Origin: Flavobacteriales bacterium
GTDB lineage: Bacteria; Bacteroidota; Bacteroidia; Flavobacteriales_E; Vicingaceae
Assembly: GCA_020635825.1 (NCBI GenBank)
Contig: JACJZA010000026.1
Coordinates: 1 to 29,908, forward strand
Direction of reading: 5' to 3'
DNA: 29,908 bases
Shown: positions 1 to 29,908 of the stretch, piece after piece
Position numbering within the stretch: position 1 is the stretch's first letter
Layout of the letters: every line of letters begins with the position of its first letter
Translations under genes and position numbers: made by a program
The notes under the pieces: generated by a model
Seen by the model: only the letters and a program-made list of their open reading frames with translations
What the model was told of the DNA's origin: nothing
Database searches by the model: none

Positions 1-1160
1 TTAGAAAGAATCATATCCCAATCGAACACAGAGCTTAACAACATAACTATGTAAAGAATAGTAAAGTTGTGTCGAGCCAAATACCAAACCGATTTATTTT
101 TATGAAGTTTAATAAACAAAGTAATTAAGCCCAACAAGGCAAACAACAACCAAAAATAAACCCCAATTCTTTTATAGGTAAGCAAAGCCGCATCAATGTA
201 CATGGTATTTCTAATACTGGTAGAAAAAACCATAAATACATTCTGAGCTACCCATAAAAACGCCAATATTTTTAAAATAGATTGATGCTTTGAGAAATTT
301 AAGTATCCTCTAAAAAAGTAAAGCAATATAATTATCCCTAAAAGGATTGAAAAAATAAGCATTCCAACGCCTTTATGAACAAACTCTTTGTGGGTTATTC
401 CATCAGGCATTCCTTGCCCTAGATACAAATAGTTTACATCCATAAAGTTGACCATTACCAACATGATGTTCAATGCAACAAACAAGATGATAAATGCACT
501 TCCTTCATTCCATTTGGGTTCTTTTTGCTCTTCTTGAGTTAATTGCATTTGCCAGCCTTTTTCCCAATCGTCGATGTTTTTACTTCTATATTGTTTGTAA
601 AAAGCATAACATAAGATAAAACCACCAATGGCAAAGAAAAACCACTCTACACTTATTAGATTGGCTATTTCTTGAGTTAATCGCTCAAAAAGAGGATTCA
701 TTGCTCGGTAAATAAAAAAGAAGATGATAATAAAGAAAATAGGAATGATATATTTTAAAGCTCTTAAAAATCGTTTGTCTTTGCTTTTCTCTTCTGTATT
801 CGCCTGTACCAATTCAATAATCATGTAAACCGGCGCCAAAACAATAGAACTTATAGAACTAATTAAATCGATGATGATAGTTGATCTTTTATTCATCATT
901 ACACCTGGAATGAGCAATAAACTCACCAACCAAGTCCAAACACTCAAAGTGGAATTATTGATAAATACAAATACCGAACTGGCAAATACACCAAAGATGA
1001 TAAACAATGCTGATTTGGTAGTAAATGCGTCTTTATCGATATAATAATACAAACCAATCGCAAAAAGGCTAAAAATGAATACATTAACCCCTAAACGCTG
1101 ATGATAAAAGAAAATACTATAAGCTAGGGTAAGAACCGAAATGGCAATGGTTTTCTTCAT
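1..1160 (-). CDS. Polytopic membrane protein, C-terminus cut by the window edge (DUF4173/DUF4153-like from memory)
   Basis: Absent from the ORF track because it has no stop inside the window. From the ATG at 1160-1158 the minus-strand frame stays open down to position 3; I checked every in-frame triplet for tta/cta/tca. The translation MKKTIAISVLTLAYSIFFYHQRLGVNVFIFSLFAIGLYYY... consists mostly of hydrophobic helices. The family name is recalled, not searched. Confidence 0.6.
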   Translation of the reverse strand, partial: MKKTIAISVLTLAYSIFFYHQRLGVNVFIFSLFAIGLYYYIDKDAFTTKSALFIIFGVFASSVFVFINNSTLSVWTWLVSLLLIPGVMMNKRSTIIIDLISSISSIVLAPVYMIIELVQANTEEKSKDKRFLRALKYIIPIFFIIIFFFIYRAMNPLFERLTQEIANLISVEWFFFAIGGFILCYAFYKQYRSKNIDDWEKGWQMQLTQEEQKEPKWNEGSAFIILFVALNIMLVMVNFMDVNYLYLGQGMPDGITHKEFVHKGVGMLIFSILLGIIILLYFFRGYLNFSKHQSILKILAFLWVAQNVFMVFSTSIRNTMYIDAALLTYKRIGVYFWLLFALLGLITLFIKLHKNKSVWYLARHNFTILYIVMLLSSVFDWDMILS

Positions 1161-1232
1161 AATAAATATTTTGCGAGTTAAAACGCACTTTCTAGTTATT
1201 TATTATTGAATTTTTCTTTTTAACTTCTGTTA

Positions 1233-1261
1233 ACAAAAAATCCCGCTAAATAGCGGGATTT
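1233..1261 (-). terminator. Rho-independent terminator ending the nrnA-FKBP operon
   Basis: The minus strand reads aaatcccgct-attt-agcgggattt followed by more T (GGGATTTTTTG). It has a 10-bp stem (1238-1247/1252-1261) and a 4-nt loop, and starts 4 nt after the stop at 1265. Confidence 0.85.
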
Positions 1262-1264
1262 GTA

Positions 1265-2068
1265 TTATTTAACATCCATAAGTTCTACATCAAAAATGAG
1301 CGTTGCTTTTGCCGGTATAATTGGCGGATAACCTCTTTCACCATACCCTAAATCGTGCGGAATAATTAAACGAGCCTTCTCTCCTACTTTTAGTAAAGCA
1401 ATTCCTTCATCCCATCCTTTTATTACTCTTCCTTGCCCACAGGGAAATTCTAATGGTTGTCCTCTTTCCACAGAAGAATCAAACATACTTCCATCTTCTA
1501 AATATCCCGAATAATGTACACTTACATTTTTGTTAGCAGCAGCAGATACTCCATCTGTTTCATTTAGTTTAATGTATTTTAATCCGCTAGCTGTTGTAAT
1601 AGTATCTTTCCCTTCTACATTAAATGGCTTCGGTGCTTCCATAATATCCAACAATTCCACATCAAAAATTAATGTTTCATTAGGTCCAATAATACCTCCA
1701 GCTCCTTTTTCACCATAAGCTAAGTCAGAAGGAATAGTAAAAGTTGCTTTATCACCAACATTTAACAAAGCAATTCCTTCATCCCATCCTTTTATTACTT
1801 GACCTACACCTAATTTAAAAGAAAAAGGTTGACCTCTATTTACCGAACTATCAAAAACACTATCGTTGGTTAGTTTACCGGTATAATGCACCACTACTTT
1901 GTCTCCATTTTGTGGTTGTTCTCCGGTTCCCTTTTCAGTTATTACATATTTTAATCCCGATTCCGTTGTGTATTCTTTTCCCACTTTTACTTTTTTTTGC
2001 GCCAACCCTTGTGTTGTGCTAAAAGCTACAACCATTGTCAGCAATGTTATTTTTATTGTCTTAATCAT
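1265..2068 (-). CDS. Exported FKBP-type peptidyl-prolyl cis-trans isomerase with two tandem FKBP domains
   Basis: Signal peptide MIKTIKITLLTMVVAFSTTQGLAQ. Two copies of the FKBP signature are present (VIKGWDEGIALLNVGDKATFTIPSDLAYGEKG and VIKGWDEGIALLKVGEKARLIIPHDLGYGERG). The start overlaps the upstream stop by 8 nt. Confidence 0.92.
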   Translation of the reverse strand: MIKTIKITLLTMVVAFSTTQGLAQKKVKVGKEYTTESGLKYVITEKGTGEQPQNGDKVVVHYTGKLTNDSVFDSSVNRGQPFSFKLGVGQVIKGWDEGIALLNVGDKATFTIPSDLAYGEKGAGGIIGPNETLIFDVELLDIMEAPKPFNVEGKDTITTASGLKYIKLNETDGVSAAANKNVSVHYSGYLEDGSMFDSSVERGQPLEFPCGQGRVIKGWDEGIALLKVGEKARLIIPHDLGYGERGYPPIIPAKATLIFDVELMDVK

Positions 2069-2813
2069 TTACAGAAATTAATTCTACTTCAAAAACCAGA
2101 GGCATAAATTTTTTAATTGGTCCCTCTCCATTTTGAGGAGGATTAGAACCATAAGCCAATTGTTGAGGAATAAAGAAACGATATTTAGCTCCTTCTTTCA
2201 TTAATTGTAACCCTTCTGTCCATCCTTTTATTACTTGATTCAATCCAAAAGTAGCTGGTTTTCCTCTATTAATGGAACTGTCGAAAATAGTTCCTTCAGG
2301 GGTAGTTCCTTGGTAATGAACAGTAACACTAGATGTAGCAGTTGGAGTTTTACCTGTTCCTTCTGTCAATACAACATATTGTAAACCACTTTCGGTAACT
2401 TGTACTCCTTCTTTACTTTTATTTTCCTCTAAAAATGCCAAACCATCTTTTGCAATCTTTTCGTATTCTTTTAACTTAATGTTGTTAACCGAATCTGATT
2501 TTGCTTTAAAGAAAGCCATCACATATGGACGCATCGCATCAACATCTATGTAAGTTTTTTCATTTTCCATCCCATCTTTAATTCCCATAATAATGGCATC
2601 AATATTGGCTTCAGAAAAATCTTTTTTAAGATTTAAAGCCATGTTCATTCCCACACCATAACTTACTGAGTCGATTTTATTCTTTAAAACAATCTCAGCT
2701 TTTACTTCTTCTTTTTTAACGTTTTTCTTTTTTTGAGCAATTGCATTTACTGATAAAAACATCATTATAAATGCAAACAATAATGTTTGGATTGTTCTTT
2801 TATTCATAAGCAT
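2061..2813 (-). CDS. FKBP-type PPIase with FkpA/Mip-like N-terminal helical domain
   Basis: Signal peptide, helical N-domain and a C-terminal FKBP domain (VHYQGTTPEGTIFDSS...VIKGWTEGLQLMKEGAKYRFFIPQQLAYG). The C-terminal half closely resembles the next gene, as in a tandem duplicate. Confidence 0.92.
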   Translation of the reverse strand: MLMNKRTIQTLLFAFIMMFLSVNAIAQKKKNVKKEEVKAEIVLKNKIDSVSYGVGMNMALNLKKDFSEANIDAIIMGIKDGMENEKTYIDVDAMRPYVMAFFKAKSDSVNNIKLKEYEKIAKDGLAFLEENKSKEGVQVTESGLQYVVLTEGTGKTPTATSSVTVHYQGTTPEGTIFDSSINRGKPATFGLNQVIKGWTEGLQLMKEGAKYRFFIPQQLAYGSNPPQNGEGPIKKFMPLVFEVELISVND

Positions 2814-2816
2814 ATT

Positions 2817-3545
2817 TTACTCGTTTACTTTGATTAATTCTACTTCAAATACCAACGGCATAAATGGCTTAATTGGCCCACCCGGTCTTGGGTTAGCACC
2901 GTAAGCTAATTCTTGAGGAATAAAAAATCTATATTTTGAACCTTCACTCATTAACTGTAAACCTTCTGTCCATCCTGGTATTACTTGATTTAAATTAAAG
3001 GTAACTGTTTCACCTCTTTCAACTGAACTTTCAAAAACTGTACCATCAGGAGTTGTTCCATGATAATGTACTTCGACAGATGATTGAGGACTAGAAGGCT
3101 TTTTACCTTTCCCTTCTTTCATTACTAAATATTGTAAACCACTAGCAGTAACTTGCACTCCTTCTTTTGTTTTATTCTCTTCTAAAAACTTCTCTCCTTC
3201 AATTCTTATTTGACCGTATTGTTCTTCAGCCATTCGTTGAGCTTCTTGTTGTTGCTTTTCCATTGCTTCTTGTTGCTTCTTTTGGAAAAAAGGCTGTAAA
3301 ACACCTTCTAATTCTTCTGTAGAAATCAACATATCAGCAGAATCTAATACATCTATAAACCCTTTTACCCATGCATCTTTATTTACTTCAGAAAAATTTT
3401 GAAGTATATTGGTACCTGTATAAGCACCGTAACTATAACTTACTGAATCAATTTCATTATTTAATGTTACGTTAGCGTGTTCATTATTTCCTCCACATGC
3501 AACTAATAAAGATGCTGCACAAGCATAAAAAGTTATTTTTTTCAT
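2817..3545 (-). CDS. Lipoprotein FKBP-type PPIase with FkpA/Mip-like N-domain
   Basis: Lipobox LLVAC near the N-terminus. FKBP domain VHYHGTTPDGTVFESS...VIPGWTEGLQLMSEGSKYRFFIPQELAYG. Confidence 0.92.
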   Translation of the reverse strand: MKKITFYACAASLLVACGGNNEHANVTLNNEIDSVSYSYGAYTGTNILQNFSEVNKDAWVKGFIDVLDSADMLISTEELEGVLQPFFQKKQQEAMEKQQQEAQRMAEEQYGQIRIEGEKFLEENKTKEGVQVTASGLQYLVMKEGKGKKPSSPQSSVEVHYHGTTPDGTVFESSVERGETVTFNLNQVIPGWTEGLQLMSEGSKYRFFIPQELAYGANPRPGGPIKPFMPLVFEVELIKVNE

Positions 3546-3550
3546 TTTGT

Positions 3551-4381
3551 TTATTTAATTTTTGTTATTTCTAAATTATACATTATCGGGCTATAAGGTG
3601 GTACAATACCTGTACTCGAACCCTTATCTCCAAACGCGAGTTGCGAAGGTATGATTATTTTTGCTTTTTCACCATTTTTCATGGTTTTTAACACTTTATC
3701 AAATCCTTCTATTACCTGACCTGGAGTACCATAAACATACTCAAAATCTTGATTGGTTTTAGTAGAATCAAAAGCTACTCCATTTATAAAACTACCCAAG
3801 TATTTAAGATATACCGTATCTCCTTTTTTTATAAAATCCCCCTTCCCTTCTTGAATGGTTTTCTTTAATACATTGCCTTCATTAACAAATCCTTTATCTT
3901 CTTTGAGTATTTCCTTCAAAATAAGTTGCTCAATTAATTCCTCATCATAGTTGTTTATCTGATTTTGATATTCTTCTTCATTATAAAAACGATGAAGTTT
4001 TACTGCTATTTTTAGATATTCTGAATTATTTGACACAAAGCCCAAACTATTTGAGTTAAATATTTCTTGCCCCATTAAAAATTCAGCACTATCCCCTTCA
4101 TTTAATTGCTTAAAGAGTTCGTCAAAATCATTTTCTTTGGGCTGATATAAATGATATTTAAAAATTTGATAAATCAAATCATCTTTTTGATTGAGCACTT
4201 TTAATGAAACACTAACATAATTACCTTTTTCATATGATTTAGAAGCAGCTTCACCTTCAAATTCAAAAGATAAGAGCTTAAAATAAGTTTCATTTCCTAA
4301 ATTCTCATAACCATCAAATTTAGACTGACATGAAAATAAAAAAATTACAATGAAGAAGTAAAATATTTTTCTCAACATCAT
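3551..4381 (-). CDS. Lipoprotein with unknown N-terminal domain and C-terminal FKBP-type PPIase domain
   Basis: Lipobox LFSC. The C-terminus YLGSFINGVAFDST...VIEGFDKVLKTMKNGEKAKIIIPSQLAFGDKG is FKBP-like. It shares 1 nt (TAATG) with the upstream gene stop. Confidence 0.85.
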   Translation of the reverse strand: MMLRKIFYFFIVIFLFSCQSKFDGYENLGNETYFKLLSFEFEGEAASKSYEKGNYVSVSLKVLNQKDDLIYQIFKYHLYQPKENDFDELFKQLNEGDSAEFLMGQEIFNSNSLGFVSNNSEYLKIAVKLHRFYNEEEYQNQINNYDEELIEQLILKEILKEDKGFVNEGNVLKKTIQEGKGDFIKKGDTVYLKYLGSFINGVAFDSTKTNQDFEYVYGTPGQVIEGFDKVLKTMKNGEKAKIIIPSQLAFGDKGSSTGIVPPYSPIMYNLEITKIK

Positions 4382-4911
4382 TATTTCAATGCAATTAATT
4401 CAATATCATAAATAATGGTTGAGCGAATCGGAATTTTTTCAAAATCACCAGCCAATCCATGTGCTAAATGAGATGGAATAATTATTTTAGCTTTATCTCC
4501 CACATGTAAATAAGTAATTCCTTCGTGTAGCCCACTTTCTACATTGTCTTCTCCTATTTTAAATTCTTCAGGGCCATTTTCTTCGGTAGAATAGCATTTT
4601 TGTCCATTCAATAAAGAAACTTCGTATTTCACCACAGCTATCTTTCCATTTTCAGCTTTTTCTCCATTTCCTTTCTCATAAATTTGATAACGTAATCCTG
4701 TACCAGTTTTAATCACGTCAAGACTCCTCCTTCTCACATACCCGTCTATCTGTAATGATTCTTTTTCGGCTGCAATTTTATTAGCATCAATTAATACTTC
4801 TTTTAATTCTTCTTTTAATTCTTCAGGATTGTTATGATAAAGAGGATTAGAATCGTTTTCTGAATGACATGCTAAAAGTGAAATAATAATTATAAAATAC
4901 AGAAACCTCAT
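4381..4911 (-). CDS. Small lipoprotein FKBP-type PPIase, divergent active-site region; possibly the gliding-motility GldI type
   Basis: Lipobox LLAC. FKBP fold motifs YEVSLLNGQKCYST...VESGLHEGITYLHVGDKAKIIIPSHLAHG. Its 176-aa size and lipoprotein nature match what I recall of GldI, but orthology cannot be shown here. There is an ATGA overlap with nrnA. Confidence 0.8.
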   Translation of the reverse strand: MRFLYFIIIISLLACHSENDSNPLYHNNPEELKEELKEVLIDANKIAAEKESLQIDGYVRRRSLDVIKTGTGLRYQIYEKGNGEKAENGKIAVVKYEVSLLNGQKCYSTEENGPEEFKIGEDNVESGLHEGITYLHVGDKAKIIIPSHLAHGLAGDFEKIPIRSTIIYDIELIALK

Positions 4912-5912
4912 TTTAATTGACTTTTATATTTATTTAATAGTCCAACAAATTTACTTATTGTTTCGTCTAACGATAAATTAGAACGACCTCCTGCTGCATA
5001 AATATGCCCTCCTCCATTAAAATGTTTATTAGCAAACTCATTTACATAAAAATCATCCTTCGATCTAAAAGACATACTTACTTCATTTTCTTTTTCTGTA
5101 ATAAGAGTTGAAAATTTGATTCCATTGATTGAAAGTGGATAATTCACCAATCCTTCCGTATCGCCCTTTTTAAAATGAAATTTTTTCAACTCTTCTTGAC
5201 TTAACGAGATATAAGCAGCATTTATTTCGGGAAAAACTTTCATTTTTTCAGTCAATGCAAATCCTAATAAGCGCAACCGATGTTCAGAATAAGTATCATA
5301 CACTCTTTCATGAATTTTGGATCCATCCACTCCTAAATTGATAAATTCAGCAATGATTTGATGTGTCCTAGCAGTTGTAGAAGGAAAACGAAAAGAACCA
5401 GTATCAGTCATAATACCACAATACAAACATTCACCGATTTCTTTGGTTATTTCTGAAGTAGATTTTAACTCATCTATAAATTCATATACCAATTGAGCTG
5501 TTGAACAACAATTAGTATCTACAAAATAATGATGAGCAAATTCTTGTGGGTTTTGATGGTGATCAATCACCATTTTAATAGCAGAAGTTTTTTGAATTAA
5601 CTCACCCAACTCACCTATTCTATTTAAAGCATTGTAGTCTAATGAAAAAATAAAGTCTGCTTTTTCAATTAACTTCTTCACTTTATTTTGTTCTTGTTCA
5701 AAGTTTAAAATTTGTTCACAGCTGGTCATCCATTTTAAAAACTCAGGAAAATCATCTGGCACCACCACACTTACATTTAATCCTCTGTTTTTAAGAAAAT
5801 GATATAAACCTAAAGAAGAACCAATTGCATCTCCATCAGGTGATTTATGAGTAGTGATGACAATTGATTGAGCTCCAGTTAACTCTTTATTTACTTGTTG
5901 AATATTCATCAA
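4908..5912 (-). CDS. nrnA: DHH/DHHA1 family phosphoesterase (NrnA-type oligoribonuclease/pAp phosphatase)
   Basis: DHH motifs HKSPDGDAIGS and VIDHHQN, and the DHHA1 motif GGGHIYAAGG. The 334-aa length is typical. Confidence 0.85.
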   Translation of the reverse strand: MMNIQQVNKELTGAQSIVITTHKSPDGDAIGSSLGLYHFLKNRGLNVSVVVPDDFPEFLKWMTSCEQILNFEQEQNKVKKLIEKADFIFSLDYNALNRIGELGELIQKTSAIKMVIDHHQNPQEFAHHYFVDTNCCSTAQLVYEFIDELKSTSEITKEIGECLYCGIMTDTGSFRFPSTTARTHQIIAEFINLGVDGSKIHERVYDTYSEHRLRLLGFALTEKMKVFPEINAAYISLSQEELKKFHFKKGDTEGLVNYPLSINGIKFSTLITEKENEVSMSFRSKDDFYVNEFANKHFNGGGHIYAAGGRSNLSLDETISKFVGLLNKYKSQLK

Positions 5913-5930
5913 AGCTTTTTATTATAAACT

Positions 5931-5955
5931 AAAAAGCCACGCTAAGAGCGTGGCT
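5931..5955 (-). terminator. Rho-independent terminator after the zinc-finger protein gene
   Basis: The minus strand reads agccacgct-ctt-agcgtggct followed by TTTTAGTTT. It has a 9-bp GC-rich stem (5935-5943/5947-5955) and lies 20 nt downstream of the stop at 5976. Confidence 0.8.
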
Positions 5956-5975
5956 AATTATTATTTAATTAGATA

Positions 5976-6680
5976 TTAAAATCCTGTTCCGTAAAACCCT
6001 GTAATTGGAGTTGTCATGTGTTCAATTAAGATACCAATACAACCCATATCACTCGATTTCATTAATTTACCTTTTCCTTTTGAAATCCCTTTCGAACTTC
6101 CGCTTCCACCCCCATCAGGCACAGAAATTTCAAATATTAAACGTTGAGTAGTTTCACAGGTAAACTCTAACTCAGTTGCCATATTATCTTGTGTATTGTC
6201 GTATAATAATATTTTCTGACGTTCTTCAACCATTTTAGTTTCTTTGGTTATTACTTCTTTTTGGTCACCTGTAGCAACTTGTCCACTACCATTACAATCC
6301 CAACAGTTATCACCATCCATTGTACCAGTTCCACCACAAGACTCACATTTAGCATAAACGTCTTCCATTTCTTTTTTCTCGTACACTTTTTCCACTTTCA
6401 CCTTTTTAGATTCATACACTTTAAATTCTAAACCGGAACCTAAGTTTTCGTCCATACATAATGAAATTCTATAGTCTTGACCTTTGTAAACAATCACACT
6501 TAGTTCTGAGGTTTGACCTTTACCAAACAATGCACTTTTAGATTGTCCATTAGGTTTATACATTTCATTTTCGGCTGGCTCACAGAAATTTTCATGAAAA
6601 TAATTACAATATTGTCCAAATGATAATATTGGGGTTAATGCAATTGCTGTGGCTAATATTAATTTCTTATAACTTTTCAT
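5976..6680 (-). CDS. Exported hypothetical protein with embedded DnaJ-type CxxCxGxG zinc-finger pair
   Basis: I prefer the start at M15 (cat at 6678-6680). It gives the signal peptide MKSYKKLILATAIALTPILSFGQ and removes the overlap with the upstream gene. The motif CESCGGTG...CWDCNGSG equals two CxxCxGxG repeats. Confidence 0.75.
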   Translation of the reverse strand: MKSYKKLILATAIALTPILSFGQYCNYFHENFCEPAENEMYKPNGQSKSALFGKGQTSELSVIVYKGQDYRISLCMDENLGSGLEFKVYESKKVKVEKVYEKKEMEDVYAKCESCGGTGTMDGDNCWDCNGSGQVATGDQKEVITKETKMVEERQKILLYDNTQDNMATELEFTCETTQRLIFEISVPDGGGSGSSKGISKGKGKLMKSSDMGCIGILIEHMTTPITGFYGTGF

Positions 6681-6702
6681 TTGAGTCACACTTTTAAAGC
6701 AA

Positions 6703-7602
6703 TTAAGCTTCTGTTTTAACAATATTATTTCTTATTTCTGTTACTTTATCTTTGATAGCATTAAATTGAGCTTCAGTAATTTTTATTTTACTTCCGCCAC
6801 CTAAAACCATTTTACCACCTTCTTTCTTTTTTAAAGAAATTCCAGAACCGGTAGATTCTTCTCCTAATTGAGCATAAACAGCTTCCAACTCTTTAAACCA
6901 AGCTAATACTTGACTTACATCAGCATTATCTGCATATTTTTCTAAATAAAGAATTAAATTTTCCATGGTTAACTTTTGATCAGCCAATCTTTCTACAGCA
7001 GCTTTATCTTTTGAATATTTGGCAGTATTAGCAACAATATAAACTGTTTCTAACCAACCAGCTGAAGCAACCAATCCTAATTTATCACCTTGTTCATTTT
7101 GTTCTAAATAATCAACAACAGAAAAATAAGAAGTATTAGTAATAGCTACTAATGAATCAGCATTATCTAGATTATTTTGGATTCTTTCCACTAAACTTTT
7201 GTCGAAAGCAGAAGACAAACCAATTTGGTCTGCTAATTTCTGAATGCTTCCAAAATACTTGATTGACTCTTGGTATTCTTCAAAAGCAGCTGTATAAGCC
7301 AAATCTGCTGAATAAATACCAAAGTTTAATGCTTGTTGTCTTGGGTCAGTGTAAGCATCAGCATTTTGAATTGGATTCAAAGCTTCTTTGTTGTATTTCA
7401 GTCCACTTTCTTTGATAAATCCAAACATTTCGTCTGGAGAAGGAATTTGGTAATAACTTTCATTTTTTACTTCTTCTACCACTTCTTCTACTTGTTGTTC
7501 ATCAACATTTTCAATAGGAGCATCTTCTCCTCCACATGAAGTTAACATCGCCATAGGTAAACCTATCATTAGAGCTACAGCTATTTTAGATTGTTTTTTC
7601 AT
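6703..7602 (-). CDS. Hypothetical helical lipoprotein
   Basis: I prefer the start at M10 (cat at 7600-7602). It gives MKKQSKIAVALMIGLPMAMLTSC with a lipobox. The longer ORF-track start would overlap the predicted -7 box at 7627-7634. I recognise no family. Confidence 0.7.
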   Translation of the reverse strand: MKKQSKIAVALMIGLPMAMLTSCGGEDAPIENVDEQQVEEVVEEVKNESYYQIPSPDEMFGFIKESGLKYNKEALNPIQNADAYTDPRQQALNFGIYSADLAYTAAFEEYQESIKYFGSIQKLADQIGLSSAFDKSLVERIQNNLDNADSLVAITNTSYFSVVDYLEQNEQGDKLGLVASAGWLETVYIVANTAKYSKDKAAVERLADQKLTMENLILYLEKYADNADVSQVLAWFKELEAVYAQLGEESTGSGISLKKKEGGKMVLGGGSKIKITEAQFNAIKDKVTEIRNNIVKTEA

Positions 7603-7626
7603 TTCAAATTCTAATTTTCGTAATGT

Positions 7627-7634
7627 CAAAAGTA
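7627..7634 (-). promoter_or_regulatory. Bacteroidota-type -7 promoter box (TACTTTTG) for the lipoprotein operon
   Basis: Plus-strand caaaagta is TACTTTTG on the minus strand and matches TAnnTTTG. It lies 25 nt upstream of the ATG at 7602. No clear -33 TTTG was found. Confidence 0.4.
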
Positions 7635-7712
7635 TAATTTTTAGTTTAAACTTTGATTTTATATTTAAAGCACGAAAGATAATAAAAGTATCATTACTAT
7701 TAAAATAATTTA

Positions 7713-9158
7713 TCAGCTTTTCTTTTTGCTAATCAACCATAAACCAACAAAGGTCAAAAATCCATTTACAATTAATATTTCAAAATTAAACTTATAACCA
7801 TTGAATAATACTTCGCTATACATATTTAAAAGAAAGCTTAAAACAGGTGAAACAATACAAATTATTGGAACCCAATTATCTTTCACTATCCGTTTAGTAT
7901 ACAAACCAAATGCATAGAGCCCTAATAATGGCCCATAGGTATAACCTGCTGCTTTAAACAAAGAGCTGATAACACTTTCATCACTAATAAGATTAAAAAT
8001 TAATATTACAACAAACAACACAAAAGACATAAGCACATGTACTCTTTTTCTTAATCTTATTTTCTTGTTTTCAGGCTGATTATCTACATCTAAATAATCG
8101 ACACACACAGAAGTAGTTAATGATGTAAGAGCAGAATCGGCACTAGAATAAGCTGCCGCTATTAACCCTAAAATAAAAAATACTCCGGCAGCAGTACTTA
8201 AATGTTCTGAAGCTATTAGAGGAAATAAATTATCTGTCCGTTCAGGTATAACAAGCCCCAGTTTGTTGGCATACAAAAACAATAAAGCTCCCAAGATTAA
8301 AAATGCCAAATTCACAAAAATCAACACCACACTGAAGGAATACATATTCTTCTTTGCATCTGTTATGTTTTTACAAGTAAGGTTTTTTTGCATCATATCC
8401 TGATCCAAACCTGTCATCACAATTGTAATGAACATTCCACTTAAAAAATTCTTCACAAAATGCCTTTTATCATTCCAGTCATCAAAAAAGAAGATTTGGG
8501 AGTAATCACTTTCTTTAACTGAAGAAATTAAACCAGAAAAACTCAACTCTAACTTATCAGAAATCATATAAATAGTAATACCAACTGCTATTAGCATAAA
8601 AAGAGTTTGAAGAGTATCTGTCCAAACAATGGTTTTAATTCCTCCTTTAAAAGTGTACAACCAAATAAGTAATATAGTAAGAGCCACAGTTATAAAAAAA
8701 GGAACTCCCCATTGATTAAACACCAATATTTGTAACACATTGGCTACCAAAAATAATCTAAATGAGGCTCCAATTGTTCTTGATAGCAAGAAAAATGAAG
8801 CCCCTGTTTTGTAAGATTGATTCCCAAATCTATCCTTTAAATAGCTGTAAATGGAAATTAGGTTTAAACGATAATAAAGTGGCATTAATACTTGAGCTAT
8901 AACAACATAACCAAAAAAATACCCCAACACTACTTGCATATAGGAAAATTGACTAACTCCTACCCAACCCGGCACGGAAATAAAAGTAACCCCGGAAAGA
9001 GATGCTCCAATCATTCCAAATGCCACTAAATACCATGGAGATTGATGTTTACCAATGAAAAAAGTAGAATTGTCGGCTTGTTTAGAAGTGAAATGAGAAA
9101 TGATCATTAAGACCAAAAAATAAAGCAGAACAAAACCAATTACTAAGAGAGGAGACAT
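7713..9158 (-). CDS. Sodium:solute symporter (SSF) family transporter
   Basis: 481 aa with about 12-13 hydrophobic helices and the SSF-like motif GGIKTIVWTDTLQT. Substrate unknown. Confidence 0.85.
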   Translation of the reverse strand: MSPLLVIGFVLLYFLVLMIISHFTSKQADNSTFFIGKHQSPWYLVAFGMIGASLSGVTFISVPGWVGVSQFSYMQVVLGYFFGYVVIAQVLMPLYYRLNLISIYSYLKDRFGNQSYKTGASFFLLSRTIGASFRLFLVANVLQILVFNQWGVPFFITVALTILLIWLYTFKGGIKTIVWTDTLQTLFMLIAVGITIYMISDKLELSFSGLISSVKESDYSQIFFFDDWNDKRHFVKNFLSGMFITIVMTGLDQDMMQKNLTCKNITDAKKNMYSFSVVLIFVNLAFLILGALLFLYANKLGLVIPERTDNLFPLIASEHLSTAAGVFFILGLIAAAYSSADSALTSLTTSVCVDYLDVDNQPENKKIRLRKRVHVLMSFVLFVVILIFNLISDESVISSLFKAAGYTYGPLLGLYAFGLYTKRIVKDNWVPIICIVSPVLSFLLNMYSEVLFNGYKFNFEILIVNGFLTFVGLWLISKKKS

Positions 9159-9220
9159 AAGTGTTTATAACATTTGAAACAAATGTGCCTATATTTTCTT
9201 TTTTATAAAGTGTAAGATTG

Positions 9221-9228
9221 TAATTTTG
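9221..9228 (+). promoter_or_regulatory. Candidate -7 box (TAATTTTG) for recR
   Basis: Matches TAnnTTTG, 26 nt upstream of the recR ATG. Only a T-rich tract, with no exact TTTG, lies at about -33. Confidence 0.35.
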
Positions 9229-9253
9229 ATAAACAATTTATTGTTGACATCGA

Positions 9254-9871
9254 ATGCAAATTCCTTCAAATGCTTTTAACAATGCTGTAGACCAGCTTTC
9301 TTCTTTACCTGGAATTGGTAAAAAAACAGCGTTACGCTTGGTTTTACACCTTCTTAATCGCCCTTCCAACGATATAAAATTATTTGGAAACTCATTTACA
9401 GAATTAGCAGAACAAATCAACTATTGTCAGAATTGTTTTTACATTTCTGAATCTACTCATTGTTCTATTTGCAACAACCCTTCTCGAACAGAAAACATTG
9501 TTTGTGTGGTAGAAAACGTATTAGATGTAATTGCCATCGAAAATACCAACCAATTTAAAGGAAAATATCATGTTTTAGGTGGTATTATTTCACCAATGGA
9601 AGGCATAGGTCCGAGTGATATTAAAATAAATGAACTCATTGAACGAGTTAAAAGTAATCAAACAGAAGAGTTGATTATGGCTCTAAGCACCACGATGGAA
9701 GGTGATGCAACTAATTTTTACATCTATAAAAAGCTAAAAGATACCGGGGTAAAGATTTCAACTATTGCACGTGGTATAGGTATTGGTGATGAACTTGAAT
9801 ACACCGATGAATTAACCCTTGGTCGCTCTATTATTAATCGTATTCCTTTTGAAAATACTTTGACCTTATAA
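9254..9871 (+). CDS. recR: Recombination protein RecR
   Basis: HhH motif LPGIGKKTALRL, a C4 zinc finger CQNCFYISESTHCSIC, and a Toprim region VCVVENVLDVIAIE. Length is 205 aa. Confidence 0.95.
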   Translation: MQIPSNAFNNAVDQLSSLPGIGKKTALRLVLHLLNRPSNDIKLFGNSFTELAEQINYCQNCFYISESTHCSICNNPSRTENIVCVVENVLDVIAIENTNQFKGKYHVLGGIISPMEGIGPSDIKINELIERVKSNQTEELIMALSTTMEGDATNFYIYKKLKDTGVKISTIARGIGIGDELEYTDELTLGRSIINRIPFENTLTL

Positions 9872-11440
9872 ATGAAGCTATCAATTATCATAGTTAATTA
9901 TAATGTCAGGTATTTTTTGGAGCAATGTCTTCATTCTGTATTTAAAGCCACAAAAAATATTGATGCAGAAGTATTTGTGGTAGATAATGATTCTTATGAT
10001 GACTCTATGGAAATGGTAAAAAATCAGTTTCCTGAAGTTATTAGAATTGAAAACAAAAAAAATGTAGGTTTTTCTAAAGCTAACAATCAAGCAATTAGTG
10101 CTGCCAAAGGTGAATATGTTTTATTACTCAATCCTGATACCGTTGTGGAAGAAGATGCTTTTGAAAAGTGCATTAATTTCATGGATAAAACCCCCAACGC
10201 GGGTGGTTTAGGAGTAAAAATGATAGATGGCAATGGGGTATTTTTGCCTGAATCAAAAAGAGGATTACCCACTCCATCTGTTTCGTTTTACAAAATTTTC
10301 GGACTATCTTCCATTTTTCCAAAATCTAAAAAATTTGCCAAATATCATTTAGGATATTTAAATGATGATGAAATAAATGAAATTGAAATTTTATCAGGAG
10401 CCTATATGTGGATGAGAAAAAGTGTGCTAGATAAAATAGGTTATTTAGACGAAAGTTTTTTCATGTATGGAGAAGATATTGACCTCTCTTACCGAATTAT
10501 AAAAGCAGGTTATAAAAACTACTATTTCCCTGAAACTAAAATTATCCACTACAAAGGAGAAAGTACCAAAAAAGGAAGTATTAATTATGTGTTTGTGTTC
10601 TACAATGCCATGATTATTTTCTCTAAAAAACATTTTGCCAGCAATGCTAAAGCTTTTTCTTTTTTCATCAATATTGCTATCTATTTAAGAGCTCTGTTGG
10701 CAATTATAGTTCGATTTATAAAAACGATACGGCTTCCCTTGTTTGATGTGGCGATAATCTCCTTGGTTTTAATGATTTTAAATGAATTAAAACCATTCTT
10801 TGGCTTTCCCAATCAAATTGCATTTTCGAACAATTATGGACTACTCAATGTGTTAGCAGTTATTGGCTCATTTTTGATTGGAATAGCACTCACAAAAGGA
10901 TATGCTTCAACGGTTAAGTTAAATCAAACCTTTTTAGGTGTAGTAATTGGAGCTGTTATATTATTTTGTACAAACGTTTTTTTTCCACATGGATATTCAT
11001 TTTCTAATAAATTCTTAATTAGCATAATAGCAGGAATTACCTTCTTAATTCCTTTAATAAGATTAGTGCTTAATTATTTTAATCAACTTAAAGTAAGAAA
11101 GAATAACAAAAAAGTATTTGCAATCTCAGGACATGAATCTTTTATTAATGAAGCTGCTTCTAAAATCCAACTTAAAAATCCGAATGCAGAAATACTTAAC
11201 ATTAAACCTGACAATAATTACCAAGCCGGTGATGCAAAAATCTACATTGCAAAAAGTTATCAACTACCCGATATAAATGAAATATATAATGTTAGTGAAG
11301 TAGTTTTTTCTTCAGAAGACAATAGTTATAAGGAAATCATTGATAAAATGGTTAAAACCAAAAATAAATTTATTGACTTTAAAATATTCCATCCAAAGCG
11401 TTTTATCATCGGAAGTCAATCTATTGAAAAAATATCTTAA
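9872..11440 (+). CDS. Family 2 glycosyltransferase with C-terminal multi-helix membrane region and extra C-terminal domain
   Basis: GT2 motifs LSIIIVNYN, VVDNDSYDDS and GEDIDLSYR, followed by several hydrophobic helices at about aa 255-400. The ATG directly abuts the recR stop. Confidence 0.85.
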   Translation: MKLSIIIVNYNVRYFLEQCLHSVFKATKNIDAEVFVVDNDSYDDSMEMVKNQFPEVIRIENKKNVGFSKANNQAISAAKGEYVLLLNPDTVVEEDAFEKCINFMDKTPNAGGLGVKMIDGNGVFLPESKRGLPTPSVSFYKIFGLSSIFPKSKKFAKYHLGYLNDDEINEIEILSGAYMWMRKSVLDKIGYLDESFFMYGEDIDLSYRIIKAGYKNYYFPETKIIHYKGESTKKGSINYVFVFYNAMIIFSKKHFASNAKAFSFFINIAIYLRALLAIIVRFIKTIRLPLFDVAIISLVLMILNELKPFFGFPNQIAFSNNYGLLNVLAVIGSFLIGIALTKGYASTVKLNQTFLGVVIGAVILFCTNVFFPHGYSFSNKFLISIIAGITFLIPLIRLVLNYFNQLKVRKNNKKVFAISGHESFINEAASKIQLKNPNAEILNIKPDNNYQAGDAKIYIAKSYQLPDINEIYNVSEVVFSSEDNSYKEIIDKMVKTKNKFIDFKIFHPKRFIIGSQSIEKIS

Positions 11441-11482
11441 AAATTTATAGACAATCTTTTCGTTTTCAGCTAATTTATCGTT

Positions 11483-11490
11483 TACTTTTG
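11483..11490 (+). promoter_or_regulatory. Candidate -7 box (TACTTTTG) for serC-serA
   Basis: Matches TAnnTTTG, 35 nt upstream of the serC ATG. TTTC/TTTT tracts lie 15-21 nt upstream rather than an exact TTTG. Confidence 0.35.
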
Positions 11491-11525
11491 CCTTGAATTT
11501 TAAACGCCTCAAAATTTAAAAAATC

Positions 11526-12599
11526 ATGTCAAAAGTTCATAATTTTAGTGCTGGTCCTTGTATTCTTCCTCAAGAAGTGTTAAAGCAAGCATCAGAAGCA
11601 GTAATTAATTTCAACAACTTAAATCTTTCATTAATTGAAATCTCTCACAGAAGTAAAGATTTTATTGAAGTGATGGATAAAGCACAAGCTTTAGTAAAGG
11701 AATTATTAGGAGTACCTGAAGGATACTCTGTTCTTTTTCTTCAAGGAGGTGCTAGTTTAGGTTTTTTAAAAGTACCTTACAACTTCATGAAACAAGGAGG
11801 TTCTGCTGCTTATCTTAACACCGGAACTTGGGCAAACAAAGCTCAAAAAGAAGCAACTAGATTAGGAGAAGTTATTGAAGTAGCTAGTTCTAAAGATAAA
11901 AACTACAACTATATTCCTAAAAACTTTCAAATCCCGGGAGGAGCTGACTATTTACATATTACAACTAACAATACCATTTTTGGAACACAATTAAAAAATA
12001 TTCCAATTAGCCGTATTCCTGTTATTGCTGATATGTCTTCAGACATTTTCAGCAAAAAAATCAATGTAAGTCAATTTGATATGATTTATGCAGGAGCTCA
12101 AAAAAATATGGGACCTGCAGGAACTACTCTATACATAGTTAAAGACAGTGCATTAGGTAAAACAGGAAGAGAAATTCCTACGATGCTAGATTTACAAACA
12201 CACATTAAAAAGGAGTCGATGTTTAATACACCTCCGGTATTTGCTGTGTATGTATCGATGCTAACCTTACAATGGTTAAAAGATAATGGCGGAGTTGAAT
12301 GGATTGAAGGTGTTAATCAACAAAAAGCTGATTTATTATACAACGAAATTGACAACAATCCATTATTTGAAGGTACAGCTAACACCGTTGATAGATCTAA
12401 CATGAATGCCACCTTTGTGCTTACCAATGAAGGACTGAAAGATGAATTTGATAAAATGTGGCAAGCAGCCAATATTAGTGGAATTAAGGGACACAGAGAT
12501 GTAGGCGGATATAGAGCATCAATGTATAATGCACTACCATTAGAAAGTGTTCAAGCATTGGTAGATGTAATGAAAGAATTTGGTCAAAAATTTGGATAA
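11526..12599 (+). CDS. serC: Phosphoserine aminotransferase
   Basis: N-terminal NFSAGPCILP and the PLP-lysine region YAGAQKNMGPAG. Length is 357 aa. Confidence 0.95.
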   Translation: MSKVHNFSAGPCILPQEVLKQASEAVINFNNLNLSLIEISHRSKDFIEVMDKAQALVKELLGVPEGYSVLFLQGGASLGFLKVPYNFMKQGGSAAYLNTGTWANKAQKEATRLGEVIEVASSKDKNYNYIPKNFQIPGGADYLHITTNNTIFGTQLKNIPISRIPVIADMSSDIFSKKINVSQFDMIYAGAQKNMGPAGTTLYIVKDSALGKTGREIPTMLDLQTHIKKESMFNTPPVFAVYVSMLTLQWLKDNGGVEWIEGVNQQKADLLYNEIDNNPLFEGTANTVDRSNMNATFVLTNEGLKDEFDKMWQAANISGIKGHRDVGGYRASMYNALPLESVQALVDVMKEFGQKFG

Positions 12600-12615
12600 A
12601 ACTCAATATTAAAAA

Positions 12616-13569
12616 ATGAAAATTTTAGCAAACGATGGCATTTCTGCCATGGGTAAAAAACAATTAGAAGAAAACGGATTTACAGTTGTTACGGAAACTG
12701 TTCCTCAAGAAAATTTAATCAACGAAATTAATAAAGAAGGATACGTTGCTTTATTAGTGAGAAGTGCAACTAAAGTTCGTACTGACATTATTGATGCCTG
12801 CCCAAGCTTGAAATTAATCGGACGTGGTGGTGTTGGAATGGATAATATTGATGTCGAACATGCACGTGAAAAAGGATTACATGTTATTAATACACCTGCT
12901 TCTTCATCACAATCTGTAGCAGAACAAGTAATGGCTCATCTTTTTAGCTGTGCTCGTTTTTTATATGATTCTAATCGTCACATGCCAATTGATGGTGTTT
13001 CTAATTTTAACGGATTAAAAAAGAAATATGGTAAAGGAATAGAATTACGTGGAAAAACTATTGGAATTATAGGTTTTGGAAGAATTGGACAAGCGACAGC
13101 TAAATACGCGCTAGGTTGTGGAATGAACATCATAGCATTTGACCCATATATGGAAAAAGCGACCATCAAAGTTGAAGTAGCTAACCAAACAGTAAATGTA
13201 GATATTAAGACATCTTCTATGGAAGAGTTGTTGGGCAATTCGGATTTCATTACCATGCATATTCCAGCACAAGCTGATGGAAAGCCTGTTATTGGTAATA
13301 ATGAATTTTCAAAAATGAAAGATGGAGCAATAGTTGTAAATGCAGCTCGTGGTGGTGTAATTGATGAAGATGCATTGATTGAAAATTTAAATTCTGGAAA
13401 AGTTGCACATGCAGCTCTTGATGTATTTGTTAACGAACCTACCCCTCGTGAAGATTTGTTAAAGCACCCAAAAATTTCTTTAACACCTCATACCGGTGCT
13501 GCCACTTTAGAAGCTCAGGATAGAATTGGAGAAGAATTAGCTAGTCAAATTAAAGAATTACTTGGATAA
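12616..13569 (+). CDS. serA: D-3-phosphoglycerate dehydrogenase (short form, no ACT domain)
   Basis: Rossmann motif GIIGFGRIGQATA and catalytic region NAARGGVIDE...LTPHTGA. It is adjacent to serC. Confidence 0.85.
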   Translation: MKILANDGISAMGKKQLEENGFTVVTETVPQENLINEINKEGYVALLVRSATKVRTDIIDACPSLKLIGRGGVGMDNIDVEHAREKGLHVINTPASSSQSVAEQVMAHLFSCARFLYDSNRHMPIDGVSNFNGLKKKYGKGIELRGKTIGIIGFGRIGQATAKYALGCGMNIIAFDPYMEKATIKVEVANQTVNVDIKTSSMEELLGNSDFITMHIPAQADGKPVIGNNEFSKMKDGAIVVNAARGGVIDEDALIENLNSGKVAHAALDVFVNEPTPREDLLKHPKISLTPHTGAATLEAQDRIGEELASQIKELLG

Positions 13570-13573
13570 CTTA

Positions 13574-13585
13574 TAAACCACATAG
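13574..13585 (+). repeat. Left arm of 12-bp perfect inverted repeat bracketing the GxxExxY gene
   Basis: taaaccacatag here is the exact reverse complement of ctatgtggttta at 14029-14040. Confidence 0.8.
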
Positions 13586-13597
13586 ACATTATAGCAG

Positions 13598-14011
13598 TTG
13601 ACTTTAACTCAAAAATATCTTGACGAATTAACTTATGAAGTTGTTGGAGCAGCTATTGAAGTTCATAAAGTTATGGGAAAGGGATTATTAGAAAGTGTTT
13701 ATCATGAATGTTTAAAAGAAGAGTTGAACCATAGAAAAATAAATTTTTTATCAGAGTTCAACATTCCTGTTACATACCGAAATAAAGAATTAGAAATTGC
13801 TTTTAGATGTGATTTGTATATTGAAAATTGTTTAGTTGTTGAATTAAAAGCTGTTCAAGACTATGCCCCTATCTTTGAAGCGCAGCTTCTTAACTATATG
13901 AAACTTTTAAAAGCTCCAAAGGGAATTTTAATCAATTTTAATTGTAATAACATTTTTCATGAAGGTCAAAAAACATTTGTTAATGAATATTTTAGCCAAC
14001 TTCCTAAATAA
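13598..14011 (+). CDS. GxxExxY family protein (PD-(D/E)XK nuclease-like small protein)
   Basis: TTG start. The name-giving motif is present in VGAAIEVHKVMGKGLLESVYHECL, and the nuclease-like core is CDLYIENCLVVELKAV. Confidence 0.85.
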   Translation: MTLTQKYLDELTYEVVGAAIEVHKVMGKGLLESVYHECLKEELNHRKINFLSEFNIPVTYRNKELEIAFRCDLYIENCLVVELKAVQDYAPIFEAQLLNYMKLLKAPKGILINFNCNNIFHEGQKTFVNEYFSQLPK

Positions 14012-14028
14012 TAAAATTATTTATGTTA

Positions 14029-14040
14029 CTATGTGGTTTA
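14029..14040 (-). repeat. Right arm of the 12-bp inverted repeat bracketing the GxxExxY gene
   Basis: ctatgtggttta is the reverse complement of 13574-13585. A further acat match follows inward after a 2-nt gap. Confidence 0.8.
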
Positions 14041-14059
14041 ACCATAAACAAAATATAAG

Positions 14060-15304
14060 ATGGCTAAAATAGTCCCTTTTAAAGCCATAAGACCAACCAG
14101 AGATAAAGCCTATTTAGTTTCTTCCATGCCAGCTTATATTTATCCTAAGCACTTACTAGAAGCTAAATTAGAAAGCAATCCTTATACATTTTTGCATGTA
14201 ATAAACCCAGAGTTTAGAGCCGACAACAAAACACAACCTAATACTGTTGAACGTTTTCAAAATGTCAGAGAAAAGTTTGATGAGTTTAATAATGAAGGTA
14301 TCTTTATTCAAGACAGTAAAGAAAGCTTCTACATTTATCGTCAAATAACAAAAACCAATACTTACGTTGGTTTAATTTCTGGTATTTCGGTTGATGATTA
14401 CCTTAATGGAAACATAAAAATACATGAGCACACTTTAACTCAACGTGAAGAAACGTTTAAACTATATCTAGATGTTTGCCAGTTCAACGCTGAGCCTGTC
14501 TTATTGACATATGAAGACAATCCAACTGTTGATACTATCATTAATAAATACATCAATACTCGTTCTGAATATGAGTTTTGTACTACTCACCATATCAAAC
14601 AAGACCTTTGGTTAGTGAATGATGAAAATGATATTTCTACTTTGGTAGAAGCTTTTAAGAATATCAAAAGCATTTATATTGCAGATGGACATCATCGTTC
14701 GGCTTCATCAGTATTGTATGCTCAAAGTAAAAGAGAGGAGAATCCTAATTACGACAAGGAATCAAAATTCAATTATTTCCTTTCATACTTAATTCCAGAA
14801 AGTAAATTGAATATAATAGAGTATAACAGAACGGTTAGTAGTTTGAACGAACATACTCCTGAAAGTTTTATAGAAGAGGTTAGTAAATCATTTGAGATAG
14901 ATGAAAAAATGACCACCTACTCTCCTATTAAAAAACATAACTTTTCAATGTATTTAGCAGGTAAATGGTATTCTTTAACTGCCAAAAAAGGGACTTACAA
15001 CGAAGATGATATTGTTGGAAATTTAGATGCAAGAATATTGACAGAAAATATTCTAAAACCAATTTTAGGCATTAAAGACCTGAAAACCGACAATAGAATT
15101 GAATTTATGGAAGGTACTCGAGGTGCTGAAGGACTTCAAATGAAAGTAGATAATGAGGAAGCTATTGTTGCTTTTGGTCTTTATCCGGTTTCTATAGAGC
15201 AATTAAAAGCAGTGGCGGATGCCAATAACATTATGCCCCCTAAAAGCACCTGGATAGAACCTAAAATGAGAAGTGGATTAACCATTTATAGTTTAGAGGA
15301 TTAA
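14060..15304 (+). CDS. DUF1015 domain-containing protein
   Basis: The N-terminus MAKIVPFKAIRP and internal IADGHHR match my memory of DUF1015. The 414-aa length is typical. Confidence 0.8.
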   Translation: MAKIVPFKAIRPTRDKAYLVSSMPAYIYPKHLLEAKLESNPYTFLHVINPEFRADNKTQPNTVERFQNVREKFDEFNNEGIFIQDSKESFYIYRQITKTNTYVGLISGISVDDYLNGNIKIHEHTLTQREETFKLYLDVCQFNAEPVLLTYEDNPTVDTIINKYINTRSEYEFCTTHHIKQDLWLVNDENDISTLVEAFKNIKSIYIADGHHRSASSVLYAQSKREENPNYDKESKFNYFLSYLIPESKLNIIEYNRTVSSLNEHTPESFIEEVSKSFEIDEKMTTYSPIKKHNFSMYLAGKWYSLTAKKGTYNEDDIVGNLDARILTENILKPILGIKDLKTDNRIEFMEGTRGAEGLQMKVDNEEAIVAFGLYPVSIEQLKAVADANNIMPPKSTWIEPKMRSGLTIYSLED

Positions 15305-15317
15305 AATCACCTAAATT

Positions 15318-15384
15318 TGTCATGCTGAGCCTGTCGAAGTATAGACAAATTTTCTATTTATTCTTCGATAAACTCAGAATGACA
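15318..15384. repeat. Palindromic REP-like intergenic element (tgtcat-ctgag family), copy 1
   Basis: The sequence is tgtcatgctgagcctgtcgaag ... cttcgataaactcagaatgaca. The ends are 11/12 complementary and the inner tcgaag/cttcga also pair. It shares both termini with the element at 25078-25214. Confidence 0.75.
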
Positions 15385-15398
15385 TAGAAAATAACAAA

Positions 15399-16067
15399 AT
15401 GAGTATCAAAGAAAATCTTCAACAAATAAAATCTATCATTCCTGAACACGTTACCTTAGTTGCTGTTTCTAAAACAAAACCCAACGAAGCTATTTTAGAG
15501 GCTTACCAAGCCGGACAACGAGTTTTTGGTGAAAATAAAGTTCAAGAGCTTACCGAAAAATACGAAAGCCTACCTAAAGATATTGAATGGCACATGATTG
15601 GTCATTTACAAAGCAACAAAGTAAAATACATTGCCCCTTTTGTGCATTTAATCCATGGAATTGACAGCCTAAAACTATTAAAAGAAGTCCACAAAAGAGC
15701 TGAACAAAACAATCGAATAATTAACTGTTTATTGCAAATGCACATTGCTGAAGAAGATAGCAAATTTGGCTTTGATGAAAATGAAATAAAAGAATTACTC
15801 GAAAGCGAAGATTTTAAAAATTTACAAAATGTAAAAATAGTTGGGTTGATGGGAATGGCGACCTATACTGATGATGAAAACCAAATTAGTAAAGAATTTA
15901 AGTCTCTTAAAAACTTATTCGACCAACTTAAAACTTTAAATACTTTCAACTTTCAACTTTCAACTCTAAGCATGGGCATGAGTGGAGATTACAAACTAGC
16001 TATTAAAGAAGGAAGTAATATGGTTCGTGTGGGCAGTGCTATTTTTGGAGAAAGAAATTACCTTTAA
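15399..16067 (+). CDS. yggS: YggS-family pyridoxal-phosphate homeostasis protein
   Basis: Carries the PLP-lysine motif VAVSKTKP, the IGHLQSNK motif and SMGMSGDY. Length is 222 aa. Confidence 0.92.
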   Translation: MSIKENLQQIKSIIPEHVTLVAVSKTKPNEAILEAYQAGQRVFGENKVQELTEKYESLPKDIEWHMIGHLQSNKVKYIAPFVHLIHGIDSLKLLKEVHKRAEQNNRIINCLLQMHIAEEDSKFGFDENEIKELLESEDFKNLQNVKIVGLMGMATYTDDENQISKEFKSLKNLFDQLKTLNTFNFQLSTLSMGMSGDYKLAIKEGSNMVRVGSAIFGERNYL

Positions 16068-16068
16068 G

Positions 16069-17808
16069 CTATTGCTTCACAATTTTCTGAATTTTCACAA
16101 AGTATTCCGTTCTAACTTCAATAAAATAAACTCCTTTTGGCACATCTAATTTTAGTTCACAAAGAGATGAGTTAAAATAACTTTTTGATTGAATAACATT
16201 TCCTTTAACATCTAATAATTTCAATTCAACCGTTTCATAATTTTTTTCTAATTCTATTTTTACATTATCTAAAAAAGGATTTGGATAAACTTTAGTGTTC
16301 AAAACTTGATTAATACCATCCTTCACACCAACTGATTCATCTGTACTTAAACACAATACTAGAGGTTGCCAGACTAATTCAGAAGGAAAATGAATATCAA
16401 TATCGTTACTTGGATTTAAATCAACAGTATCTGCTATGGCTCCAACTAAATATAAGTTACCATTTACACCAGCACTAAAAGAAAAAAAGGATTCACGATT
16501 ATTATTGGGTTCAAACCAACCTCCTACCCATAGAAAATTTCCATTAGAATCTAATTGTTGTATAAACGAATCGTAAGAATTTGGGCCAGAAGTTAAGTTA
16601 ACAACACCTGGTCCTGGGTCAAAATCAACTGTTTCTCTAAATTCTCCAACCACTATTGTATTACCATTTTCATCAAAAATTACTAAATCAGGATCTTGAG
16701 GAAAATTGGAGCTGTCTTTATAAGTTGCATGCCATTTATAAACTCCAGCACTATCATATTTAACGACAAAACCATCTCTATTCACTGATGTTGTATTGAT
16801 ATAAACCGGCGGATTATTTAACCCAATATTCGTTGACTCATAAAACTCACCAACAATTGAAATGTTGTTCATTTCATCAATTGCCATATCATTAAAATCA
16901 ACTATATTGAAACTTACCATAGAACCAGCCCAAATTAATTCTCCGTTTGGTGTATATTTTTGAATACATAAATTTCTCATTTCGGGATCAGGTGTTATAA
17001 GATTATAAACTCCTGCACTTGGATCTACATCAACTGTATCCCTAAAATATCCCGAAACATACATGTTATCATCCGAATCTACTTTAACCGCTCTAAATAA
17101 GTTAGCAGCACCCTCTTTTCCTTGTTTATGATGCCATAGATAATTACCATCAGAATCATATTTTGCTACATAGGTATCTTGAATACCTAAACAATTAATC
17201 ATAACTGAAGACGCTCCGGGATCAACATCCATATTACCTTTAAAACCTCCTACTATATAAAAATCCCCACTACTATTAACAGCAATATCATCTGCTCCTA
17301 AAAAAGATACAACATCACTTTCAAATACTTTACCCCATAAATAAGCACCATTCGAATCTAATTTTACAACAAATACATTGTTTTCTTCTATCGATATAAC
17401 ATCATCTGTGCCTATTCCCGGGTTTAAATCTATGTTATAATCATAGGCACCTAAAATGTAAACGTTATTATCAACAGATACTTCAATAGTTATACTTTGA
17501 CAAAAACCTGAGTTATTAACAGTTTCAAAATCCTCTCCCCAAATAAAATCTCCCTCAGAAGTATATTTTGCTATAAATATAGCTCCATCTATATTAGTAA
17601 AATTTGCAATTCCCGGACCCGGGTCTAAATCTATGGTTCCTAAATAATCACCAATCACATAAAAGTTCCCTGATTTGTCTGTTGCAATATCTACAATATA
17701 ACCACCATTATTATCAACATCTAATGATTTAGCCCAGCTATAATTAGGCAATTGAGCATGTATGTTTAAGCTCAAACATAAAACAAAGAAAAATAAAAAG
17801 TATCTCAT
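16069..17808 (-). CDS. Secreted beta-propeller repeat (SBBP-like) protein with T9SS type A C-terminal sorting domain
   Basis: Signal peptide, then about 6 or more repeats ending in D(L/V)(D/N)PG-type motifs (TIDLDPGPG, NIDLNPGIG, NMDVDPGAS, TVDVDPSAG, TVDFDPGPG, TVDLNPSND). The C-terminus KVYPNPFLDNVKIEL...GVYFIEV is typical of T9SS cargo. Confidence 0.85.
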   Translation of the reverse strand: MRYFLFFFVLCLSLNIHAQLPNYSWAKSLDVDNNGGYIVDIATDKSGNFYVIGDYLGTIDLDPGPGIANFTNIDGAIFIAKYTSEGDFIWGEDFETVNNSGFCQSITIEVSVDNNVYILGAYDYNIDLNPGIGTDDVISIEENNVFVVKLDSNGAYLWGKVFESDVVSFLGADDIAVNSSGDFYIVGGFKGNMDVDPGASSVMINCLGIQDTYVAKYDSDGNYLWHHKQGKEGAANLFRAVKVDSDDNMYVSGYFRDTVDVDPSAGVYNLITPDPEMRNLCIQKYTPNGELIWAGSMVSFNIVDFNDMAIDEMNNISIVGEFYESTNIGLNNPPVYINTTSVNRDGFVVKYDSAGVYKWHATYKDSSNFPQDPDLVIFDENGNTIVVGEFRETVDFDPGPGVVNLTSGPNSYDSFIQQLDSNGNFLWVGGWFEPNNNRESFFSFSAGVNGNLYLVGAIADTVDLNPSNDIDIHFPSELVWQPLVLCLSTDESVGVKDGINQVLNTKVYPNPFLDNVKIELEKNYETVELKLLDVKGNVIQSKSYFNSSLCELKLDVPKGVYFIEVRTEYFVKIQKIVKQ

Positions 17809-17841
17809 CTTATTTTATTAACTAATAGTGCAATCTCTTAC

Positions 17842-17872
17842 CAAAGATAGTTATTAGTTAATCATTAACAAA
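17842..17872 (-). promoter_or_regulatory. Bacteroidota sigma-A promoter (-33 TTTG / -7 TATCTTTG) of the T9SS cargo gene
   Basis: The minus strand reads TTTG-19 nt-TATCTTTG, with 33 nt to the ATG at 17808. Both boxes and the spacing fit the published consensus TTTG/TAnnTTTG. Confidence 0.6.
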
Positions 17873-17875
17873 GTA

Positions 17876-17906
17876 TTGACTTTATCCTTTAAAAACGCTA
17901 ACTTCG
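17876..17906 (+). repeat. Left arm of 31-bp imperfect inverted repeat
   Basis: ttgactttatc-ctttaaaaa-cgctaacttcg. 27/31 positions are identical, ungapped, to the reverse complement of 18137-18167. Confidence 0.85.
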
Positions 17907-18136
17907 TTTGACACTTTATGTAAGTGCAATTAAAAAAGCACCAACACAGACGTTATGAGTAATTACTAGGCTACAAGAGGCAATCAAGCTATATTTTTGA
18001 GTGATGGTAGGTTATTTTAAGCAAGTGCGTTTTAGGATAAATAAAGTGGATAAACTCCTCTTTATTAAGTCTGGCGGTAATACCGTAGAGAAGTTTCACT
18101 TATCAGACGAGTAGTATCGTCTCACAGACTTACAGT

Positions 18137-18167
18137 CGAAGTTAGCGATTTTTAATGACAAAGTCAA
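18137..18167 (-). repeat. Right arm of 31-bp imperfect inverted repeat
   Basis: The plus strand reads cgaagttagcg-atttttaat-gacaaagtcaa. The match comprises an 11/11 block, a 6/9 spacer and a 10/11 block. The arms enclose 230 bp. Confidence 0.85.
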
Positions 18168-18357
18168 GTATTTAGCTAACTTAAAAAAGACTAAAACACT
18201 TTTAACTTGGTTAAAATAGACTACTTATTTTTTTTTCATCACTCACTCATTTTTAACGCTACATACACAGGGTTTATATTTCATAAAAAATGATAAAAAT
18301 ATAGGTTTGATGACCTTGTTGTTTTTTGCTGTAGTCTAGCAACTAGTAGAGCTTTAC

Positions 18358-18391
18358 CTTCTTTAATTGAAAAGAAAATTGATTAAAGAAG
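18358..18391. other. Perfect 10-bp stem-loop (cttctttaat / attaaagaag, 14-nt loop)
   Basis: Read directly from the sequence. It lies in the ORF-free gap upstream of the ydeI-like gene. Confidence 0.7.
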
Positions 18392-18395
18392 TAGA

Positions 18396-18444
18396 TTAAC
18401 TCCTTTGATAGAATACTGATTATTTTCGGAGTTAAATAAACTCC
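18396..18444. other. Mutually exclusive pairings: ttaactcc (18396-18403) or aactcc (18439-18444) with ggagttaa (18428-18435)
   Basis: There is an 8-bp helix with a 24-nt loop versus a 6-bp helix with a 5-nt loop, and both use the same GGAGTT segment. Neither is followed by a U-tract. Confidence 0.5.
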
Positions 18445-18498
18445 TCATAACATCTTATAAATTCAATTTTATCAAAAGAATCTTTAACTTTAGTCCCA

Positions 18499-18554
18499 TT
18501 AAGATAAAGTCAGCTTCTTTTATTAAAACTACGCTAACGCTGAATTTATCTTAA
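18499..18554. other. Interrupted stem-loop or operator-like palindrome just upstream of the ydeI-like ATG
   Basis: ttaagataaa-gt-cagc (18499-18514) pairs with gctg-aa-tttatcttaa (18539-18554). That gives 10 bp, a 2x2 internal loop and 4 bp, with a 24-nt apical loop, ending 34 nt before the ATG. Confidence 0.6.
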
Positions 18555-18588
18555 CGTCAAACGAAAATCATTAACTTCACTTCTAAAA

Positions 18589-19239
18589 ATGAGACACCAA
18601 ATAGACGAATATTATAACCAAGCACCTTTTTGGCAAAAAGAAATGCAAGTATTAAGAAGTTTGGCCTTAGGTTGTAGTTTAAGTGAAGAATTTAAATGGA
18701 AACAAGCTTGTTATACTTTTCAGAACAAAAACATATTTATCATCAGTGCTTTTAAAAATTATTGTGCGCTCAACTTTTTTAAAGGTGCTTTACTAAGCGA
18801 CACTGAAAACATTTTAATCAAAGCAGGCGAAAACTCACAAGCGGGTCGTCAACTACGCTTTACTTCTGTAAAAGAGATTGTGGAAAATGAAGCCATTATC
18901 AAAGCATACATTTTTGAAGCCATAGAAATAGAAAAAGCCGGGCTTGAAATTAACTACAAAAAAACCGCTGAATTTGATGTTCCCGAAGAGTTACAAGAAT
19001 TTTTTAGCAAAGACAAAAAATTTGAAAAAGCCTTTAAGAGTTTAACTCCAGGTAGACAAAGAGGTTATTTGTTGTTTTTCGCTGCTGCCAAACAATCGAA
19101 AACCAAAAACGAAAGAATCGAAAAATATGTGGGTAGAATTATGAATGGAAAAGGAATTCATGATTGTGTTTGTGGGTTATCCAAGAAAATGCCCAATTGT
19201 GATGGTTCACATAAGCAACTAAAAGAAAATCAGAAATAA
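18589..19239 (+). CDS. DUF1801/YdeI-OmpD-associated family protein fused to a C-terminal CDGSH iron-sulfur motif
   Basis: The body resembles YdeI-type proteins (LTPGRQRGYLLFF, ERIEKYVGRIMNGKG). The last 30 aa carry CVCGLSKKMPNCDGSHK, which is the CxC...S...PxCDGSH signature. Confidence 0.75.
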   Translation: MRHQIDEYYNQAPFWQKEMQVLRSLALGCSLSEEFKWKQACYTFQNKNIFIISAFKNYCALNFFKGALLSDTENILIKAGENSQAGRQLRFTSVKEIVENEAIIKAYIFEAIEIEKAGLEINYKKTAEFDVPEELQEFFSKDKKFEKAFKSLTPGRQRGYLLFFAAAKQSKTKNERIEKYVGRIMNGKGIHDCVCGLSKKMPNCDGSHKQLKENQK

Positions 19240-20129
19240 ATTGCTTTAAATTCGGTTGTCCCATTGCTGTTTATTTCCAACGCAGGGAAAGGAAACTTAA
19301 TAAACCCAAAAGCACCCAAAAGAGTATTAGCGAACTTGCTCTTGGTTTTTATTCGGGTTAAATCCACATCCAACGAAAGATAAAACTGGCGAGTTCGTGG
19401 TGTAGCACTGTAATCAAAAGTTGTTCCGTCTTTTTCAAATACATTATCGTGTCCTCCATACATTCCATCGGCACCATAACCCACTGCAAAATTCAACCAT
19501 TTAGGGAATTTTGTTTCATCCCCTAAAAAAGAAGCGATATTTGCACTCAGCCAATAAGTTTGTCCATTGTAATCTTTTAGCAATTGTTCGTTTAAATTGC
19601 TTCCTAATAAGTTGGGACGAACAGATGGGTAATCAGTGGTATGAAAAGAATATTTGAGCAAAACCCGTTGTTCGTGCCAAGCCAATTGCTGACCAATAAA
19701 TAAAGCCGAACCGGTTGTATTGGCTATCATATCTCCGGTAGAAAAACCCCAATCGGCAGAGTAAGCATCAAACATTTCTACCGAGCTCAACAAAAACAAA
19801 CCCAATGTTCCTCCATACCAAGTTGATTTTTTTTCATTCACTCCACTCCATCTCAATACTTCATAACCGGCTTTTCCCACATAATAAGAAGTCATGGTGT
19901 GCCCCATTTTATCCATTTGCAACCACTCGTTGTTGTCGTTAAAAAAGTGAAAAGAACTTTTTGGAACGCCTTTATACCACAATTGGTTTAACCCTACCAT
20001 CGTGGCAGTATACATTCCGGCTTCAACAGCAACAACTGTTGTTAATCTTTTTTTATTGAGCGTATCGAGTTGGGAGAAACAAGGTTTAGAATGAAAAAAA
20101 CAGCATAATAATAATACCACTATCTTCAT
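19230..20129 (-). CDS. DUF2279-like exported protein
   Basis: I prefer the start at M32 (cat at 20127-20129). It gives the signal-like MKIVVLLLCCFFHSKPCFSQ. The 31 aa added in the ORF track are just a translation of the GC-rich repeat at 20162-20195. The family name is recalled from FHFFNDNNEWLQMDKMGH. Confidence 0.7.
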   Translation of the reverse strand: MKIVVLLLCCFFHSKPCFSQLDTLNKKRLTTVVAVEAGMYTATMVGLNQLWYKGVPKSSFHFFNDNNEWLQMDKMGHTMTSYYVGKAGYEVLRWSGVNEKKSTWYGGTLGLFLLSSVEMFDAYSADWGFSTGDMIANTTGSALFIGQQLAWHEQRVLLKYSFHTTDYPSVRPNLLGSNLNEQLLKDYNGQTYWLSANIASFLGDETKFPKWLNFAVGYGADGMYGGHDNVFEKDGTTFDYSATPRTRQFYLSLDVDLTRIKTKSKFANTLLGAFGFIKFPFPALEINSNGTTEFKAIYF

Positions 20130-20161
20130 CTTATTTAAAGTAAAATATGAGAAACATAAAA

Positions 20162-20195
20162 CTCCCCCTTTATAAAAGGGGGTTGGGGGGATTTT
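20162..20195 (+). repeat. GC-rich three-arm element, copy C (C-arm/loop/G-arm/spacer/G-arm)
   Basis: ctCCCCCtttataaaaGGGGGttGGGGGGatttt. The stem is cccccttt/aaaggggg. It encodes the last 7 codons (NPPNPLL) of the DUF559 ORF. Confidence 0.85.
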
Positions 20196-20553
20196 GCTCT
20201 TTATTATCAATCCACAATTCAATTGTTCTTAAAACATTATTTAATTCAGTTTTTACTTCTTTATCGTCAAATCTAAGAAAAATCAAACCGTAACTTTCTA
20301 ATTCGCTTTGTCTTTTTAAATCTTCTTCATATTTGTAATGGTGACTATCTCCATCAATTTCTATTACTAGATTTAAAGGCTTACAATAAAAGTCAACAAT
20401 ATAATTTAATAATGGCTTTTGCCGATTGAATGTATAACCTTTCATTTGTTTTGCTCGCAAAGATTTCCATAATATTATCTCAGAAAGTGTTGAGTCATTT
20501 CGTAGTTTCCGAGAAAATTCTTTAAGATTTTTGTTATAAGGAATGTGTTTCAT
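20170..20553 (-). CDS. DUF559 (Vsr-like endonuclease fold) domain protein
   Basis: Core LNLVIEIDGDSHHY and GLIFLRFDDKEV are typical of DUF559. The 127-aa ORF is bracketed within 5 nt by the GC-rich elements. Confidence 0.85.
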   Translation of the reverse strand: MKHIPYNKNLKEFSRKLRNDSTLSEIILWKSLRAKQMKGYTFNRQKPLLNYIVDFYCKPLNLVIEIDGDSHHYKYEEDLKRQSELESYGLIFLRFDDKEVKTELNNVLRTIELWIDNKEQNPPNPLL

Positions 20554-20556
20554 TTT

Positions 20557-20589
20557 AATCCCCCTCAGTCCCCCTTAATAAGGGGGATT
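20557..20589 (-). repeat. GC-rich three-arm element, copy D (inverted relative to copy C)
   Basis: aatCCCCCTcagTCCCCCttaataaGGGGGAtt. It contains the perfect 19-bp palindrome tcccccttaataaggggga, starts 4 nt upstream of the DUF559 ATG and ends 1 nt before the OmpA-like stop. Confidence 0.85.
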
Positions 20590-20590
20590 G

Positions 20591-22546
20591 CTAATTTGCA
20601 ATCACCTTAAATTCTGTACGACGATTTTCTGCTCTACCTTCCTCTGTATCGTTAGAAGCAATTGGTTGAGCATCGCCATAACCTTTAGTGGTTAAACGGT
20701 CAGTAGGAACTCCATTTTGAGTAAGGTAATTATAAACGGCTTTAGCACGATTCTCAGAAAGCAATTGATTCGATTTTTTATCACCTACATTATCAGTATG
20801 TCCACTTAACTCAATTTTTAAATTAGGATTAGCCTTTAAAAAAGCAATTAACTTATCTAATTCCACTTTCGACTGAGGTTTTAAATCGTATTTAGCGGTT
20901 TCGAAAAATACATTTTTTAGCACCACACTCTCACCCACTTTTATTTTGTTCATTCCTACGTGTTTTTCAAAAGGCTTATCAATTGTTCCTGAACTCAAAG
21001 TGAAATTTTCAGAATGGAATAAATATCCTGGATGAGAAACGTTTAAAGCATAATCTTGATGAACAGGTAAGCAAACTAAATATTTTCCTGTTACTTCATC
21101 AGCATAAGATTGAACAGCTACTTCTCCAGTTTTTAAATTAATTAATTCAAAACGAGCTGGTAACACTTCTTTGGTTTCTGCATCAAAAACTTTACCTGCT
21201 AAATATGTTACTTTATTGGGTTTCATGTTTTCAGGTAATTCAAAAGCATATAAATCTAAATCACCCATTCCACCCTCTCTATTACTGGCAAAATAGGCAA
21301 GATTACCAGCAGCATCAACTAACAAACTGTTTTCATCATTAAAAGTATTTATTGGATAGCCTAAATTAACAGGAGTCGTCCAATTTCCATTAGCATCTTT
21401 GGTACTCATAAAAATATCTAAACCACCCATACCCGGATGACCATCTGATGAAAAATAAAGGGTTTGATTATCTGGATGTATAAAAACCGATTCCTCTCTA
21501 CCTTCAGTATTAATTACATCACTCAACCTAGTAGGAACAGACCAAACACCACCTTCACTCAACTCACTGGTCCATATATCTTGTTGTTTTACTCCACTTC
21601 TACTTCTCATGCCTCTTACAAAGTACAAAGTTTTTCCATCAGAAGAAAAGGAAGGTTGGCTTTCCCAATGTTGGGAATTAATTGGCCTATTTAAGTTTTT
21701 AGGAGCAGTCCATTTTCCACCAATATTATAGGCATAAAACAAATCACAACTTCCAAAGCCTTTTCTATCAGGTCCATAGCCTTCATAAGGATCTTCACAA
21801 CTTGTAAAAATGATGAATTGTCCATTTGGAGAAATGGTTGGTGCTCCTTCGTTATTAATACTATTTATTCCTTGCATATTTTGAGCTTCCATCCAATTGT
21901 AACCATCATTAATACTTAAATAAAAGTCTTCATTATAGCCTGTATATGTTTTTTTAGAATCCAATCTTCTGGTAAACAACAAATATTTACCATCAGCCGA
22001 AAGAGCAGGAAAATATTCTGGTAATTCAGTATTAACTCCTGCTCCCAAATTAACTGGGTTAAACGGTACAGGATGTTTTAAAGCTTCGATGGCAAACTCA
22101 CAATCTTTCAATCCCTTTTCAGCAAAAGGTTTCATCATTAAAGGTGAATCCGTAAATTTTAAATAATTGATAAAATTAGTTTGAGCTTTTTCATACTCTC
22201 CTTTATTCAACAATAACATACCTAATGAAGCATGAGCATCAGGGAAAAGATCACTCTTTATGGCAATAGATTTCTGATAATGTTCTATGGCTTTGTCATA
22301 ATCAGGTTTTTCGGTATAAACATAAGCCAGTAACAATTCTGCTTCAGCAAAATTGGGGTCTTTTTCTAATGCCTGAATAAAAGTAATTTCTGCCAATTCG
22401 TTATTACGCATATCGTAATGATTTTTGCCTTCTTCGTAAAGCTTAATGGCTTTTTTATTGTTGCTTGTATAATTTTTTTCTTGTGCTTTACAGGAAATAA
22501 AAGCCACCATAAAAGAAAAGACAAAAAGAAAATGTGAAATGCGCAT
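20591..22546 (-). CDS. OmpA-family protein with N-terminal TPR repeats and TolB/PD40-like beta-propeller repeats
   Basis: Lipobox-like AFISC, and TPR-like repeats in aa 30-150. The C-terminal OmpA domain carries LSGHTDNVGD...NQLLSENRAKAV...GRAENRRTEFKV. Confidence 0.88.
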   Translation of the reverse strand: MRISHFLFVFSFMVAFISCKAQEKNYTSNNKKAIKLYEEGKNHYDMRNNELAEITFIQALEKDPNFAEAELLLAYVYTEKPDYDKAIEHYQKSIAIKSDLFPDAHASLGMLLLNKGEYEKAQTNFINYLKFTDSPLMMKPFAEKGLKDCEFAIEALKHPVPFNPVNLGAGVNTELPEYFPALSADGKYLLFTRRLDSKKTYTGYNEDFYLSINDGYNWMEAQNMQGINSINNEGAPTISPNGQFIIFTSCEDPYEGYGPDRKGFGSCDLFYAYNIGGKWTAPKNLNRPINSQHWESQPSFSSDGKTLYFVRGMRSRSGVKQQDIWTSELSEGGVWSVPTRLSDVINTEGREESVFIHPDNQTLYFSSDGHPGMGGLDIFMSTKDANGNWTTPVNLGYPINTFNDENSLLVDAAGNLAYFASNREGGMGDLDLYAFELPENMKPNKVTYLAGKVFDAETKEVLPARFELINLKTGEVAVQSYADEVTGKYLVCLPVHQDYALNVSHPGYLFHSENFTLSSGTIDKPFEKHVGMNKIKVGESVVLKNVFFETAKYDLKPQSKVELDKLIAFLKANPNLKIELSGHTDNVGDKKSNQLLSENRAKAVYNYLTQNGVPTDRLTTKGYGDAQPIASNDTEEGRAENRRTEFKVIAN

Positions 22547-22556
22547 AAATGTTGAT

Positions 22557-23210
22557 TTAAGGTATTTTCATGTATTTGTGGGTTTGTAATGAAATATTCC
22601 ATTGAGGGTTATTCATTACATAATCCACCAAAATAGGCATTACCTCATCGGCTTTGCTCCATTCAGGCTGAAGATACAATTTACATTTGTTGTTTACAAA
22701 TTGAGCTTGTTCTTCTGCCCATTTAATATCGTGTTTATTGTGTATAATTACTTTTAGCTCGTGTGCCAACTGATAATTTTCTTTTAAAGGCAACATAGTT
22801 TTTTTAGGAGACAAACAAATCCAATGCCACTTTCCTGTAATGGTATAAGCTCCTGAAGTTTCTAAAAATAGCTCGACTCCTTCTTTTAATAATTGGGTGG
22901 TTAAAGGATTTAAGTTATAGATAGTTGGCTCACCTCCTGTTACAACAATAGATTGAGCAGGATGCTTTTTAACATTACTTACGACTTGTTCAATTAAAGT
23001 TAAAGGATGTAAATTAGGGTTCCAACTTTCTTTTACGTCGCACCAATGACAGCCTACATCACAACCTCCTACTCTGATAAAATAGGCTGCTTTACCCGTA
23101 TTAAACCCTTCCCCTTGAATGGAATAAAATTCTTCCATAATAGGAAGTTTTATTCCTTGTTCTAATTCAGTTTTTTCTTGAATAGATGATATGTTTATGT
23201 CATTTATCAT
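22557..23210 (-). CDS. queE: 7-carboxy-7-deazaguanine synthase (radical SAM)
   Basis: MEEFYSIQGEGFNTGKAAYFIRVGGCDVGCHWCDVKESW contains the QueE-type CxxxCxxC cluster. Length is 217 aa. Confidence 0.9.
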   Translation of the reverse strand: MINDINISSIQEKTELEQGIKLPIMEEFYSIQGEGFNTGKAAYFIRVGGCDVGCHWCDVKESWNPNLHPLTLIEQVVSNVKKHPAQSIVVTGGEPTIYNLNPLTTQLLKEGVELFLETSGAYTITGKWHWICLSPKKTMLPLKENYQLAHELKVIIHNKHDIKWAEEQAQFVNNKCKLYLQPEWSKADEVMPILVDYVMNNPQWNISLQTHKYMKIP

Positions 23211-23260
23211 GTGCCGTAAAATTAAGAAACCCTATCTTTATATTTATAAATAGATGAAGA

Positions 23261-23809
23261 ATGCTGAAAAACAACTTTATTTTATTGCTTTTTTTGGGGT
23301 TATTCTCTTGTGTTTCTGTTGAATTTACAGAACCACAACCGTTTTGGACGGAGAATTTAAATGAAATTCCATCACAACTTCATGGCACTTACTATTCAAA
23401 AGAAAATGACACCATTGAAATAGGAAAAAATTATTACAAAGTACTCAATACCAATGATAACTCTATTTTAGAAAAAAATCCCTCAAGAAAAATTGAACTT
23501 TCAGACAGTTTAATTATGAGAAAAATAGGACGTTATATTTTTTTAAATGAAAAAGAAAAGGAAAATTGGTCAGTTAGTTTAATTACATTAAATAAAGAGA
23601 AAAGCATTAAAATAGGTTTTATAACAGGTTCTTCCGAAGAACTCAATTCTAAATTGAGTTTTATTTCAGTTCAAGAGATAGTTACCGATGAATCCGGAAA
23701 AGCGACCAAGTTTATATTAACACCTACTAAAAAAGAACTCAAGCGATTGATTAAGAAAAATGCTTTCGAAGAGGCTTTGGTTTTATTTCCAATAAAAACT
23801 ACACGATAA
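23261..23809 (+). CDS. Hypothetical lipoprotein
   Basis: Lipobox LGLFSC. I recognise no family. The 3' end overlaps the ilvA stop convergently by 11 nt. Confidence 0.6.
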   Translation: MLKNNFILLLFLGLFSCVSVEFTEPQPFWTENLNEIPSQLHGTYYSKENDTIEIGKNYYKVLNTNDNSILEKNPSRKIELSDSLIMRKIGRYIFLNEKEKENWSVSLITLNKEKSIKIGFITGSSEELNSKLSFISVQEIVTDESGKATKFILTPTKKELKRLIKKNAFEEALVLFPIKTTR

Positions 23810-25070
23810 GCTTTAGTAAATGAGGTTTCCCATTTAAATACTCTCCTAAAATACCCTTATCCATCATTCTTAACATCAAAGGTTGTAGGTCTTCATTGTT
23901 TTTTAATTGAATCCCTACTACGGCAGGTCCTTTTTCTCTGTTGGTTTTTTGAGAAAATTCAAAGAAAGTTATATCATCATTTGGACCCAACACTTCATTA
24001 ACAAACTCTTTTAAAGCTCCAGCCCGTTGAGGAAAATTAACAATAAAGTAATGTTTTAAACCTTGGTATAACAATGCTCGTTCTTTTATTTCTTCCATTC
24101 GAATAATGTCGTTATTACTCCCACTTACAATACAAACTACATTTTTTCCTTTGATTTGTTTTTCGTATTGGTCTAATGCTGCTAATGTTAAAGCACCTGC
24201 CGGTTCCACCACAATTGCATCTTTGTTGTATAATTTCAATATAGTTTCACAGACCTTTCCTTCAGGGACCAACACCATATCATGTAAAGTTTCTTTACAT
24301 ACTGAAAAAGTTAAATCCCCTACTTTTTGTACTGCCGCACCATCCACAAATTTATCAATAGTAACTAATTTAGTGTTTTCTCCATTTTTTATAGAAGTAC
24401 TCATTGATGGTGCTCCTTCAGGCTCTACACCAATTATTTTGGTGTCTGGAGATAATTCACTGAAAACTGAAGCAACTCCTGCAGCCAAGCCTCCTCCACC
24501 AACAGGCACAAAAACAAAATCAATTTGTTCTTTTGCTTGTTCTAATATTTCTAGGGCTACAGTTGCTTGTCCCTCTATCACTTTTTCATCATCAAAGGGT
24601 GGTATAAAAGTCATTTGTTGAGCTTCACAATATTCTTTAGCTGCAACTTGAGCATCATCAAAAGTGTCACCTATTAATCGAATCTCAACAAATTCTTCCC
24701 CAAACATTTTTACTTGTTCAATTTTTTGCTGAGGTGTTGGCGAAGGCATAAAAATGACACCCCTTACTTTTAATTGCTTACATGAAAAAGCTACCCCTTG
24801 AGCATGATTACCTGCACTTGCACAAACTACTCCTTTATCTAATTCTACTTTAGATAAACTACTTATTTTATTGAATGCCCCTCTTATTTTGTATGACCTT
24901 ACTGATTGAAGATCTTCTCGTTTAAGAAAAACATTACATTGGTGCTCTTTCGACACATTCACATTAAGCATCAGAGGAGTTAGATTTGCAACTCCTTTTA
25001 ACTTATCGTGTGCTTTCTTTACATCAACTAATTGAGGGTAATAGGTAGTTTTAGTAAGCATTTTATTCAT
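23799..25070 (-). CDS. ilvA: Threonine ammonia-lyase (threonine dehydratase), biosynthetic type with C-terminal regulatory domain
   Basis: PLP-lysine motif SYKIRGA, glycine loop VPVGGGGLAAG, and a single ACT-like C-terminal domain. It is the last gene of the ilv cluster. Confidence 0.92.
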   Translation of the reverse strand: MNKMLTKTTYYPQLVDVKKAHDKLKGVANLTPLMLNVNVSKEHQCNVFLKREDLQSVRSYKIRGAFNKISSLSKVELDKGVVCASAGNHAQGVAFSCKQLKVRGVIFMPSPTPQQKIEQVKMFGEEFVEIRLIGDTFDDAQVAAKEYCEAQQMTFIPPFDDEKVIEGQATVALEILEQAKEQIDFVFVPVGGGGLAAGVASVFSELSPDTKIIGVEPEGAPSMSTSIKNGENTKLVTIDKFVDGAAVQKVGDLTFSVCKETLHDMVLVPEGKVCETILKLYNKDAIVVEPAGALTLAALDQYEKQIKGKNVVCIVSGSNNDIIRMEEIKERALLYQGLKHYFIVNFPQRAGALKEFVNEVLGPNDDITFFEFSQKTNREKGPAVVGIQLKNNEDLQPLMLRMMDKGILGEYLNGKPHLLKLIV

Positions 25071-25077
25071 TTTAATT

Positions 25078-25214
25078 TGTCATCCTGAGCAAAGCTTTAT
25101 CTCCATTAAAGTGTAGGAATAAAACGCTGCGAAGATTTTTTTTTTTAGATTCTTCACTTTATTTTGTTCACACTTCGATAAACTCAGCGTGACAAAATTG
25201 CGTTCAGAATGACA
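25078..25214. repeat. Composite REP-like element (tgtcat-ctgag family), copy 2, with duplicated 3' end
   Basis: It starts tgtcatcctgagc and contains cttcgataaactcagcgtgaca (25173-25194), which shares 15 identical nt with copy 1. A second terminus ttcagaatgaca lies at 25203-25214. It fills the ilvC-ilvA spacer. Confidence 0.75.
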
Positions 25215-25223
25215 TTTATACTA

Positions 25224-26270
25224 TTAATTATTCTCAGGTCTTAGTTTTCTAACTTGTTGACCTGCTTGCCATAATTCAGAGTTTTTGATTTCTGATAATT
25301 CTTCGTTTAATTTTTCACGATAGTTTCCTTGCCTGTTTGATTCTATCACTATGGCTGCTTCATTACCAGTAGAAACGCTATTATACAATTCTTCAAATAC
25401 AGGAGTTGCAGCATCTCTAAATTTATGTCGCCAATCCAATGCTCCTCTTTGAGCGGTTGTAGATGTATTAGCATACATCCAATCCATACCATTTTCAGCA
25501 ACCAAAGGCATTAAACTTTGAGTTAACTCTTCTACCGTTTCGTTGAATGCTTCAGAAGGTGAATGACCATTTTTTCTAAGCACATTATACTGAGCTTCAA
25601 ACAAACCAGCTAAAGCTCCCATTAATATCCCTCGTTCACCTGTTAAATCTGAGTAAACTTCATTTTTGAAAGTAGTTTCAAATAAATATCCAGAACCTAC
25701 ACCTATACCAAGAGAAACTACTCTATCAAAAGCCCTACCTGTTGCATCTTGAAAAATTGCATAACTTGAATTTAATCCTTTACCCTCCACAAATAATCTT
25801 CTTAATGAAGTTCCTGAACCTTTTGGAGCTACTAATATCACATCTACATCTTTCGGTGGTACAATTCCTGTTTGATCAGCATAAGTTACCCCAAATCCAT
25901 GAGAGAAATACAAAGCTTTACCCGGTGTCAAGTGTTTTTTAACCATTTCCCATTGAGCTATTTGTCCGGCATCAGAAAGCAAATACTGCAACATTGTTCC
26001 TCTTTCTGCTGCTTCTTCTAACTCAAATAAGTTTTCTCCAGGCACCCAACCATCTTCTACGGCTTTATCCCATGATTTTGATCCTTTTCTTTGTCCTACA
26101 ATTACTTTAAAGCCATTGTCTCTTAAGTTTAATGACTGTCCGGGACCTTGAACTCCATAACCTAAGACAGCTATAGTTTCATCTTTTAATGTTTCTTTTG
26201 CTTTTGCTAGAGGAAACTCTTCTCGAGTTATTACATTTTCTTCAACTCCTCCAAAATTTAATTTTGCCAT
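25224..26270 (-). CDS. ilvC: Ketol-acid reductoisomerase
   Basis: NADP-binding motif GYGVQGPGQSLNLRDNG. Length is 348 aa, and it sits in the ilv operon. Confidence 0.95.
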   Translation of the reverse strand: MAKLNFGGVEENVITREEFPLAKAKETLKDETIAVLGYGVQGPGQSLNLRDNGFKVIVGQRKGSKSWDKAVEDGWVPGENLFELEEAAERGTMLQYLLSDAGQIAQWEMVKKHLTPGKALYFSHGFGVTYADQTGIVPPKDVDVILVAPKGSGTSLRRLFVEGKGLNSSYAIFQDATGRAFDRVVSLGIGVGSGYLFETTFKNEVYSDLTGERGILMGALAGLFEAQYNVLRKNGHSPSEAFNETVEELTQSLMPLVAENGMDWMYANTSTTAQRGALDWRHKFRDAATPVFEELYNSVSTGNEAAIVIESNRQGNYREKLNEELSEIKNSELWQAGQQVRKLRPENN

Positions 26271-26275
26271 TTTTT

Positions 26276-26860
26276 TTAATTGTTTAATGATGCTATTTCT
26301 AATTCTTTTAAATATTCTTTTAATTGTTTCATTGGTTTTGTAATTGCTACTCTTCCTGAGCGAACAAACTCCAAAATACCATAGGGATTTAATTCATCGA
26401 ACAACAGCTGCGTTTCTTCCTTATGTCCTGTTTTTTCAATAATGGTAAACTCTTTTTCAAATGCTAATATTCGCGCATTATGAGACCTAATAATTCGCTC
26501 TACCGCTCCATCCGAAACGATTAAAGTAGATGGTAATTTATAAAGTGCTATTTCCTGAAAAACCAGTTCATCATTGGTGTGATAAAATGCACCAACAACA
26601 TCCACTTGTTTTTCGAGTTGTTTCACAACTTTTTTAACCAATTCTTCATCCTCAGAAATTACAATAGTGTATCGATGTATCCCTTTTACTTCGCTTTCTG
26701 AAGCTGCAATACTTTCTATATTTATATGCCTTCTGGTAAAGATTATACTTACTCTGTTTAGCAAACCTATTTGGTCTTCCGTAAAAACGGATATGGTATA
26801 TTGGCCCCTCCTAACCTCCCCAAAGGGGAGGGATTTTACACTACTATTATTTTCTTTCAT
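26276..26860 (-). CDS. ilvN: Acetolactate synthase small (regulatory) subunit; N-terminal extension encoded by a repeat element
   Basis: ACT domain YTISVFTEDQIGLLNRVSIIFTRRHINIESI. The only ATG upstream of it is at 26860, so residues SLPFGEVRRG are a translation of repeat copy A. Confidence 0.88.
   Translation of the reverse strand: MKENNSSVKSLPFGEVRRGQYTISVFTEDQIGLLNRVSIIFTRRHINIESIAASESEVKGIHRYTIVISEDEELVKKVVKQLEKQVDVVGAFYHTNDELVFQEIALYKLPSTLIVSDGAVERIIRSHNARILAFEKEFTIIEKTGHKEETQLLFDELNPYGILEFVRSGRVAITKPMKQLKEYLKELEIASLNN
26805..26832 (-). repeat. GC-rich three-arm element, copy A, inside the ilvN 5' coding region
   Basis: CCCCTCCtaaCCTCCCCaaaGGGGAGGg. It has a 7-bp stem cctcccc/ggggagg plus a mirror-image extra arm cccctcc. 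Confidence 0.85.
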
Positions 26861-26888
26861 TGTATTAAATTTTAGTCATTACTTAATT

Positions 26889-26915
26889 CTCCCCCTTTGG
26901 GGGAGTTAGAGGGGG
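26889..26915 (+). repeat. GC-rich three-arm element, copy B, between ilvB stop and ilvN start
   Basis: CTCCCCCtttGGGGGAGttaGAGGGGG. It has a 7-bp stem plus a mirror-image extra arm, is inverted relative to copy A, and ends 2 nt before the ilvB stop codon (26918-26920). Confidence 0.85.
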
Positions 26916-26917
26916 CT

Positions 26918-28645
26918 TTATTCCAACCTTATATCCGACACCGAACAACCTGTTGGAACCATAGGAAAAACATTGTTTTCTTTCCCAACCATTACTTCTA
27001 ATAAGTAAGAACCTTTATGTTCTATCATTTCTTTAATCGCATCGTTTAACAATTCTCTTTCTTTAATTTGTTTGGACGCAATTCCATAACCTTTTGCTAT
27101 GGTTTGAAAATCTGGATTTACCATTTCTGTAGCAGAATATCTTTTATCAAAAAACAAATCTTGCCACTGACGAACCATCCCTAAAAATTGATTGTTTAGT
27201 AATAATATTTTAACTTCCACTTTTGTTTGAAAAATAGTTCCCAACTCTTGAATTGTCATTTGAAAACCACCATCACCCACAACGGCAATTACTTGTTTTT
27301 TGGGCATTCCCATTTTTGCTCCTATTGCAGCTGGTAGACAGAACCCCATTGTTCCCAAACCTCCGGAAGTTATCATGCTTTTAGACTGTTGAAATTCGGC
27401 ATATCTACACGCTATCATCTGGTGTTGTCCTACATCGGTAACTACTATTGCTTTTCCTTCTGTATGTGTATTTACCCTTCGCATTACTTCTCCCATTGTT
27501 AATTCTCCAGACTTTGGATTTGTTTCGGCATTTATCACTTTAGACAATTCAACATCCCTAAGCCTGTAAAACTCATTCAACCAATTGGCATGATTATTTT
27601 CTTTTAGCAATGGAAGTAATAATGATAAAGATTCTTTACAATCTCCTAATACAGCGACATCTGTATTTACGTTTTTATCTATTTCTGCAGGATCTATTTC
27701 GAAATGAACAACCTTTGCCTGCTTGGCATATTTTTCTAAATTTCCAGTTACTCTGTCATCAAAACGCATTCCTACAGCAATTAACACATCACACTGATTG
27801 GTTAATACATTTGGAGCATAATTTCCATGCATTCCTAACATTCCTACATTTAAATCATGATTGGTGGGTAACGCACTCGATCCCATTATCGTCCATGCTG
27901 AAGGCAAACCTGCTTTTTCTATTACGGTTTTAAATTCTTCTTCAGCCCGAGCTAATATCACTCCTTGGCCAAAAACTACCAAAGGTTTTTTTGCTTGATT
28001 GATAAGCTCGGCAGCTTCTTTCAACTTATCTTTATTGATGATTGGTTTAGCTACATAACTTCTTACTTGCTGGCATTTTTCATATTCAAATTCAAACTCA
28101 CCAAATTGTGCATCTTTGGTAATATCTACTAGAACAGGACCCGGTCTACCGCTTTGTGCAACATAAAATGCTTTTGCTATAGCTGCAGGTATATCTTCTG
28201 CTTTTGTTACTTGACAATTCCACTTAGTAACAGGCATTGATATGCCGACCACATCCGTTTCCTGAAACGCATCCGTACCCAACAAATGAGAATGAACCTG
28301 ACCTGTTATACATACTAAAGGAGTTGAATCTATTTGAGCATCTGCAATTCCAGTAATCAGGTTAGTTGCTCCCGGCCCAGAAGTAGCTAAACAAACTCCT
28401 ACTCTACCTGAAGAACGAGCATATCCCTGAGCTGCATGTATAGCTCCCTGTTCATGTCTTGTTAGTATATGTTTTACTTCATTTTGATAATCATACAAAG
28501 CATCATAAACGGGCATTATGGCACCACCTGGATAGCCAAAAATGATATCCACTCCTTCTTCTACTAAACATTTGACAACTGCCTCTGAACCAGTAACCAT
28601 TGTTGTTCTATTCAAATCAAACTCTTGTATTTTTGTTAATTCCAT
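26918..28645 (-). CDS. ilvB: Acetolactate synthase large (catalytic) subunit
   Basis: ThDP-binding motif VVGDGGFQMTIQELGT...NN and N-terminal GYPGGAIMPVYDAL. Length is 575 aa. Confidence 0.95.
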   Translation of the reverse strand: MELTKIQEFDLNRTTMVTGSEAVVKCLVEEGVDIIFGYPGGAIMPVYDALYDYQNEVKHILTRHEQGAIHAAQGYARSSGRVGVCLATSGPGATNLITGIADAQIDSTPLVCITGQVHSHLLGTDAFQETDVVGISMPVTKWNCQVTKAEDIPAAIAKAFYVAQSGRPGPVLVDITKDAQFGEFEFEYEKCQQVRSYVAKPIINKDKLKEAAELINQAKKPLVVFGQGVILARAEEEFKTVIEKAGLPSAWTIMGSSALPTNHDLNVGMLGMHGNYAPNVLTNQCDVLIAVGMRFDDRVTGNLEKYAKQAKVVHFEIDPAEIDKNVNTDVAVLGDCKESLSLLLPLLKENNHANWLNEFYRLRDVELSKVINAETNPKSGELTMGEVMRRVNTHTEGKAIVVTDVGQHQMIACRYAEFQQSKSMITSGGLGTMGFCLPAAIGAKMGMPKKQVIAVVGDGGFQMTIQELGTIFQTKVEVKILLLNNQFLGMVRQWQDLFFDKRYSATEMVNPDFQTIAKGYGIASKQIKERELLNDAIKEMIEHKGSYLLEVMVGKENNVFPMVPTGCSVSDIRLE

Positions 28646-28648
28646 TTT

Positions 28649-29908
28649 CTAAAATTTATCGGTAACACACCCTAAAGAAGCTGAAGCCACAGTTCGGGCA
28701 TATTTATATAAAACACCACGTTTAACTTTTAACTCCGGAGCTACCCAATTAGCTCTTCTTTTTTCTAATTCTTGTTCAGACACGTGAACATTAATTGTGT
28801 TTAACTCTGCATCTATGGTTATTAAATCACCATTTTCAACCAATGCTATATTTCCTCCTTCTTGTGCTTCTGGTGTAATATGTCCTACAACAAATCCATG
28901 CGTTCCTCCAGAAAATCTACCATCAGTGATTAATGCAACTTCTTTACCTAAACCAGCACCCATTATAGCTGCTGTTGGCTTTAACATCTCAGGCATTCCA
29001 GGACCACCTTTAGGACCTTCATATCTAATTACTACGACATCACCCTTATTTACTTCTCCTTTTTTTATACCTTCATTAGCTTCATACTCCCCATTAAAAA
29101 CTTTAGCTGTTCCAGTAAATTTTAATCCTTCCTTGCCTGTAATTTTTGCCACACTTCCTTCTTTGGCTAAGTTTCCTTTCAAAATTCTAATGTGTCCTGT
29201 TTCTTTCAATGGTTTTTCTATAGGCATCACTACATCCTGTCCTACCACTAAATCAGCCACCAACTCAAGATTTTGAGCCAATGTTTTTCCAGTAACTGTC
29301 ATGCAATCTCCATGTAACAAACCTTTGTTTAATAAATACTTTAAAACCGCAGGAGTTCCCCCTATTTTATGAATGTCTTCCATTAAATATTTTCCACTTG
29401 GTTTTAAATCGGCCAAAAAAGGTGTTTTATCACTTATTTTTTGAAAATCGTCTATTGTAAATTCAACACCTGCCGCATCAGCTATTGCTAAAAAGTGAAG
29501 AACAGCGTTGGTTGAACCTCCCATCACAGTAACAAGGGTGATTGCATTTTCAAGAGATTTTCTAGTAACGATATCAGATGGTTTTAAATCGTGTTTAAGA
29601 AGTTCTACTACTTGCTTCCCTGCATCATATGATTCTTTCTCTTTTTCTCCTCCCATTGCTGGATTAGATGAATTATAAGGCAAAGACATACCTAATGCTT
29701 CAATTGCAGAAGCCATTGTGTTTGCAGTATACATTCCTCCACAAGCTCCGGCACCAGGTACTGCATTTTCTATTATCTCTTGATATTCTTTTTCATCCAT
29801 TGTTCCTGCAACTTTTGCTCCCCAAGCCTCAAAAGAAGAAACAATGTCTAATTTTTTACCGTGACAGTTTCCTGAAGCTACAGTTCCTCCATAAACCATT
29901 ATAGATGG
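28649..29908 (-). CDS. ilvD: Dihydroxy-acid dehydratase, N-terminus beyond the window edge
   Basis: The frame stays open to the window end (..[10 protein letters not shown]..). It carries the IlvD motifs [26 protein letters not shown] and [11 protein letters not shown]. Confidence 0.93.

Follow-up and report, generated by a model that had tools for sequence, protein, structure and literature searches.

A long spacer upstream of ydeI in an uncultured Flavobacteriales chromosome, probably the scar of lost genes

What occupies the 780 bp that separate a T9SS cargo gene from the divergently oriented ydeI gene, in a genome in which the genes are otherwise tightly packed? The DNA that we analysed (the window, 29 908 nt) spans a full contig of a MAG deposited at NCBI (Flavobacteriales bacterium), and its genes are of the housekeeping kind, including genes of the ilv operon, an aminotransferase and a dehydrogenase of the serine-pathway type, recR and five FKBP isomerases. 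The gap between the two genes (17809–18588) was singled out in a preliminary description made from the sequence alone, which had reported that it was free of ORFs and far longer than any other spacer. Both points held: the gap contains no ORF of at least 60 amino acids, and none of the remaining spacers in the window exceeds 153 bp, which makes the gap five times longer than any of them. The longest ORFs within it, of 36–37 amino acids, have GTG starts, and a look-up of the two ORFs of this size as called genes showed that neither is on record. The flanking genes were also as first described. On the left lies the T9SS cargo gene (16069–17808, minus strand), with a Por_Secre_tail domain, and on the right the YdeI-type gene (18589–19239, plus strand), the product of which matches DUF1801 and OmdA and, at its C-terminus and below threshold, CDGSH. 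The two flanking proteins bear successive NCBI accessions (MCB9336283.1 and MCB9336284.1), which shows that no coding sequence was annotated within the gap on deposition.

The gap is richer in inverted repeats than expected by chance. All of the pairing features reported in the preliminary description were found again at the same positions. A 31-nt inverted repeat (17876–17906 with 18137–18167) is complementary at 27 of its 31 positions, with 230 nt between the arms and an E-value of 4.7e-4 in a self-BLAST comparison. A 7-bp TGTAAGT/ACTTACA pairing (17919–17925 with 18128–18134), a hairpin at 18105–18122 and a perfect 10-bp stem at 18358–18391 can be read directly from the sequence. The last of these is an AT-rich local hairpin, as are the mutually exclusive TTAACTCC/GGAGTTAA/AACTCC pairings (ACTCC/GGAGT) at 18396–18444 and a 16-nt stem that is 94% paired (18499–18514 with 18539–18554). 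There is, in addition, a second long-range inverted repeat (18007–18026 with 18205–18224; 17 of 20 positions), followed by a T-run at 18226–18236; taken as a whole (18007–18236), it encloses a cluster of three hairpins (18065–18131) and the right arm of the 31-nt repeat. Because the two long-range repeats interleave, they cannot both form as nested helices.

Folding of this DNA was stronger than that of shuffled sequence, with z-scores of −5.0 (plus strand) and −5.9 (minus strand) for 17870–18175, and of −5.3 and −5.7, respectively, for 18003–18238. In sliding windows of 150 nt, z was mostly between −1 and −3.5 on both strands across 18000–18600, compared with values mostly within about ±2, and centred near 0, for the flanking coding sequences. 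The excess of folding is equal on the two strands, which argues for palindromes at the DNA level rather than for a strand-specific RNA.

Like the preliminary description, which had seen no signature of a tRNA, a tmRNA, RNase P RNA, SRP RNA or the cobalamin B12 box, our searches recovered no known RNA. Rfam gave no match at gathering score over the whole window, and at E ≤ 10 the best match within 17700–18700 scored 21.5 bits against a threshold of 56 bits, which is chance level; ARAGORN found neither a tRNA nor a tmRNA. No terminator-like site was predicted on either strand of 17600–18800; canonical GC-rich terminators are used by relatives of this lineage. An origin of replication was considered and rejected, because the gap holds a single 8/9 match to the DnaA box, the window-wide count of such matches is at chance level, and the central part of the gap is absent from relatives.

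In order to see what lies at this site in other genomes, we compared the window with relatives recovered by protein look-ups, four of which (L069, L070, L073 and L080) are considered here. When GTDB species representatives were scanned with the YdeI protein, the best identity was 61%, without synteny, and no synteny was found among 60 more distant loci. L069 and L070 are two NCBI MAGs with 86–92% DNA identity to the window, and both are collinear with it on either side of the gap. Where the gap lies, between the T9SS gene and ydeI, they hold three genes: a Na/Pi cotransporter (557 amino acids, minus strand), a small lipoprotein (228 amino acids, plus strand, with a lipoprotein-type signal) and a flavodoxin-like reductase (Flavodoxin_2/FMN_red, 223 amino acids, plus strand), the stop codon of which abuts the ydeI ATG. 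The closest relative, L080, is 93.8% identical to the window over ydeI–DUF2279 and keeps a flavodoxin-like gene that also abuts ydeI, so the loss of this gene appears to be recent and specific to the window lineage. In the more distant L073 (upstream genes 87–88% identical, YdeI protein 74%), the yggS–ydeI interval contains a different T9SS-tail gene, of 835 amino acids, and a spacer of 81 bp that includes a terminator. Since this interval differs among the relatives, it can be regarded as a plasticity zone, from which three genes were lost in the window lineage. The gap is therefore not conserved in relatives that retain both flanking genes; three genes take its place. Elsewhere, the window lineage differs from L069 by four other indels.

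The two edges of the gap consist of DNA that the lost genes appear to have left behind. On the left, BLAST homology to L069 ends at 17809 and restarts at 17836. The 27 nt between these points (17809–17835, minus strand), which separate the T9SS ATG from the homologous DNA that follows, have a weak similarity, judged by eye, to L069 6557–6590 and are probably the remains of the T9SS–Na/Pi spacer together with the first bases of the deleted Na/Pi ORF. By its alignment to L069, the region 17836–17963 is the old divergent promoter region of the Na/Pi and lipoprotein genes. Over 17836–17922 it is identical to L069 8264–8350 at 84 of 87 positions, an identity above that of the flanking coding DNA; over 17923–17963 the figure falls to 26 of 41, the homology fading and then ending at the position of the lipoprotein ATG.

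The leftward half of this region (17836–17875, minus strand), which corresponds by L069 homology to the former Na/Pi promoter, contains a Bacteroidetes-type −7 box, TATCTTTG, at 17849–17842. The box is present in both the window and L069, and the almost exact excision of the Na/Pi ORF has brought it to a distance of 33 nt from the T9SS ATG; the region around it is probably the present promoter of the T9SS gene. To the right follow the left arm of the 31-nt repeat (17876–17906, plus strand) and then 17907–17963 (plus strand), which in the L069 alignment would be a remnant of the 5′ untranslated region that belonged to the lipoprotein gene.

This left arm has the promoter-like form TTG-N20-TAACTTCG and is identical at 30 of 31 positions to L069 8304–8334, where the element occurs once only, about 55 nt upstream of the lipoprotein ATG. 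The right arm (18137–18167, minus strand) is an inverted, diverged second copy of the element, matching the left arm at 27 of 31 positions and the L069 copy at 28 of 31, and the arms differ at four positions, all of them in the spacer that separates the TTG box from the TAACTTCG box. As the left arm is ancestral and the right arm an inverted copy of it, the 31-nt pairing reflects a duplicated promoter-like element and not an RNA helix. The sequence GTAT is found on both sides, flanking each arm of the repeat, and the left GTAT is ancestral. Sigma-A promoters of the Bacteroidota have the pattern −33 TTTG / −7 TAnnTTTG, to which we take the TTG-N20-TAACTTCG arrangement of the 31-mer to be close; the number of TAnnTTTG motifs in the window is not above chance, and the promoter assignments made here are motif matches alone.

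At the right edge, the segment 18553–18588 (plus strand), fused to the ydeI ATG, appears from its L069 homology to be the relic upstream and translation-initiation region of the flavodoxin-like gene: it lies in a stretch with 81% identity over 42 nt to L069 9271–9312, and it is partly shared with the region upstream of ydeI in L073. In L069 and L080 the flavodoxin-like gene stands between this sequence and ydeI. About 190 bp of the gap are therefore a remnant of the spacer and regulatory DNA of lost genes; this, together with the absence of the gap from relatives that retain both flanking genes, is the kind of outcome that the preliminary description had named as refuting its reading.

Between the two edges lies an AT-rich, non-coding block (17964–18552; 586 bp) that has no detectable homologue and sits where the lipoprotein gene and its terminator would be. 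Compared with L069–L080, the block gave no match except for the inverted 31-mer. A search of plasmids and phages with the gap DNA returned nothing, and exact patterns of 21–31 nt (left junction, hairpin core and repeat consensus) were not found in JGI metagenomes and IMG/VR. No second copy of the block was detected in the 30-kb window or in the 80 loci that were fetched. We also looked for traces of coding. In the best frame of the core, 13 stop codons were counted where 11.9 are expected, and no open run is longer than 44 codons, compared with an expected 54; both values are at random expectation and thus give no coding signal. Six-frame translations of the gap had no match in Pfam at E ≤ 1, and tblastn searches of the gap with the three lost proteins (Na/Pi, lipoprotein and flavodoxin-like) found nothing. 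A decayed gene or pseudogene was accordingly rejected, there being no tblastn or six-frame Pfam trace and no stop-depleted frame.

On balance, we consider it probable, by a modest measure, that the gap is a scar of lost genes together with filler, and that it has no dedicated RNA function. The best explanation of the sequence comparisons is a recent, lineage-specific deletion and replacement in a variable yggS–ydeI islet of an uncultured Flavobacteriales chromosome. The ancestor would have carried, reading leftwards from a shared divergent promoter region, the Na/Pi cotransporter gene and then the T9SS cargo gene and, reading rightwards, the lipoprotein gene, the flavodoxin-like reductase gene and ydeI. 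The three middle ORFs would then have been lost in the window lineage, leaving the divergent promoter region (17836–17963) and the flavodoxin upstream region (18553–18588), the latter fused to the ydeI start codon, with the 586-bp AT-rich block in the place of the lipoprotein gene.

Under such a deletion and replacement, the leftward −7 box of the old Na/Pi promoter would now drive the T9SS gene directly. The immediate upstream gene of ydeI has been lost, and no canonical −7 box lies within 280 nt of it, the nearest being at 18302; transcription probably reaches it as read-through, starting either at the rightward promoter-like element or at one of the −7-like boxes (17992 and 18302). Between these promoter-like sites and ydeI no terminator is predicted, so that read-through would be unobstructed. 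The leftward copy of the 31-mer could add antisense or T9SS-directed transcription, and the hairpins would be DNA-level palindromes of AT-rich filler rather than conserved structured RNA.

Five points count against reading the gap as a scar, one of them being that its promoters are assigned by motif, with a TAnnTTTG count that does not exceed chance. A simple deletion makes no new sequence, yet a 586-bp block for which no source was found is present, and the self-complementarity of this block is above chance. The rightward half of the relic promoter is 97% conserved though its gene is gone, and could still be functional, as judged from this conservation. The fifth concerns the behaviour of the block in independent assemblies. 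Seven contigs in Logan assemblies (k = 31) of four sequencing runs (SRR12358675, SRR12358676, SRR15882951 and SRR17907852) are exact substrings of the window (100% identity). Of the left-hand contigs, three end at 17958 and one at 17940, and the right-hand contigs start at 18528 in every case, while the distal ends vary from run to run. Reproducible breaks in a k = 31 graph imply a branch at the block edges: either the block (17929–18557, allowing for the k − 1 overlap) is repeated elsewhere, or there is a second allele, with 17959 and 18527 as the points of divergence. Filler present as a single copy and without polymorphism would not give rise to such breaks.

Several candidates for the branch were considered. 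An inversion at the 31-nt repeat was rejected because the Logan contigs run past the inner edge of the left arm, and an inversion at the contig break points because neither junction sequence is the reverse complement of the other. A deletion allele that joined 17958 cleanly to 18528 predicts a right contig start of 18527 rather than 18528, although this is a weak argument. As for an alternative allele bearing the lipoprotein gene, the nearest homologues in the protein collection had at most 74% identity and came from unrelated organisms, and the 90% clusters of the three lost proteins contained no member from this strain.

The contig breaks fit a different account, in which the core 586 bp (or 17929–18557) would be a non-autonomous mobile or strain-variable non-coding cassette, multi-copy or allelic, that replaced the lipoprotein gene and brought outward-facing promoter-like sequence along with it. 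We regard this as possible and rather unlikely. The closest relatives have no homologue of the block, nested and interleaved inverted repeats are abundant in it, and the window lineage has gained further small insertions, among them two MITE-like elements that have TGTCATYCTGAGC termini, all of which would suit a cassette; no link was found between the block and either these TGTCATYCTGAGC mini-elements or the PDDEXK_3 and DUF559 insertions. Several observations oppose a cassette. None of the collections searched (the 30-kb window, the 80 loci, plasmids, phages, IMG/VR and JGI metagenomes) yielded a second copy, and the ends inferred from the contig breaks carry no terminal inverted repeats. 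A 16-nt pair close to these ends (17949–17964 with 18543–18558) overlaps sequence that is also present in a block-free relative, and what forms the left arm of the 31-nt repeat is promoter DNA of ancestral origin, not a transposon end. The MAG assembler passed straight through the block, as it would hardly have done with a long exact repeat, and the protein collection has no alternative allele carrying the lipoprotein, Na/Pi or flavodoxin gene. The non-autonomous mobile element put forward in the preliminary description thus survives in part, as the only functional reading left for the 586-bp core, and fails for the left 31-bp arm, which is ancestral promoter.

A more specific version, in which the block, of about 570–630 bp, would be an undescribed, hairpin-rich non-coding cassette that is multi-copy or allelic in natural populations and rewires the T9SS cargo gene and ydeI, seems to us unlikely; as part of the same proposal, it would carry its own inward-/outward-facing copy of the host promoter and would have replaced the lipoprotein gene. 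Should a second allele or extra copies exist, the locus would offer a small example of the turnover of promoter-carrying non-coding DNA in an uncultured Flavobacteriales population.

We are doubtful, to a greater degree, that the block is a lineage-specific sRNA (about 18006–18236, plus strand) or a long ydeI leader with ACTCC/GGAGT hairpins. A −7 box, TATTTTTG, at 17992–17999 lies 8 nt before the 5′ arm of the 20-nt closing helix, which is followed by T9, and the z-score of −5.3 for 18003–18238 would be in keeping with a folded sRNA; likewise, the mutually exclusive hairpins at 18396–18444, and the position at 18302 of the canonical −7 box nearest to ydeI, would be in keeping with a leader. 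However, the opposite strand folds equally well, there is no Rfam match beyond chance level at E ≤ 10 and no homologue was found, and on these three grounds the structured non-coding RNA first suggested for the gap has little left to recommend it. In addition, no canonical terminator is predicted, though the lineage has GC-rich terminators elsewhere, and the block is missing from all of the relatives, including the one at 94% identity. The long leader that had been suggested for ydeI is contradicted by the relatives as well: in L069 and L080 the flavodoxin-like gene abuts the ydeI ATG, and in L073 the 81-bp spacer holds a terminator.

An assembly artefact, in which the flanks were joined through a wrongly placed or chimeric middle segment, is very improbable. 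The block has been seen only in the MAG contig, and the four independent k = 31 assemblies halt at its edges, as an artefact would predict; against this, the left flank neighbours the right one in the relatives also, the inverted repeat is imperfect (27 of 31), unlike chimeric fold-back artefacts, and the base composition of the gap matches that of the genome.

No gene for a recombinase, a transposase or a reverse transcriptase turned up anywhere in the 30 kb when all 28 ORFs of at least 90 amino acids, overlapping antisense ORFs excluded, were scanned against Pfam. The invertible switch that had also been proposed, in which a promoter would be redirected to the T9SS gene or ydeI when recombination between the 31-bp arms turned the 230-bp segment round, is scarcely credible. 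A 31-bp inverted repeat does lie between divergent genes, and its arms resemble a −33/−7 promoter. However, the promoter copies are the arms and not something that the arms flank, the match between the arms is just 87%, and no invertase or integrase is encoded in 30 kb. In addition, four Logan contigs run 34–52 nt beyond the inner edge of the left arm, all in one orientation, and the two sequences at the contig break points are not mutual reverse complements.

Returning to the scar of lost genes, this locus carries a caution, namely that a long, ORF-free and hairpin-rich spacer in a tightly packed genome resembles a non-coding RNA locus. A single syntenic relative sufficed to reveal, in its place, the scar of three lost genes and re-used promoter DNA.

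Comparison with known systems places the locus nearest to features of an ordinary kind. Invertons of the Bacteroidota, like this gap, are intergenic, with inverted repeats of 20–30 bp a few hundred bp apart and an adjoining gene for a secreted surface protein; unlike them, the gap has no recombinase nearby, is found in one orientation in four assemblies, and has arms that are a duplicated promoter-like element. The block is like a MITE in being short, AT-rich, non-coding and hairpin-rich, in being missing at the orthologous site of relatives, and in that short-read assemblies break at its edges. It is unlike a MITE in that no terminal inverted repeats, clear target-site duplication or second copy were found, and in that one arm of the 31-bp repeat lies in ancestral flanking DNA; the orthologous site of the relatives, moreover, contains a gene and is not an empty site. 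With the sigma-A promoter of the Bacteroidota, the 31-mer shares the TTG-N20-TAACTTCG arrangement, with ends that are conserved between the copies and a spacer that varies, while its −7 box departs from the consensus by one mismatch, making it a candidate promoter. From bacterial gene-loss scars, finally, the gap differs in that an unusually palindromic stretch of 586 bp, of no identifiable source, stands in the place of one lost gene. It resembles them in that the interval between conserved genes is variable among close relatives and its core is not conserved, and in that promoter and 5′ regions of the deleted genes persist and are re-used by the neighbours; a gene-loss scar in a variable islet is an ordinary kind of feature.

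Related lineages differ in the genes that they carry between yggS and ydeI, which makes this interval a hotspot of local plasticity: the window (16069-18588) has the T9SS cargo gene followed by the ORF-free gap, whereas the syntenic relative L069 (4817-10000) has a T9SS cargo gene together with Na/Pi, lipoprotein and flavodoxin-like genes, and the more distant relative L073 (5243-7965) has another T9SS-tail gene, of 835 aa. In the closest relative, L080, ydeI is directly adjoined by the flavodoxin-like gene, as in L069. The lipoprotein lost from the lineage of the window has a 74%-identical homologue in an unrelated organism, on contigs of approximately 1.2 kb (L074, and also L075-L077), one of which was found in 18 samples. 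A circular or tandemly repeated unit is suggested for these contigs, because all four begin at the same base position and an identical 30-mer occupies both ends of L074 (1-30 and 1222-1251).

Within the gap itself lie three of the four copies of the octamer GCTAACTT in the 30-kb window (17897-17904, 18139-18146 and 18175-18182), an enrichment that carries little weight, as the motif was picked post hoc. Two of these copies form the -7-like part of the 31-nt inverted-repeat arms, and the third combines with the right arm to give an 8-bp palindrome, AAGTTAGC-N28-GCTAACTT.

Elsewhere in the window, five FKBP-type peptidyl-prolyl isomerase genes stand in a row on the minus strand (1265-4911), several of them overlapping or no more than 5 bp apart.

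Two small nuclease-like genes are inserted relative to L069, and both insertions are probably selfish mini-elements. The first, a PDDEXK_3 gene (13598-14011, within an insertion at 13560-14059), is missing from L068 and L073 also; the second, a DUF559/Vsr-like gene (20170-20553, within 20088-20591), has CCCCC...GGGGG hairpins on either side, at about 20164-20190 and 20559-20587.

The largest spacers after the gap, at 15308-15395 and 25076-25222, are likewise insertions relative to L069, and each carries inverted TGTCATYCTGAGC-like termini (15318-30 and 15372-84 in the former, 25078-90 and 25202-14 in the latter). Six matches to this motif were observed, a count reached in none of 100 shuffles; there were none in the gap (17809-18588) or in the 80 fetched loci. 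With their TGTCATYCTGAGC-like ends, the 67-bp and 137-bp elements look like a small MITE-like family.

What the first reader, a model, noticed from the sequence alone, without database searches (positions are those of the whole stretch)
20162..20589. DUF559 nuclease gene bracketed by inverted GC-rich palindromic elements: REP/RAYT-like arrangement with a different nuclease
A 127-aa DUF559 (Vsr-like endonuclease fold) ORF fills the spacer between the OmpA-like stop (20591) and the DUF2279-like start (20129). It is flanked by two about 33-nt GC-rich elements in inverted orientation. Copy D starts 4 nt upstream of its ATG, and copy C supplies its last 7 codons and stop. In this AT-rich DNA these G5-6/C5-6 palindromes are conspicuous, and two more copies lie 6 kb away at the ilvB/ilvN junction. 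A nuclease gene flanked by inverted copies of a dispersed palindromic element is the known layout of REP-associated tyrosine transposases (RAYTs) and their REPs. Here the enclosed protein has an unrelated nuclease fold. My inference is that DUF559 may mobilise, maintain or be carried by this repeat family as a 428-bp cassette.
Basis: partly seen in the sequence, partly recalled or inferred. Interest (0 to 1): 0.7.

Follow-up and report, generated by a model that had tools for sequence, protein, structure and literature searches.

The report
Nuclease gene framed by triplex-motif repeats
A small DNA-cutting enzyme gene of unknown role (DUF559) sits between inverted copies of a GC-rich repeat that belongs to the long-orphaned bacterial 'BoxC / intrastrand triplex motif' class, and the same pairing recurs from Flavobacteria to cyanobacteria and E. 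coli, which suggests this enzyme maintains or spreads those repeats.

Summary
ORF 20170-20553 (-) is an intact 127-aa DUF559/Vsr-fold nuclease, bracketed by inverted ~32-nt GC-rich elements. A second pair lies at the ilvB/ilvN junction.

The elements are not REPs. They fit the BoxC / PIT / TMECO intrastrand-triplex-motif grammar: C-arm, loop, G-arm, 3-nt linker (usually TTA), then a mirror-image G-arm.

- **The pairing is general.** In 80 genomic DUF559 loci the proximal elements take the same inverted arrangement in 34 loci and the opposite one in 2. Motif density is about 40-fold higher next to the gene.
- **Control.** In 367 kb of control loci, the only four such motifs flank the only two DUF559 genes.
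- **Co-segregation.** Motif variant follows protein clade in 52 of 56 cases.
- **Empty sites.** Orthologous OmpA/DUF2279 junctions without the gene also lack the motifs.
- **Recent mobility.** The 113-nt ilv doublet is missing from a relative that is 98% identical, and is near-identical in one whose flanks are only 76% identical.
- **E. coli.** ycjD is single-copy and adjoins a TMECO. ycjD-bearing phylogroups carry 19-30 TMECOs, and B2 strains carry 0-2.

Best reading: a RAYT/REPIN-like partnership built on a different nuclease fold. I found no paper that reports this link. No biochemistry exists yet.

The parts
20170..20553 (-). DUF559 (Vsr-fold, PD-(D/E)XK-like) nuclease gene, 127 aa, intact
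   Evidence: Pfam PF04480 at E 6.9e-32. D54, E65, D67 and H71 are invariant in 23 homologues. PDB 3HRL matches at E 3e-25 and the I-Bth0305I catalytic domain at E 0.003. The AF2 model has pLDDT 87. Foldseek gives TM 0.87 to 3HRL, 0.77 to I-Bth0305I and about 0.5 to Vsr.
20557..20589 (-). Upstream arm, read in gene sense: hairpin TCCCCC-TTATTAA-GGGGGA, linker CTG, mirror block AGGGGGATT. It ends 3 nt before the ATG. It has triplex-motif grammar, with the hairpin outermost.
   Evidence: (I20). 8 contiguous triads. As single-stranded DNA the hairpin folds at -8.0 kcal/mol, with an alternative pairing to the second G block.
20162..20193 (-). Downstream arm, read in gene sense: C block AATCCCCCC, linker AA, hairpin CCCCC-TTTTATAAA-GGGGG. 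It is the reverse complement of the upstream arm type. It encodes the C-terminal NPPNPLL and the stop codon.
   Evidence: The hairpin followed by AGTTTTATGT also scores as terminator-like. The same NPPxPL(xKGE) tails appear in many homologues.
26804..26916 (.). 113-nt gene-less doublet of the same motif class. The arms are 26804-26835 and 26885-26916 with a 49-nt spacer, and the C and G blocks are outermost. It sits between the ilvB stop (26918-26920) and ilvN. It supplies a new ilvN ATG (26860) and an N-terminal extension.
   Evidence: (I10). As single-stranded DNA it folds at -21.4 kcal/mol, z -3.9. It is absent from L185, whose flanks are 98.2% identical. It shows 4 differences in 114 columns against L186, whose flanks are 76-81% identical.
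20591..22546 (-). Upstream neighbour: TPR/PD40/OmpA-domain protein (context; defines the insertion site)
   Evidence: The orthologous junction is seen both occupied and empty in other loci.
19230..20129 (-). Downstream neighbour: DUF2279 lipoprotein (context; defines the insertion site)

Best explanation
The DUF559 protein is the cognate nuclease of a family of short GC-rich repeats of the intrastrand-triplex-motif class (BoxC/PIT/TMECO). The two form a nuclease-plus-repeat partnership that behaves like RAYT/REPIN but uses a Vsr-fold hydrolytic endonuclease.

**Shown:**
- The gene lies between inverted copies of the motif.
- Motif variant and protein clade co-segregate across phyla.
- Gene and arms are present or absent together at an orthologous site.
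- Gene-less doublets of the motif insert at gene junctions and differ between near-identical strains.
- In E. coli the single DUF559 gene, ycjD, adjoins a TMECO, and ycjD-bearing phylogroups carry many more TMECOs.

**Inferred:**
- The small nuclease recognises the motif, either folded as a hairpin or triplex on transiently single-stranded DNA or as duplex. The conserved linker (TTA then G) and the mirror G blocks would be the specificity determinants.
- It nicks at or beside the motif.
- Repair of that nick by copying from another motif copy homogenises the arms and occasionally copies the motif, or the nuclease gene lying between two motifs, into new intergenic sites.
- The local genomic instability reported around TMECOs would be a by-product.
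For: **Association and orientation**
- The strict finder gives 136 tailed motifs within about 200 nt of 80 DUF559 genes and 47 in the remaining ~530 kb of the same loci, roughly a 40-fold difference in density.
- The proximal pair is hairpin-then-G-block upstream and C-block-then-hairpin downstream in 34 loci, and the reverse in 2.
- The best upstream-versus-downstream inverted-repeat score is at least 15 in 41 of 74 loci, against 0 of 126 displaced controls.

**Independent control**
- 80 loci chosen by DUF2279 (367 kb) hold only 4 tailed motifs. All four flank the only two DUF559 genes present.

**Co-evolution**
- The nearest protein neighbour has the same motif variant in 52 of 56 cases, with none of 2000 label permutations reaching that count.
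- Variants cut across host taxonomy. Cyclobacteriaceae, Chitinophagaceae and Ignavibacteria each host two types.
- The same grammar is seen at 31-45% protein identity in cyanobacterial, Deinococcus, Azospirillum and Neisseria records and on IMG/VR contigs.

**Presence and absence**
- The OmpA/DUF2279 junction is occupied in the window, L001-L004, L087-L089 and L093. L086 shows the same OmpA-then-DUF559 order, but its contig ends before any DUF2279 gene. The junction is empty, with neither gene nor motif, in L090-L092 and L094.
- Cassettes 75-76% identical sit in other contexts.

**Recent mobility of the gene-less doublet:**

**Motif class:** the mirror/triad rule holds for at least 7 positions in 133 of 184 elements, against 0.7% of shuffled tails. 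The linker is TTA or TTTA in 71 of 181.

**E. coli**
- ycjD is single-copy and present in 3378 of 5426 complete genomes.
- A TMECO lies about 170 nt downstream, and a degenerate C block overlaps the stop codon.
- The element has a median of 18 places per genome.
- Genomes that hold the ycjD-linked copy have 14-28 places. Most others have 1-4.
- Holder et al. count 19-30 in A/B1 strains and 0-2 in B2 strains. ycjD is confined to phylogroups A, B1 and C plus two sequence types.

**Fold:**
Against: - No binding or cleavage data exist for any small DUF559 protein.
- The E. coli correlation is confounded by phylogeny. Lineages said to lack ycjD still keep 6-15 TMECOs (phylogroups D, E, F; O157 has 13 places). 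Persistence therefore does not require the gene.
- In this window the arms around the gene (tail GGGGGATT) differ from those of the ilv doublet (tail GAGGGGGC). A cognate relation within this genome is not shown.
- With my strict finder, 9 of 80 loci show no motif on either side and about 20 show one on a single side.
- Polarity is not universal. Deinococcus has the C and G blocks outermost, and Neisseria has direct copies.
- Vsr-fold enzymes are hydrolytic nickases with no known strand-transfer activity, so any mobilisation must go through host repair or replication.
- PIT elements showed no promoter, terminator or in vivo polymerase-blocking effect, and a stable triplex was not detected in vivo (Holder et al.).
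Confidence: 0.6

Rival explanations
1. Autonomous selfish cassette. The 428-bp unit (arm, gene, arm) is itself a minimal transposon or free-standing homing-endonuclease gene. Its terminal inverted repeats are the motifs. The gene-less pairs are MITE-like deletion derivatives that it mobilises.
For: - Gene and arms are gained or lost together at the OmpA/DUF2279 site.
- Related cassettes occur in unrelated contexts.
- Whole cassettes are duplicated in tandem in L080 and L075.
- Arms are identical over 30-33 nt in several loci: L049, L057, L059, L070.
- E. coli inverted TMECO pairs have the cassette polarity with a 16-nt spacer.
- The nearest solved relative with a known function is a homing endonuclease.
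Against: - The gene-less doublet shown to be mobile in this lineage has the opposite polarity, with C and G blocks outermost.
- The gene stays at the same locus in genomes whose neighbours are only 64-78% identical. It is single-copy in E. coli, Neisseria and most records. That pattern suggests vertical inheritance rather than frequent jumping.
- No target-site duplication is visible.
- No strand-transfer chemistry is known for this fold.
Confidence: 0.2
2. Host repair or guardian function. DUF559 is a structure- or mismatch-specific nickase, Vsr-like, that processes hairpin or triplex structures or T:G mismatches arising in these motifs. It co-evolves with them but does not spread them. Motifs cluster near the gene for other reasons.
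For: - The fold is Vsr-like.
- A Caulobacter DUF559 protein is held responsible for the DNA-damage response seen at unmethylated YGCCGGCR sites.
- Differences between the two arms of a locus concentrate as C/T changes in the linker (CTA, TTA, CCA) followed by GG. This resembles the CTWGG substrate of Vsr (Vsr specificity from established knowledge).
- The DUF559 gene is better conserved than its neighbours: 88% against 73-78%.
Against: - It does not explain why motif copies bracket the gene in a fixed inverted arrangement.
- It does not explain why gene and arms come and go together.
- No methyltransferase gene is adjacent in the window.
Confidence: 0.12
3. RNA or expression-level role only. 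The hairpins are terminators, mRNA stabilisers or insulators around a potentially toxic nuclease gene. The inverted symmetry simply reflects a terminator on each side.
For: The downstream hairpin followed by a T-rich tract scores as terminator-like. REP-type hairpins are known to stabilise upstream mRNA (established knowledge).
Against: - The third G block and its mirror symmetry are conserved, which a terminator does not need.
- The upstream arm has no T tract.
- The purine-motif triplex does not form in RNA, and PIT elements showed no terminator or promoter activity (Holder et al.).
- No Rfam family matches.
- The doublet at ilvB/ilvN lies inside an operon and is read through by translation.
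Confidence: 0.05
4. Invertible switch. The inverted arms are recombination sites that flip the nuclease gene (phase variation).
For: 'DUF559 domain-containing protein' is enriched (odds ratio 14.3) among predicted programmed-inversion targets in a bacteria-wide screen (PMC9881135).
Against: - No recombinase gene is nearby.
- The arms in the window are only 74% complementary over 31 nt.
- The screen's signal is expected from any gene overlapped by inverted repeats.
Confidence: 0.03

Closest known systems
BoxC / PIT elements / TMECO intrastrand triplex motifs (Bergler 1992 and Bachellier 1999 from memory; Hoyne & Maher 2000 and Holder et al. 2015, PMC4666352)
   Same: - Three-block grammar: C-arm, loop, G-arm, 3-nt linker (TTA type), mirror G-arm.
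- Intergenic location, tens of copies, frequent inverted pairs, strain-to-strain presence and absence.
- All four window elements obey the triad rule.
- The E. coli TMECO next to ycjD has the same layout.
   Different: - The window's arms are shorter (5-8 nt against 9 nt) and sit in 32% G+C DNA from Bacteroidota, a phylum that paper did not highlight for G/C-rich motifs.
- That literature reports no associated mobility or nuclease gene. Here the motifs bracket a nuclease gene.
RAYT / REP-REPIN systems
   Same: - A nuclease gene flanked by inverted copies of a short structured repeat that is also dispersed as singlets and inverted doublets.
- Often single-copy and held at one locus over long divergence.
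- The repeat variant co-varies with the protein clade.
- Doublets insert between genes.
   Different: - The protein is a Vsr-fold metal-dependent hydrolase, not an HUH-Y1 transposase.
- The repeat has three blocks with mirror symmetry and lacks the GTAG or CGTC tag.
- Family sizes appear smaller in Bacteroidota.
- The chemistry cannot be the covalent single-strand transfer used by Y1 enzymes.
EDxHD / Vsr-like homing endonucleases (I-Bth0305I, PDB 3R3P)
   Same: Same catalytic fold. A selfish, mobile lifestyle is documented for that branch (PMC3239194, listed).
   Different: I-Bth0305I sits in a group I intron, has an added DNA-binding region and has a long unique target. The window protein is the bare ~120-aa domain, free-standing, intergenic and flanked by repeats.
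Vsr very-short-patch repair endonuclease
   Same: Related fold. A small nickase that recognises a short sequence containing a distortion.
   Different: Foldseek similarity is weak (TM about 0.5). No partner cytosine methyltransferase is adjacent. Vsr genes are not known to be bracketed by repeats.
MITEs and IS200/IS605-type hairpin-ended elements
   Same: Short structured ends, no visible target-site duplication, gene-less derivatives.
   Different: No DDE or HUH transposase. The ends are inverted, whereas IS200/IS605 ends are not.

Membership tests
DUF559 (PF04480) / Vsr-like PD-(D/E)XK nucleases | Significant match to the family profile over its full length | tested here: met
   E 6.9e-32, 110 bits against a cut-off of 20.6, profile positions 2-105 of 109. 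NCBIfam PRK09767 (YcjD) matches at E 2.8e-19 but falls below its equivalog cut-off.
DUF559 (PF04480) / Vsr-like PD-(D/E)XK nucleases | Vsr-type fold with conserved acidic and histidine active-site residues | tested here: met
   AF2 model pLDDT 87. Foldseek TM 0.87 to 3HRL, 0.77 to I-Bth0305I, about 0.5 to Vsr. D54, E65, D67 and H71 are invariant. Catalysis itself was not tested.
BoxC / PIT / TMECO intrastrand triplex motifs | C block, loop, G block, short loop, second G block that mirrors the first (purine-motif triads G*G:C and A/T*A:T) | tested here: met
   All four window elements have 7-8 contiguous triads with a 3-nt linker. 133 of 184 elements in related loci have at least 7, against 0.7% of shuffled tails.
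BoxC / PIT / TMECO intrastrand triplex motifs | Match to the published TMECO consensus CCCTCNCCC-N3-6-GGGNGAGGG-N3-GGGNGAGGG | tested here: not met
   The window arms are CCCCC/GGGGG or CTCCCCC/GGGGGAG. They are the same class but a different sequence family. The E. coli ycjD-linked copy does match.
BoxC / PIT / TMECO intrastrand triplex motifs | The DNA actually folds into a triplex | not testable with these tools
   ViennaRNA models hairpins only. In vitro triplex formation was shown for TMECO by CD and NMR. A stable triplex was not detected in vivo.
BoxC / PIT / TMECO intrastrand triplex motifs | Multiple dispersed copies, inverted pairs, variable between strains | tested here: met
   Four copies in 30 kb. 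The doublet is polymorphic between relatives that are 98% identical. Dispersed copies occur in related loci.
RAYT / REPIN | HUH-Y1 (IS200/IS605 TnpA-like) transposase | tested here: not met
   The protein is DUF559. Its only other Pfam hit is MTES_1575, a restriction-endonuclease-type family, and that hit is below the gathering threshold.
RAYT / REPIN | Nuclease gene flanked by inverted copies of the repeat that it is associated with genome-wide | tested here: met
   (layout and co-variation only).
RAYT / REPIN | REP hairpin with a conserved 5' GTAG or CGTC tag | tested here: not met
   The conserved flanking motif is a 3' linker, TTA or TTTA, followed by a G run.
Homing endonuclease genes (EDxHD family) | Located in an intron or intein, or splitting a conserved target so that empty alleles carry the intact recognition site | tested here: inconclusive
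   No intron or intein is present. Empty OmpA/DUF2279 sites exist but are too diverged (64-67% aa identity in DUF2279) to reconstruct a target.
Insertion sequences / MITEs | Terminal inverted repeats with target-site duplication and multiple identical copies per genome | tested here: inconclusive
   Inverted arms are present. No target-site duplication is seen. Copy number is 1 per replicon in most records, with occasional tandem duplicates.

The most novel reading that the evidence does not exclude
Small DUF559 nucleases are the missing partner enzymes of bacterial intrastrand-triplex-motif repeats (BoxC/PIT/TMECO and their relatives in cyanobacteria, Neisseria and Bacteroidota). A Vsr-fold hydrolase would recognise a folded three-block DNA motif and, through nick-induced repair, propagate and homogenise the motif family and its own gene. 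This would be a second, mechanistically independent invention of the RAYT/REPIN lifestyle. It would also explain the TM-associated genome instability reported in E. coli.
Probability: 0.45. Interest if true: 0.9.

Novelty: new variant of a known kind. Interest (0 to 1): 0.8.

Why it matters
BoxC/PIT/TMECO repeats have been known since the early 1990s. They were shown to fold into triplexes in vitro and linked to genome instability, but their origin, spread and function remained unexplained. The 2015 survey stated that no mobility function was found near them.

DUF559 is a very large family with no assigned role: 19,433 clusters at 50% identity reach E 0.001 or better. It includes E. coli YcjD.

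A specific, phylum-spanning link between the two gives each a testable function. It would add a second nuclease fold to the short list of enzymes that live with their own repeat families. It also places the question in E. coli K-12, where ycjD mutants and 23 mapped TMECO loci are already available.

There is a practical consequence too. Many odd proline/glycine-rich C-terminal tails and N-terminal extensions in annotated proteins (NPPNPL, SLPFGEVRRG) are translations of these motifs.

Tried and rejected
- **Rfam.** No family reaches gathering score in the window or in 17 related loci. Only chance-level hits appear at E up to 10 around the cassette. My recollection that the 'Pedo-repair' motif might be this element was not borne out.
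- **Defence-system libraries.** PADLOC gives only marginal hits to nuclease domains. I rejected a defence-island reading.
- **Promoter scan.** Not informative. It found 6 sites against 4 expected, and Bacteroidota promoters are not covered.
- **G run as a Shine-Dalgarno.** Rejected, because its distance to the ATG varies between loci (hairpin end 15-148 nt upstream).
- **Target-site duplications around identical-arm cassettes.** None seen.
- **Literature.** Searches for DUF559, PF04480, YcjD, EDxHD, Vsr-like with inverted repeats, REPIN/RAYT with Bacteroidetes, and TMECO found no paper linking DUF559 to these repeats. The library covers open-access papers only, so prior description elsewhere cannot be excluded.
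- **E. coli per-genome cross-tabulation of ycjD against TMECO count.** This could not be done directly, because only 60 rows are listed per search. I used the ranking split and published counts instead.
- **One failed call.** I replaced it with a script.
Full report
**1. What is in the window**

The ORF at 20170-20553 on the minus strand encodes 127 aa. It matches Pfam DUF559 over almost the whole profile (E 6.9e-32). It lies between a TPR/PD40/OmpA-domain gene (20591-22546) and a DUF2279 gene (19230-20129), both on the same strand.

Read in the sense of the gene, the upstream flank is TCCCCC-TTATTAA-GGGGGA-CTG-AGGGGGATT. It ends 3 nt before the ATG. The downstream flank is AATCCCCCC-AA-CCCCC-TTTTATAAA-GGGGG. 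It encodes the last seven residues and the stop.

The repeat finder reports the two arms as 31 nt and 74% complementary. It reports a second pair at 26804-26835 and 26885-26916. That pair lies between the acetolactate synthase large- and small-subunit genes.

C5-N3-12-G5 occurs three times in this 32% G+C window. It never occurs in 100 shuffles.

**2. What the protein is**

- A profile of 23 homologues finds PDB 3HRL, an uncharacterised 'endonuclease-like protein' of Neisseria gonorrhoeae, at E 3e-25.
- It also finds the catalytic domain of the homing endonuclease I-Bth0305I at E 0.003.
- An AlphaFold model (pLDDT 87) superposes on 3HRL (TM 0.87) and on I-Bth0305I (0.77). It superposes more loosely on Vsr and on the nuclease domains of PvuRts1I and AbaSI.
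- D54, E65, D67 and H71 are invariant among the homologues.

The gene looks intact and constrained. In the orthologous locus L089 it is 88% identical to the window protein. The flanking OmpA-like and DUF2279 proteins are only 78% and 73% identical.

The family is very large: 19,433 clusters at 50% identity reach E 0.001 or better.

**3. The arrangement is general**

A scan of one genome per species returned 595 relatives, of which I examined the best 80. By eye, most show a GC hairpin plus a G-rich tail upstream and the reverse complement downstream.

I then used a deliberately strict finder. It requires a perfect CCCC...GGGG hairpin with a G or C run within 12 nt.

- It gives 136 tailed elements within about 200 nt of the genes.
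- It gives 47 in the remaining ~530 kb of the same loci.
- The proximal pair has the window's polarity in 34 loci and the opposite polarity in 2.
- The best inverted-repeat score between the two flanks is at least 15 in 41 of 74 loci. Among 126 equally spaced control window pairs from the same loci, none reaches 15 and the maximum is 13.

An independent control came from 80 metagenome loci selected through the DUF2279 neighbour (367 kb). They contain four tailed elements in all. These four flank the only two DUF559 genes in the set.

Homologues at 31-45% identity show the same grammar with other sequences. These come from IMG/VR contigs and from cyanobacterial, Deinococcus, Azospirillum, Neisseria and E. 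coli records. Polarity is not always the same, however. Deinococcus has a 56-nt inverted repeat with the C and G blocks outermost, and Neisseria has direct copies.

**4. Protein and motif co-vary**

Four sequence variants of the element can be typed in 56 of the 80 loci:

- tails GGGGGATT;
- tails GGGGTGGGT;
- tails GGGGTGTGT;
- the Flavobacteriaceae form GTCCCC...GGGGAC-TTTA-GGGGTGT.

The nearest typed protein neighbour carries the same variant in 52 of 56 cases. No permutation out of 2000 reached this. Variants cross host taxonomy, since Cyclobacteriaceae, Chitinophagaceae and Ignavibacteria each carry two types. Vertical co-inheritance alone therefore does not explain the match.

In several loci the two arms are identical over 30-33 nt, loops included (L049, L057, L059, L070). 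Loops differ between loci.

**5. Presence and absence**

The OmpA/DUF2279 junction carries the cassette in the window, in L001-L004, L087-L089 and L093. L086 shows the same OmpA-then-DUF559 order, but its contig ends before any DUF2279 gene. The DUF559 proteins in these loci are 73-100% identical to the window protein.

L090, L091, L092 and L094 are at a similar divergence, with DUF2279 64-67% identical. They have the two genes adjacent, with a 20-200-nt spacer that contains neither the gene nor any such element.

Cassettes 75-76% identical to the window's lie next to a Wzi-like gene (L084) and between GldN/sulfatase genes (L085). Both arms are present in each.

L080 holds two identical cassettes in tandem. 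L075 holds two that are 87% identical, 2 kb apart.

**6. The gene-less doublet is recently mobile**

Most ilvN homologues are 176-179 aa. The window's ORF has a 16-19-aa N-terminal extension, MKENNSSVKSLPFGEVRRGQ, that is translated from the spacer and one arm of the doublet.

- **L185.** This contig is 98.2% and 98.1% identical to the window over 2083 and 1603 nt on the two sides. The alignment breaks exactly at the 113-nt doublet. L185 has about 10 nt there, including the native ATG (MKTQ...) that nearly abuts the ilvB stop.
- **L186.** Its flanks are only 76-81% identical, yet it has the doublet at the same place with 4 differences in 114 columns.
- **L188.** It lacks the doublet there but has a related one at the ilvD/ilvB junction.

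The doublet therefore moves, or is exchanged, on a time scale much shorter than the divergence of the host genes. It can land inside operons while preserving expression.

**7. What the elements are**

The grammar is C-arm, loop, G-arm, 3-nt linker, second G-arm. This is the grammar of the repeats described in E. coli as BoxC, then as PIT elements (potential intrastrand triplex), and in 2015 as TM/TMECO (PMC4666352).

The published pattern is CCCTCNCCC-N3-6-GGGNGAGGG-N3-GGGNGAGGG. K-12 has 23 copies, a TTA or CCG linker and five inverted pairs. High numbers of G/C-rich motifs are reported in cyanobacteria and Neisseria.

I tested the defining feature directly. The tail should mirror the G-arm under purine-motif triad rules.

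- At least 7 contiguous triads occur in 133 of 184 elements, against 0.7% of shuffled tails.
- Only 24 elements reach 7 if the tail is read as a direct rather than a mirror repeat.
- All four window elements give 7-8 triads with a 3-nt linker.
- The linker is TTA or TTTA in 71 of 181 elements.

The elements thus belong to this class, though not to the E. coli sequence family. No Rfam family covers them.

The 2015 authors wrote that they never found transposase or integrase remnants near TMECOs. The paper's main text mentions neither an endonuclease nor ycjD.

**8. E. coli as a cross-check**

- ycjD, the E. coli DUF559 gene, ends in ...SPSP*, encoded by TCACCCTCTCCCTGA. A canonical TMECO (CCCTCGCCCCTCTGGGGAGAGGGTTAGGGTGAGGGG) lies about 170 nt further downstream. 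A partial duplicate of the ycjD 3' end sits in between.
- ycjD is single-copy and present in 3378 of 5426 complete genomes.
- A recent study places ycjD in phylogroups A, B1 and C plus ST69 and ST182. In the other groups eefRABCD occupies the same sapF-fabI site (PMC12817139).
- The 56-nt element occurs 1-31 times per genome, median 18.
- In a sample spread over the ranking, genomes that hold the ycjD-linked copy have 14-28 places. Most of the rest have 1-4, with exceptions: O157 has 13, and a few have 7-22.
- Published counts agree: 19-30 in A/B1 strains, 0-2 in B2, and 6-15 in D, E and F. The phylogroup assignments of those strains are from my own knowledge.

This fits a dependence of the repeat family on the gene. 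It is confounded by phylogeny, however, and gene-less lineages do retain copies.

**9. Mechanism, and how sure**

The association, its polarity, the co-variation and the mobility of the repeats are shown. What the protein does to the repeats is inferred.

I commit to a RAYT/REPIN-like partnership (confidence 0.6). In this reading the nuclease recognises the motif through the linker and the mirrored G blocks, probably when the DNA is transiently single-stranded and folded. It nicks there. Host repair then copies sequence between motif copies, which keeps arms alike and occasionally seeds new copies or carries the gene with them.

The rivals, in order of weight:

- an autonomous cassette with MITE-like derivatives (0.2);
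- a Vsr-like repair role on structures or mismatches formed by the motif (0.12);
- expression-level hairpins (0.05);
- an invertible switch (0.03).

A bacteria-wide screen listed DUF559 genes as enriched among predicted inversion targets. I read that as an independent, uninterpreted trace of the same inverted repeats.

**10. Novelty**

Each half is known. The repeat class has been known since the 1990s, and the protein family is a named domain of unknown function. The RAYT/REPIN precedent shows that nuclease-plus-repeat partnerships exist.

The link between these two, and the use of a Vsr-fold hydrolase with a three-block triplex-type motif, was not found in any paper I could search. I therefore file it as a new variant of a known kind. 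Interest is high, because it turns two old unknowns into one experiment that can be done in E. coli K-12.

Noticed in passing
window 26804-26916 and 26276-26860 (-): The triplex-motif doublet has replaced the native ilvN start. The ORF now begins at an ATG inside the doublet spacer (26860) and reads through one arm. This gives an N-terminal extension, MKENNSSVKSLPFGEVRRGQ, that is absent from a relative with 99% identical ilvN (P0271, MKTQ...). Similar extensions occur in P0272, P0273 and P0280.
   Followed up: yes
L188 1199-1305: A relative that lacks the ilvB/ilvN doublet has a related doublet (75% identical over 113 nt) at the ilvD/ilvB junction of the same operon.
   Followed up: partly
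Arms of L006, L007, L010, L026, L028, L037, L042, L044, L051, L063, L077: Where the two arms of one locus differ, the differences concentrate in the linker as C/T changes (CTA/TTA/CCA/CA/TA, followed by GG). This resembles the CTWGG/CCWGG series that Vsr acts on. If the arms ever pair, these positions would form T:G or C:A mismatches. Unexplained.
   Followed up: no
L060, L070, L075, L080 (e.g. L080 3330-3400 and 3910-3985): In several Flavobacteriaceae the hairpin of the arm is interrupted by the same ~50-nt insert (GGATTATTGAAATGAAAATATATTTTCATT...ACCGAGCAAAGCTCA), which has its own AT-rich hairpin. It is a nested small element or a variant arm form.
   Followed up: no
L169 (E. coli K-12 NC_000913.3 about 1351240-1351410): Between the ycjD stop and the downstream TMECO there is a ~45-nt partial duplicate of the 3' end of ycjD (GAGACGGTGCTGGAGAATATTC...), followed by a degenerate GGGTTAGGGG tail. 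The sapF-fabI site alternates between ycjD plus TMECO and the eefRABCD operon in different phylogroups.
   Followed up: partly
L087 / L088 (P0031): In one lineage the orthologous DUF559 ORF is cut short by a TAG where relatives have Trp (TIET*IENNK). This may be early decay of the gene while the arms persist.
   Followed up: no
L086 3750-4000: Upstream of the orthologous DUF559 gene, a ~100-nt segment that includes the arm is duplicated in tandem.
   Followed up: no
window 17809-18588: A 780-nt stretch has no ORF of 80 aa or more. It contains a 31-nt inverted repeat, 87% complementary, with arms at 17876-17906 and 18137-18167, 230 nt apart. No Rfam family reaches gathering score anywhere in the window.
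   Followed up: no
window 1265-4911: A run of adjacent minus-strand genes shares an 88-nt repeat in five copies (63-78% identical to the reference copy). The first two match FKBP-type peptidyl-prolyl isomerase domains; the others were not scanned against Pfam. It looks like a tandem paralogue array.
   Followed up: partly
window 16069-17808 (-): A 579-aa protein with a Por/T9SS C-terminal sorting domain has internal DNA repeats whose copies lie about 200 or about 400 nt apart (start-to-start spacings 198-204 and 402-405 nt).
   Followed up: no
Proteins P0019, P0021, P0053, P0060, P0084, P0112 and others: C-terminal tails such as NPPNPLSKGE, PPTPFPRGRGAE and TPGPSQEGRN...PPAPLKRGE in annotated DUF559 proteins are read-through translations of one or several triplex motifs. 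Many longer 'fusion' hits in the representative search may be the same artefact.
   Followed up: partly

Follow-up and report, generated by a model that had tools for sequence, protein, structure and literature searches.

The window (the whole stretch of DNA analysed here, 29.9 kb) carries four short GC-rich elements, C, D, A and B in order of position, all of which had been placed by an initial annotation and all of which were recovered. C and D enclose a gene for a predicted nuclease of the DUF559 family, and A and B lie at the junction of ilvB and ilvN. Since the region between the pairs (20600-26800) is filled with ordinary genes (TolB/OmpA-like, queE-like, ilvA, ilvC and ilvN), we regard them as two separate loci and not as one 6.7-kb feature. 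The features are as follows:

20164-20193, + strand: element C, CCCCCTTT-ata-AAAGGGGG-tt(g)-GGGGGATT; arm 1 CCCCCTTT 20164-20171, loop 20172-20174, arm 2 AAAGGGGG 20175-20182, spacer 20183-20185, arm 3 GGGGGATT 20186-20193
20170..20553, - strand: gene for a DUF559 / YcjD-like Vsr-fold PD-(D/E)XK nuclease, 127 aa (Pfam PF04480, E 7e-32)
20557-20587, - strand: element D, TCCCCCTT-att-AAGGGGGA-ctg-AGGGGGAT; arm 1 TCCCCCTT 20587-20580, loop 20579-20577, arm 2 AAGGGGGA 20576-20569, spacer ctg 20568-20566, arm 3 AGGGGG(AT) 20565-20558
26804..26917, no strand assigned: gene-less doublet of 114 nt (element A, 57-nt spacer, element B)
26805-26831, - strand: element A, CCTCCCC-ttt-GGGGAGG-tta-GGAGGGG
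26858..26860, - strand: ilvN start codon, derived from the doublet spacer and replacing the ancestral ATG of genome L081
26889-26915, + strand: element B, CTCCCCC-ttt-GGGGGAG-tta-GAGGGGG

The DUF559 cassette and the ilvN doublet

The gene between C and D, which the initial annotation had overlooked, further matched NCBIfam PRK09767 (YcjD; E 3e-19) and PDB 3HRL (E 6e-26), and the residues D54, E65, D67 and H71 of its product were invariant among 35 homologues. PADLOC matched the gene only marginally, to a model for a methyl-directed restriction enzyme (E 1e-3), and to our knowledge no DUF559 protein has a reported biochemical activity. Inverted repeats flank the gene, D upstream and C downstream, with both third arms directed toward it; its ATG at 20553 lies 6 nt past the end of arm 3 of D, and C overlaps the 3' end of the ORF, where it is translated as the protein tail NPPNPLL*. 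An orthologous cassette occupies the same context in the relatives L226-L228; this synteny, together with 88% protein identity in one relative, indicates that the cassette is not highly mobile.

Elements A and B form one inserted unit, which had likewise gone unnoticed. The doublet, with its third arms outward and hairpins inward, is situated between the ilvB stop codon (26918-26920, 2 nt from the end of the third arm of B) and codon 20 of ilvN. The 98%-identical genome L081 lacks the doublet and has 10 nt (TATGAAAACA) in its place, and a near-identical form (4 differences) occurs at the same site in L082-L085, the flanks of which are only about 86% identical, so that the doublet is better conserved than its surroundings. 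Element A is in the ilvN reading frame, coding for SLPFGEVRRG on the N-terminal side of the ACT domain, and adds 16 residues to IlvN, the N-terminus changing from MKTQYTISVF in L081 to MKENNSSVKSLPFGEVRRGQYTISVF in the window. The doublet is thus a short non-autonomous unit with inverted ends and presence/absence polymorphism, as expected of a MITE. No target-site duplication was found at the doublet in this one filled/empty pair, 10 nt of the empty site being replaced, and the difference could equally be the result of a deletion or recombination event. We also considered that a hairpin had inserted beside a triplex-capable sequence, the third arm being derived from the target, and rejected this because the empty site of L081 has no G-rich arm. 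The absence of the doublet from so close a genome and its apparent rewriting of the ilvN start codon appear to be new observations, suggesting that a repeat of this type can supply a new start codon and lengthen a protein without destruction of the gene.

Architecture of the repeats and three-way covariation

A pattern scan of the 29.9 kb for CCCC-N3-12-GGGG hairpins gave matches only at the sites of C, D, A and B. The 7 overlapping matches compare with 0.40 +/- 0.84 in shuffled sequences, none of 100 shuffles reaching 7; counted as units, the window has exactly four hairpins of a C-arm, loop and G-arm, where chance would give 0.4, and after each comes a third arm rich in G. As the initial annotation had proposed, this arm mirrors the second one at every position of all four copies (7/7, 7/7, 8/8 and 8/8). 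All four show, on one strand, the ITxF class II order of pyrimidine arm, loop, purine arm, loop and reverse-Hoogsteen arm, and lie within the limits set by ITxF (Holder et al. 2015) for arms (6-15 nt), loops (1-6 nt) and mismatched triplets (one at most), with arms of 7 nt, loops of 3 and 3 and no mismatches in A and B, and arms of 8 nt, loops of 3 and 2-3 and no mismatches in C and D. Judged by their letters, the four elements belong to the class II intrastrand triplex motifs of the BoxC / PIT / TM_ECO kind, a class already described. A G-quadruplex was rejected since each element has only two G-runs per strand, and for TM_ECO it was excluded by NMR (PMC4666352).

The hairpin of element C has a folding energy of -8.0 kcal/mol as DNA (ViennaRNA, which models the hairpin only). 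The z-scores of the hairpins (-0.65 to -2.0) are unimpressive because shuffled short C/G-rich strings fold too; the energy test is therefore uninformative, and covariation carries the argument. No Rfam family matched the whole window at gathering thresholds, the two weak matches obtained within 19800-27200 at E<=1 did not overlap the elements, and a tRNA/tmRNA scan found nothing.

Covariation was analysed in two larger samples. The first, 80 DUF559 loci, contained 604 strand-wise GC hairpins, of which 195 had a G-run within 9 nt 3' of the G-arm; the opposite polarities were rare (a C-run at that 3' place in 15, a G-run 5' of the C-arm in 9). At these loci 1222 of 1292 positions followed the mirror rule. 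After dereplication to 52 types the fit was 351/399, compared with a permutation null of 318.9 +/- 5.0 (maximum 335 in 5000), it being understood that shared ancestry among copies is not fully removed in the permutation tests for either sample. G was opposite G in 256/270 cases, and A was opposite A or T in 95/112. In an alignment anchored on the main G-runs only, a G of arm 2 faced a G of arm 3 in 22/27 cases, and an A of arm 2 faced G in only 4/91 (A in 42, T in 45; Fisher p = 2e-15).

The second, independent sample was drawn from metagenomes by a scan that left nine positions unconstrained, and comprised 119 distinct genomic contexts with 357 positions. Arms 1 and 2 were in Watson-Crick agreement at 311/357 (null 188 +/- 10) and arms 2 and 3 in mirror agreement at 340/357 (null 191 +/- 10), with G opposite G in 198/205, A opposite A or T in 141/148, and nine distinct fully compensated triple types. 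The three-column covariation that the initial annotation had suggested from four copies is thus strongly borne out, and in neither sample did the third arm vary independently of the stem. Its further point, that the T:A pair changes position with compensation in A, B and D, holds for A, B and the larger samples, which carry the signal; C and D alone contribute little covariation information, since their T:A pair occupies the base of the stem beside a near-constant flanking T. A pattern scan of viral contigs gave only 11 matches, mostly of one unrelated high-GC phage hairpin.

These data bear on what the third arm pairs with. In imperfect hairpins arm 3 tracks the purine arm 2 in 66/75 cases and the pyrimidine arm 1 in 33/75, and we accordingly rejected parallel complementarity between arm 3 and arm 1. 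Arm 1 might instead alternate between arms 2 and 3 in a two-state switch or slipped structure, as the pure G-runs of C and D permit and as the centroid fold of D does, or the elements might be ordinary intrinsic terminators, C on the - strand and B on the + strand (antisense to ilv) matching a loose terminator pattern. Such a switch needs arm 3 as a direct copy of arm 2, a model that accounts for 222/357 metagenome positions against the 340/357 of the mirror, and the types AGG->GGA, GAA->AAG and GGA->AGG are specifically anti-direct; as for terminators, A and D lack T-tails and do not match, and the regional count of terminator-like sites (6) compares with 4.4 +/- 2.2 in shuffles. The covariation largely refutes the switch, and as the explanation of the elements we regard either reading as extremely improbable.

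It is also very unlikely that the 30-bp unit is a duplex-DNA protein-binding site with incidental hairpin and triplex potential. The inverted arrangement around the gene does resemble transposase-type terminal inverted repeats, but one would expect a duplex site to keep its sequence and not to persist through compensated changes. The nine compensated triple types, and Watson-Crick and mirror relations far above their permutation nulls, argue against it, and mirror symmetry is meaningless to a protein reading B-DNA.

Under the substitution rule, a G:C pair takes G and an A:T pair takes A or T; this is the code of the purine motif (reverse-Hoogsteen, antiparallel), and in both samples it corresponds to the ITxF triplet set (C:G*G, T:A*A, T:A*T; antiparallel third strand). 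It favours the fold-back purine-motif triplex on the G-rich strand that had been put forward initially. The pyrimidine-motif triplex on the C-rich strand, offered at the same time, is disfavoured because about half of the third-arm positions opposite A are T in relatives, that is, A in the third arm of the C-strand.

Association with DUF559 genes and proposed mechanism

Within 150 nt of DUF559 genes the elements occur at about 2 per kb, compared with 0.06 per kb elsewhere at the same loci. In one MAG, three paralogous cassettes share homology from hairpin to hairpin only. Among the 120 closest homologues, 57 end in PPxP[LFI] (e.g. NPPNPL), a translated element, and 65/112 enterobacterial YcjD homologues end in PSP[RQ]PSP, which is a translated TM_ECO of type B; in E. 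coli K-12, TM_ECO no. 9 is located 168 nt downstream of ycjD. Furthermore, the motif was found within 200 nt of all eight DUF559 genes inspected from cyanobacteria, Deinococcus, Neisseria, Photobacterium, Azospirillum and Sinorhizobium, with an outward arrangement around the gene in Deinococcus and Synechocystis B12. The elements are the inverted ends of a DUF559 cassette in Bacteroidota, Enterobacteria (including E. coli ycjD), cyanobacteria, Deinococcus and Neisseria. This seems to be new: literature searches on DUF559 with repeat, hairpin or triplex, and on ycjD, brought up no paper that connects the gene with these repeats.

Gene-less doublets are far more numerous than gene cassettes, and when loci were chosen by the element alone, a DUF559 ORF was present within about 0.4 kb in 4/120. 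In these doublets the third arms point outward in 26 cases against 7, opposite to the arrangement around the gene, which argues that they are not simple internal-deletion derivatives of the cassette.

Gene-less doublets often fill stop-to-start junctions, and an ORF-opening ATG lies within 10 nt 3' of arm 3 (on the G-rich strand) in 22 of the 119 metagenome contexts, compared with 3/119 on the control side, so that third arms adjoin start codons more than expected. This hints at an additional or alternative role in mRNA, where the stable hairpin and G-rich third arm would serve as a Shine-Dalgarno-like site or translational control element for the downstream gene; GA-type arms such as TTAGGAGGGG include AGGAGG, and arm 3 of D stops 6 nt short of the DUF559 ATG. 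The third arms of relatives are, though, mostly of GT type (GGGGTGTGT, GGGGTGGGT, GGGGGATT) and not SD-like, SD sequences are little used in Bacteroidota, one copy of each doublet or cassette is always antisense to any given transcript, and an SD function gives no cause for arm 3 to mirror arm 2. Nearness to start codons may reflect tolerated insertion sites. In addition, purine-motif triplexes are not formed in RNA, and PIT elements have neither promoter nor terminator activity in E. coli (PMC4666352). As the explanation of the repeats, a role in mRNA is thus quite unlikely.

Another possible explanation, already put forward for TM_ECO, is that the repeats are passive, 'fragile' non-B-DNA motifs that stall replication and trigger deletions and rearrangements locally, without a dedicated enzyme, and that DUF559 genes occur nearby because such sites are hot spots of gene gain. 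The raised sequence variability around TM_ECO loci and the lack of a transposase or integrase nearby (Holder et al.) are compatible with this, as is the ilv event, a 10-nt replacement without target duplication. Yet the DUF559 gene is bounded by the repeats in a fixed geometry and not randomly near them, its 3' end overlaps a repeat in both Bacteroidota and Enterobacteria, DUF559 is the only family seen at the repeats, across at least six phyla, and the near-identical 114-nt doublet in genomes with 86%-identical flanks is left unexplained. We therefore consider passive motifs an unlikely explanation.

The reading that we prefer, with moderate confidence, is that the four elements are class II triplex repeats acting in cis as the ends of the DUF559 cassette (C and D) and also forming gene-less doublets (A and B), and that the nuclease most likely nicks the fold and so promotes movement. 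The G-rich strand would become single-stranded at a replication fork, after nicking or by extrusion under supercoiling; arms 1 and 2 would then pair as a Watson-Crick hairpin, and arm 3 would fold back into the major groove and lie antiparallel along the purine arm, giving G*G:C, A*A:T and T*A:T triplets. From the covariation we infer that this triplex may form in vivo and that selection for it would maintain arm 3 as the mirror of arm 2. The DUF559 nuclease would most likely recognise and nick the hairpin-triplex in its folded state, or else the point where it joins duplex DNA, and nicking may cause the cassette to be copied, inserted or lost and may act in trans on the doublets in the same way, in a scheme resembling that of RAYT with REP/REPIN.

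The wider proposition, to which we give slightly less than an even chance, is that DUF559 / YcjD nucleases are dedicated partners of intrastrand-triplex repeats across phyla, in a RAYT/REPIN-like relationship where the enzyme would recognise a triple helix of folded DNA. Catalogues of intrastrand triplex repeats go back to the 1990s for E. coli and, from 2015, extend to thousands of genomes, without an assigned function or associated gene for the repeats, and one small nuclease family, DUF559 (including E. coli YcjD), is here consistently tied to them. Compensated three-column changes in many diverged variants show selection on the triplet code itself and are hard to explain without a fold in cells. 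If the proposition is true, the covariation is evidence from evolution that living cells form and read a purine-motif DNA triplex, and a function is gained both for a large domain of unknown function and for repeats that have been orphan since the 1990s. Covariation and the tie to DUF559 together provide a directly testable hypothesis for both orphans in tractable E. coli, with ycjD and 23 copies of TM_ECO.

Comparison with known systems

The closest described relatives of the window elements are the BoxC/PIT/TM_ECO motifs, known from E. coli and further Proteobacteria (Hoyne et al. 2000, cited by Holder et al. 2015, PMC4666352). Both have the strand order of C-rich arm, loop (3-6 nt in TM_ECO), G-rich arm, 3-nt loop and G-rich arm, often share TTA as second loop, follow a triplet code including T opposite A (GGGAGAGGG / GGGTGAGGG), are dispersed and mostly intergenic with presence varying among close strains, and commonly form inverted doublets of two different subtypes; in this analysis, both also adjoin a DUF559 gene, namely ycjD and its enterobacterial homologues in the case of TM_ECO. 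The window copies differ in having G4-6 runs and 5-8-nt arms, whereas TM_ECO has CCCTCNCCC with 9-nt arms; they do not fit the TM_ECO/BoxC sensu stricto consensus CCCTCNCCC-N3-6-GGGNGAGGG-N3-GGGNGAGGG and are of the same kind but another sequence family. The host is an AT-rich member of the Bacteroidota, another phylum, the gene-less doublets have mainly outward third arms, and one copy is in frame within a gene. The triplex has been physically measured for E. coli oligonucleotides, whereas the window elements are known from their sequence. TM_ECO/BoxC oligonucleotides form a stable intrastrand DNA triplex in vitro, according to CD and NMR; in E. coli cells it was not detected by DMS footprinting, and the duplex form prevails once the complementary strand is present (PMC4666352).

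The initial annotation had invoked H-DNA, and arm 2, spacer and arm 3 are indeed a homopurine mirror repeat with purine-motif (H*-type) triplets. H-DNA, in contrast, does not need a pyrimidine arm on the same strand, and the arms here are short (7-8 nt). As arm 1 covaries with arm 2, an intrastrand triplex on single-stranded DNA suits these elements better as a model than classical duplex H-DNA. 'Paperclip' intramolecular Pu*Pu:Py triplex oligonucleotides have reportedly been studied by NMR. Polypurine reverse-Hoogsteen (PPRH) hairpins are outlined in PMC5220335 as mirror-symmetrical purine tracts with a short loop that bind a pyrimidine tract to give three strands. Arms 2 and 3 of the window elements correspond to a PPRH and arm 1 to its target; PPRH and paperclips are designed molecules, whereas the window tracts are all on one natural strand and maintained by evolution.

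Rickettsia palindromic elements (RPE) and other MITEs are short structured repeats found in frame within genes that are kept. The in-frame insertion (element A in IlvN), the presence/absence polymorphism and the doublet with inverted halves are shared with them; the lack of a target-site duplication, the much shorter repeat unit and the triplex-code architecture are not.

A comparison of organisation can be made with REP/REPIN and RAYT, where RAYT is an HUH/Y1 transposase and REP a GTAG-headed plain palindrome. The enzyme of the window is a predicted nuclease of Vsr-fold PD-(D/E)XK type (DUF559) and not an HUH (Y1) RAYT transposase, and its repeat has a third, Hoogsteen arm. Otherwise both have a single-copy, largely vertical nuclease gene between inverted copies of a short structured repeat, whose recognition presumably takes place on a folded single strand and which is dispersed as gene-less inverted doublets of about 100 nt.

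Elements and genes in the window

The window has a GC content of approx. 32%, and its genes have their homologues mainly in Flavobacteriales and other Bacteroidota. Hairpins of the form CCCC-N3-12-GGGG were found in it at exactly four sites (7 overlapping matches versus 0.40 ± 0.84 in dinucleotide shuffles), and at each of them an additional G-rich arm comes next, on the side of the G-arm alone. The initial annotation had given the sequences of these four copies correctly, and the third arm mirrors the second in all of them, as it had described (7/7, 7/7, 8/8 and 8/8 positions). As single-stranded DNA, the hairpins formed by the C-rich arm 1 and the purine arm 2 give −7 to −8 kcal/mol. Terminator-like scores were obtained for two of the four copies, with the regional count at background, and no Rfam match to the elements was detected.

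Triplex-motif elements and associated genes
20164-20193, + strand: element C
20170-20553, − strand: DUF559 ORF, 127 codons
20557-20587, − strand: element D
26805-26831, − strand: element A
26889-26915, + strand: element B
− strand: ilvD-ilvB-ilvN-ilvC-ilvA operon

Elements C and D are inverted copies on either side of an ORF that was absent from the initial annotation. Based on its matches to Pfam DUF559 (E 7e-32) and the NCBIfam YcjD family (E 3e-19), this is clearly a DUF559/YcjD-family gene; its nearest solved structure is 3HRL (E 6e-26), and a more distant structural match is 3R3P, a Vsr-like homing endonuclease. Arm 3 of D stops 6 nt upstream of the ATG of this gene, while C overlaps its stop codon and codes for the protein tail NPPNPLL. 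Elements A and B are mutually inverted and 57 nt apart, with third arms outward; the ilvN start codon lies between them, and A is inside the ilvN reading frame.

Elsewhere in the window, the ilvA-ilvC spacer (25078-25214) holds a second, unrelated and small-MITE-like inverted-repeat element, TGTCATCCTGAGCAAAGC ... GCGTTCAGAATGACA, with 24-nt arms 71% complementary and 89 nt apart. About 780 nt (17809-18588) without any ORF of at least 60 aa, and with neither a tRNA nor an Rfam match, contain a 31-nt inverted repeat (17876-17906 and 18137-18167; 87% complementary, 230 nt apart). On the − strand, five tandem paralogous genes (1265-4911) have a common conserved block of 88 nt (60-78% identity), two neighbouring paralogues being 75-79% identical over longer stretches, and a 579-aa ORF with five internal repeats of a period of about 200 nt (16069-17808) encodes a repeat-domain protein.

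Covariation of the three arms

Copies were gathered by two independent routes, from DUF559 loci and by a metagenome scan. For the former, an alignment of 35 DUF559 homologues led to 80 loci from named genomes, mostly of Bacteroidota, with some from Ignavibacteria, Balneolales, Nitrospirae, Neomarinimicrobiota, a deltaproteobacterium and a cyanobacterium. The same flanking architecture was present at nearly every DUF559 gene in these loci with differing arm sequences, of which several further types occur besides those listed here.

Flanking types at the 80 DUF559 loci (arms 1 and 2; third arm)
CCCCTCT / AGAGGGG; GGGGTGTGT
CCCCTCC / GGAGGGG; GGGGTGGGT
CCCCCTT / AAGGGGG; GGGGGATT or GGGGGTTGT
TCTCCCC / GGGGAGA; AGAGGGG
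GAGGGGGA; AGGGGGAG

Of 604 strand-wise hairpins in these loci, 195 had a G-run that followed the G-arm on its 3' side within 9 nt; a C-run stood there in only 15, and a G-run preceded the C-arm on its 5' side in only 9. We scored a mirror rule, with G opposite G and either A or T opposite A when arm 3 is read as the mirror of arm 2, which was followed at 1222 of the 1292 positions in the DUF559 loci. Against permutation nulls from which shared ancestry among copies is not fully removed, the fit was 351/399 for 52 dereplicated arm-2/arm-3 types (null 318.9 ± 5.0, maximum 335 in 5000) and 238/262 with one representative per distinct arm 2 (null 207.9 ± 4.0). A further test, in which the alignment was anchored on the main G-runs alone and positions outside them were scored, placed an arm-3 G opposite an arm-2 G in 22/27 cases and opposite an arm-2 A in 4/91 (A 42, T 45; Fisher p = 2e-15). 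At C:G inversions, the base used in antiparallel triplexes is T, and T stood opposite a C within the purine arm in 5/8 cases in the DUF559 loci. At two loci, direct copies of the motif, as many as six in tandem with a period of ~39 nt, lie directly upstream of the DUF559 gene (L009, 9751-9990; L012, 9899-9980); with four or more G-runs on one strand, a G-quadruplex is possible there.

For the second route, metagenome contigs were scanned with CCCCTTTGGGGNNNTTANNNGGGG, a pattern in which the outer three positions of every arm are unconstrained. The scan covered at least 120 loci and gave at least 123 matches in at least 119 different flanking contexts, so that the copies are scattered. Among the 123 matches listed, the free triplets of arms 1, 2 and 3 were overwhelmingly consistent (CCT/AGG/GGA 28, CTC/GAG/GAG 23, CCT/AGG/GGT 16, TCT/AGA/AGA 7, TTC/GAA/AAG 5, TCC/GGA/AGG 5, TTT/AAA/AAA 5 and CTT/AAG/GAA 1), with nine distinct, fully compensated triple types. 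In the 119 contexts of the matches listed, arms 1 and 2 agreed by Watson-Crick pairing at 311/357 positions (null 188 ± 10), and arms 2 and 3 by the mirror rule at 340/357 (null 191 ± 10, maximum 230 in 10,000); counted by distinct types, the mirror fit was 80/96 versus 46.8 ± 5.0. The covariation, which the initial annotation had called suggestive on the basis of four copies, is real and statistical in this larger collection, and in neither sample did the third arm vary independently of the stem. In this sample, too, the permutations leave some shared ancestry in place; however, the nine compensated types and the many register variants of the DUF559 loci are hard to ascribe to descent alone.

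Two other readings of the elements founder on these data. An alternative-hairpin switch fails, as it needs a direct repeat and the repeat is a mirror: a direct-repeat model fits only 222 of the 357 positions among the matches listed. A purely duplex protein-binding site is contradicted by the compensated changes. In the 25 contexts with imperfect hairpins among the matches listed, arm 3 tracks the purine arm (66/75) instead of the pyrimidine arm (33/75), which is what bonding of a third strand to the purine strand would predict.

This architecture has already been described. Holder et al. (2015; PMC4666352) defined four classes of intrastrand triplex motif, of which class II consists of a pyrimidine, a purine and a reverse-Hoogsteen arm with the triplets C:G*G, T:A*A and T:A*T. 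The window elements show all sequence characters of class II and are, on these grounds, further members of it, from a phylum, Bacteroidota, without mention in that study (PMC4666352). The cautious triplex-compatible interpretation of the initial annotation was right. It had allowed both a purine motif on the G-rich strand and a pyrimidine motif on the C-rich strand; the former is favoured by the about equal frequency of A and T opposite A:T in the DUF559 loci, since the latter would need A opposite A:T wherever the third arm has T.

The E. coli family of class II, TM_ECO, is identical to the BoxC repeat of the 1990s and to the PIT elements of Hoyne et al. 2000, has the consensus CCCTCNCCC-N3-6-GGGNGAGGG-N3-GGGNGAGGG with TTA or CCG as second loop, and numbers 3610 copies in 262 proteobacterial genomes, 23 of them in MG1655, where five pairs are inverted doublets joining both loop types (PMC4666352). 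In vitro, it forms a stable intrastrand DNA triplex by CD and NMR (Tm 70-82 °C), which was seen neither after addition of the complementary strand nor by in vivo DMS footprinting; RNA was stated not to form purine-motif triplexes (PMC4666352). Neither promoter nor terminator activity was detected, remnants of transposases or integrases were ‘never found’ beside the repeats, and the only functional association reported was with local sequence variability (PMC4666352).

Association with DUF559 genes

Up to 150 nt from a DUF559 gene, the 80 loci have ~2 elements per kb (120 elements over about 60 kb), versus 0.06 per kb elsewhere (83 over 1.33 Mb). Three diverged paralogous cassettes in one MAG are homologous solely between the outer bases of their upstream and downstream hairpins, and the repeats are thus the cassette boundaries. 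The tail PPxP[LFI] (e.g. NPPNPL), a translated element, was present in 57 of the best 120 DUF559 homologues. In other phyla, class II motifs lay within 200 nt of the DUF559 gene in 8/8 genes examined, on plasmids or chromids of Pseudanabaena, Picosynechococcus PCC 7002, Synechocystis B12, Deinococcus, N. gonorrhoeae, Photobacterium, Azospirillum and Sinorhizobium. In the reverse test, a DUF559 ORF was found within ~0.4 kb in 4 of the 120 listed loci chosen by the element alone.

The sole DUF559 gene of E. coli K-12 is ycjD, with TM_ECO no. 9 located 168 nt downstream (chance of such proximity roughly 0.4%, with 18 TM_ECO loci in 4.6 Mb). A decayed hairpin also spans the ycjD stop codon, and the 3' end of the gene is partially duplicated. 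The tail PSP[RQ]PSP, found in 65 of 112 full-length enterobacterial YcjD homologues, corresponds to CCCTCACCC-CGG-CCCTCTCCC, the complement of TM_ECO type B; at an Enterobacter locus, the 3' end of the gene is a type B element, with a type A element 10 nt further on. The named taxa among the YcjD homologues (Escherichia, Shigella, Enterobacter, Kluyvera, Klebsiella and others) coincide in part with those that Holder et al. found rich in TM_ECO, a study in which Salmonella was reported to be TM_ECO-free (PMC4666352); Salmonella was absent among the named best YcjD matches, which is weak evidence, most matches being nameless. The K-12 segment 3' of ycjD (L217; NC_000913.3, 1351040-1351420) comprises a partial duplicate of the last ~45 nt, a decayed motif and the intact TM_ECO no. 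9, and tandem units of a 3'-end fragment plus element also occur in two further loci, L063 (135-nt period, 5 copies) and L024.

If the motifs were passive fragile sites with no dedicated enzyme, local variability would be accounted for, but not the fixed gene-repeat geometry across phyla, and we consider this unlikely. Within the literature searched, we found no paper tying DUF559 or ycjD to class II triplex repeats, and their cross-phylum association is apparently new to the literature.

The ilvN doublet and a proposed mechanism

A Logan contig (L081), 97.8-98.1% identical to the window over ilvD-ilvB and ilvN-ilvC, lacks A and B. Its empty site reads T-ATGAAAACA-CAATAT directly after the TAA of ilvB, and 114 nt of the window (26804-26917, the gene-less A/B doublet) replace 10 nt of L081 (5144-5153), with no target-site duplication visible between the two. 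The doublet destroys the ancestral ilvN start and provides a new in-frame ATG (26860); IlvN thereby has 16 additional N-terminal residues, partly coded by the triplex motif (MKTQYTISVF becoming MKENNSSVKSLPFGEVRRGQYTISVF), most homologues having the short form. Four other contigs (L082-L085), with IlvN only 85% identical and flanks about 86% identical, share this doublet, four differences apart, at the corresponding site. At the level of sequence comparison, these loci demonstrate at least one event of gain or loss. Halves of third-arm-outward doublets made up 55 of 119 metagenome contexts among the matches listed (median length 97 nt), where they often fit exactly into a stop-to-start junction; in 16/55, the left end lies no more than 10 nt from a stop codon. 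The DUF559 cassette is syntenic in a relative with an 88% identical protein and occurs in other contexts at 74-76% identity; it thus behaves less like a jumping gene than like one under stable inheritance.

The alignments establish a Y-R-R architecture, its polarity, a triplet code kept via compensated changes and a partnership with one nuclease family. As the most likely mechanism, we propose that the G-rich strand, when transiently single-stranded, would form a hairpin along whose purine arm the third arm runs antiparallel, and that the folded structure may be recognised or nicked by the DUF559 nuclease, whose action could cause cassettes to spread or be lost and would affect doublets likewise, in trans. 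Three observations do not fit this tidily. Gene-less doublets mostly have their third arms outward (26 vs 7), as at the junction of a circle or a tandem and unlike an internal deletion. On plasmids of Deinococcus psychrotolerans (L221) and Synechocystis B12 (L219), the hairpins adjoin the DUF559 gene with third arms outward, opposite to Bacteroidota, Enterobacteria and Pseudanabaena.

As the third such observation, an ORF-opening ATG lay within 10 nt 3' of the third arm in 22/119 contexts versus 3/119 on the control side (among the matches listed; L097-L216), and in the window the same proximity is seen at 20554-20565; GA-type arms (TTAGGAGGGG) resemble Shine-Dalgarno sequences. These data point either to gene starts as preferred sites or to GA-type arms that serve, as a secondary role, as ribosome-binding sequences. 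That the elements act chiefly as mRNA or Shine-Dalgarno signals would explain this proximity and is still less probable than the passive fragile site, as GT-type arms, inverted copies and the mirror covariation are left unaccounted for.

The triplet code now has strong evolutionary evidence in its covariation, and the DUF559/YcjD association makes the function of both repeats and nuclease testable. Stable inheritance of the cassette is also the pattern of RAYT. With TM_ECO, the window elements have the class II criteria in common and differ in consensus, that of TM_ECO not being matched by any of the four.
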